Shown here piece after piece: positions 1 through 46,325 of a stretch of DNA of 46,325 nt. The translations under genes and the position numbers were made by a program. The stretch comes from a virus, in the IMG/VR virus record IMGVR_UViG_3300009100_000007; one strand, 5' to 3'. Numbering within the stretch: the first letter of the stretch is position 1; the number at the start of each line of letters is the position of its first letter. The notes beneath the pieces are model-generated. The model saw only the letters and a program-made list of their open reading frames with translations. It was not told where the DNA came from and ran no database searches.

Positions 1-123
1 GCAAGGCGGCGGACGATACAGCGATTGGTCAGGAAATGGCCAAGGCGCAGTTACAAAGGGAGTCATTGCTGCACCATGACGATGTACCTTTCATTCCGGC
101 GTATTTGCAGGGCGAGGTAGAGA
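1..123. repeat. Terminal direct repeat, left copy (identical to 46203..46325); closure overlap of a circular or circularly permuted phage assembly
   Basis: Compared base by base: 1..123 (gcaaggcggcggacgataca...ggcgaggtagaga) recurs exactly at 46203..46325, giving a unit length of 46202 bp. Confidence 0.95.
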
Positions 124-134
124 AACCAGCGTGA
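1..134 (+). CDS. 3' end of the wrapping ORF that starts at 45698 (duplicate copy of its C-terminus plus the last 11 nt and stop)
   Basis: Frame carried over from 45698 through the repeat reads ...VPFIPAYLQGEVEKPA and stops at TGA 132..134. That stop overlaps the GTG start at 131 (GTGA). Confidence 0.6.
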   Translation, partial: KAADDTAIGQEMAKAQLQRESLLHHDDVPFIPAYLQGEVEKPA

Positions 135-802
135 GAAAGAGCGAAATAATTGATGCCGTAGTTGAAATGGTCCAAGACTCAAGCGGCCCGATGCGCAGCA
201 ATATAGGCCGCTGGGTCAATCTTGTCCTCGACGATATAGCGAGCCGCGGCCTGCTTCATTCCCTGCAACGCGAGGAACGGGCTGCAATGATTGCGGGCAA
301 TGGCGCTGACATGAATACCGGCAGAAATTACGATCTAAACCAGGACACGGACAAGGTTTACAAGGTGTTCATCCCGGCGTTAGGCAGCGACGCGGTGTTA
401 AAAAAGATCAGTCAAGATGAGTTTCTAACGCAAATGTCGATCGACGGTTTTGTGATGACCGGCAAACCCCGTTACTACTGCCTGTTCGGGCTTAAAACGC
501 TGCGCTTGCATCCGATTCCGTCACTCGAAGTGGCGCCGGGAGCACCTACGGAGCTGCAAAAGCTCTATGTTTGGAAATACAAAGATCCATCCTCTTTACT
601 AGAGAACGACGAAATCACCGAGTGGCAGTTAAAACATACTCCCTGCATCGTGGCGGGCGCGTATGCTTACGGCGCGCGGTTCGATGCGCTAGGAGATTAC
701 GCCTCAACCAAGATGGAGTATGAAAACCTGATTGTGAGGATGTTCCACGATCAGGAGTCAGACTTGGATTTGGCTCACGCGACAGCTTACAACGATACCT
801 AA
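131..802 (+). CDS. Virion protein, putative head-tail adaptor / tail tubular A-like (223 aa)
   Basis: GTG start overlaps the upstream stop. The ORF sits first after the capsid block and just before a ~500-aa protein and fibre genes, which is the T7 gp11-like position. Function assigned by size and synteny only. Confidence 0.5.
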   Translation: MRKSEIIDAVVEMVQDSSGPMRSNIGRWVNLVLDDIASRGLLHSLQREERAAMIAGNGADMNTGRNYDLNQDTDKVYKVFIPALGSDAVLKKISQDEFLTQMSIDGFVMTGKPRYYCLFGLKTLRLHPIPSLEVAPGAPTELQKLYVWKYKDPSSLLENDEITEWQLKHTPCIVAGAYAYGARFDALGDYASTKMEYENLIVRMFHDQESDLDLAHATAYNDT

Positions 803-811
803 GGAGGGAAA

Positions 812-1042
812 ATGGCAGACAATAATCACGATCCGCGGGAAGTCGGCGGAATACAGCCTATCTACTGCCCGCAGTGTAACCAGGAAGTGAAAACGCTCGA
901 TTCTTATCAACTAAGCAAGGACAATAAGCGGTATCATTACCCCGTTTGCTGGCAGCGCTTTGAGTTGCTTTTACTACCTACCGGCGCGGCTGAGGTGTTC
1001 CCGGATACGCATGTAGCGGAGTCGGGCAAAAAGAAAAAGTAG
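812..1042 (+). CDS. Small Zn-ribbon-like protein in the tail module (76 aa)
   Basis: Strong RBS (AAGGAGGG) 5 nt before the ATG. Contains CPQC ... YPVC cysteine pairs and a Lys-rich C-terminus. Confidence 0.6.
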   Translation: MADNNHDPREVGGIQPIYCPQCNQEVKTLDSYQLSKDNKRYHYPVCWQRFELLLLPTGAAEVFPDTHVAESGKKKK

Positions 1043-1051
1043 TAACCCGCA

Positions 1052-2551
1052 ATGGCGCTCAAGCCCGAAATACTTTCCTCTTTTTCGGGCGGAATCAATC
1101 TTACCGGCCAGCCTCTTAATATTGGCGAGAATGATCTGCTCGACTGTAAAAATATGTACCCGGTTGCAGCCGGGTATCTTGTCGGCAGGGGCGGTCAAAC
1201 CAATTATAACCCGAGCGCCTTCACCGTCGATCCGATAGGTTCCCTGTATCGTTTCTACAAGCAGAACGGGCAGGGTATCACGCTGGCGAGCGCCGGCACT
1301 ACGCTTTATCAAATAAATGATACTACCGGAATCGCTACCGCAATAACGAGCGCTTTGGGTGGACAGGGGCGGCGGCTATCGTTCGTTACCTGGTCAAGCA
1401 AGAATAAGGTCTACATTCAAAACAATACCGTTGCCATGTTGTCATGGGACGGTACTACGTTGACCGCGATCGGCGGGAGTCCTATCGGTTCGCAAGTCGA
1501 GATGTACTTGCAAAGGCTTTATGTGCTCCAGCCCAATGTCGTAGCGTTCAGCGATTTGAACGTCGACAACGTATTCCAAGGCGCGGCGCTGCTCAATATC
1601 GCGGACAATAAAGGCGGTACGGCACAGTTTCTAAAAGCCGCCAACAATATGCTGATAGTCGGTAAGACTTCCGGCCTCTGGCGCCTTCAAGGATCACCGC
1701 TGCTAGGTAACGTCTTTGTGCCTTATTCAGATGTCGGCTGCATTGCTCCGTTATCCGCCGACGTTGTGACCATGATGAGCAACGGGCAGGTTATACCGGC
1801 GGGAGTGGTATTCTTGGGCAGGGACGGGGTTTACGTTACGGACGGCAATACCGTGACGCTAATCAGCTCCAAAATCACTCCTTTATTCACAGGCTATTTT
1901 AAAGGCGCAGTTGGAAAATACTACCCGAAGCGCCGGCAGTATCTTTTAAGTTTCGACACCGCGGGTGGAGCCAATGACACGCTTTGGGTAGGCACCAATA
2001 TCGATATGGCCGGATCTCAAGTAGCCTGGACGGAGTACACCGGATTTAATTGCGACTCTTTCACGGTATTCGACGGCGAGAATGATAGCGGCGAGCTTCT
2101 AGCGGGGCTTTCCGTTGATGGACGAATAAGAAAGCTCGACACCGGAGTGCAGGACGTAGGGGTAGATTATACCTGTTCACTAACCACTCGTTATTTTGGC
2201 GAGCCGTTTAAAAATCAACAGGTGCGCTGGATCAAGCCGGTCTTTGACGCTACCAAGCCGGTGCATTACCAGATCGACTATTTTCAAAAGCAACTATCGA
2301 GCGGAAACGTATCCAGTGATGCTCTGCTTGGAACATGGGATGTCGGCACTTGGGATGTCGGCACATGGGGCGGCGCGTCATTTTATAGCGCCCGCACTTC
2401 CGTGCTCGATTACAAGTATGGCAGGTACTACAGCACCAATATTTCAAACACAGGGGATGGGGCTCGCTTCAAGTTTTTCTCGCTTGCGATAGAGTCCCGA
2501 ACCAAAGATAGGCGTTTCCATGATGTATTCAGCCTCAACACGAGTCCGTAA
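1052..2551 (+). CDS. Virion protein, putative tail tubular B / nozzle-like (499 aa)
   Basis: Long uninterrupted ORF. The N-terminus SSFSGGINLTGQPLNIGENDLLDCKNM resembles podovirus nozzle proteins. Position after the adaptor-like gene supports this. Function by synteny and weak motif recall. Confidence 0.5.
   Translation: MALKPEILSSFSGGINLTGQPLNIGENDLLDCKNMYPVAAGYLVGRGGQTNYNPSAFTVDPIGSLYRFYKQNGQGITLASAGTTLYQINDTTGIATAITSALGGQGRRLSFVTWSSKNKVYIQNNTVAMLSWDGTTLTAIGGSPIGSQVEMYLQRLYVLQPNVVAFSDLNVDNVFQGAALLNIADNKGGTAQFLKAANNMLIVGKTSGLWRLQGSPLLGNVFVPYSDVGCIAPLSADVVTMMSNGQVIPAGVVFLGRDGVYVTDGNTVTLISSKITPLFTGYFKGAVGKYYPKRRQYLLSFDTAGGANDTLWVGTNIDMAGSQVAWTEYTGFNCDSFTVFDGENDSGELLAGLSVDGRIRKLDTGVQDVGVDYTCSLTTRYFGEPFKNQQVRWIKPVFDATKPVHYQIDYFQKQLSSGNVSSDALLGTWDVGTWDVGTWGGASFYSARTSVLDYKYGRYYSTNISNTGDGARFKFFSLAIESRTKDRRFHDVFSLNTSP
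2333..2374 (+). repeat. Tandem 15-nt repeat (2.8 copies) encoding GTWDV-GTWDV-GTWGG inside 1052..2551
   Basis: acatgggatgtcggc / acttgggatgtcggc / acatggggcggc, read directly. Confidence 0.9.
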
Positions 2552-3385
2552 ATGGGAATTATAAGTAAACCGTTCACATTCGTCGGCGGCACGACCAAGG
2601 CCAACGAAGCGTCACAAGTCAATGCTGACCTTGACGCGCTTTATACTTTGGTAAACGGCAATATTGACGATGCGAATGTGATTGCGACCGCCAATATTCA
2701 GCAGTCGAAGATTCTAAACCTCCCCTCAGACTTAAACGTAATACGGGGCGAGCGTGTTACGGAAGTTAATATGCTGTTTTTTCAAGCCAGCGGTACGTAT
2801 ACAAAGCCCGCTGATTTACGGTTCGCTCATATTATCTGCATAGGGGCAGGCGGCGGCGGCGCCGGTGCTGCGTCCAGTAGCGCAAGCTTTCCTTGCGCGG
2901 GTGGCGGGGGAGGGTCCGGGGCATATACCGAAGGCTGGTTTAATGCCGCGAATATTCCTAGCTCGGTTGCCGCTATTGTTGGAACTGGCGGTATTGGCGG
3001 CGGTTTTTTGGGGGCTACTGGTCAAACTAGCGAGTTCGGCGCGTTGTTAAACTCCGCTGGCGGTGCCGGCGGGGATGTCGCCACGGACTCCATTGGCAAT
3101 GGTGGAGCAGGCGGAAGCCCGGCGTTGGGGCAGATTACACTCCCTGGCATTCGTGGTGAAGCAGGGTTTGTAACTACTGCGCCATTTCCTATTGCCAAAG
3201 GCGGGAGTGGCGGTTCGTTAGGGCAGTACATGATTCCGGGAGTCGGCGTATCAGCGGGCGGCTCTTTCAACGGTGTAAACGGCACTCTTGGCGCTGGCGG
3301 CGCCGGTGCTATTGCCATCAACGGTTCTGCGCTAGGCGGCACCGGCGGTCACGGCTTTATATTAGTTGTGGAATTTAAGTCGTGA
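2552..3385 (+). CDS. Tail fibre-like protein with glycine-rich C-terminal domain (277 aa)
   Basis: The N-terminus FTFVGGTTKANEASQVNADLDALYTLVNGNIDDANV is the usual phage fibre N-terminal pattern. It is followed by GAGGGGAG / GGGGGSG / GGAGG glycine runs. Confidence 0.65.
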   Translation: MGIISKPFTFVGGTTKANEASQVNADLDALYTLVNGNIDDANVIATANIQQSKILNLPSDLNVIRGERVTEVNMLFFQASGTYTKPADLRFAHIICIGAGGGGAGAASSSASFPCAGGGGGSGAYTEGWFNAANIPSSVAAIVGTGGIGGGFLGATGQTSEFGALLNSAGGAGGDVATDSIGNGGAGGSPALGQITLPGIRGEAGFVTTAPFPIAKGGSGGSLGQYMIPGVGVSAGGSFNGVNGTLGAGGAGAIAINGSALGGTGGHGFILVVEFKS

Positions 3386-3660
3386 AACGATTTGTAGATG
3401 CGGGAGTCTTAAATCAGCAGTGGGACGAGGTTGTCCATAACGCGATTGACAGGCGCCAATTCGTTGACGTGATAACGCCCGCAACACCGGATTTGGAATA
3501 CTCTATCGAGCATGGATTTGGAACAGTGGCGATCGGTTTTATCGTTATCAGTCAGGACAAAGCGGCAATAACTTACAAGGGCTCAACGGCGTGGGATAAC
3601 GACAAAGTGTATTTAAAGACCAATACGGCAACCGTAGCGGCTCGCGTCATGGTTTTCTGA
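3382..3660 (+). CDS. Hypothetical protein (92 aa)
   Basis: GTG start overlaps the upstream TGA (GTGA coupling). The ORF fills the gap in the late operon. Confidence 0.6.
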   Translation: MKRFVDAGVLNQQWDEVVHNAIDRRQFVDVITPATPDLEYSIEHGFGTVAIGFIVISQDKAAITYKGSTAWDNDKVYLKTNTATVAARVMVF

Positions 3661-4077
3661 ATGCTGGATAGATTAACCGAAATGATGCTCGATCATTTTC
3701 CGTTTCTCGACAGTGATGAGGCGGATTTAATTTTGCGCCTATGTGGGAAAAACCACGGGCTTTTCTATTTTCCCGAAGATGAGCCCGATTCTTTATTGGG
3801 TTACTTTCAGTTTTTCCCCGAGCTTATCAACGTGGTGAGACTGCGGGAGTTTGACATACTCATGAAATGCGACTTGACAACCGGCCCGCTGGTTTGTGTG
3901 GCGGCGCTGATTATGCCGGGAAACGCGCTCAGGACTATCACCATGATCGTTCGAGAACTAAACGCACGAGCCTATGCCTTTCACCGCTACAGGCAAGACG
4001 ATTACGAATTTCATTTTGTGAGAAATAACCACTATCGGGTAGAGCAAACAGGGACCGACTATGCGCGTCAACAGTAA
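3661..4077 (+). CDS. Hypothetical protein (138 aa)
   Basis: The ATG directly follows the TGA of 3382..3660, in the same frame. No recognisable motif. Confidence 0.6.
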   Translation: MLDRLTEMMLDHFPFLDSDEADLILRLCGKNHGLFYFPEDEPDSLLGYFQFFPELINVVRLREFDILMKCDLTTGPLVCVAALIMPGNALRTITMIVRELNARAYAFHRYRQDDYEFHFVRNNHYRVEQTGTDYARQQ

Positions 4078-4939
4078 AATAGTCATAGACCTTGATACCG
4101 GCGCGGTCGTTGAGCGTGACAGCTACGAATACTCAGGCCCGGTTGCCGGGTGTATTAGCGGCAGCGGAGGCAAAACCAAGAGCAAGTCGAATCAAGAGAG
4201 CGGCACTAAATACAACGCGGACTTTTTAAGGCGGGCAACCGCATTTGCAAGTGGCGAGCAAGACACTACAGACAAAGACAACTTCGACACTAACGCATAT
4301 CTTAAAGCCCATCCTGATGTCGCAGCCGATACCAATTACGGCGCTGACCCATATCAACATTATCTCGACTTCGGCCAGCATCAGGAGGGCTACGACTACA
4401 CGCCGAAAGCCAAGATGTTTGATTCCCCGGCTTACGACCCGAAGTATGTCAAGGGCGCCTATACGTCGGTTGCCCCTGGCGGCTTTGATAAATTGGAAAG
4501 CTCACTCTATGAAACGCAATCATCGAAGTTAAAACAAGCCTATGACAGTGCCACGGCGCAGCAACGCGAGGAGTTAGCGCAGATGGGCGGGCTTAATTCC
4601 CCGTCGCAATATCTGGAAGGCTCTGCGCGCTCTAGCCTTGACCGTACCTATATCCAGAACTTGCAGCAGGCAGCGCGCGACGCTTTTATGGGCCGACTTG
4701 GAGCAGAGACAGCAGAAGCGGCGCGCCGTACCGGGTTTGATGTTGGAGAGGCGACCAGAGAAACGGGCTTCAATCAGGACACGGCGAAAGCGATATTGGA
4801 AATGTGGATGCGAAAAATCATGGCGGCAATAGAATCTGGTCGATACGGCGAAGGCGCCAGCAGCGGCAAGGGCAATACTGCCGCCGGCGGCATAGTTACC
4901 TTCGGCCCAAGTAACAGCAGCACCGGCAGCACTGAGTAA
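4061..4939 (+). CDS. Virion-module protein (292 aa); N-terminal ~30 aa paralogous to the N-terminus of 44369..44797
   Basis: KIVIDLDTGAVVERDSYEYSGPVA aligns position by position with KVVLEIESGKVLSREGFLYDGPCA of the post-capsid ORF. The rest is Q/A/S-rich. Confidence 0.65.
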   Translation: MRVNSKIVIDLDTGAVVERDSYEYSGPVAGCISGSGGKTKSKSNQESGTKYNADFLRRATAFASGEQDTTDKDNFDTNAYLKAHPDVAADTNYGADPYQHYLDFGQHQEGYDYTPKAKMFDSPAYDPKYVKGAYTSVAPGGFDKLESSLYETQSSKLKQAYDSATAQQREELAQMGGLNSPSQYLEGSARSSLDRTYIQNLQQAARDAFMGRLGAETAEAARRTGFDVGEATRETGFNQDTAKAILEMWMRKIMAAIESGRYGEGASSGKGNTAAGGIVTFGPSNSSTGSTE

Positions 4940-4942
4940 TTT

Positions 4943-6310
4943 ATGGGACTAGCTGATTTCTTAGCAGATGCGGGAAACCGGACAGTGGTCGGGCAGGTTG
5001 CCCAGGCATTCGGCGGGCAAACTTCCAACCAGCGCAGAATCGCCGAAAAACAGGCCATTCTTAAAAATTTCACGGATAATCAACTCCCTGCTTTATTACA
5101 GGAGATCCATGCCAATACCGATGAAACGAAAATTCCCGCATTAGGCAGTAAGTTCGCAATCGCGGCGGCTCAGGCAGGAATACCAGTGCAGGGCATTGAA
5201 AAGTTGATGGAGATGACCATTGGCCCTGCTCTACAGGGAGTAAGAGCGGAGGGATTGCGAAAACTCAGCGCCGAGTACGGAGCACAGGAGGCGCAGCCGA
5301 GGCCGGAAAACAAGGAGGGACCGCTTACCCCGAGCGGTAATTTTGTAGACCCGAGAGCGGAAAAACCGCTCGACTTAAATTTCGTGACCCGGTTTGGTCA
5401 ACTCACCGGCGCCAATCCCGAGGGGATGAGGCACCTTCTAGGCACGCCAGCTGAAATCGCTAACAAGCAAGCGAGCACTCAAAAGACGCAGGGGGAAATA
5501 GACAAAGAGGCAGCAACGCAAAGGGCAATTCAAGGCTTGTCTAACGAACCGATAGAGCAAGGCTTACCGTCATTACAGCAACTAGCACACATAAACCGGG
5601 CTGGAATTGTACAAACCTTGCCGGGACGCGCAAAACCGGAAGATCCTTTATTAGAGGAACGCAGAGGCTTGCTTGGCGCACAGACGACGGCTGCTAATGC
5701 GCAAGCAATGGCGGACAGGGCTAGAGCCAGCCGCGAACCAGGCGGCAGCGGCGGGCGGGGAAGTGCGTTGATGCAGGATTTTGTAAAGTCAGGCGGCGAC
5801 CCGGCAGACGTTGAAGGCTTCATGGAATACTCGGCAAGGCGCAAACAGGCCGGCGTAGGGGGAGTTACCGAGACAGAGGGGCCGGTTGACCCGACGAAAA
5901 ACCTCTTAGCAGAGGCCGCAATTGCAAAGATGGCGCAGGACCGAGGCACGACAGATGCAGCATCACTTAAAAAGATAGCCGCCGACATGGGCTATGAGCT
6001 TGAAGGCAATCCCACCGTCGAAGGACCAAACGTAGCCAATAGGGCGTTATCCGCTTTTGGAGTCAGTGAGGCTGCGCCGTCAAAATTGAAGGGTAATTTT
6101 TCCTTAAAACCAAAGACCAAGACGGTTACTAAAACGCCGAGCGGCCCAGCCGGCAAAGCGCTGCCGGGTCAAGGCCGATATAGTGAGGGTGTGCCGAGCG
6201 GTTCAGCGCCAGCAGCGCAGGCAGGTGGTAGAGGACGAGGGCAGGGAATTACTCCCGCCGGTACGCCGGACGATAACGACCCTCTCGGTATCAGGCCGAA
6301 GCGAAGATAA
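4943..6310 (+). CDS. Internal-virion-type protein, low-complexity A/G/Q/P-rich (455 aa)
   Basis: Long ORF between the nozzle/fibre genes and the 1286-aa protein, which is the T7 gp14/15-like position. Confidence 0.55.
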   Translation: MGLADFLADAGNRTVVGQVAQAFGGQTSNQRRIAEKQAILKNFTDNQLPALLQEIHANTDETKIPALGSKFAIAAAQAGIPVQGIEKLMEMTIGPALQGVRAEGLRKLSAEYGAQEAQPRPENKEGPLTPSGNFVDPRAEKPLDLNFVTRFGQLTGANPEGMRHLLGTPAEIANKQASTQKTQGEIDKEAATQRAIQGLSNEPIEQGLPSLQQLAHINRAGIVQTLPGRAKPEDPLLEERRGLLGAQTTAANAQAMADRARASREPGGSGGRGSALMQDFVKSGGDPADVEGFMEYSARRKQAGVGGVTETEGPVDPTKNLLAEAAIAKMAQDRGTTDAASLKKIAADMGYELEGNPTVEGPNVANRALSAFGVSEAAPSKLKGNFSLKPKTKTVTKTPSGPAGKALPGQGRYSEGVPSGSAPAAQAGGRGRGQGITPAGTPDDNDPLGIRPKRR

Positions 6311-9300
6311 ATGCCGATCGATGAACTTAACGCTATTCGCCAAAAATACCCGGGCAAGTATGACGATCTTGGGGATGGCGACCTTGCCGGGATGCTCGCG
6401 GCGAAATATCCGGCTTACAAGGACTTGCCTGACAGGGTAGCGGCAGAGAGTAAGCCATCGCCTTATAGCGGCTTGGCCGGCGGCGCCGAGGCGAAGATCC
6501 AGCGCACACCCGGATTTTTACAATCCCTTAGCGAAGAAACTAAAGCCGCGTTTCGTCCAGGCAAGACGCTGGCTGACACGGGGGTAAACCCCCTGCAACT
6601 CTTATCGGCGCCGTTTAACGCCATCTCACGCGGCACTACCAAGTACGCCGCGGAGAATCTAAACATCACGCCGCTACAGGCAGACTTGGCGGGCGAGTCA
6701 GCCAGCTTTCTTGCGGGACTGGTTCCGGTTCCGGTAGGCAGAGCGGCGTCAGCGGTTAAAGGCTTATTTCCCAAAGCCCGAACCGTAGAGGAATTACTAC
6801 CCCAACGTGCAGCTTTACCGACCGGGCCAGCAGCGATTGCACCGCCGCCACCTCAGCGAGCCTTGCCGCCGCCTGAAATGGTTATGGAGGCAACACCGGA
6901 CTTAACAACCCCCGGCGGCGCGGTTATGCGCGGCACGGTCAGCCCTGCACCAAAACGGACGATCATTGACCTGATAGACGAAGTGAAACAGGACGTTAAA
7001 AATCAAGTCATGGAGGAGATTTTCCAGGAGCTTCGCACCGGCAGAACAGCGGCAATGCCCAGAGTACAAAGGCCGCAACAGATTGAGCCGCCGCGCCTGC
7101 AATTACCGCCGCCGGAAAAGGTTATCTACGAAGGCACGCCGGAAGGGCAACTATCCGCAACGGCGTGGCGACCCGTACCAAAAGAATCAATCACCAACGC
7201 GCGCGGTCAGGCGGCAGACTTCATGGAGGGAGCAAGGCCGACAATCACGGAAACACCAGCGCCATTGCCAATAAAAGCGCCGGAAACCACAGCTTTAGAT
7301 ACGCTCAAGGAACGCTATGATAGGGTAAAAACGCCAGCGCTTAAAAAGCAGATAGAACAGCAATGGATTGAAAGCCATGAACTAGAGAAAATTCCTATTG
7401 GTTCCGGTTATGGACAAATAACTGGTACGGGCGCTGATACTACAATGACGGCGGCGCCACAATCTCAAATCGATGAAATTTTAAAACCGCTTAGAGAAGG
7501 GCCGCAGGCACCGGCGGCACCAAAGGCACCGCGTCAAACCAAGTCAGATATCGTGTCAGTCATGCAGGGCATTGAGCGCGAGTCGGACCCGGCAACCCTC
7601 TTGACGCTTGCCATAGATGGAAAGACTCCCCGCGATTTACAGCGCATGGCCGGCGATCGATTAAACGATTTCAAGATTAAAGACCTAGCCGTAGCGCTCG
7701 AAACCCTGGACGACGAAGCCCTAAAAAAGCTATCGCGTAGCGGCGCCGTCAGCCAACAGGTGAGCTTTCAGGCTAAAGGATTGCTCAATCGGCGAGTTAA
7801 AACGACACCCGTAGCAGAGGAAATGGCGCCGCGCACCCCGGAAGAAATGATACGCGAGCACCAAACCACCAAGATACTACAGGAAGCGGAAGCGAAGGGG
7901 CGACCAGCCGCAACGCCGGACATTGCGGCAGAAACAGGGAAGCCGCAAATTCATACGGGTCAGCCGTGGGTCAAAGTCCCTGATAAATCCTTAAAGCAGC
8001 TAAACAACTACCTAGCCAATAACCCGGTAGAAGTTCGCAAGAACGTCACCGGGCCAACCGATCATCGTATTACCATAAAAGCCCCAGACGGCACCGGCCT
8101 AGAACTAGGTCAATACGGTGAGGACTGGCACATAACAGGTTGGAATGGACCGAAGTTTGGCAAGGCGGGCAGCACAATGGCCAAAGCCGAGGTCGAGGCG
8201 ACTATTCGCAATCTTACGTCGGCGCCCAAGCCCGGGGCCGAGCGCTCCCTAGGCGATATTCTCAAATCGGAAAAAGGACAGGTCGGCAGCACCGAAACCA
8301 ATCCGTTTGTTACCAGCAGCCGCCTTGCCATTGGCGAAACCTTTGAGCAGGCCGGTAAGACTGTCCGCAAAACTATGGGGCCGGAAGGCAACGAGCTTAT
8401 AGACCGGCTAACCGAAATCAGGAACAAAGGCGAGCGCGAAACCGGCATTGCCAGCCAGCCCATAGAGGATGCAGTTAAGAAGATAAAAAAAGGCGCCGAG
8501 TACGAGAATTTCGTTGACGTGCTCGAAGGCAACGCCGCGCCGGTCAATCAAAACGTCGCTAATGCGGCCAAGCTTGCCGACCCGGTACGGAGAGAGATCG
8601 CGGGGCGCGCAGTAGATGTAGACCTGCAAGTAAAAAATCCTATCACCGGGGAGTATCACCCGTTTCGGCCAAAGGACAATTATTTCCCGCACTACTCCAA
8701 AGAAGAGCTATCCAAATTAGTCGAAGATCCAACGCGGCGGGCCGACATCAAGGCGCAGATCAAGGCAGAGCTAGGCCCAAATGCCACCGACCGCCAAGCG
8801 GAGCAGGCATTGCAGGCGATGATAAAGGCGACCAAGGGACGCGAGGGACACTTGGAAATCGCCCGCGTGCTGGACTTTGGCGACTATCATAAAGACCCGA
8901 GAGCTTTTCTGAAATATATCAACGATGCCTATAGGCGAATCAATACCGCGGAACAGCTGGGGCCACGCCTGGAAAAAGCCGAGGAACTTTTAGCCAAAAT
9001 CGGCCAGAATCACGGCGACAAGGCAGAGAGTTTTGCCCGCACGCTACTCAACCGCGAGCTTCGGCTTGAGCAGACTCCCGACACTCTCGCTAAATCGATG
9101 ATGGAAACGGCGAGAAACTACGAAGTGTTTACCAAACTCGGGCGGGCCTTTATTCCCAACCTTTCACAGCACGCTTACACGGCGATTGTGGCAGGAACGA
9201 AGAACACCGGGAAGGCGATGGGCGAAGCATTTACCAAAGGCGGGAAGGAATTTGCCAGACGCGCCGGCGTTATCAACGATGAAGTTATCAAGGAATTTCT

Positions 9301-10171
9301 AAACGAGGCATCAGGCGCAACCGGCGAGGGGATGCTTCGTAAGGCGATCGGGATAGAACTCAAGCCCTTTCAATGGAGCGAAAGGCTAAACCGCACAGTG
9401 GCGGCGCTATCCGGGAGAAACTACGCGCGCGAAACCTTTGACGCGCTAGTCGCCAAACCGGGGCAAGCGAAGCTCAGACAATCCTTAGAAAAGATGGGTA
9501 TTGACGTTGATAGCGCGCTTGCGCGCGGGGCGTTATCTGAAACCGACGAACTCAAGGCGGCGCAGAATATCGTCAACCGCACGCAATTCAAGGTCGATCC
9601 AATTGAATTGCCGCTCTTTTGGAGCAGCCCGGAGGGAAAGCTTTTAACTCAATTCAAGTCTTTCAATTTCAAATCGGGCCAATTCATCAAGGATGAAGTC
9701 TTAAAAGAGCTTGGCAAGGGAAACGTGGCGCCGTTTATTCGGGCTGTTTCGATCTTGCCGCCGGCGGGGCTTGCAGTAAAGAAAGTACAAAACGCGCTTA
9801 AACCCTCCGACGACAAGAAAGAGGGCATTGCGGATTATCTCGCGGCAGTTGGCGTGCTTGGACTGTTCAGCGATTTGTTCCGTACTTCGGGACGCACTGG
9901 CGAGGGATTTTTAGCGGGGCCGACATTGAGCGATATCGGTCAGGGTGTCGGCGCAATCAGCACCACGCGGCAAAACATTCAAAACGAAAAACCCGCGCCG
10001 GCGAAACCGCTCGCCAAGTTTTTAGCCAGGCAGGTGCCGGTAATGGGCCCGACTCTTAGCGGTATGTTGAACGAGCATAAAGAAAAATCCCCGCACGACA
10101 AGATACTTCAGGAATTAGGCATGGATCGGGATAGTCATAAAAAACTGAAATCGCAGTTGGGGCTAAAATAA
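6311..10171 (+). CDS. Large internal virion / DNA-ejection-type protein (1286 aa)
   Basis: One of the two largest ORFs, with no tape-measure context. It has duplicated Pro-rich segments (PPPPQRALPPPEMVMEATPD / EPPRLQLPPPEKVIYEGTPE). Position is equivalent to T7 gp16. No catalytic motif recognised. Confidence 0.55.
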   Translation: MPIDELNAIRQKYPGKYDDLGDGDLAGMLAAKYPAYKDLPDRVAAESKPSPYSGLAGGAEAKIQRTPGFLQSLSEETKAAFRPGKTLADTGVNPLQLLSAPFNAISRGTTKYAAENLNITPLQADLAGESASFLAGLVPVPVGRAASAVKGLFPKARTVEELLPQRAALPTGPAAIAPPPPQRALPPPEMVMEATPDLTTPGGAVMRGTVSPAPKRTIIDLIDEVKQDVKNQVMEEIFQELRTGRTAAMPRVQRPQQIEPPRLQLPPPEKVIYEGTPEGQLSATAWRPVPKESITNARGQAADFMEGARPTITETPAPLPIKAPETTALDTLKERYDRVKTPALKKQIEQQWIESHELEKIPIGSGYGQITGTGADTTMTAAPQSQIDEILKPLREGPQAPAAPKAPRQTKSDIVSVMQGIERESDPATLLTLAIDGKTPRDLQRMAGDRLNDFKIKDLAVALETLDDEALKKLSRSGAVSQQVSFQAKGLLNRRVKTTPVAEEMAPRTPEEMIREHQTTKILQEAEAKGRPAATPDIAAETGKPQIHTGQPWVKVPDKSLKQLNNYLANNPVEVRKNVTGPTDHRITIKAPDGTGLELGQYGEDWHITGWNGPKFGKAGSTMAKAEVEATIRNLTSAPKPGAERSLGDILKSEKGQVGSTETNPFVTSSRLAIGETFEQAGKTVRKTMGPEGNELIDRLTEIRNKGERETGIASQPIEDAVKKIKKGAEYENFVDVLEGNAAPVNQNVANAAKLADPVRREIAGRAVDVDLQVKNPITGEYHPFRPKDNYFPHYSKEELSKLVEDPTRRADIKAQIKAELGPNATDRQAEQALQAMIKATKGREGHLEIARVLDFGDYHKDPRAFLKYINDAYRRINTAEQLGPRLEKAEELLAKIGQNHGDKAESFARTLLNRELRLEQTPDTLAKSMMETARNYEVFTKLGRAFIPNLSQHAYTAIVAGTKNTGKAMGEAFTKGGKEFARRAGVINDEVIKEFLNEASGATGEGMLRKAIGIELKPFQWSERLNRTVAALSGRNYARETFDALVAKPGQAKLRQSLEKMGIDVDSALARGALSETDELKAAQNIVNRTQFKVDPIELPLFWSSPEGKLLTQFKSFNFKSGQFIKDEVLKELGKGNVAPFIRAVSILPPAGLAVKKVQNALKPSDDKKEGIADYLAAVGVLGLFSDLFRTSGRTGEGFLAGPTLSDIGQGVGAISTTRQNIQNEKPAPAKPLAKFLARQVPVMGPTLSGMLNEHKEKSPHDKILQELGMDRDSHKKLKSQLGLK

Positions 10172-10392
10172 TGGCCGATCAATTCAAAGACACTAGCCTA
10201 AACGATGTTGCAGCCCTCGGCGGCATGGAAGAAGTAGGCGCAGGTTCCCTCGGTGCGACCGTCTGGAAACCGATGGCGCCTGCACTCGGTACATTCAAAG
10301 ACACTAGCTTAAACGACATTACGACTCTAGGCGGTATGGAAGAAGTCGGCGCGGGGAGTCTCGGCGGTACTATCTGGAAGGTAACGGAATGA
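10171..10392 (+). CDS. Small protein made of two ~29-aa repeats (73 aa)
   Basis: FKDTSLNDVAALGGMEEVGAGSLGATVWK and FKDTSLNDITTLGGMEEVGAGSLGGTIWK. Start and stop both overlap neighbouring genes (TAATG / ATGA). Confidence 0.65.
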   Translation: MADQFKDTSLNDVAALGGMEEVGAGSLGATVWKPMAPALGTFKDTSLNDITTLGGMEEVGAGSLGGTIWKVTE

Positions 10393-13300
10393 AAAAATTT
10401 TTACTCTATTGTTTGCTATTTGGCATTAGCCACTTGCCATTACTAGCCCAAGCTCAAACTGTCTATACCCCAAACCTGAACTTAGCCTTGCCGCCGGCTG
10501 CTCCTAACACATGGGGCGAGCAGTACAATAACAACTTTTCCACCCTTGATGAGAAGTTCCCAGGCGGTCAGGCGGCACACGGTATTCAAGATGAGGGGGC
10601 AAATCTTACACCTCGACAAAAACTGAATTTCAAGGGCGCCGGGGTAACGGCGGCGGATAATCCAGGCACCGGGGCAACCGATGTAACGATCACTTCGGGC
10701 GGCGGCGGCTCGGGAACACCGGGCGGCGCGGACGGTCAGGTGCAGTTTAATAGCTCCGGTAGTTTCATGGGCGAACCGGGGTTTACGTACAACGCCGTGA
10801 CCGATGTAGTCACCGCAGGCGGCTTTATCGGGCCTCTAACCGGCAACGTAACCGGAAATGTGACGGGCAATCTGACGGGCAATGCAAGCACAGCCACCGC
10901 ACTCAGCGCCAACCCAAATAATTGCTCACCGGGCAACGCGCCGACAGGCATCACCGCGGCGGGTGTCGCGGAAGATTGCTTCGATGTAGCAACACAGCCT
11001 GAACTAGACACCCACGGCGCACTTACCGGCGCCACGGCGGCGCACGGCGCAGTATCGACCAATACCGCGAGTCAGATCGTCACTAGGGACGGCAGCGGGA
11101 ACTTTGCCGCCGGCACAATCACCGCGAACCTCACCGGAAACGTGACCGGCGCGGTTACGGGCAATGCCTCCACGGCCACGGCTTTGGCCGCAAACGGTTC
11201 AAACTGCCCAGCAGGACAGGCGGCGGGCGGGGTTAGCGCAGCAGGCGCGGCAGAGGATTGTATCGTCGTAGGATCAGGCGCAGGCGTGCCGATTGTGCTG
11301 GACCTCGGCAACGACGCATCGAGCGAATCAGGCGACCTTGCCAAGATCACCACGACCGGCGATACAAATTCGATTTTTACCGAACCCAACGCAGACGAAC
11401 TCCGCATCAATGTTGGCAACAAATGGCCGGCATCGAATACCGCTGATGCACTAGCGACGAACGGCGCAAACTGCTCATCGGGCAGCGCGCCTTTAGGAGT
11501 GGACGCAGCGGGCGCGGTCGAAGGGTGTTTCGACGTAGCGACTCAGACCGAACTAAACACGCACGGCGCGCTAACCGGCACCGCCGCGCACGGCGCGACC
11601 ACGACCAACACGGCGAGCCAGATTGTAACGCGCGACGGTTCAGGCAACTTCGCAGCGGGCACCATCACGGCGACCCTAACAGGCAACGTCACCGGAACCG
11701 TAACCGGATCACTCGTTGGAAACGCCTCCACCGCTACCGCGTTGGCTGCTAACGGGACTAACTGTAGCGCAGGCCAAGCCGCGTCGGGGGTAGACGCATC
11801 GGGCAATGCCGAAGGGTGCAGCACTATATTGGCAACCCCAGGCGGCAGTGACACACAGGTTCAGTTTAACGATGGCGGCACTCTAGGCGCCGACGCTGGA
11901 CTTACTTACAACAAAACCACGGACGTGCTAACCGCAGTGGGCGGATTTGTCGGAGCCCTCACCGGCAACGCGACCACGGCGACCGCACTCGCCGCCAATC
12001 CAACGGACTGCACCGCGGGCCAATTTGCAACAGCAATCGCGGCAAACGGAAATCTAACCTGTACCACGCCGGCAGGCGGCGGCGATGTTACCGGGGCAGC
12101 ATCATCGGTCAATAATGAAATCGCGCTCTTTAGCGGCACGACCGGCAAGGTGCTGCAACGCGCAACCACAACCGGGATTCTTAAAGGAACGAGCGGCGTT
12201 ATCGGCGCAGCGATAGCAGGAGCCGACTATGTAACCCCTGCGGGCAACGTCGCCACGGCTACGGCACTAGCGGCGAACGGAGATAACTGCGCCGCAGGGC
12301 AAGCCCCGTTAGGCGTCAATGAGGCAGGATTTGTTGAGGGCTGCACAAACTATATGGAGGAACCGGCCTCAACCGGATTTGTTGCCAAAACGGCATCTAA
12401 TACCGCAGTCGGCAGAGCGATCACCACGACGACACCCGTAACCGTCACCGCTGGCGACGGCGTAGCAGCCAACCCGGTTATTGCTTGCCCGACTTGCGGC
12501 GTTACCGGCTCGCCTCTTTCACAGTTTGCCGCGACCACTTCGGCGCAACTTGCGGCGACCATATCCAATGAAACCGGATCAGGCGCGGTTGTATTCGGCA
12601 CCTCACCGACATTGACCACGCCGGTAATTGGCGACTTTACGACCTCACAACACGCGCACACTGCGGCGGCGAGCGGCGGCAAACTCACGGCGAGCACTGC
12701 GCTAACAGCGACAGGAACGCCAAGTTCCGCCACCTTCTTACGCGGCGACAACGCATGGACGACGGTTGCCGCAGCCGCAGGCGGGAGCACTTCGCAACTC
12801 CAATACAACAACGCTGGCGCAATCGCAGGCACGTCCGGTTGTAGCTCGGACGGTACGAACGTCACTTGCGGAACAGATAATCTAAGGAGCACGAACAGCC
12901 GTATCACCAGCGGATTGCGTGATACCAACGGAAACCCCTGGATTGCGACCACGTCAACGCCGAGCGCAGTCAACGCCATCACCGTGACCAACGCAGCGAC
13001 GGGCGGCACGCCGACGATTACCGCGAGCGGCAGCGATTCCAACATAGGACTTGGCATTGCGGGCCAAGGGACCGGGGCAATCTGTATCGGGACGGATTGC
13101 TCATCGAGCACCTCCACCACCGGCAACCTCGAAGTAGGCACGCTGAAGCTCAACGGCACCGGCAGCGGCACAGTCAGCATTTTACCGGGAGCGGCGGCGG
13201 CGGGAACTTATAATCTTAATCTGCCGGTCACGGCGGGCACCGCGGGCCAAGTCCTCACATCGCAAGGCGGCAGCTCAAACGCGATGACCTGGACAACTCT

Positions 13301-14144
13301 AGGAGCAGGCACCGGCACTGTCACCAACAACGGCGGCGCCTTAACGTCCAATGCCATTATTTTAGGCGCAGGCGGCAATGATTCCAAAGTGGCGGCAGGC
13401 TTCACCACGGACGGAACAAGTAAAGTCATTCTAGGTGTCGCGGGTACTTCGGTTGGAAGCGTGGACTTCAAGAACGCTACTTCCGGCACGATCACCATGC
13501 AACCCGTGACCGGCGCATTAGGCACCGTGACGCTATCACTTCCGGCAACTACCGGCACCGTAGCCCTAGAAGCCGGCAACGTGGCGACAGCAACGGCACT
13601 GGCGGCAAATCCAGCCGACTGTTCATCTAACCAATTCGCTCACACAATCGCGGCCAGCGGCGCCCTGACCTGCTCCGCATTGACCCTAGCCAGCGCGCAA
13701 TTCGCCAACCAGGGCACCACCTCGACCGTGCTCCACGGCAACGCAGCTGGCAATCCTTCATTTGCGGCGGTGTCCTCGGCAGACGTGAACGCGGACCTGA
13801 AACGGCGCTCGTGTGAACTAGGATGGGGCAGCAAGCAAGCTGGCGCCGTTGCAATAGCGACCGATGATGACTTGCCTTTCGTTTGTTCCAACCTTACCGG
13901 CTCAACGATGACGATTGAATCAGTGGAGTGCTTGGCCGACGCGGCGAACATGACCGTGGACGTACTAACCACAGGCGGCGCCAGCATCCTAACCGGCGCG
14001 GTTACTTGCGGCAACGGCACCTTTGTGGCGGCGACACTATCCGGCACACCGACGCAGGCGAATAATGGCACGTTCGACGTGAATATAGGCACCAACGCGA
14101 GCAGCGCGAAGTACGCGGTAGTGAGAATCAAGAGGACTCTATAG
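10389..14144 (+). CDS. Tail fibre protein with N-terminal Sec-type signal peptide (1251 aa)
   Basis: MKKFLLYCLLFGISHLPLLAQA-Q is followed by the fibre N-terminal motif YTPNLNLALP...W..QYNNNFSTLD. Also has the QIVTRDGSGNFAAGTITA fibre motif twice and seven TATALAAN..NC...C modules. Confidence 0.85.
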   Translation: MKKFLLYCLLFGISHLPLLAQAQTVYTPNLNLALPPAAPNTWGEQYNNNFSTLDEKFPGGQAAHGIQDEGANLTPRQKLNFKGAGVTAADNPGTGATDVTITSGGGGSGTPGGADGQVQFNSSGSFMGEPGFTYNAVTDVVTAGGFIGPLTGNVTGNVTGNLTGNASTATALSANPNNCSPGNAPTGITAAGVAEDCFDVATQPELDTHGALTGATAAHGAVSTNTASQIVTRDGSGNFAAGTITANLTGNVTGAVTGNASTATALAANGSNCPAGQAAGGVSAAGAAEDCIVVGSGAGVPIVLDLGNDASSESGDLAKITTTGDTNSIFTEPNADELRINVGNKWPASNTADALATNGANCSSGSAPLGVDAAGAVEGCFDVATQTELNTHGALTGTAAHGATTTNTASQIVTRDGSGNFAAGTITATLTGNVTGTVTGSLVGNASTATALAANGTNCSAGQAASGVDASGNAEGCSTILATPGGSDTQVQFNDGGTLGADAGLTYNKTTDVLTAVGGFVGALTGNATTATALAANPTDCTAGQFATAIAANGNLTCTTPAGGGDVTGAASSVNNEIALFSGTTGKVLQRATTTGILKGTSGVIGAAIAGADYVTPAGNVATATALAANGDNCAAGQAPLGVNEAGFVEGCTNYMEEPASTGFVAKTASNTAVGRAITTTTPVTVTAGDGVAANPVIACPTCGVTGSPLSQFAATTSAQLAATISNETGSGAVVFGTSPTLTTPVIGDFTTSQHAHTAAASGGKLTASTALTATGTPSSATFLRGDNAWTTVAAAAGGSTSQLQYNNAGAIAGTSGCSSDGTNVTCGTDNLRSTNSRITSGLRDTNGNPWIATTSTPSAVNAITVTNAATGGTPTITASGSDSNIGLGIAGQGTGAICIGTDCSSSTSTTGNLEVGTLKLNGTGSGTVSILPGAAAAGTYNLNLPVTAGTAGQVLTSQGGSSNAMTWTTLGAGTGTVTNNGGALTSNAIILGAGGNDSKVAAGFTTDGTSKVILGVAGTSVGSVDFKNATSGTITMQPVTGALGTVTLSLPATTGTVALEAGNVATATALAANPADCSSNQFAHTIAASGALTCSALTLASAQFANQGTTSTVLHGNAAGNPSFAAVSSADVNADLKRRSCELGWGSKQAGAVAIATDDDLPFVCSNLTGSTMTIESVECLADAANMTVDVLTTGGASILTGAVTCGNGTFVAATLSGTPTQANNGTFDVNIGTNASSAKYAVVRIKRTL
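10881..13675 (+). repeat. Seven dispersed ~35-aa Cys-loop modules (GNAxTATALAANxxxC-x17to19-C) within the fibre gene
   Basis: Read from the translation. Peptide repeats are conserved while their DNA is heavily diverged at synonymous sites (for example 11067..11126 versus 11613..11672). Confidence 0.8.
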
Positions 14145-15568
14145 TGCGCAAGATCCTTTTACTGCTCTCATTCTTTGTCGCCCTATCAGGCGAGGCGTTT
14201 GCGGTCATCGGCTTTGAATCCTCGACCGAATCGCACACCGGAACGACCGGCTCTCAGAGTCAGGCGTCTTTCGATATCACCGTGCCCTTTACCGCCAACT
14301 CCAAGGGGCTCTTGGTTTTCACGTACAACGCCAATTCCAACGCGAACGACGGCACGAGCGTCAAGATCGACCCTGCGGGCACGAACAGGGATGTTCCAGC
14401 CGTCACAGGCGGTTTAGCATCAGATACAGTAGGCGAGCCGGGAAGCTGCAAAGCATGGTTTTTAGGAACCGGCGCATTTCCATCGTCAAACACAACCGTT
14501 CGCATCAACCGAAACAACAACGCGAATATCATGTACGCCGTGGCGATCACAGTCACGGCGGGCGCCAACACCTATTACAACGCCGGCGGCAGCACGCCAG
14601 TGTTACAGGAAGGCGACGGAGCAATAGCCGAATCTTTTCTTAACACCAACGCGATTACCGCAATGCGTTTTCAGTGTGGCTATAACGGCTCGAACAACGC
14701 CCCGGCAGCAGGCGCCAACTCGACCCTTTTACAGTCGATCGATTTCGGCTCTTTCACAGCGGGAGCTTGCAGAGAGACAACCGCAGGCAGCGGCGACCGA
14801 TCGGCAGGCTGCACGGCATCGAGTGACGACAGAGCAGCGGTTACTCTGGCGATTGCCGAAATTCCCGCTTGTTCAGGAACGACTTGGACAAGTACGGGCA
14901 TCAAAGCCACCGGGGCGAGCAGCAGCAACGCGGATTCGGCAACGCTGACGTTAGGCGACACATCAACCAATTCTTTTATCGCGGTGTCTGTGTCGATATT
15001 TGACAGTGACGCAAACCCCGCATCCATCACAGTCAGCGACAACATCAACGGCACTTATACATCGAGCTTTTACCAGGGCATTACGAACGGCGGCATCGGC
15101 ATCCGGTACTTCCCAACCAACCCAGGCGGCAATCTTATCATTACAGCCAACCCGGACGGGGCAACATCGGACTTTAGCATAATGGCGCATGAGTTTTGCG
15201 GCGGTCACGCGACACCCGCGAGCGGTTCGCCCGTAACAGCCACCGGCTCCAGCACCACGCCATCAACGGGAGCTATGACGCCGGCGGACAATAACGTGCT
15301 GTTGCTGGCAAGCGTCGTCGCGCACGTTACCCCCGGCACTATAACCGAAAACGCAGGCGGTCAGGGATTCACGTTGAGCAATGAGCGTGAAGATGGATTC
15401 GGCGGAACGTCATCCTTTGTTTACAAGATTATTTCAGGCGCACCCGGCACGCCAAGCGAGAGCTGGACCACTACTAACAGCGGCGCATGGGCGGCAGGCA
15501 TCGCAGCATTCAAGCCAGCGTTTCAGCCGACGCCAGTGGTACGGCCCCACAGGATCATCAACTATTAA
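14144..15568 (+). CDS. Signal-peptide-bearing protein with two tandem ~220-aa beta-rich domains (474 aa)
   Basis: GTG start overlaps the upstream TAG. N-terminus MRKILLLLSFFVALSGEAFA-V. The S/T/N/G-rich composition resembles fibre or adhesin proteins. Confidence 0.7.
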   Translation: MRKILLLLSFFVALSGEAFAVIGFESSTESHTGTTGSQSQASFDITVPFTANSKGLLVFTYNANSNANDGTSVKIDPAGTNRDVPAVTGGLASDTVGEPGSCKAWFLGTGAFPSSNTTVRINRNNNANIMYAVAITVTAGANTYYNAGGSTPVLQEGDGAIAESFLNTNAITAMRFQCGYNGSNNAPAAGANSTLLQSIDFGSFTAGACRETTAGSGDRSAGCTASSDDRAAVTLAIAEIPACSGTTWTSTGIKATGASSSNADSATLTLGDTSTNSFIAVSVSIFDSDANPASITVSDNINGTYTSSFYQGITNGGIGIRYFPTNPGGNLIITANPDGATSDFSIMAHEFCGGHATPASGSPVTATGSSTTPSTGAMTPADNNVLLLASVVAHVTPGTITENAGGQGFTLSNEREDGFGGTSSFVYKIISGAPGTPSESWTTTNSGAWAAGIAAFKPAFQPTPVVRPHRIINY

Positions 15569-15576
15569 GGAGCACA

Positions 15577-17850
15577 ATGAAAAGATTTGGACTTTTATTC
15601 GCTCTACTCTTGATTGCCCTGTACCCTGACTTTTCCTTTGCCGTAGCGCTGACAAGAACAATTCCTTACACAGAATCAATTTGTCTTACCAACCCTGACG
15701 TGTTTTTCTGTGAGGACTTCGACGGTCAAGACATCACGCCGATTCCAAGTAGTTGTCTGTCCAACTACACTAATCCTGGAATTTTGGTCAAAGACATTTG
15801 CTTCCCGAACGGCGGCTCACACCAACTATCAACCGCACCCCTATCCGGTTTTAACCAATCCACTAATAAGGTTTGGCGGTGCAGTAAAACAACCGGATAT
15901 GTGGACCTTGATACGGGCGTCAATACGGGAACGGGAAATTGCGCCGTGGCCGGATGGCTCAAACCATCGATTCTAGGGACCGGCGCGCGCGAATGGTACA
16001 TGCGGTTCCAGGTTTATTGGCACACAAACCATACGTGGCCGGTAGACTATGATTATAAGTTGCCCGGTTGGAGCTTGCCGGAAGTCTTCATTGACCCGCC
16101 ATCAGCCGAATACGAAGCAGGGGTTTATGTCCATCAGGACTTTGCTTGCCAGATTTCAGGCACATGGACAAGCTTCAACGATGTTCCGACAATTCGCTAC
16201 TCCAACGGTTTCCAGCAAGCCCCCTACCAAAACGAGTATTGCCCACCACTCACACCAGGAACCGCGGCAAACGGCGTCAACGCGCCGAGGTTAGTCACAG
16301 GGAGATGGTACACGATCGAATTGCATTACAAATTAAGCACCGATCCAGCTCAAGGCCGGATGCAGTTATGGATTGATGATAACCTGACCTATGACTTCAC
16401 TCGCGCAACCTGCACCGGCGGCTGCGCGGACATGAATTATATTTACGCTGCGCTTGGTTTTATGAACCCCGCAGACCCGGCAACGGGTTACGCCGAGTTC
16501 GATAACTTGGTTTACTCCCGCGCAAAGATCGGCTTGCCAGCCGGCGCAGTACCGCCGCCAACCGTGGCATACGTCGCGTCCAAAAATTCCACCACGGCAA
16601 CAGCCAACGCGATCCTAGGGAGAACATCGGGCAGCGGCGCGGTTGAAGTTAAATTTACCAACATGAACACCGCGACTTATTTGATCGGCTCAAATACGGT
16701 GCGGGTAGTTGCCGAGCGCATACCGGACAACGGACTAAGTGCATTAACTGCACCTACTCCGGTTATAAATGCGGATTATCCGGTTGTCAGTAATACTGTG
16801 ACCGTAACCTTACCAACATTCGGGGCAACGGAAGCTTACACCTTCACCTTAACACAGGGCACAGGCGGCAGTCCGCCGGCACCAGTGAGCACAACCGAGA
16901 CAGTTACGATTGCGATGCATCTCGACGGCGGCGCGGTCACGTATAGGGGTAGCGGCTTTCTACATCACGGCATTCTAACCGGCTCACCAACGGACGCACT
17001 AACAACGCCGATGAAAACGAAGCTTGTCAGGTGCGGCGCGGTTGGCGCGAATGACGTGTGCAACACGAATTACACCCGCATCGTGAGTCTAGGCGCGACG
17101 CCGCAGATGTTACTAAGCGATAACTTTTATCAGGCACCTTGGCCGGGAGACGGCGGCAACTGGACAGCATGGGAAAACCAATGCTCAAGCAAGGTCAATG
17201 CGGCAGTCGCCGCGGGCAGAACCTTCCAATACGATATATGGAATGAACCGAACTCGACTAACCCGTTTTGGGGCGCGGCAGGCGGGCAAAGCCAATGGTT
17301 TGAAGCCTACAAACGCTGCGTCAATATCATTCGCGGCATCCTTCCCGGCGCGGTAATTGTCGGGCCGAGCGTAGGGCCTTATGATGAAACCTACTTGCAA
17401 CAGTTTTTGACCTATGCCAAGGCCAACAGCGTATTACCAGACCGCTTATCGTGGCATGAGTTTTTTGGCGGCTCAGAAGTGGAAGGGCACGTTACCGCCA
17501 TGCGCACCTACATGGACAACAACGCCATCACGCGCATACCAATTTCCATTAACGAATATGCAGGTCCGACGCAGTTTTATTCTCCCGGTCAACTTGTGTG
17601 GTATCTCGCCGCCTTCGAGCGGGCGGGAGTGGATAGCGCCTCTCACGCTTGTTGGGATGACGCAGGGACCGACACCGGAAATAATTGCTTCAACACGCCG
17701 GCAACATTGAACGGATTATTAACAACCAACGGAACATCGCGGCGCTCGGGTTGGTGGGCGCATAAAGGATACGGCGATCTAAGCGGGCGGCTTGTCGGCT
17801 TCGGCTCCCAGGCGACTGTTCCAATTGCGGCGACACTTAAAATCCAATGA
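15577..17850 (+). CDS. Signal-peptide-bearing putative depolymerase: polysaccharide-lyase-like concanavalin-fold N-domain plus clan GH-A glycoside hydrolase C-domain (757 aa)
   Basis: AGGAG RBS and ATG at 15577 give MKRFGLLFALLLIALYPDFSFA-V. GRWYTIELHYKLS...RMQLWIDDNL is lyase/lectin-fold-like. YDIWNEPN (near 17240) and INEYAG (near 17550), about 100 aa apart, match the GH-A acid/base and nucleophile motifs. The track start at 15487 lies inside the upstream gene. Confidence 0.7.
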   Translation: MKRFGLLFALLLIALYPDFSFAVALTRTIPYTESICLTNPDVFFCEDFDGQDITPIPSSCLSNYTNPGILVKDICFPNGGSHQLSTAPLSGFNQSTNKVWRCSKTTGYVDLDTGVNTGTGNCAVAGWLKPSILGTGAREWYMRFQVYWHTNHTWPVDYDYKLPGWSLPEVFIDPPSAEYEAGVYVHQDFACQISGTWTSFNDVPTIRYSNGFQQAPYQNEYCPPLTPGTAANGVNAPRLVTGRWYTIELHYKLSTDPAQGRMQLWIDDNLTYDFTRATCTGGCADMNYIYAALGFMNPADPATGYAEFDNLVYSRAKIGLPAGAVPPPTVAYVASKNSTTATANAILGRTSGSGAVEVKFTNMNTATYLIGSNTVRVVAERIPDNGLSALTAPTPVINADYPVVSNTVTVTLPTFGATEAYTFTLTQGTGGSPPAPVSTTETVTIAMHLDGGAVTYRGSGFLHHGILTGSPTDALTTPMKTKLVRCGAVGANDVCNTNYTRIVSLGATPQMLLSDNFYQAPWPGDGGNWTAWENQCSSKVNAAVAAGRTFQYDIWNEPNSTNPFWGAAGGQSQWFEAYKRCVNIIRGILPGAVIVGPSVGPYDETYLQQFLTYAKANSVLPDRLSWHEFFGGSEVEGHVTAMRTYMDNNAITRIPISINEYAGPTQFYSPGQLVWYLAAFERAGVDSASHACWDDAGTDTGNNCFNTPATLNGLLTTNGTSRRSGWWAHKGYGDLSGRLVGFGSQATVPIAATLKIQ

Positions 17851-19868
17851 AGAAACTACTATTACTGTTCGCAATATTGCTAATGCCCGCATGGGCGGAG
17901 GCGGCGACCTACTATGTCAAGCAGGCCAGCACCAACACCACGACTTGTGCCCTTGCGACCAGCTCCACCGGCAACAATCCGGTGAACACTTTCAAGCGCG
18001 GGCTTGAGTGCATGGCAGGCGGCGACACCTTGCAATTGATGGCTGATGGCCTCGGCGGGACGGCGACTTATGAAGAGGATTTATACAGCACGAACACAAA
18101 TCCGCCTAGCGGTACAGCAGGCGCACATACGACGATCCGTACTTTCGGCACCGACACTATTCGGTTTACGCATAACAGCTCTCTCAATTTCTACAACGGC
18201 AATTTCGAGTACGTGGATTTTATCGGCGGCTGCACCACCGGCATCAATCGAGTCTGTAAAATGATTTGGGACGGAGGGGCAAACGGCGCAAATTTCGCTA
18301 TCGCAGGAGGGAATATTGCGTTCGGTGGAACACCAAACACACCCGCACATCACTTAATCTTTGATGGTATTCGCGTTACTGGATATTGGAACAACAACGG
18401 CATCTCGGGCGAGGCTAGCAACGTTACAATCAGGAACTCTCGTATCGATAACAACGGTATTGACTATTCAAGCTCTGGTTTTCCTGGCTACGGGTTTTAT
18501 ATCGCGGCGGCGTCAGGCTTCGTGCTTGAATTTTCTGAGATAGATAACAACGGGAATTGGGGAGTGCATCATTTCTCGTCTGGTCTAGATTATACCTGTT
18601 GTACAGGCGCTGTATTACGATTTAACATTTTTCGTAACAATGGCGTTACTAAGCCAGCGGCACAATCAAGCGGCGACGTGCTCATGGGCATGTCTAACAA
18701 CGCCAAGATTTATGGAAACTTAGTCTACGGCAGCGGCAGCGAGTATGGAATCCGCATTGATTATACTTCGCGGGATGCGCTTGTCTATAACAACACCGTT
18801 CACGGCAGTACCTACGCCGCTTATGGCCAAGGTGATGCTGCGGGCACTCCTCCACAAAACAACACGTTCATAAACAACATAGCGCACCCTACTGGCGTAG
18901 GGACTGCGTTTAGTCTAGGCACGTCAACTGGAAGTGTTTTTTCTAATAACCTTTGCAGTAGTTCAACAACCGGTTGTGACCCCTTATTGAGTGAATCGCC
19001 ATCGACGACATTCAACGACGTGGCGAGTAACAACTTCACCCTCAAGGCCGGTTCCAAGGCGATCAACGGCGGTACTGATTTGCCCTCTCCTTACAACAAG
19101 TCGATCGACGGCACCACACGCAACCCAGGATTCTTTGACGTAGGCGCCTACGAAACGACGATGATGGCCCCGTCATGCCCCGCCGCGTCGCCCGCGCTAG
19201 TAGCGAGCTACAGTTTTGAAGGGGTAGGGACCGACGGCACAGGCAACGGGCACACGGCAACGCTAGGGACAGGTTGGAGTTATACAACAGGCAAATTCGC
19301 GCAGGGCGCAGTCACGGACGGCACCGCGGGTATCACCGTAGCCGACGCTAACGACCTAGACTTTTGCGGCGGCTTTACTCTGATGGCTTGGGTCAATCTC
19401 CCCGACACGCTTAACGACTATGCGCTAATCGTAAAGAACCCCAACAGCAAATATTTTCTCTTCGCTTCCATATCGAACTACTGTGGCGCAGGTCGAATGA
19501 TGGGCGGTTATTCGCAAGACCCTACCTTCGTTGCTGCTTGCTATTCCAGTGCGCCGATCACAACCGGAATCTTTCAACACTTAGCTGTCACCTATGACTC
19601 GACGTTTCCAACCTCGAGCGTGAAGCTCTATATAAACGGCTCACAGATTGCCAGCGCGGACGGGACCGCGCTACTCGACGCAACCACCGGCACCCTGCAA
19701 TTTTGTGAATCAGGATTCGGCGAGATATGCCCCAGCGGCACGATCCTTGATGACGTGAAGATATTTAACTACGCACTAACCTCGCCGCAGATAATCACGG
19801 CAATGGGCGGCGCAGCGCGGACAGTCAAAGTTGCCACAGGGCAGACCGTGAAAGTAGGTCAGCAATGA
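17847..19868 (+). CDS. Signal-peptide-bearing right-handed beta-helix protein with C-terminal LamG/concanavalin-like domain (673 aa); putative tailspike/depolymerase
   Basis: MKKLLLLFAILLMPAWAEA-A. Repeated IRNSRIDNNGI / SEIDNNGNWG / FRNNG / YNNTVHG / INNIAH PbH1-like turns. The C-terminus FTLMAWVNL...HLAVTYD...VKLYINGSQ...LDDVKIFNYALT is Laminin_G_3-like. Confidence 0.7.
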   Translation: MKKLLLLFAILLMPAWAEAATYYVKQASTNTTTCALATSSTGNNPVNTFKRGLECMAGGDTLQLMADGLGGTATYEEDLYSTNTNPPSGTAGAHTTIRTFGTDTIRFTHNSSLNFYNGNFEYVDFIGGCTTGINRVCKMIWDGGANGANFAIAGGNIAFGGTPNTPAHHLIFDGIRVTGYWNNNGISGEASNVTIRNSRIDNNGIDYSSSGFPGYGFYIAAASGFVLEFSEIDNNGNWGVHHFSSGLDYTCCTGAVLRFNIFRNNGVTKPAAQSSGDVLMGMSNNAKIYGNLVYGSGSEYGIRIDYTSRDALVYNNTVHGSTYAAYGQGDAAGTPPQNNTFINNIAHPTGVGTAFSLGTSTGSVFSNNLCSSSTTGCDPLLSESPSTTFNDVASNNFTLKAGSKAINGGTDLPSPYNKSIDGTTRNPGFFDVGAYETTMMAPSCPAASPALVASYSFEGVGTDGTGNGHTATLGTGWSYTTGKFAQGAVTDGTAGITVADANDLDFCGGFTLMAWVNLPDTLNDYALIVKNPNSKYFLFASISNYCGAGRMMGGYSQDPTFVAACYSSAPITTGIFQHLAVTYDSTFPTSSVKLYINGSQIASADGTALLDATTGTLQFCESGFGEICPSGTILDDVKIFNYALTSPQIITAMGGAARTVKVATGQTVKVGQQ

Positions 19869-20179
19869 TTACAATTACGATCCTGTTATTTGCCGCTATT
19901 CTTCTGTCAGGTTGCAGCACAACTTGGTTCTCGTGCCAAACAGTAGCGACGTACAACAAGGATGGGGAATGGTCGTACAAGTCGTGCAAGAACCAGGAGA
20001 ATTTCAAGGCTTATGTGGGCACGGATAAGAATGGGCGCCAATTTATTGAAGTCGAAACAACCGCCACGACTGCCGAATCAGCTATCATTGCCGCGAGTAA
20101 AGGCATGGCGGTTGCGTTCGATTCTCTCAATAGACTGATTCCGATCCTCGAAAAAGCGGCGCTGACCGGCGGAAGCTAA
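19865..20179 (+). CDS. Lipoprotein (104 aa), possible spanin-like or lysis-associated
   Basis: MITITILLFAAILLSGC has a lipobox (LSGC). The ORF overlaps the upstream gene by ATGA and immediately precedes the lysozyme gene. Confidence 0.65.
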   Translation: MITITILLFAAILLSGCSTTWFSCQTVATYNKDGEWSYKSCKNQENFKAYVGTDKNGRQFIEVETTATTAESAIIAASKGMAVAFDSLNRLIPILEKAALTGGS

Positions 20180-20721
20180 TGACCCCGCTCGACGGCGCCG
20201 TTAGATATTACGATGCCGTTACCGCCGCCCTCAAGGGCTACCCGGCAGCTATAGATCCAGCCTTAATCATCGCCATAATCCTACAGGAATCAGCCGGGAA
20301 CCCTTGGGCCTATAACCCCGAGCCGCGCTACCGCTGGTTTTGGAACGTCCGAAACGATTCCCCCTTCAGAAAGATAAACGATATCGAGATTGCCTCCAAA
20401 ATACCCCCTAATGACTTCCCTTGCCTCATTGGCGACCCCGATCAGGAATGGTGGGGCCAACAAGCCAGTTGGGGTTTAATGCAGGTAATGGGCGCGGCGG
20501 CGAGGGAGCAGCACTTTCGCGGCCCGTACCTTACCGAGCTTTGCCACCCCTATCTAAATATCGAGTACGGTATCAAGCACTGGTGGAATTTTGCCTCCCA
20601 ATTCGGGCGACGGAGTTCGGAAGCATCCTTGTCGCGCTGGAACACCGGCAACGATAGGGACGGACGCAGTTACGCTAAATCGGTGCTCGACAAACTCCCC
20701 GCCGTCCAAGCCGCAGTCTAA
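20179..20721 (+). CDS. Lytic transglycosylase (SLT-domain) endolysin or virion lysozyme (180 aa)
   Basis: AIILQESAGNPWAYNPE contains the catalytic-Glu motif of SLT/goose-type lysozymes. WGLMQVMG and YN.G-like motifs lie downstream. No signal peptide. Confidence 0.85.
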   Translation: MTPLDGAVRYYDAVTAALKGYPAAIDPALIIAIILQESAGNPWAYNPEPRYRWFWNVRNDSPFRKINDIEIASKIPPNDFPCLIGDPDQEWWGQQASWGLMQVMGAAAREQHFRGPYLTELCHPYLNIEYGIKHWWNFASQFGRRSSEASLSRWNTGNDRDGRSYAKSVLDKLPAVQAAV

Positions 20722-20764
20722 ATTCCCCCGCCGAAAATTATTTTTAAAAAAAATAAAAAAGTAC

Positions 20765-20793
20765 TTGACATCAACACGTACACGCACTATAAC
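20765..20793 (+). promoter_or_regulatory. Sigma70-type early promoter: TTGACA - 17 nt - TATAAC, with an upstream A/T tract
   Basis: -35 at 20765..20770 and -10 at 20788..20793, read directly. Preceded by ttatttttaaaaaaaataaaaaag. Sits at the late-to-early operon boundary. Confidence 0.75.
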
Positions 20794-21048
20794 GTGTCCA
20801 TGAGAGCAAATCACATAGGGGGAAACGAGCCAGCTATGAGAAAGCAATTTCAATTTAACATAAGCGACGAAGATGCTTGGCGAGCGGTCAGAATAGCAAG
20901 GCGAGCAGAGGCAATGACCAAGGGAATGAAAACATTCAAGGAGCAATGGAAAGAGGAGCGAAAGAAGGCCAAGGAGAAAAAGAAGCATGAAGAAAAAAAT
21001 CTACAAGTCAACGATCACCTTCCGCGTAGACCCAAGCCTCAAGCGTGA
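20794..21048 (+). CDS. First early ORF, possibly RHH-like, Lys-rich C-terminus (start uncertain: 20794 GTG, 20800 ATG or 20836 ATG)
   Basis: Immediately downstream of the promoter. RKQFQFNISDEDAWRAVRIARRAEAM resembles an RHH strand-helix. Its 3' end overlaps the next ORF by 62 nt in another frame. Confidence 0.4.
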   Translation: MSMRANHIGGNEPAMRKQFQFNISDEDAWRAVRIARRAEAMTKGMKTFKEQWKEERKKAKEKKKHEEKNLQVNDHLPRRPKPQA

Positions 21049-21154
21049 AATTGTGAAAGCGGCAAAGGCGGCAAGGCTAACCCGCTCGGCATACGTAGAA
21101 CAGTTAGTCAAAAGGGCATGGGTATATGGTCTTGCGACCCCGGCACCACGATAG
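20987..21154 (+). CDS. Ribbon-helix-helix (CopG/Arc-like) DNA-binding protein (55 aa; below the ORF-track size cutoff)
   Basis: MKKKIYKSTITFRVDPSLKREIVKAAKAARLTRSAYVEQLVKRA is a textbook RHH pattern (beta strand, then two helices). Translated by hand; TAG at 21152..21154. Confidence 0.65.
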   Translation: MKKKIYKSTITFRVDPSLKREIVKAAKAARLTRSAYVEQLVKRAWVYGLATPAPR

Positions 21155-21170
21155 AAGGGAGAAAAATAAT

Positions 21171-21404
21171 ATGGCAATGACGAAAACCGATATCAAGCAC
21201 GGAACAGTCACAATCAATGAAGCGGCTGACTCCCTGAACGACAACATCGAGAGTCTAAGCAAGTCCGTTGACTGGGCCTGCGCCGAGATTGAACGGCTAC
21301 GCGCGGCAAATGTCAAGCTCACAGTGGAGAATATGGAATTGACGCTCAAGAACGATAATCTGATTTATTACATTAAAGCTAACATGGCGGCGAGGGTAAA
21401 TTGA
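21171..21404 (+). CDS. Coiled-coil hypothetical protein (77 aa)
   Basis: GAAGGGAG RBS 9 nt before the ATG at 21171, in the frame of track ORF 21126..21404. Confidence 0.6.
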   Translation: MAMTKTDIKHGTVTINEAADSLNDNIESLSKSVDWACAEIERLRAANVKLTVENMELTLKNDNLIYYIKANMAARVN

Positions 21405-21505
21405 AACGCTTCATTTGCAAAATCCTCAGCATCCTATTTCCGGCACCTAAAAGTTTGACAGCGGAAAAGATCCTAATAGTCAACATGAAAGGGATCAACC
21501 GATGA
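21401..21505 (+). CDS. Possible small ORF (34 aa, TTG start)
   Basis: Bridges two genes with TTGA and ATGA overlaps at both ends. No other support. Confidence 0.3.
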   Translation: MKRFICKILSILFPAPKSLTAEKILIVNMKGINR

Positions 21506-21657
21506 AAAAGGAACTATTGGAACAGCTTAAGGTGATATTGCCGCTGACCGGAATAATCCTGCTCGCGCTGCTCCTATGGCGAGCGCCGGCATGGGGCTCG
21601 ACGTACTGCATCGATATCGGCGGCTCGACGTACTGCATCGATTTCCCAGACGAGTAA
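21502..21657 (+). CDS. Small membrane peptide with duplicated GSTYCID motif (51 aa)
   Basis: MKKELLEQLKVILPLTGIILLALLLWRAPAW-GSTYCIDIG-GSTYCIDFPDE. Contains the 21-nt direct repeat at 21595..21615 and 21622..21642. Confidence 0.5.
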   Translation: MKKELLEQLKVILPLTGIILLALLLWRAPAWGSTYCIDIGGSTYCIDFPDE

Positions 21658-21672
21658 GGAAGGAAAAGATAA

Positions 21673-21825
21673 ATGGGGCGTAAAAATCCGATGATAGTAA
21701 AAGCTCGTTGTCCACAATGCGATAAGGAAATTTCTCGACGTATGGGAAACTTAGGCGGGCGCGCCGTTAAGCGTTGGCTTGATGTAGCAATAGATAAGCA
21801 TTTAACGAAGGTGCATCGGAAGTAG
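21673..21825 (+). CDS. Small basic protein with CPQC motif (50 aa)
   Basis: AAGGAAGGAAAAG RBS before the ATG at 21673. Translated by hand; TAG at 21823..21825. Confidence 0.5.
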   Translation: MGRKNPMIVKARCPQCDKEISRRMGNLGGRAVKRWLDVAIDKHLTKVHRK

Positions 21826-21838
21826 GGGAGCAAATCCA

Positions 21839-22030
21839 ATGACTCGACCAATCAATGAACTCTTTGCCGCTCGCAGAACAAACCGCTTCCGTCATAATAA
21901 GAAGCTGCGCCAGCCTCTCAATCTGGATATGCTTATCGGCTGGTTTTGCTCTGCGGTGATAATTGTTGCCGCTTGGTCTTTGGCGTTCTGGCTTATCCGG
22001 TGGGCGTGGAATTATTGGGGTGGGCAATGA
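21839..22030 (+). CDS. Small membrane protein (63 aa)
   Basis: One hydrophobic helix (LIGWFCSAVIIVAAWSLAFWLI). Stop overlaps the next start (ATGA). Confidence 0.55.
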   Translation: MTRPINELFAARRTNRFRHNKKLRQPLNLDMLIGWFCSAVIIVAAWSLAFWLIRWAWNYWGGQ

Positions 22031-22242
22031 AAATAGAAATAATTCGCAAACTAGCATCACGCGCAGCAGAATTAGAAGAAATCAACGCCGCGCTCGTGGC
22101 CGCGCTGAAAAACTTAGCCGAGCAAGTTAGGTCACATCAACGCCCGCATAATTGCCCTGGCTTTGATTGCTCAACATGCACGCCAGTTGAGGCGCTATCT
22201 GATGCCGAAGCCGCGCTCGCACTAGCCAAGGGGGAGAAATGA
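22027..22242 (+). CDS. Hypothetical protein (71 aa)
   Basis: ATG at 22027 is coupled by ATGA on both sides. Same frame as track ORF 21946..22242. Confidence 0.55.
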   Translation: MKIEIIRKLASRAAELEEINAALVAALKNLAEQVRSHQRPHNCPGFDCSTCTPVEALSDAEAALALAKGEK

Positions 22243-22418
22243 AACCAAGCAACCACAGCCACTATTGCCCTAAGTGCAAGGGCCACAAATGGTGCGAGCA
22301 AATCACGCATTGCCGAAAACCCGACGTGAGCGTGTGCATGGACTGTCAGCCCGAAAGCCTATCAACCGACCGCGCCGAAGAACACTTCGCAGAAACAGGG
22401 AAATGGGGGATAAAATGA
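22239..22418 (+). CDS. Cys-rich zinc-finger-like protein (59 aa; below the track cutoff)
   Basis: MKPSNHSHYCPKCKGHKWCEQITHCRKPDVSVCMDCQ..., translated by hand. ATGA overlaps at both ends. Confidence 0.55.
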   Translation: MKPSNHSHYCPKCKGHKWCEQITHCRKPDVSVCMDCQPESLSTDRAEEHFAETGKWGIK

Positions 22419-22606
22419 ATAGATGGGGAAGTTATGACGACTACGCTAGAGAGATAGACGAACTCGCCGAGCGCCAAGCGCATGACGAAAGCCAATGCGA
22501 GGGTTTGCCGTTATGCTCCTATTGCCTGGATGAGTGGGAACAGTCGAACCAGGAAGAATGGGAACGGCAGCGCAACGCCGCGAACGAAAGGCAAGCAAAG
22601 AAATGA
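22415..22606 (+). CDS. Hypothetical acidic protein with CSYC motif (63 aa)
   Basis: ATG at 22415 is coupled to the upstream stop. The upstream part of track ORF 22274..22606 overlaps the better-supported 22239 ORF. Confidence 0.5.
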   Translation: MNRWGSYDDYAREIDELAERQAHDESQCEGLPLCSYCLDEWEQSNQEEWERQRNAANERQAKK

Positions 22607-22965
22607 GCAAGCCGGAACGCAGCGAGTTAGAGAAGCGCATCGTATTGGCCGAAGAGTACGGCCAGAAATATGCTTCGCTGCACGAGATTGCGTTGCAGCT
22701 AAGTGAAGATAAATCGAATTACTTAGCCGCGCTTATGAATGACTTGGAGAGTAACCACGGCAATACGATGTCAGAAAAAAAGCTAGAGCGGCTAGCCCGC
22801 GGCTCTAAACAGTACCGCGAATACATCAAGAATATGTGCATAGCCAAGGGTGAAGAGTTACGGGCCAAGGTTCGTTACGAAAATGCCCGCGACTTTTTCG
22901 AGGCTGGGCGCAGTCAGGAATCGACCGAGCGCGAAAAGATGAGAACGCTAAAATTTATTCCGTAA
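22603..22965 (+). CDS. Hypothetical helical protein (120 aa)
   Basis: ATG at 22603 overlaps the upstream TGA. Precedes the SSB-like and exonuclease genes. Confidence 0.6.
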   Translation: MSKPERSELEKRIVLAEEYGQKYASLHEIALQLSEDKSNYLAALMNDLESNHGNTMSEKKLERLARGSKQYREYIKNMCIAKGEELRAKVRYENARDFFEAGRSQESTEREKMRTLKFIP

Positions 22966-22979
22966 CCATAGGGGGAAAC

Positions 22980-23426
22980 ATGCAACTGCACATTGACTCG
23001 TTTAGCGACTTAAAAGTAACCGACAGGGGACCATCGGCGAAAATTAAATGTGGCAATAATTCTTATTTTGTTAATGAAGATCCGGCGAACCTTGTAGGGA
23101 AAAACGTCGAAGCAGAGGTCACAGAAAAAACCTCGGCTAAAGGAAATAAGTATTCCGTCGCCAAGATCACTAAAGTCTACGAAGCAACGGCAGCGAACAG
23201 CAACGGCAATAACAACGGAGCAATCACCTGGGATGCTTACCGCGCGATGGCGGAAGCGGCGCATGAGCTGGCGATGAAGTTAGAGCCAGACGATGTTAAT
23301 GATGAGGGTAAAATGACAAGTGACCGCTCCGCAGCCCGCGCAGCAATCCTAAACACCGTCATGATTGCCTACAGCAACGGGAAAATATTTGTTCCAGAAG
23401 AAGAGGACGATATTCCGCCGTTCTGA
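22980..23426 (+). CDS. SSB-like ssDNA-binding protein (148 aa)
   Basis: The C-terminal EEEDDIPPF is the acidic SSB-tail motif (DDDIPF type). The N-terminal half looks OB-fold-like. Adjacent to the exonuclease. Confidence 0.55.
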   Translation: MQLHIDSFSDLKVTDRGPSAKIKCGNNSYFVNEDPANLVGKNVEAEVTEKTSAKGNKYSVAKITKVYEATAANSNGNNNGAITWDAYRAMAEAAHELAMKLEPDDVNDEGKMTSDRSAARAAILNTVMIAYSNGKIFVPEEEDDIPPF

Positions 23427-23435
23427 GGTGCAACC

Positions 23436-24110
23436 ATGCAATACACCAATAAGCACAACCTACCCGAAGCATTGGTAAAGGCGCTGGTCTTTGACGACTA
23501 CGACTATGAAAAGGCCGGCGATATATCGGCGACCGGCCTGATTCAGCCGCCACGCATCGGCCAACTAACCAAGCGGCACAGTAAAGAGATCACCGAGGAC
23601 GTAAGCGATCTTATCTGGCGCATGGCCGGCAGTATCGGCCACAAGATCATCGAGCGCGGCGCACCGTTTGACACTTTCAGTGAGGAAAGGTTATCAACGC
23701 AGCTCCACGGTTGGACGATCACCGGGAAGGTTGATTTGATGCGGACGCACAACGGTTACGCTCATCAGCGCGACAAGTACGCAATCGAAGATTTTAAATT
23801 CCGCTCGGTATGGGCGGCTAAGGATGCAAAGCCCGAGGATGAGGCACAGTTAAACATCTATGCGACCCTTGCTAGGCATAACAGATTTGAGATCGAACTA
23901 CTCCGCATTATCAGTGTGCTCCGCGACTGGTCAAAGCTCAGGGCATCACGAGAGCCGGATTATCCGCAGGTGGGCGTGGTGGTGCGCGAGGTGCCTCTCT
24001 GGTCAGTCGAAGAGCAGGAAGCGTTTCTAGGGCAACGGGTGCGCGCACACCAGCAGGCCGAGAAGCTAGCCGACGATGATTTGCCGCTTTGCACCGAGGA
24101 AGAACGATGA
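23436..24110 (+). CDS. PD-(D/E)XK (Cas4/RecB-like) exonuclease, portion up to an in-frame TGA (224 aa)
   Basis: GKVDLM ... IEDFKF nuclease core. Ends LPLCTEEER-TGA at 24108..24110. Confidence 0.8.
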   Translation: MQYTNKHNLPEALVKALVFDDYDYEKAGDISATGLIQPPRIGQLTKRHSKEITEDVSDLIWRMAGSIGHKIIERGAPFDTFSEERLSTQLHGWTITGKVDLMRTHNGYAHQRDKYAIEDFKFRSVWAAKDAKPEDEAQLNIYATLARHNRFEIELLRIISVLRDWSKLRASREPDYPQVGVVVREVPLWSVEEQEAFLGQRVRAHQQAEKLADDDLPLCTEEER

Positions 24111-24380
24111 CACAAGCCGGATGTTTGGGCGGTAAAAAAGAAAGGCGGCAAGCGGGCTATTCCCGGCGGTTTATTCACCGATGAAAACGCTGCGGCTGCG
24201 TATGTGGCGAGAAATTCCGTAATCGAGGTAAAGCCGACGTATGAAATAGAATACCGGCCCGGCGAGGATGTTCGCTGTTTAAATTACTGCGCGGTTAAGG
24301 AGTTTTGCAGTTACGGAAAAACATTAACCAACGGAGGAGGAAATAGCATCGATGACACCGAAGGAAAGACAAATGTTTGA
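24111..24380 (+). other. In-frame continuation of the exonuclease beyond TGA 24108: 89 codons encoding the Cys-cluster C-terminus
   Basis: HKPDVWAVKKKGGKRAIPGG...EYRPGEDVRCLNYCAVKEFCSYGK. No start codon at its beginning. C-x3-C-x5-C complements the Cys upstream of the TGA. Next stop is TGA 24378..24380. Confidence 0.6.
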
Positions 24381-24534
24381 CGCATTGGTGCAAATAGCGC
24401 ACCGTGATTGCGCTAGTTTCTGCGGACTGGTTGCCAGAAAGATGATCGAGAAAATGCGCGACCACAAGATTGAGGAAATAATCACCACGAGCGAGGAAGT
24501 GATAGAGGTTTATAACAGGACGTTTAACAAGTGA
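24352..24534 (+). CDS. Hypothetical protein (60 aa)
   Basis: GGAGGAGG RBS upstream of the ATG at 24352. Confidence 0.6.
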   Translation: MTPKERQMFDALVQIAHRDCASFCGLVARKMIEKMRDHKIEEIITTSEEVIEVYNRTFNK

Positions 24535-24581
24535 CAGGGATAAGTACCAAGCAAAAATAAAGACGGTAAAAACGGGGGAAA

Positions 24582-24941
24582 ATGGAACAATCAAAGCCGG
24601 GTACTAAGTTAAGTCCGCAGTTAAAGGCCGTAGTGGAGCCGATCTATAGGAGAGATCCGAAGCGTTACCAGCGGTTATGCCAGTTTGTATGGACAATGCA
24701 GAAACAAGGTTGGCCGGATGAGGCGATAGCGCATTGCTTAAAGCTCGCAGACCCGCACCTGGATCACTTGACAAGCTGGTGGGCTTATCTGGTAAAGCGA
24801 ATGCCGCTCGGCAAGGCCCGAGCAAGCGAGCAGGAATCGGACAAGCACAAGTGTGAAGTCGGCCAGCTCGCGCAAGAGTTTGTGAACTTTTTAAAGGCGA
24901 GACATGACGCGCAACGAAACGACGCGAACGAAAAATCCTGA
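24582..24941 (+). CDS. Hypothetical protein (119 aa)
   Basis: ACGGGGGAA RBS before the ATG. Last ORF before the ORF-free island. Confidence 0.65.
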   Translation: MEQSKPGTKLSPQLKAVVEPIYRRDPKRYQRLCQFVWTMQKQGWPDEAIAHCLKLADPHLDHLTSWWAYLVKRMPLGKARASEQESDKHKCEVGQLAQEFVNFLKARHDAQRNDANEKS

Positions 24942-25159
24942 AAGCAGGTAGGATGGATGCGGACTCCTTAAAGTCTGGGGAAACCCACCTCACTCAGCGC
25001 CGAGGGCAAGGCGCGCGATCACGTTGCCGGTTGCGGCACCCGGTTTTAATTCAGAAGTAGCCGTAGCGCGATGAGCCGTCAACCCATAACTATGAAAGTG
25101 ACGGCACGACCGAGCATCGTTTACTTGAAACGTGGTCAGGATATAGAGTCCAAGAAACT

Positions 25160-25191
25160 AAAAAACCACCCATAGTTTGCTACAGGTGGTT
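25160..25191 (-). terminator. Rho-independent terminator (minus strand)
   Basis: Minus-strand RNA AACCACCUGUAG-CAAA-CUAUGGGUGGUU followed by UUUUUU. The 10-bp stem has two G.U pairs that become C.A mismatches on the plus strand, so it is strand-specific. Confidence 0.65.
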
Positions 25192-25234
25192 GATTAGCCG
25201 AGGACTGACCGAACAGCCATCGAATTGTACAGCG
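25160..25234 (-). ncRNA. Candidate ~75-nt small RNA (own promoter and intrinsic terminator)
   Basis: Bounded by the promoter at 25241..25270 and the terminator at 25160..25191 on the minus strand. The only internal ORF is 8 codons with no RBS. The 5' end is estimated from -10 spacing. Confidence 0.5.
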
Positions 25235-25240
25235 ACTCCC

Positions 25241-25270
25241 AGAGTAGCAAGGGTATCGGTCTACTGTCAA
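25241..25270 (-). promoter_or_regulatory. Minus-strand promoter: TTGACA - 18 nt - TGc-TACTCT (extended -10)
   Basis: The plus strand shows tgtcaa at 25265..25270 and agagta at 25241..25246, with gca immediately adjacent (TGC on the minus strand). Confidence 0.5.
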
Positions 25271-25355
25271 GAGGAAATTAAGAGGGGGTGATTAAATCCA
25301 ATGACACTTATTTGCCTGTTTGCGGCGTTAATATGTCATGCGACGCACAGTTTTA

Positions 25356-25381
25356 TTAGCCGGGGTAACGCATCCGGCTAA
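25356..25381. repeat. Perfect 8-bp inverted repeat with 10-nt loop (TTAGCCGG...CCGGCTAA)
   Basis: Read directly. No U-run follows on either strand, so it is not a canonical terminator. Lies 33 nt upstream of the VRR-NUC start. Confidence 0.6.
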
Positions 25382-25413
25382 AAACACGTTGACGTCGAAA
25401 TAGAGAGGGTAAA

Positions 25414-25740
25414 GTGAGTCTATACGATCAAATAAGTGAGTCAGCCTTCACCGCGCAGGTTATCCGCATGGCTCAGGTATTTAAATGGCGCGTGGCACAC
25501 TTCCGCCCCGGCATGACGAAGAGGGGGCGATGGGTGACGGCAATGAGTGGAAACATTGGGTTTTTTGATTTGGTGCTAATTGGGAAATCGAGAACAATAT
25601 TCGCTGAATTGAAAAGCGCGAAGGGAAAACTAACAGAGGATCAAAAGGAGTGGATTGCTCGGGCTAGGGAATGTCCCGGCGTGGAAACTTATGTTTGGTA
25701 TCCTAAAGATATTGAAATGATCGAGAGTATTTTAAGATGA
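25414..25740 (+). CDS. VRR-NUC domain nuclease (108 aa)
   Basis: GFFDLVLIG...IFAELKSAKGKLTEDQKEW fits the VRR-NUC PD...ExK...Q..W pattern. GAGAGGG RBS before the GTG start. Confidence 0.8.
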   Translation: MSLYDQISESAFTAQVIRMAQVFKWRVAHFRPGMTKRGRWVTAMSGNIGFFDLVLIGKSRTIFAELKSAKGKLTEDQKEWIARARECPGVETYVWYPKDIEMIESILR

Positions 25741-26162
25741 GTGGAATAGTTAGGCAATTAGCTATTACGCGGTTCGAGGCGTTTTGTATGCCTGAACCAA
25801 TGTCAGGTTGCATTATCTGGATGGGTGCAATTAGTAGCAATGGGTATGGGCATTTTTGGTTTAATCGTAAACCGATCGGCGCCCATGTTTGGGCATGGGT
25901 AGCGGCTAACGGGCCGTTGCCACAAGGCTTACAGATTGACCACTTGTGCAGGAATAGGCCATGCGTCAATGCGCGGCATTTAGAAGCAGTAACCGGCAGG
26001 GTCAACACGCTAAGGGGTAACACGATCACCGCCGCGAACAGTCGAAAAACGCATTGCCCAATTGGTCACGAGTTAAACGGAGTCAATTTGATTAGAGTTG
26101 CAGGCCGGCGTGTGTGTCGGGAATGTAAAAACTCAAAACGTAGGCGACCGAAAGGATTTTAA
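25737..26162 (+). CDS. HNH endonuclease (HNH_3-type, 141 aa)
   Basis: CIIWMGAISSNGYGHFW...IDHLCRNRPCVNARHLEAVT...N is the classic phage HNH pattern. ATGA overlap with the VRR-NUC gene. Confidence 0.8.
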   Translation: MSGIVRQLAITRFEAFCMPEPMSGCIIWMGAISSNGYGHFWFNRKPIGAHVWAWVAANGPLPQGLQIDHLCRNRPCVNARHLEAVTGRVNTLRGNTITAANSRKTHCPIGHELNGVNLIRVAGRRVCRECKNSKRRRPKGF

Positions 26163-26201
26163 GATAATGCCCCTGCGCGAAACTTTAAGAGAGAAAGGAT
26201 T

Positions 26202-26567
26202 ATGGCGCATGAAGTGTTCAAACAGATTCATGCCATGTCGATCGAGATCGCCTTAGGCGATTATGGCGGTATCCGTGACTGGAAACACCAGTGGATTAAC
26301 GAGACTTACCCCGATTCAAAGCCTAACCTTAGCCCTTACGATAGACTCCTTATTGCTGTACTGGTCAACGCGATAAACCTGGTCAGCAAGCCGCCAAGCC
26401 GCCATCTACAGGATAATAGGACGCAACGCGCCTGTAACAGTGCAGCTCGCTGGATAAAGAGCGACCGCGACGACTACGTGTTGGACTTTGTTTCGGTATG
26501 TGAACACTTCGGCTGGGTGCCGGCGGATATAAGAAAGAGAATTCGCCAAAAGGTAAGCGGCAAGTAA
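26202..26567 (+). CDS. Hypothetical protein (121 aa)
   Basis: AGAGAGAAAGGA RBS. The C-terminal DFVSVCEHFGWVPADIRKRI resembles a recurrent phage motif of unknown function. Confidence 0.6.
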   Translation: MAHEVFKQIHAMSIEIALGDYGGIRDWKHQWINETYPDSKPNLSPYDRLLIAVLVNAINLVSKPPSRHLQDNRTQRACNSAARWIKSDRDDYVLDFVSVCEHFGWVPADIRKRIRQKVSGK

Positions 26568-26575
26568 AAGGCAAA

Positions 26576-26600
26576 GCCGAGCCCCGGTGAAGGACTCGGC
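26576..26600 (-). terminator. Hairpin between convergent genes; terminator for the minus-strand cluster
   Basis: GCCGAG-13 nt-CUCGGC. On the minus strand it is followed by UUUGCCUUUU. On the plus strand the T-run is displaced. Confidence 0.5.
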
Positions 26601-26613
26601 CCACCATTTTCCA

Positions 26614-26808
26614 TCATTCTCCCCTCTTTGGGTATCTATGAAAATATTCGAAAGGGCATCTACCGGAAGGAGTAGGCGTTATGCCGGTAATTATGGCATC
26701 GTCCCACGACAGGCCGCAATGTCCGCAGGTATAACGTGCCTTTGCCGGTTCATCGTCCCTTAATGGTTGCACCTGAAAGTTTTTTGGTATGCGTACCACG
26801 TTTTTCAT
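26614..26808 (-). CDS. Small Zn-ribbon protein (64 aa)
   Basis: GGAGAA RBS 8 nt before the ATG at 26808 (track start 26814 is TTG). Contains CGHCG ... C cysteines. Confidence 0.6.
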   Translation of the reverse strand: MKNVVRIPKNFQVQPLRDDEPAKARYTCGHCGLSWDDAIITGITPTPSGRCPFEYFHRYPKRGE

Positions 26809-26838
26809 TATCAATTCTCCATTCTTTAATTTAGTGAC

Positions 26839-26918
26839 CGGCTTAACCGACCGGGCCTTGAAGGGCGCAACCCCTACGGCTTCACTAGGCTTGGAGAAAG
26901 CCCGGCAAAGTTAAGCCG
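26839..26918 (-). promoter_or_regulatory. Interrupted 15-bp inverted repeat enclosing ~43 nt in the leader of 26614..26808
   Basis: 26839..26847 pairs with 26910..26918, and 26851..26856 pairs with 26900..26905. Overlapped by the stop of a 9-codon mini-ORF (26911..26940) that has a strong RBS. Confidence 0.4.
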
Positions 26919-27072
26919 CTTTTACGCTGAATAGTTCCATGTTCTTTCTCCTTCCCGGTTTTGCGGCCCGGCTATAATAATTTGTCTATTTGCTGTTTGG
27001 CGAATTCTATTGCTAGTTTTTTAGCTTCGGCATTGCTGCGAGTTTGCGGCCAGGGTTTTGGTTGGTTATTGT

Positions 27073-27363
27073 TTATCGTTTTGCTAGGTCACACTTTTGG
27101 CAAATCTCCATCATTTGCTTGCGCGGTCCGTAGCGATCGTCCTCGACTAGCTTGAAATCGCAAACATGCTTCGGATGCGTATGCACAGACCACCCGCCGG
27201 GATTGGCGTGATTGCGATCGAGATGATTTTCGGCAATCTTCATTGTTTTGAACGGCCCGAAGGTGTCAAAGGCTGGATTCTCGCCGTAGGGCCATCGCTG
27301 GATTTTGTAAAACCATTCATCAAGATTTTTCTCGTAAAAAACGCAATCTGCTCCTGTACTCAT
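27073..27363 (-). CDS. Hypothetical protein (96 aa)
   Basis: GGAAGGAGAAAC RBS. C-terminal CQKC motif. Confidence 0.65.
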   Translation of the reverse strand: MSTGADCVFYEKNLDEWFYKIQRWPYGENPAFDTFGPFKTMKIAENHLDRNHANPGGWSVHTHPKHVCDFKLVEDDRYGPRKQMMEICQKCDLAKR

Positions 27364-27424
27364 TTTGTTTCTCCTTCCCGGTATGCCGCCGGGTTTGGTT
27401 GCGCCCGGTTAATAAGCGGAGCTG

Positions 27425-27619
27425 TTATTTGATAAACCAAGAATTGTCGCGCCTAGCCGGTCTAATGGCAGGCTTTACCTTGCCGGCCTGCTCCAATGCC
27501 GTCATGGTGGTTTTACCGGCCTTAATGAGGCGTCTAACTGCGCTGTAGTCGGTATTGCAGAGACCGCGTGACCAAGGTTTGTTCTTGCAGCCTGGTACCA
27601 GGCATTTTTCGGTATTCAT
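27425..27619 (-). CDS. Small Cys-containing DNA-binding-like protein (64 aa)
   Basis: CLVPGCKNKPWSRGLCNTDYSAVRRLIKAGKTTMTALEQAGK is a recurrent phage pattern. The ATG overlaps the upstream stop (ATGA). Confidence 0.6.
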   Translation of the reverse strand: MNTEKCLVPGCKNKPWSRGLCNTDYSAVRRLIKAGKTTMTALEQAGKVKPAIRPARRDNSWFIK

Positions 27620-28080
27620 TTCTCTCCCCTTGCTTGCGCGATTGCTGCTTTTAGACTGGTTTTGATCTCGTCAAACTTGGCCTTGCGCTGTTTATCCATG
27701 CCGGCGCCTGTTGGCGGTTGATTCCAGAAATCATTGATTGCTTCCAACGCTTCGAGCATGGTGGGAGCAGCGGCGATCAGGTGCGCGTTGGCTGCGCTGG
27801 CATCGTCGCGCACTTTTTGAGCATCCTTTACTATTTCCAGCCATTCGGGATGGCCGACTAGATAAGCATCATCAGCCATTGCTAGAATGTGGCGAGCGAG
27901 TTTACTTTCCATTTTGGGCCTCATGCTATCATCAATTGACCATGTTTCTTTACAGTGCGAGCAACCGTAGGTATTGGCGCAATATGCAACCGGCAACAAA
28001 TCGCGGTCACATACTGGACACTGCTTAAGGGCTAGCCTTGCGTTATGCAGGGCTGCTTTGTCCATTGCTTCATAATCCAT
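27616..28080 (-). CDS. Zn-ribbon plus Ead/Ea22-like C-terminal domain protein (154 aa)
   Basis: CPVC...CSHC, then AAPTMLEALEAI, a motif common in Ead/Ea22-like early phage proteins. AGGGGGGAAAA RBS. Confidence 0.6.
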   Translation of the reverse strand: MDYEAMDKAALHNARLALKQCPVCDRDLLPVAYCANTYGCSHCKETWSIDDSMRPKMESKLARHILAMADDAYLVGHPEWLEIVKDAQKVRDDASAANAHLIAAAPTMLEALEAINDFWNQPPTGAGMDKQRKAKFDEIKTSLKAAIAQARGEK

Positions 28081-28120
28081 TTTTCCCCCCTATTTTGCCG
28101 AGTTGATAATCCGTCCAAGA

Positions 28121-28140
28121 TTGCACCCCGCAGGGTGCAA
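28121..28140 (-). terminator. Strong intercistronic hairpin (8-bp stem, tetraloop), possible attenuator or processing site
   Basis: TTGCACCC-cgca-GGGTGCAA, 13 nt downstream (minus sense) of the 28153 stop. It is followed only by UCUUGG, so termination is uncertain. Confidence 0.35.
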
Positions 28141-28152
28141 GGTTTGGGGGGA

Positions 28153-28626
28153 CTATTCGAGTTTCAAACCCGCCTGGATTGCATTCCAGTAAGCAACCGA
28201 TTTTTTGCCGGCATATTTACGCGGCATGAATTCGCGCTGATTGTAGGAGTTAGGGCTGTCAACTTTGCCTAATGAGTAGCGTACTGCGCCAAGCTTGCGG
28301 AGCCGTTTTATTATGACTTTCATAGCGCCATCATCGTGAACGTCCTTGCAAAGCTTGGCTGCTAGCTCGAAGGCTTCCGGCTTGCCGGCGCTTAATCCTT
28401 CGACGCGAATAGCGTAGGCTTGGCGCAATCCTTTAGTATGATACTTATCGTCGGCGCCGTTGTTGGATTGAGCGCGAATAGTAAACATGTCGTCTGCAAA
28501 CTGGAAATAGTATTTTGACTGTTCGTTATAGGCCGAGGGCTTGCGTATAAGGATTTGATATTCGGTGATATTGCAGGACTTGTTGTCAGTTTGCCAGTAA
28601 TTGTAAATATATTTAGGCTTTTTCAT
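28153..28626 (-). CDS. Hypothetical protein (157 aa)
   Basis: AAGGAG RBS 7 nt before the ATG. AT-richer codon usage than the late genes. Confidence 0.65.
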   Translation of the reverse strand: MKKPKYIYNYWQTDNKSCNITEYQILIRKPSAYNEQSKYYFQFADDMFTIRAQSNNGADDKYHTKGLRQAYAIRVEGLSAGKPEAFELAAKLCKDVHDDGAMKVIIKRLRKLGAVRYSLGKVDSPNSYNQREFMPRKYAGKKSVAYWNAIQAGLKLE

Positions 28627-28671
28627 CTTTCATCTCCTTACCAGCTTGCGAGCTGGATTTGGTTGAGAACG

Positions 28672-28836
28672 TTAATATCTATTTCTATATTCATTCCAAA
28701 ATTTGTCGTTTTCTTCTTTCATTGCTTTGCTGCGCTGCGCTGATTCATTATTGAAGTCAGCGCGGCATTGAGGGCAGAAGTTGCATTCGTTCGCTATTGG
28801 GTTTTCTTGATTGCATCGGTCGCATTTAGCTTCCAT
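28672..28836 (-). CDS. Small double-CxxC zinc-ribbon protein (54 aa)
   Basis: AGGAGG RBS 10 nt before the ATG at 28836 (MEAKCDRC...CPQC). The track start at 28869 would place the RBS inside the ORF. Confidence 0.55.
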   Translation of the reverse strand: MEAKCDRCNQENPIANECNFCPQCRADFNNESAQRSKAMKEENDKFWNEYRNRY

Positions 28837-29271
28837 GTTTTCAAATCCTCCTGGTATCAAACTACCCAATTAACTAAGCAACTAATAGGCCAACAAGCAC
28901 AAGTGATCTAAATCAAGTAGTTAACTCATTGACGTCTTCCAAAGTGTATGAAAAAAGTGTATGATATCCCGCTTACTTGTGCGGCAATTACGCACTTATT
29001 GCGCAGCAATGATAATTGTGAAATATATAAACCACGATATGTCTGAGCTTTTTTTCTTTGTTTATATGGCTGTATGTGGTAATCCTTCTTGCGCGTAGTA
29101 GGGAAAATGTACGGACTATATTCAAGTTGACCCCGATCAGACCATACATGCGATATTTAGCACCGGGTTTGATTTCGCTAATTTCCTGCGTCGTGGCGCG
29201 CTGATAGGTAAGGATGGTAAGGACGATATCAATGAGGAACAATTCAGAGAGGCCGACTGCGAGGGAAGGGC

Positions 29272-29397
29272 ATGAAGAGAGTTATTGCCGCTCTATTGTT
29301 TGCTAGCTGCGCCATAACACCTAAACCAATGGGTGCAACGCATTGTGAGTTGTTAGATATTCAGAATAACGGCCTAATGGTTCTCGCGTGTTATTAA
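29272..29397 (+). CDS. Small lipoprotein-like ORF (41 aa; below the track cutoff)
   Basis: GAGGGAAGGG RBS. MKRVIAALLFASC has a signal and lipobox-like Cys. Translated by hand; TAA at 29395..29397. Confidence 0.45.
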   Translation: MKRVIAALLFASCAITPKPMGATHCELLDIQNNGLMVLACY

Positions 29398-29443
29398 TAG
29401 AATCGGGCAAATAAGCCCGTAGAATAAATCTCACTACAATCCC

Positions 29444-29890
29444 ATGCCAAAAGGAGTGCAAGGATTCCAGAAAGGAAATAGCTTCGGTGGTTACAGAGAA
29501 AAGGCCGGTAGGCTCACTAAAGAAGAAGAACAAGAGCGTTTAACACTTATTCAATGGCTTGAACGCGAGAAACAAAGAAGAGCGAAGCAGATAGCGAAGC
29601 GTTATTATGACATGGCCCATAATGACCCGCCTACAATGCGCCATGTCATTGATGGCGAGAGGCTAAATAATGGCCTACAGCAATCCAGCACCACCACTTA
29701 CCAATTTATTCAATTCACAAATAATCAAAATACCCTACAACTACCTGCCGAGGGGATATCAGCTCCCATTCTGGTTAGCGATGGGAGAGGGGAAGAAGAG
29801 AGCAGTAAAGTGTTGGCATCGTCGGTCGGGGAAGGACAAGACGGACTTAAATTTCATAGTTTCGCGCATGTTCCCCGAAAACCAAGGTAG
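29444..29890 (+). CDS. Terminase small subunit-like protein (up to 148 aa; last 221 nt overlap terL)
   Basis: MPKGVQGFQKGNSFGGYREKAGRLTKEE resembles the N-terminal motif of small terminases. Directly precedes terL. No SD. The true C-terminus is uncertain. Confidence 0.5.
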   Translation: MPKGVQGFQKGNSFGGYREKAGRLTKEEEQERLTLIQWLEREKQRRAKQIAKRYYDMAHNDPPTMRHVIDGERLNNGLQQSSTTTYQFIQFTNNQNTLQLPAEGISAPILVSDGRGEEESSKVLASSVGEGQDGLKFHSFAHVPRKPR

Positions 29891-31094
29891 GATCGGCACC
29901 TATTTCCACCTATTCCCCACCTATACCCAAGGCAAAAAAATAATGTGGGACGGTATAGACAAGGCCGGGTTTAGGGTAATGGACCATTTCCCCGGGTTTA
30001 GTGCCCGTCAGCACCCTGCCGGTATTGTCGCAAGGAAGAACGAGACAGAGTTACGCGTTGAGCTGGTAAATGGCTCCGCGTACCAGGTCATAGGGACGGA
30101 CAAGATTGACAGTATTATAGGCACAAACCCTGTAGGCTGCGTATTCAGTGAGTTTAGCCTACAAGACCCTAGGGCATGGGATATGTTATCGCCTATCTTA
30201 TTGGAAAATGACGGGTTTGCACTGTTTAACTTCACACCTCGTGGCCACAACCATGCCGAAGGTCTGTACAGGATGGCGCAGAAAGACCCGGCCTGGTATT
30301 GCTCAAGGTTTACAATCGACGATACCAAGGACGATGAAGGTAAGCCGATCATCACCAAAGATCAGATAGAGTCAGAGCGCAGGCGACTAGTTGAGCAAGG
30401 TAAGAGCGAGAGCGATGCGGAGACATTCCTACAGCAAGAATATTACTGCTCATTCGAGGGCTACTTAGAAGGTAGCTACTACAGTGAGCAGCTCCGCATA
30501 GCCCGGTCACAAGGGCGCATAACGCGCATCCCTTGGCGTACCAACGAACCTGTCTATACCTTTTGGGATATAGGTGTAGGCGATAGCACCGCCATCTGGT
30601 TCGGCCAACGCTATAAGCACTTGATACTAATGATCGACTACTACGAGGATCACGGCAAGCAACTATCATTCTACGCCAAAAAGCTCAAAGAACTACCATA
30701 CGTTTACGGTGGTCACTACTGGCCGCATGATGGCAAGAATAGGGACTTCAGCGGCCAAGAAGGCGAGGACAGGCGCGACACTGGGCAGCGCTTAGGTGTT
30801 AGGCCTATCTACATCGTACCAAGGGGTGATGTAGACGATGGCATAGACTCAGCACGCCGGTTATTTAGTCAGTGCTGGTTCGATGCCAAGAACTGCGCCA
30901 AGGGTTTAGACGCCTTAGCTAGTTATCACAAGGAGTGGGACGAGGACCGCAAGGAGTTCAGGCAGCGGCCATTCCACGACTGGTCGAGTCATGGCGCGGA
31001 CGCGTTTAGGACTATGGCTAAAAGTAGATGGGACTGGCCGGTTCAGGATGATAATCAACCGCATCGATTACCGCCTTCGGCAATGAGCGCATAG
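29670..31094 (+). CDS. terL: Terminase large subunit (474 aa)
   Basis: PRGYQLPFW...HRRSGKDK (Walker A-like) at the N-terminus. HDWSSHGADAFRTM is the nuclease-domain motif near the C-terminus. TAA two codons upstream of the ATG fixes the N-terminal limit. Confidence 0.9.
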   Translation: MAYSNPAPPLTNLFNSQIIKIPYNYLPRGYQLPFWLAMGEGKKRAVKCWHRRSGKDKTDLNFIVSRMFPENQGRIGTYFHLFPTYTQGKKIMWDGIDKAGFRVMDHFPGFSARQHPAGIVARKNETELRVELVNGSAYQVIGTDKIDSIIGTNPVGCVFSEFSLQDPRAWDMLSPILLENDGFALFNFTPRGHNHAEGLYRMAQKDPAWYCSRFTIDDTKDDEGKPIITKDQIESERRRLVEQGKSESDAETFLQQEYYCSFEGYLEGSYYSEQLRIARSQGRITRIPWRTNEPVYTFWDIGVGDSTAIWFGQRYKHLILMIDYYEDHGKQLSFYAKKLKELPYVYGGHYWPHDGKNRDFSGQEGEDRRDTGQRLGVRPIYIVPRGDVDDGIDSARRLFSQCWFDAKNCAKGLDALASYHKEWDEDRKEFRQRPFHDWSSHGADAFRTMAKSRWDWPVQDDNQPHRLPPSAMSA

Positions 31095-31098
31095 AGTT

Positions 31099-31347
31099 AT
31101 GCTACATAACGCTTGCTATGTTTTATCACGTTATTATAACGTAACAGGCATGGAAGCGCCTAAGTGTAGAATTTGTGGTGCGAAGCATTATGCCATGCAG
31201 CCGCATGTGTTCAAGGACGCACCCAATCTGGCGGCACCTGCGGCACCAGCAACAGGTAAGACTAAGCATTGTCATACTTGCAGGTGTTTTCCCATGACAG
31301 CAGCCGAGCGGCAGAAGGCATACCGCGAGCGCAAGAGAACCGCATGA
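31099..31347 (+). CDS. Small zinc-finger protein (82 aa, or 65 aa from the ATG at 31150)
   Basis: CRIC...H...CHTC motif and a basic C-terminus. Stop overlaps the next start. Confidence 0.55.
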   Translation: MLHNACYVLSRYYNVTGMEAPKCRICGAKHYAMQPHVFKDAPNLAAPAAPATGKTKHCHTCRCFPMTAAERQKAYRERKRTA

Positions 31348-32075
31348 ACATTATTTCCTTAGGTGCAGGCGTCCAATCTTCAACAATGGCGCTGATGGCG
31401 GCGCACGGCGAGATAACGCCGATGCCGGATGCTGCGATCTTTGCCGATACGCAGGCCGAGCCAGAGGCAGTTTATGAGTGGCTTGATTGGCTGAAAAAGC
31501 AATTGCCGTTTCCGGTGATTCGCGTCAGTAAAGGCAATCTGCAGAGAGAAACGCTACGCCAAAGGACAAGTAAAAAGGGCCGCAATTATTACAAGCTCTA
31601 TGTTCCTAGTTACGGCGAGAACGGCCCGATGCCGCGTAAGTGTACTACAGATTTCAAGTTAGTCCCGCTTTATGCGCATCTGCGCCAATGGCGTCCCGTT
31701 ACTATCTGGATTGGAATCAGTCTCGATGAAGCATATCGAATGAAAGAACCGTTCCGTAAATGGGTAATAAACCGTTATCCGCTCGTTGATTTAAGAATCC
31801 GTCGAAGCGACTGTTTGTTGTGGATGGAACGCGCCGGTTATCCAAAGCCGCCACGGTCGGCCTGTATATTTTGCCCATATCATAGCGATCAAGAATGGCG
31901 CGATTTGCCTTCTAGCGAATTTGCGCAGGCAGTTGAATTTGAGCGACAGCTACCAGCGGGAGAATTTTTGCATCGTAAAAGAGTCCCGCTCGATCAAGTT
32001 GATTTCTCCACCGACGAGGATCGCGGCCAACTGAATATGTTTAACAACGAGTGCGAAGGAATGTGCGGGGTATGA
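31344..32075 (+). CDS. PAPS-reductase-like (adenine-nucleotide alpha-hydrolase, PP-loop) protein (243 aa)
   Basis: MNIISLGAGVQSSTMAL is the PP-loop variant seen in phage PAPS-reductase/DndC-like proteins. C-terminal CIFCPYHSDQEW motif. ATG at 31344 overlaps the upstream TGA. Confidence 0.7.
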   Translation: MNIISLGAGVQSSTMALMAAHGEITPMPDAAIFADTQAEPEAVYEWLDWLKKQLPFPVIRVSKGNLQRETLRQRTSKKGRNYYKLYVPSYGENGPMPRKCTTDFKLVPLYAHLRQWRPVTIWIGISLDEAYRMKEPFRKWVINRYPLVDLRIRRSDCLLWMERAGYPKPPRSACIFCPYHSDQEWRDLPSSEFAQAVEFERQLPAGEFLHRKRVPLDQVDFSTDEDRGQLNMFNNECEGMCGV

Positions 32076-32629
32076 AGCTCAACATCGGCTGTGGCCGCAC
32101 TCCGCTTAAAGGCTGGATAAACGTTGATTGTATGGCCGCAATCAACGGTGATTCCATTGTGGATATCATCGCCAACCTTGACGCCAATGTGGTGAAACTG
32201 CCACTAGGCGATGATGTCTGTGATGAATTCCTACTGTCGCATGTGATCGAGCATATCAATAAGCCCTTGCCGCTGATGCAGGAACTACACAGAGTCGCCA
32301 AGCCCGGCGCCGTAGCAGTTATAAAGACGCCTTACGGCAGCAGTGACGATGCATGGGAAGATCCCACACACGTTAGACCCTACTTCGTTAATAGCTTCGG
32401 GTATTTCTCCCAACCGTTTTACTGGCGTGCCGACTATGGGTATCGGGGCGACTGGCGGGTTAAGAACATAAAGCTCTTTGTAGTTTCACCGCAAGTGACG
32501 ATAGGCACTGTCAGAGTAATGCGCAACACAGTTAAGGAAATGGTAGTCGAGCTTGAGGCAGTCAAGCCGATCCGTCCGCCTGTAGAGGAAATGGCGGAAC
32601 CAGTGCCGCTAGAGTTGGTGAGTCCATGA
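32072..32629 (+). CDS. Class I SAM-dependent methyltransferase (185 aa)
   Basis: MKLNIGCG (motif I) ... FLLSHVIEHI ... LHRVAKPGAVAVI follows the Methyltransf_11-like pattern. ATGA overlap with the upstream gene. Confidence 0.7.
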   Translation: MKLNIGCGRTPLKGWINVDCMAAINGDSIVDIIANLDANVVKLPLGDDVCDEFLLSHVIEHINKPLPLMQELHRVAKPGAVAVIKTPYGSSDDAWEDPTHVRPYFVNSFGYFSQPFYWRADYGYRGDWRVKNIKLFVVSPQVTIGTVRVMRNTVKEMVVELEAVKPIRPPVEEMAEPVPLELVSP

Positions 32630-32979
32630 GCGAAGCGCCGCGAACGAGAGAACCACTAGACCCATTCGGCCAAGCAGTAAAGGATTACATCGACGTATTG
32701 GAGGGGAAGAAGCCTGCCGCCAAAGCACAGGTAAATGGCGAGCAGGAATTAACAAACGAGCAGCGCCGGCGCGTGCCTTATATCATCGCCATGTATAGAA
32801 CTCCATGCTATCTATGCGAACAGGAACCGCCATGTCAGTTTTTTCTGCCGTGGAAAACCGCCGACGCTGTTACACCGTGGAAGATCACGGCTATATGTAA
32901 GAGATGTAAAGAAGTTCCGAATGTAGTGGAGCAAATTAAAACAAGGTTAATAGAGGAATTGTATGAGAACAAAGAGTAA
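32626..32979 (+). CDS. Cys-rich hypothetical protein (117 aa)
   Basis: CYLC...C...CKRC. ATGA-coupled to the methyltransferase gene. Confidence 0.6.
   Translation: MSEAPRTREPLDPFGQAVKDYIDVLEGKKPAAKAQVNGEQELTNEQRRRVPYIIAMYRTPCYLCEQEPPCQFFLPWKTADAVTPWKITAICKRCKEVPNVVEQIKTRLIEELYENKE

Positions 32980-46325: not shown

Follow-up and report, generated by a model that had tools for sequence, protein, structure and literature searches.

Tail fibres and tailspikes of tailed phages are thought to be built in the cytoplasm, and fibre-like proteins that appear to be exported depart from that picture. The late region analysed here raises the question of whether four large fibre-, adhesin- and depolymerase-like proteins leave the cytoplasm through the host Sec system and, if so, whether they end up on the particle or act outside it. 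The window (the whole stretch of DNA analysed, 46,325 nucleotides) corresponds to a complete circular podovirus genome of ~46.2 kb with ~53 genes, and the features considered below are as follows (arrows mark predicted cleavage sites).

2552..3385, + strand: tail fibre without leader, 277 aa; adjoins the nozzle gene; phrog_863 (E=2.5e-27), Gly_rich_2
10171..10392, + strand: predicted cytoplasmic ORF, 73 aa; two tandem copies of FKDTSLNDxxxLGGMEEVGAGSLGxTxW; no leader, no Cys
10389..14144, + strand: fibre-like protein, 1251 aa; MKKFLLYCLLFGISHLPLLAQA↓QTVY; leader, ~32-aa module and repeat shaft
10389..10454, + strand: predicted signal peptide of the fibre-like protein, 22 aa; cleavage AQA↓Q
14144..15568, + strand: 474-aa protein, GTG start; MRKILLLLSFFVALSGEAFA↓VIGF; 20-aa leader
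15577..17850, + strand: 757-aa protein; MKRFGLLFALLLIALYPDFSFA↓VALT; 22-aa leader, predicted cleavage SFA↓V
17847..19868, + strand: 673-aa protein; MKKLLLLFAILLMPAWAEA↓ATYY; 19-aa leader, predicted cleavage AEA↓A
19865..20179, + strand: predicted lipoprotein, 104 aa; lipobox LSG↓C (LLSG↓C at residues 13-17)
20179..20721, + strand: SLT-domain lytic transglycosylase (endolysin); PF01464 (E=3.8e-11); no leader
37471..37797, + strand: 108-aa protein of i-spanin architecture; N-terminal transmembrane helix and charged coiled coil

Organisation of the 10389-20179 block

An earlier note on this DNA had reported five adjacent ORFs with signal-peptide-like N-termini between 10389 and 20179, and all five were confirmed, consecutive and with the translations quoted there. 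When the ~53 genes were scanned for hydrophobicity, a Kyte-Doolittle mean of at least 2.6 over the N-terminal 10 residues was found in these five and in one transmembrane protein (37471-37797), and the probability that all five such genes would be adjacent among 53 by chance is 1.7e-5; in a control phage locus the same kind of scan gave a weak hit in 1 of 26 genes. The scan also agreed with the earlier observation that the upstream fibre at 2552-3385 carries no leader, and we regard this protein as a candidate for the canonical receptor-binding protein (RBP), assembled in the cytoplasm.

Gene junctions within the block overlap or abut, with stops and starts of the ATGA type, and a search for internal promoters or terminators within it found none that was convincing. 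The block is part of one late operon, with genes for ejection proteins on one side and the SLT endolysin gene on the other, and it takes up ~20% of the genome at the locus where podoviruses usually carry their spike genes. The stop of the 73-aa ORF overlaps the start codon of the fibre gene, the same ORF also lies directly upstream of the signal-bearing fibre in the relatives L040, L048 and L054, and fibre and small upstream ORF have been kept throughout the lineage. ORFs 10389, 14144 and 15577 each start behind a Shine-Dalgarno motif, and because such motifs are used a Bacteroidota host appears unlikely.

N-terminal leaders of the block proteins

Signal peptides were called by a rule-based scan (the tripartite rule) combined with comparative evidence; under the type I rule, the n-region is basic, the hydrophobic core runs for 7-16 residues without a break, and positions -3 and -1 are occupied by small residues without charge. 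All four large ORFs have N-termini of this signal peptidase I type, with n-regions MKK, MRK, MKR and MKK, cores of 10-16 residues rich in Leu, Phe and Ile (Kyte-Doolittle means 2.6-3.4) and predicted cleavage at AQA↓Q (10389), AFA↓V (14144), SFA↓V (15577) and AEA↓A (17847). A basic n-region had earlier been ascribed to every leader of the block, which holds for these four but not for the lipoprotein at 19865, whose n-region contains neither Lys nor Arg. The open frame of ORF 15577 extends back to 15487; an AAGGAG Shine-Dalgarno motif lies 6 nt upstream of the start at 15577, which is also used by independent gene calls (identical metagenome contigs). In-frame start codons were sought near every predicted cleavage site and none was found, so that leaderless isoforms made by internal initiation are unlikely.

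Among homologues at 26-77% identity the character of the leader is retained and its sequence is not, and this combination of conserved physico-chemical character with variable sequence is seen alike for the fibre, ORF 17847 and ORF 15577 when their divergent homologues are compared. Leaders are present in 9 of 10 full-length homologues of ORF 17847, and at 26-59% identity the kept leader is followed by a conserved A↓(A/T)TYYV; the apparently leaderless homologue P0008 begins MANA↓AQYYV, in which MANA looks like the tail of a truncated leader. For ORF 15577, full leaders are found in all three homologues whose N-terminus is cleanly called (P0175-P0177), in P0178 the leader lies behind an over-long gene call, and in P0179 the called start falls inside it; P0176 has lost the N-terminal domain and carries a new leader directly on the hydrolase half. 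In eight loci related to the fibre (L040, L048-L054), and likewise in three short fragments (P0167-P0169), a leader stands ahead of the N-terminal motif, which is truncated in some of them; in five of the loci the fibre is complete, the leader ends in a small residue and the mature N-terminal residue is Gln.

ORF 14144 has 676 homologues (149 cluster representatives). About 90 of the 149 start, leaderless, with M-AVA(H/F)D..ESHTGTTG at the position of predicted cleavage, and in about 10 the same motif comes directly after the end of a signal peptide or transmembrane segment. Because so many relatives begin at the predicted cleavage position, the leader appears to be a removable module. The idea of a leader grafted onto an ordinary protein, which the earlier note had put forward for the fibre, is confirmed directly for ORF 14144; for the fibre itself, a leaderless counterpart of the N-terminal motif was sought among the relatives and none was found. 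These comparisons support the view that the leaders behave as genuine, selected and removable export signals, and Sec export of the four large proteins appears well supported, with translocation and cleavage to be expected of such N-termini.

That the hydrophobic N-termini are instead due to chance, mis-called starts or a conserved cytoplasmic assembly helix seems hardly credible to us. The signal-peptide call is indeed rule-based, the lipoprotein leader has no basic n-region and P0008 appears leaderless, but the start of P0008 resembles the tail of a truncated leader, the adjacency of the five genes would be a rare coincidence, the starts agree with independent gene calls and three of them follow Shine-Dalgarno motifs, and leaders recur in dozens of homologues without sequence conservation. 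An assembly helix, which had been named from the outset as a competing explanation, was rejected after comparison across the homologues: leader sequences are not conserved, and most relatives of ORF 14144 have no leader.

It is also quite improbable that the N-termini remain uncleaved and tether the proteins to the inner membrane as signal anchors or SAR-like segments, sequestering harmful enzymes or sticky fibres until depolarisation at lysis. SAR (signal-anchor-release) endolysins offer a precedent for late proteins held by an N-terminal segment (PMC6116005), and the block adjoins lysis genes in the window and in L020, L021, L023 and L042. However, SAR segments are weakly hydrophobic, rich in Gly, Ala and Ser and without a cleavage site, whereas the cores found here are strongly hydrophobic, rich in Leu and Phe and followed by canonical AxA sites; moreover, the leaderless relatives of ORF 14144 begin at the cleavage site, which argues for removal.

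Cysteine content

Cys makes up 1.93% of the residues of the four large proteins versus 0.28% in core virion proteins (Fisher p=5e-13). The mature fibre of the window has 24 Cys in 12 close sequential pairs, and the counts in mature signal-bearing fibres are 24, 10, 10, 10, 10 and 8, always in close sequential pairs, whereas leaderless fibres with the same repeats have 0/2110, 2/748 and 7/1025. Where Cys columns are missing among the homologues of ORF 17847, they are missing in pairs. These patterns are consistent with oxidative folding, in which disulfides may form; in the ORF 14144 family, however, Cys counts are similar in leader-bearing and leaderless relatives, and here the argument fails.

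Predicted carbohydrate-active enzymes of the block

ORF 15577 combines a lyase-like, Cys-rich N-terminal domain with a C-terminal clan GH-A-like hydrolase; its Pfam matches (GH39, E=1.4e-5 and 24.6 bits against a cut-off of 26; Polysacc_lyase, E=1.3e-3) are both sub-threshold, and WNEPN and INEY motifs are visible in the sequence. In ORF 17847 a right-handed beta-helix begins at residue 21-22 (ATYYV) and is followed by a LamG domain with a significant Pfam match (Laminin_G_3, E=2e-17) and by TVKVATGQTVKVGQQ, a short tail at the C-terminus; evidence of the beta-helix comes from Pfam hits of homologues and from the AF2 model, in which residues 2-16 are helical and strands begin at residue 22. 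The earlier domain assignments therefore hold with these differing strengths, as does that of a double beta-sandwich for ORF 14144 (below). PDB matches of ORF 17847 are secreted or periplasmic beta-helix enzymes, bacterial lyases and tailspikes, with the CBA120 TSP2 and HK620 tailspikes among the structure matches to its model, and PDB sequence matches of the two enzymes include periplasmic AlgG, an extracellular arabinanase and a xylosidase. In both proteins the catalytic fold begins right behind the leader, with no N-terminal virion-anchor domain, and the same enzyme N-terminus is found in podovirus-like, T7-like and siphovirus-like contigs. In their build the two resemble cellular secreted carbohydrate enzymes.

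Such an architecture would also suit cargo derived from bacterial secreted-protein genes (morons, lysogenic conversion) that benefits the host cell or lysogen, possibly through degradation of nutrient polysaccharide or a change of the surface, and has no lytic role. The signal-bearing lambda genes Lom and Bor, which lie in late regions, are precedents for this, and one homologue is found on a 78-kb element with VirB4 and VirB8 genes. We nevertheless consider passenger genes an improbable explanation: no integrase or repressor was recognised in the genome, a search of 185,579 species-representative genomes found no close relatives, the block has no promoter or terminator of its own and overlaps virion and lysis genes at stops and starts, phage tail-type modules make up two of the four, and the fibre and its small upstream ORF are conserved across the lineage.

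Fibre-like and double beta-sandwich proteins

Right behind its leader the fibre-like protein carries a module of ~32 aa, QTVYTPNLNLALPPAAPNTWGEQYNNNFSTLD, and then a shaft that is variable and rich in repeats; all fibres of the lineage have kept the module, whereas the distal part varies freely. A conserved module with a varying remainder is what one would expect of a fibre attached to the virion through a docking domain, and this counts against a location outside the virion. The repeat modules are shared with annotated leaderless tail fibres and also match structural proteins, so that the protein described earlier as a genuine tail fibre is a putative one; that description is weakened by the N-terminal motif, with its missing leaderless counterpart. 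Pfam and PHROG searches gave no match for any N-terminus of the block proteins, no particle-attachment domain was recognised there, and no Peptidase_S74 was found in the Pfam search.

ORF 14144 is modelled as two tandem beta-sandwich domains (about residues 21-240 and 247-460), the first with AF2 pLDDT >90. The fold matches minor tail proteins of Mycobacterium and Gordonia phages, with a target-normalised TM-score of up to 0.73, and most relatives of this protein are leaderless phage proteins.

Similar series of ORFs with signal peptides are also present elsewhere, in four or more further types of phage or element that include several unrelated, uncultured phages. In L021 a leaderless 237-aa protein, which consists of a T7 gp17-type tail-attachment domain only, lies directly upstream of four signal-bearing proteins and is translationally coupled to the first of them, an arrangement that looks like an adaptor with its spikes; in L023 a full-length leaderless T7-type fibre stands beside the signal-bearing block. 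Short C-terminal tails recur on unrelated signal-bearing proteins.

All this could be accommodated if the four proteins were true fibres or spikes, exported to fold and form disulfides, that dock on fibre-poor particles after the holin has opened the membrane or just after the burst, using either the module that is conserved behind the leader or the conserved short tails at the C-terminus. Capsids and tails with only the short leaderless fibre or an adaptor would then be assembled in the cytoplasm, the receptor-binding apparatus would be made on both sides of the inner membrane, and a tailed phage would have an extracytoplasmic final assembly step. Besides the module, the repeats, the ORF 14144 fold, the L021 protein and the recurring tails, the confinement of Cys pairs to signal-bearing fibres and the position of so large a part of the genome at the usual spike locus of a late operon speak for periplasmic maturation, and fibres or tailspikes can attach to fibreless particles in vitro, as in the T4 and P22 complementation systems. 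On balance it seems unlikely: we know of no tailed phage that assembles by docking of periplasm-matured fibres, dilution at the burst would leave little time for docking, a lineage-specific anchor is missing from the beta-helix enzymes, whose N-terminus is the same across tail types, and both the window and L023 already possess leaderless fibres.

A possible exported cassette

We tentatively favour the reading that the four large proteins form an exported cassette which stays outside the virion and binds and degrades surface glycans. We lean towards it because the leaders follow the canonical pattern and, one transmembrane protein aside, occur in this block only, because they appear to be selected for function and not for sequence (in homologues of ORF 17847, ORF 15577 and the fibre) and, in ORF 14144, to be removable, because the Cys patterns suit oxidative folding and the two enzymes resemble secreted cellular ones, because leaderless fibres exist in the same genomes (2552-3385 in the window, and L023), and because there are precedents in the T9SS-tagged Cryophage enzymes (PMC7468147) and the Sec-exported and SAR endolysins (PMC6116005).

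In such a cassette, the four ORFs (10389-19868) would be translated from the late operon that they share with the ejection proteins and the endolysin, and the products would cross the inner membrane unfolded via SecYEG. Signal peptidase I would cut at the AxA sites, leaving N-termini identical to those of leaderless relatives, and the proteins would fold in the oxidising periplasm, where disulfides are able to form. The four would make up an apparently exchangeable set: an adhesin of fibre-like type, a binding protein with two beta-sandwiches, a hydrolase that joins a lyase-like to a GH-A part, and an enzyme with beta-helix and LamG domains. None of them would be incorporated into particles during cytoplasmic assembly; they would act in the envelope or be released pre-folded at lysis. 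Host capsule, EPS or LPS could thereby be stripped or masked, so that progeny would escape the matrix and not be lost on debris or on already-infected cells.

Several points weigh against an exported cassette. Lysis would free the enzymes anyway, so that the need for export is not evident, nor is there an evident job for an exported fibre of 1251 aa, and no route across the outer membrane has been identified. In addition, the fold of ORF 14144 is one known from minor tail proteins of virions, the block is large and occupies the podovirus spike locus, an adaptor-like protein is coupled to signal-bearing proteins in L021, and the Cys argument does not extend to the ORF 14144 family.

Relation to known systems

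In 'Cryophage' from cryoconite metagenomes (Bellas et al. 2020), T9SS tags mark the products of variable genes, namely an endoglucanase, a PA14 protein and an enzyme of GH39, and the authors read the tags as phage-directed secretion, possibly for superinfection exclusion; as in the window, variable carbohydrate-active genes have host secretion signals in uncultured phage genomes (PMC7468147). The Cryophage tag is a C-terminal T9SS sorting domain, specific to Bacteroidota, whereas the window has N-terminal Sec leaders, and Pfam and NCBIfam searches for such a domain (Por_Secre_tail, TIGR04183) found none in these proteins. The window set further adds a long fibre and a module with a tail-protein fold, and it forms an unbroken run whose translation is coupled to that of virion and lysis genes.

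Late phage proteins that travel to the envelope by host Sec ahead of lysis include Sec-exported endolysins, SAR endolysins, the T4 RI antiholin and spanins (PMC6116005). These Sec-exported lysis proteins are effectors or regulators of 10-40 kDa, whereas the four proteins of the window are of 50-130 kDa, are fibre-, adhesin- and depolymerase-like and have no peptidoglycan-directed domain.

The mosaic adhesive trimer (MAT) fibres of Bdellovibrio (Caulton et al. 2024) share with the fibre-like protein a signal peptide, a conserved N-terminal module and a phage-tail-fibre-like shaft with variable tips; because they are exported and displayed on the cell surface, fibre-type proteins are able to fold after Sec export (PMC10769870). 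In this comparison, made at the level of architecture, the MAT fibres differ in being encoded by a bacterium, with a beta-rich N-terminal domain of ~130 aa and in many cases an S74 chaperone-protease, whereas the phage protein has a module of ~32 aa, and no S74 was detected in it.

In multi-spike podoviruses of the K1-5/SP6 type and for the CBA120 TSPs, several genes for large beta-helix or fibre proteins follow one another where the structural operon ends, with exchange of cassettes between relatives, and the window is likewise arranged. Tailspikes described so far, to our knowledge, have no leader, carry N-terminal particle-binding domains and are assembled in the cytoplasm. Known soluble depolymerases are made in excess or from alternative start sites, and their release from the cytoplasm involves no Sec leader; a literature search for a soluble phage depolymerase with a Sec leader found no example. 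The likeness to the proposed cassette is that of polysaccharide-degrading phage enzymes free outside the virion, and soluble depolymerases are the cause of plaque halos (PMC6116005).

Lipoprotein and lysis genes

The fifth ORF, which had been counted as part of the anomaly, does not appear to belong to it. ORF 19865 matches the lipobox pattern [LVI][ASTVI][GAS]C, its stop overlaps the endolysin start, and it is 32% identical to a lipoprotein located behind an i-spanin-like protein in the lysis cassette of L042. It is probably an ordinary lysis-cassette outer-membrane lipoprotein, o-spanin-like, which would make it part of the lysis machinery and probably places it with the Sec-exported lysis proteins of the spanin class. 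In the phage spanin complex the o-spanin is the outer-membrane and the i-spanin the inner-membrane subunit. The only other membrane-targeted protein in the genome, that at 37471-37797, is encoded by the sole i-spanin-like gene, 17 kb from ORF 19865.

Predicted signal peptides in the late operon

The earlier note had described five consecutive late ORFs as beginning with signal peptides, and their translations matched the N-termini quoted there exactly. The ORFs are as follows:

10389-14144, fibre-like protein of 1251 aa
14144-15568, protein of two tandem beta-sandwich domains (ORF 14144)
15577-17850, protein with lyase-like and hydrolase halves (ORF 15577)
17847-19868, beta-helix and LamG protein (ORF 17847)
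19865-20179, lipoprotein of 104 aa

When about 53 genes were scanned, a strongly hydrophobic N-terminal segment was found only in these five ORFs, with the single exception of a transmembrane and coiled-coil protein (37471-37797). The probability that five such genes of 53 are all neighbours is 1.7e-5, and in a control phage locus 26 genes yielded a single weak hit. The four large proteins have an n-region MK(K/R), a Leu/Phe-rich core of 10-16 residues and an AxA or SxA site, leaving as predicted mature N-termini pyroGlu/Gln-TVYTPNLNLALPPAAPNTWGEQYNNNFSTLDEK, VIGFESSTESHTGTTGSQSQASF..., VALTR and ATYYVK, and the fifth ORF has a lipobox. Signal peptides were assigned by N-terminal hydrophobicity and motif rules, combined with comparative tests across homologues, whose N-terminus counts rest on automated gene calls. 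On this basis, export of the four large proteins by Sec and their cleavage by signal peptidase I are well supported and probable, and it is unlikely that the leaders (predicted N-terminal signal peptides) are an artefact of non-secretory N-termini. The genes of the block abut or overlap within a late operon that spans from the ejection proteins to the SLT endolysin, and no credible internal promoter or terminator was found within the block. Leaderless isoforms produced by internal initiation are unlikely, given that no in-frame ATG, GTG or TTG is present near any cleavage site.

The lipoprotein gene overlaps the endolysin start, and its 104-aa product is 32% identical to a lipoprotein encoded 3' of an i-spanin-like gene (inner-membrane spanin subunit) in the lysis cassette of another phage (contig L042). 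From this similarity and position we regard it as a lipoprotein of the usual lysis-associated kind, so that the anomaly, proposed for five proteins, holds for the four large ones but not for the fifth. The only i-spanin-like gene of the window, encoding a transmembrane helix and a charged coiled coil, lies among the head genes at 37471-37797, 17 kb away from those for the lipoprotein and endolysin, and no gene of the whole genome was recognised as a holin.

Conservation of the leaders among homologues

Nearly all homologues of ORF 17847, down to 26% identity, carry a leader that is unrelated in sequence, and after it a conserved A↓(A/T)TYYV, where the arrow marks the predicted cleavage site. 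The sole leaderless-looking homologue (P0008) starts with MANA↓AQYYV, which looks like a truncated leader. Among homologues of ORF 15577, the leader is complete in P0175, P0176 and P0177; in P0178 it is preceded by extra residues of an over-long gene call, and the called start of P0179 falls inside the leader. P0176 is without the N-terminal lyase-like half and carries a new leader directly on the hydrolase half, an arrangement for which selection for export is the only ready explanation.

In the fibre, the leader is followed by Q(T)xx(Y/F)TPNxxLALPPAAPGTWGEQYNNNFxTLD in eight related loci and three short fragments, truncated in some, and the complete fibres (671-892 aa, from five of the eight loci) diverge freely past this N-terminal motif. 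The earlier note had taken it for a usual fibre motif, but searches of Pfam, the isolated-phage collection and the protein-cluster collection gave no leaderless counterpart.

An exhaustive search with ORF 14144 gave 676 homologues. About 90 of the top 149 cluster representatives start with M-AVA(H/F)D..ESHTGTTG, at the point that matches the first mature residue predicted for the window protein, and in about ten a signal peptide or transmembrane segment ends directly before the same motif, indicating that the leader is an optional, removable module. Its absence from so many representatives also argues against a conserved assembly helix, the alternative that had been raised for these hydrophobic N-termini, and it is similarly unlikely that the leaders serve as uncleaved membrane anchors. 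One leaderless relative is located in the head region of an unrelated phage. Seven proteins of 640-1885 aa from other sources (P0057, P0084, P0086, P0101, P0128, P0147 and P0160) begin with a membrane-anchor or signal segment that leads directly into a domain of the ORF 14144 type and then long repeats, so this domain is also used at the start of cell-surface giants. P0019 (874 aa) carries a C-terminal ORF 14144-type domain on the same chain as a signal peptide, beta-helix and LamG domain, and thus modules of two separate window genes are joined elsewhere in a single polypeptide.

Cysteine content

Cysteine accounts for 1.93% of the residues of the four large proteins versus 0.28% in nine core virion proteins (p=5e-13). 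The 24 Cys of the mature fibre form 12 close sequential pairs, and five related signal-bearing fibres have 10, 10, 10, 10 and 8 Cys, all paired; leaderless fibres with the window fibre's repeat modules have Cys at 0/2110, 2/748 and 7/1025, with no close pairs. In the ORF 17847 family, Cys columns vanish two at a time (620 with 628, and 444 with 507), as would be the behaviour of disulfide partners. All these patterns are compatible with an oxidising folding compartment. As a general mark of leader-bearing forms, Cys enrichment fails for the ORF 14144 family, in which counts are similar with and without leader, and the argument is retained for the fibres and ORF 17847 only. Three small proteins (45384-45710, 31099-31347 and 36622-37056) contain 5.6-8.3% Cys with CxxC-type spacing and are presumably zinc-binding and cytoplasmic, so that high Cys alone is no export marker in this genome.

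Nature of the signal-bearing proteins

The fibre repeat modules are common to annotated leaderless tail fibres or structural proteins of a Manatee Spring podovirus, a Limnohabitans autographivirus and a Synechococcus myovirus. Domain 1 of ORF 14144 was modelled with pLDDT >90 and is similar to predicted structures of minor tail proteins of Mycobacterium and Gordonia phages (target-normalised TM-score up to 0.73); a PDB search with the ORF 14144 model gave no significant match. ORF 15577 has polysaccharide-lyase and GH39 matches, both sub-threshold, and the motifs WNEPN and INEY, while ORF 17847 has a significant LamG domain and a beta-helix that starts at residue 22 in a low-confidence model (pLDDT 52). 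Sequence matches of ORF 17847 in PDB are periplasmic AlgG, a xylosidase and an extracellular arabinanase, and its structural matches are generic beta-helix and LamG proteins, in which tailspikes are mixed with bacterial lyases and the two classes are not separated. An N-terminal particle-binding domain was found in neither of these two enzymes. Matches to the NCBIfam EexN lipoprotein and choice-of-anchor Q families were below threshold and were given no weight.

Short C-terminal tails are common to signal-bearing proteins of unrelated families, being present in window ORFs 14144-15568 and 17847-19868, in six related loci (L020, L021, L040, L042, L048 and L050) and in proteins P0002-P0014, and they may be docking or sorting peptides. 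Basic tails follow the pattern ...(V/F)x(R/H)(R/H/K)R(V/I)x (e.g. VVRPHRIINY, GVRHRVVQ, SSRRRVH and ISRRRIQ), and a second, hairpin-like type on the beta-helix family, with repeated xVKVxxGxxVKVGxQ, is kept in P0013 although this protein is without LamG.

Recurrence of the block in other phages

Homologues were found on 30-49 kb phage-like contigs with differing tail modules, including siphovirus-like contigs with a GpJ-type protein (L020 and L042) and contigs with T7-type tail fibres (L021 and L023). Each has its own run of three to six large signal-bearing, Cys-containing ORFs, usually near small transmembrane proteins and an endolysin. All relatives are uncultured. In the window's lineage, the block always opens with a tandem-repeat ORF of 72-73 aa and the signal-bearing fibre, and the downstream members are swapped among relatives. 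This ORF, with two copies of FKDTSLNDxxxLGGMEEVGAGSLGxTxW, was located at:

window, 10171-10392
L040, 12924-13145
L048, 1082-1300
L054, 3675-3893

It is always directly upstream of the fibre, overlapping its start, and has no leader, Cys or family match; it may serve the fibre as a partner or chaperone, or be the final protein of the ejection module.

In L021, a leaderless protein of 237 aa (1545-2258) matches T7-type fibre and spike families of 650-1080 aa, but over just their first ~120 residues, which form the tail-attachment domain. Its stop codon overlaps the first start codon of a run of four signal-bearing proteins (2258-11929), an arrangement that resembles an adaptor with its own spikes. 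The 78.6-kb contig L041, which encodes an ORF 15577 homologue with adjoining signal-bearing LamG and beta-helix ORFs (16469-22132) as well as VirB4/TrbE and VirB8, may be a conjugative element or phage-plasmid and not a simple phage.

Possible roles of the probably exported proteins

Which hosts a phage can infect depends mainly on its tail fibres, tailspikes and depolymerases, proteins that are assumed to be cytoplasmic and to join the particle before lysis. The reading that we tentatively prefer is that the four proteins constitute an exported cassette outside the virion that might bind and degrade surface glycans, either acting in the envelope or being released pre-folded at lysis. It is suggested by enzymes built like secreted cellular enzymes, without an anchor domain, by the same enzyme N-terminus across different tail types, by the leaderless fibres in the window and L023, and by the precedent of 'Cryophage', whose variable glycosidases also bear secretion tags, but for a different system, T9SS (PMC7468147). 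The main rival, which we consider rather unlikely, is that these are true receptor-binding proteins matured in the periplasm and docking at lysis. In its favour are the conserved post-leader module on an otherwise variable fibre, the tail-protein fold of ORF 14144, the position of the block at the spike locus, where it takes up 20% of the genome, the short C-terminal tails and the L021 protein with only a T7 gp17-type tail-attachment domain. That the block consists of passenger genes seems unlikely.

Lysis proteins of phages are known to use Sec, among them Sec-exported and signal-anchor-release endolysins, T4 RI and spanins (PMC6116005), and in Bdellovibrio the MAT fibres are fibre-type proteins with a signal peptide that are exported and displayed (PMC10769870), although these are encoded by the bacterium whereas the window's fibre is encoded by the phage. 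No report of Sec leaders on tail fibre or tailspike-type proteins of tailed phages was found in the literature searched, which covered part of the journals. Phage-directed export as such being already known, it does not seem likely that something categorically new is present here.

About one-fifth of this phage genome is a swappable block of such modules with export signals, recurring in several unrelated uncultured lineages. If the proteins are free factors, the phage would invest heavily in remodelling the surface or matrix of the infected cell from the periplasm, which would matter for receptor destruction, for superinfection exclusion and for spread in biofilm or soil matrices, and the block would offer depolymerases that are naturally secretable and stabilised by disulfides; if they are on the virion, they would be an exception to the textbook rule of wholly cytoplasmic assembly of tailed phages. 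In either case, annotation pipelines that label these ORFs as 'tail fibre' or 'tailspike' would misread them unless leaders are checked, and so would host-range predictors that use such labels.

Genome and host

Bases 1-123 of the window are identical to 46203-46325, an exact 123-bp terminal overlap, and therefore the window is a circularly closed assembly with a true length of ~46,202 bp (~46.2 kb). The identical genome is present as contigs of 46.1-46.3 kb in several metagenomes. The encoded P22-type portal, HK97-type major capsid protein, SU10-type adaptor (131-802), nozzle (1052-2551), leaderless tail fibre of 277 aa and three large ejection-type proteins indicate that this is a complete podovirus genome. 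Neither an integrase nor a tRNA nor a recognisable replication polymerase was found in the window. For the portal, identity to isolated phages does not exceed 25%, and the endolysin and ORF 14144 had no match among these phages; neither the 1286-aa ejection protein nor the ORF 17847 family gave a match when scanned against IMG/VR. Genome contigs scanned with the latter family contained no prophage relatives, only distant LamG domains, mostly in Planctomycetota and Verrucomicrobiota MAGs. Shine-Dalgarno motifs are present 5' of several examined genes, including three of the five leader-bearing ORFs.

The window also encodes an HNH endonuclease (25737-26162), an endonuclease VII between the portal and head genes (36622-37056), and a PAPS-reductase-like protein and a methyltransferase adjoining the terminase (31269-32629); MptE-like methyltransferases are also encoded in L020 and L045.

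Follow-up and report, generated by a model that had tools for sequence, protein, structure and literature searches.

An in-frame TGA in a Cas4-like phage exonuclease gene is a single-base difference private to one assembly

In the viral contig IMGVR_UViG_3300009100_000007, the gene of a Cas4-like exonuclease is interrupted by an in-frame TGA followed by a C, which raises the question of whether this codon is a site of readthrough or recoding, a recent nonsense mutation, or an error in the contig. The whole contig, 46,325 nucleotides in length, was analyzed and is referred to hereafter as the window, and all positions are given in window coordinates. Reading of the sequence identifies, on the + strand, an ORF of 224 codons that starts at ATG 23436 and ends with ...LPLCTEEER-TGA, with the TGA at 24108..24110 and a C as the next base, 24111. 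Past this TGA, the same frame comprises 89 sense codons (HKPDVWAVKKKGG...CLNYCAVKEFCSYGK...) and stays open until a second TGA at 24378..24380 (+). ORF calling reports a single candidate start (ATG, GTG or TTG) within these 89 codons, GTG 24204. The arrangement is thus the one described in the earlier note, which had assigned both parts to a single 314-residue protein and had offered three outcomes: a regulated ratio of long and short isoforms, local recoding, or a recent nonsense mutation. The same note had counted only one other TGA followed by a C among roughly 25 TGA-terminated ORFs of this genome, a count that is about right. The stop at 24108..24110 is the only internal TGA-C among plausible genes, but the full-length exonuclease gene likewise ends, at 24378..24380 (+), with a TGA followed by a C, its native stop.

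The ancestral full-length gene covers positions 23436..24380 (+; 314 codons and the native stop) and is intact in all sister contigs, the near-identical contigs of other assemblies, where its product is the protein P0121. Within it, the truncated ORF (23436..24110, +) encodes the PD-(D/E)XK core, with residues D100, D119-x-K121, Q138, and Y142, and the first cysteine of a putative cluster, C219 (24090..24092). The TGA at 24108..24110 (+) takes the place of the TGG codon of a conserved tryptophan, Trp225. The 89 codons that are cut off (24111..24377, +) correspond to the C-terminal domain and contain the three other invariant cysteines, C281 (24276..24278), C285 (24288..24290), and C291 (24306..24308). 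The next gene (24352..24534, +) encodes a 60-residue protein and overlaps the 3' end of the exonuclease gene by 29 nucleotides. Sister contigs display the same layout, the two counterparts being located at 10001-10945 and 10917-11099 in contig L001.

Both halves of the interrupted frame match the same profile, phrog_2139 ("exonuclease"), and the split is therefore not a matter of chance. The PHROGs profile search aligns the N-terminal part with positions 120-253 and the C-terminal part with positions 284-325 out of 330 in total. The conceptual fusion of the two parts returns an E-value of 1e-47 (best stretch 120-325), as compared with 8.4e-37 for the N-terminal part alone and 0.0026 for the C-terminal part alone. 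Similarly, the fused product reaches 22.8 bits with the Pfam family PDDEXK_1 (PF12705), above the gathering threshold of 22, while the 224-residue part alone scores 20.4 bits and stays below it. The fused product, in which the D...(D/E)-x-K residues are present, is thus a member of the PD-(D/E)XK superfamily, and the earlier assignment of both parts to one protein of 314 residues is borne out. A tblastn search of 50,697 phage records returns a homologue in 466 of them, and in 432 a single-piece match extends over 80% or more of the fused query. In a collection of 5.8 billion proteins, 296 homologues are found at E<=1e-10. The closest ones share 59-74% identity with the fused query over ~95% of its length and comprise 288-317 residues.

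An alignment of 100 sequences gives the residue expected at the position of the stop. The TGA column is occupied by a tryptophan in 99 of the 100 aligned homologues and by a leucine in the remaining one, and never by a cysteine, in keeping with the statement in the earlier note that a tryptophan follows the EER motif. C219, C281, C285, and C291 are invariant (100/100), and the proposed arrangement of one cysteine before the stop and a C-x3-C-x5-C motif after it is therefore a genuine feature of these proteins. Among the catalytic residues, D100 and K121 are invariant, D119 is found in 99 of the 100 sequences, and Q138 and Y142 are nearly invariant. The single-protein reading would have been undermined by homologues ending at the TGA and by a tail unlike the C-termini of nucleases. 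All homologues of the alignment end at reference position 280 or beyond and none near column 225, and the segment past the stop is the one that matches phrog_2139 positions 284-325. Residues 226-300, encoded past the stop, share a mean identity of 50% with the homologues. A single uninterrupted ORF of ~280-325 residues is present in every one of the 99 homologues and in every sister contig, and it is broken in the window copy by the TGA at codon 225. A nuclease made of two pieces, the second one restarting at GTG 24204, was also considered and rejected, since split homologues are not found and the second piece would be devoid of residues 226-256, which are confidently folded in the structural model described below.

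The AlphaFold2 model of P0121, obtained with the 100-sequence alignment, has a mean pLDDT of 93 and a pTM of 0.88, and the residues located beyond the stop (226-300) are predicted with block-mean pLDDT values of 84-97. A Foldseek search of the PDB with this model returns as top match the Cas4 protein SSO0001 (4ic1; E-value 6e-8, TM-score 0.62 normalised to the target length). The following matches are, in this order, 9kqh (a DinG helicase entry), ACE1, an Argonaute-associated protein of the Cas4 family, human EXO5, Cas4 within Cas4-Cas1-Cas2 complexes, and AddAB. RecE, MGME1, AdnAB, and Dna2 come last. PD-(D/E)XK nucleases of the Cas4/AddB/EXO5 type make up most of these matches, and the protein can therefore rightly be called "Cas4-like" with regard to its structure. 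Sequence models and genomic context, by contrast, do not support membership of the Cas4 family. Indeed, Pfam analysis of the protein reports no Cas4 family match and only the generic PDDEXK_1 family, at threshold. The PADLOC Cas4 model returns only a hit with an E-value of 0.022 (13 bits, residues 84-159, which cover the core alone), and NCBIfam returns no match at E<=1. Profile searches of the PDB do not report any meaningful sequence relative. Moreover, the exonuclease gene has no CRISPR context and no cas genes are seen beside it, the neighbours being phage genes that encode a VRR-NUC-like endonuclease, an HNH endonuclease, the terminase, the portal, and the capsid.

The four cysteines follow the spacing C219-x61-C281-x3-C285-x5-C291, in which C219 is located downstream of the PD-(D/E)XK core. 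The fold of the phage protein matches that of Cas4 and of the related Fe-S nucleases ACE1, EXO5, the AddB nuclease domain, and Dna2, and the protein associates the core with four conserved cysteines, three of which form a C-terminal C-x3-C-x5-C motif. In canonical Cas4 and AddB proteins, the first cysteine is N-terminal to the core and the C-terminal motif is C-x2-C-x5-C. The phage protein differs from them in that its first cysteine comes after the core and in the C-x3-C spacing that replaces C-x2-C. Taken together, the model and the conserved residues suggest that the phage product is a 314-residue exonuclease of the structural class of Cas4, AddB, and EXO5, made up of a PD-(D/E)XK core and a four-cysteine module that presumably coordinates an iron-sulfur cluster. 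Its closest functional label is that of phrog_2139, which comprises the exonucleases of the Pelagibacter phage EXVC032P, the Leptospira phages LE3/LE4, and the Planktothrix phage Pag-Yong1, as well as those of the Salmonella phages FSL SP-058/076, the Klebsiella phage Pylas, and the Escherichia phage Pollock. The protein matches this profile over its full length and possesses the same D...D-x-K...Q...Y motifs and the same four cysteines. However, it shares only 26-39% identity with any catalogued phage, and the premature TGA is found in no other member.

The exonuclease gene sits in the DNA-metabolism block of the phage. Downstream of it, the ORF at 25414..25740 encodes a 108-residue VRR-NUC-like endonuclease, as suggested by a weak phrog_93 match (8e-9) and a PF08774 match below the cutoff. 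This protein also returns weak matches that resemble Holliday-junction resolvases. If it is a nuclease of the PD-(D/E)XK type, it would be the second one encoded here, 1 kb past the exonuclease gene. The ensuing ORF (25737..26162) encodes the HNH endonuclease, and the terminase large subunit is encoded farther downstream, at 29670..31094. Just past the terminase gene, positions 31269..32629 contain a gene that resembles phosphoadenosine-phosphosulfate reductases (phrog_424, E-value 4e-44), followed by a methyltransferase gene (PF08241). This pair may form a DNA- or nucleotide-modification module. Lastly, a separate Endonuclease_7 gene is located at 36622..37056.

The same phage is found in other assemblies, in which the site of the stop can be read directly. 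P0121, which corresponds to the conceptual product of the window with a tryptophan at residue 225, is the one other member of the 90% cluster of the 224-residue product, P0001, and is seen in JGI, Logan, and ENA data. It is encoded on at least seven contigs from at least five other samples, and these contigs share 99.9-100% identity with the window. Three exact-protein look-ups led to 16 sister loci, the identity of which with the window ranges from 99.87% to 100%. Together they leave no base of the window uncovered (median depth, 4). Base 24110, an A in the window, is a G in contigs L001-L005 and L017, and the stop is thus not conserved among these related genomes, which possess a TGG codon at the site. 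Over the 945 bp of the gene, this base is the sole difference between the window and L001, L003, L004, and L005, and the L002 gene contains one additional difference, at a synonymous site (23531). At the DNA level, blastn does not report any relative of the exonuclease gene among INPHARED phages.

Comparison with the 16 sister loci leaves five positions that are private to the window, namely the pairs 12218/12222 and 43002/43005, the members of which are 4 and 3 bp apart, respectively, and the singleton 24110. The second pair lies in an 86-residue ORF of the minus strand. The difference at 12222 changes a protein of 1251 residues, in which it gives Ala612, and was used as a haplotype tag. An exact look-up of the Ala612 protein returns one contig, ENA ERZ27257649:k141_5037037 (46,343 bp), which carries the private haplotype of the window (12218A, 12222G, 28126C). 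Over window positions 389..24144, this contig departs from the window only at 24110, where a G makes the codon TGG. Over positions 24206..34941, the only departure is at 26077, a G in this contig and an A in the window. The two sequences therefore display two differences in 34,492 compared bases, both of them G-to-A changes in the window, located 1,967 bp apart. The second change (26077, +) replaces Ser114 with Asn in the HNH endonuclease encoded by 25737..26162. The 224-residue product is recorded on the contig of the window only, while the Trp225 form is found in JGI, Logan, and ENA assemblies, and the same holds for the Asn114 variant of the HNH endonuclease and its Ser114 form. A search of related contigs for the same TGA, as proposed in the earlier note, thus gives a negative answer, all near-identical sister genomes and the ERZ27257649 contig having TGG. 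Since the contig that shares the window haplotype also reads TGG, the TGA is a private single-base difference of one assembly and not a trait of the phage lineage or of the haplotype.

A few other features emerged from these comparisons. The window contains an exact 123-bp terminal direct repeat (1..123 and 46203..46325), which identifies it as a circularly closed assembly with a unit of 46,202 bp. Sister contigs are circular permutations of the window, as illustrated by L012, which runs from 29803 across the end to 4443. In L011, a Logan contig of run SRR5582436, the sequence stops at window position 12217, one base before the 12218/12222 pair, and this end point hints at the presence of both haplotypes in the same run. 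In the regions 13943..14057 and 17130..17355, SNPs and a small indel are clustered in single sister contigs. L008 has six substitutions, located in the 3'-terminal part of the ORF of the 1251-residue protein, and L003 contains nine substitutions and a 2-bp gap in an ORF of 757/787 residues with a weak Glyco_hydro_39 match. Amid a nearly invariant genome, these clusters of variants suggest diversifying tail or receptor-binding regions.

The sister genomes bear directly on the idea of a programmed readthrough, according to which the leaky UGA-C would set the ratio of a short, 224-residue nuclease to a long, 314-residue one. Insertion of a tryptophan would restore the conserved residue, and the downstream frame is wholly intact, both of which speak for such a mechanism. 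An intact frame is also accounted for by a very recent change, given that the gene contains no other difference. The TGA is not conserved: every sister genome at least 99.9% identical to the window has TGG, and 99 of the 100 homologues have a tryptophan. The C at +4 (24111), which gives the stop its leaky context, opens the CAC codon of the conserved His226 and was therefore never selected as part of a stop context. No stimulatory element is found on the 3' side, the 100 nucleotides from the TGA folding no better than shuffled sequences (z = +0.27). A search of Rfam with 23900..24500 returns neither a SECIS element nor any other family at E<=1. A stand-alone short form would be without precedent, since no homologue ends near column 225. 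A programmed readthrough is thus very unlikely, and the regulated isoform ratio put forward in the earlier note is not supported, the near-identical sisters all having TGG and the 224-residue product being recorded on one contig.

A reassigned codon, UGA being read as tryptophan in a code 4-like manner or as selenocysteine by means of a suppressor tRNA or a SECIS element, deserves even less credence and can be set aside with near certainty. UGA is reassigned to tryptophan in some phages and bacteria, and the TGA of the window falls exactly on a conserved tryptophan column. However, in a greedy set of 72 ORFs of the window, the stops are TAA in 34 cases, TGA in 24, and TAG in 14. With 24 of the 72 ORFs ending with it, TGA serves in this genome as a stop like any other, and the native stop of the exonuclease gene itself establishes TGA-C as a genuine terminator. 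No tRNA gene, and hence no suppressor tRNA, is found in the 46-kb window. The gene calls of the sister contigs match the ORFs of the window everywhere except in the exonuclease, and therefore no other gene of the window is split relative to them. A code 4-like reassignment was rejected in view of the stop-codon usage and the absence of tRNA genes, and selenocysteine in view of the lack of a SECIS element and the presence of a tryptophan, not a cysteine, at this column in homologues. Local recoding, the second outcome envisaged in the earlier note, is thus contradicted by the TGG codons of the sisters and of the same-haplotype assembly as well as by these searches. Of the three outcomes, only the recent nonsense mutation remains tenable. 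So does the error in assembly or sequencing that the same note had named as a possible refutation. Counting these two together, the TGA can be considered unprogrammed with high confidence.

Whether the A at 24110 is real is a closer matter. If it resulted from an error of sequencing, read correction, or assembly, the phage would simply have TGG and an intact gene, an explanation that is plausible but that we judge the less probable of the two. It fits a variant found as a singleton, on one contig among at least nine assemblies of the phage and in none of the other samples, and it fits the G present at this position in the ERZ27257649 contig of the same haplotype. In addition, this contig may be a re-assembly of the reads of the window. 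The unit sizes agree (46,343 - 141 = 46,325 - 123 = 46,202 bp) if the ERZ27257649 contig has the usual k-mer overlap of 141 bp. Should both contigs derive from the same reads, two assemblers would disagree at 24110 and the A allele would at best not be dominant. On the other hand, the 46-kb contig agrees with the ERZ27257649 contig at every other compared base, and two separate errors would hardly be expected to be of one type and to fall within 2 kb of each other. The linkage of two G-to-A changes 1,967 bp apart makes a real sub-lineage likelier. The 123-bp terminal overlap suggests that the window was obtained by de Bruijn graph assembly. The k-mers of such contigs must occur, normally repeatedly, in the reads, which also speaks against an error. 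From the sequence comparisons, a very recent and unfixed TGG-to-TGA nonsense allele in the sampled phage population appears to be the best reading, and it is favored with moderate confidence.

If the nonsense allele is real, the third base of the Trp225 codon would have changed from G to A (TGG to TGA) in this contig only. Termination at codon 225 would then yield a 224-residue fragment that retains the catalytic motifs and C219 and lacks C281, C285, C291, and the C-terminal subdomain. With these three cysteines gone, cluster assembly should not be possible in the fragment, which is probably inactive or unstable, as the analogy with Fe-S nucleases sharing this fold suggests. UGA is the leakiest of the bacterial stops, and UGA-C was reportedly found by Poole et al. 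in 1995 to be the weakest termination signal of E. coli. In competition with RF2, near-cognate decoding of the UGA by Trp-tRNA(Trp) would produce exactly the wild-type protein, perhaps at a few per cent. The allele may therefore be hypomorphic rather than null. It would resemble in this respect ordinary opal alleles, in which TGG becomes TGA by a one-step transition and misreading by Trp-tRNA(Trp) restores the wild-type residue. Basal UGA readthrough by Trp-tRNA(Trp) amounts to ~2-4% in E. coli reporters (PMC10570021) and is modulated by the fourth base and by the RF2 variant of the host (PMC5373646). Full-length protein would thus be made from this allele only through generic and unselected leakiness of UGA, and not at an evolved recoding site. 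Such an allele could persist for a while by means of this leak, if the function is not essential, or through complementation by co-infecting wild-type genomes. A stronger proposal holds that the TGA allele is a real and naturally maintained hypomorph that provides a subpopulation of the phage with a few per cent of the normal exonuclease dose, the TGG/TGA polymorphism being kept by selection instead of being transient. In that proposal, the truncated nuclease core devoid of its cluster might have a separate role. It is highly improbable, and a very recent, unfixed nonsense allele stays the preferred reading.

An in-frame stop at a conserved tryptophan column, followed by an intact frame and placed in a "leaky" context, mimics recoding when a single contig is read alone, and comparison with near-identical assemblies reduces it to a private single-base change. 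The value of the finding lies in this negative result and in the caution that it calls for: the putative recoding feature is not real, and nothing out of the ordinary has happened to this member of a known family of phage exonucleases. The locus should be annotated as a Cas4-like PD-(D/E)XK exonuclease, 314 residues long in the lineage, the copy of this contig being flagged for a premature stop or a possible sequence error, and neither a pair of genes nor a readthrough gene should be annotated there. As for phrog_2139, it is a well-populated and little-studied family that combines the Cas4 fold with an atypically placed first cysteine and has no solved relative by sequence, and it may merit study independently of the stop codon.
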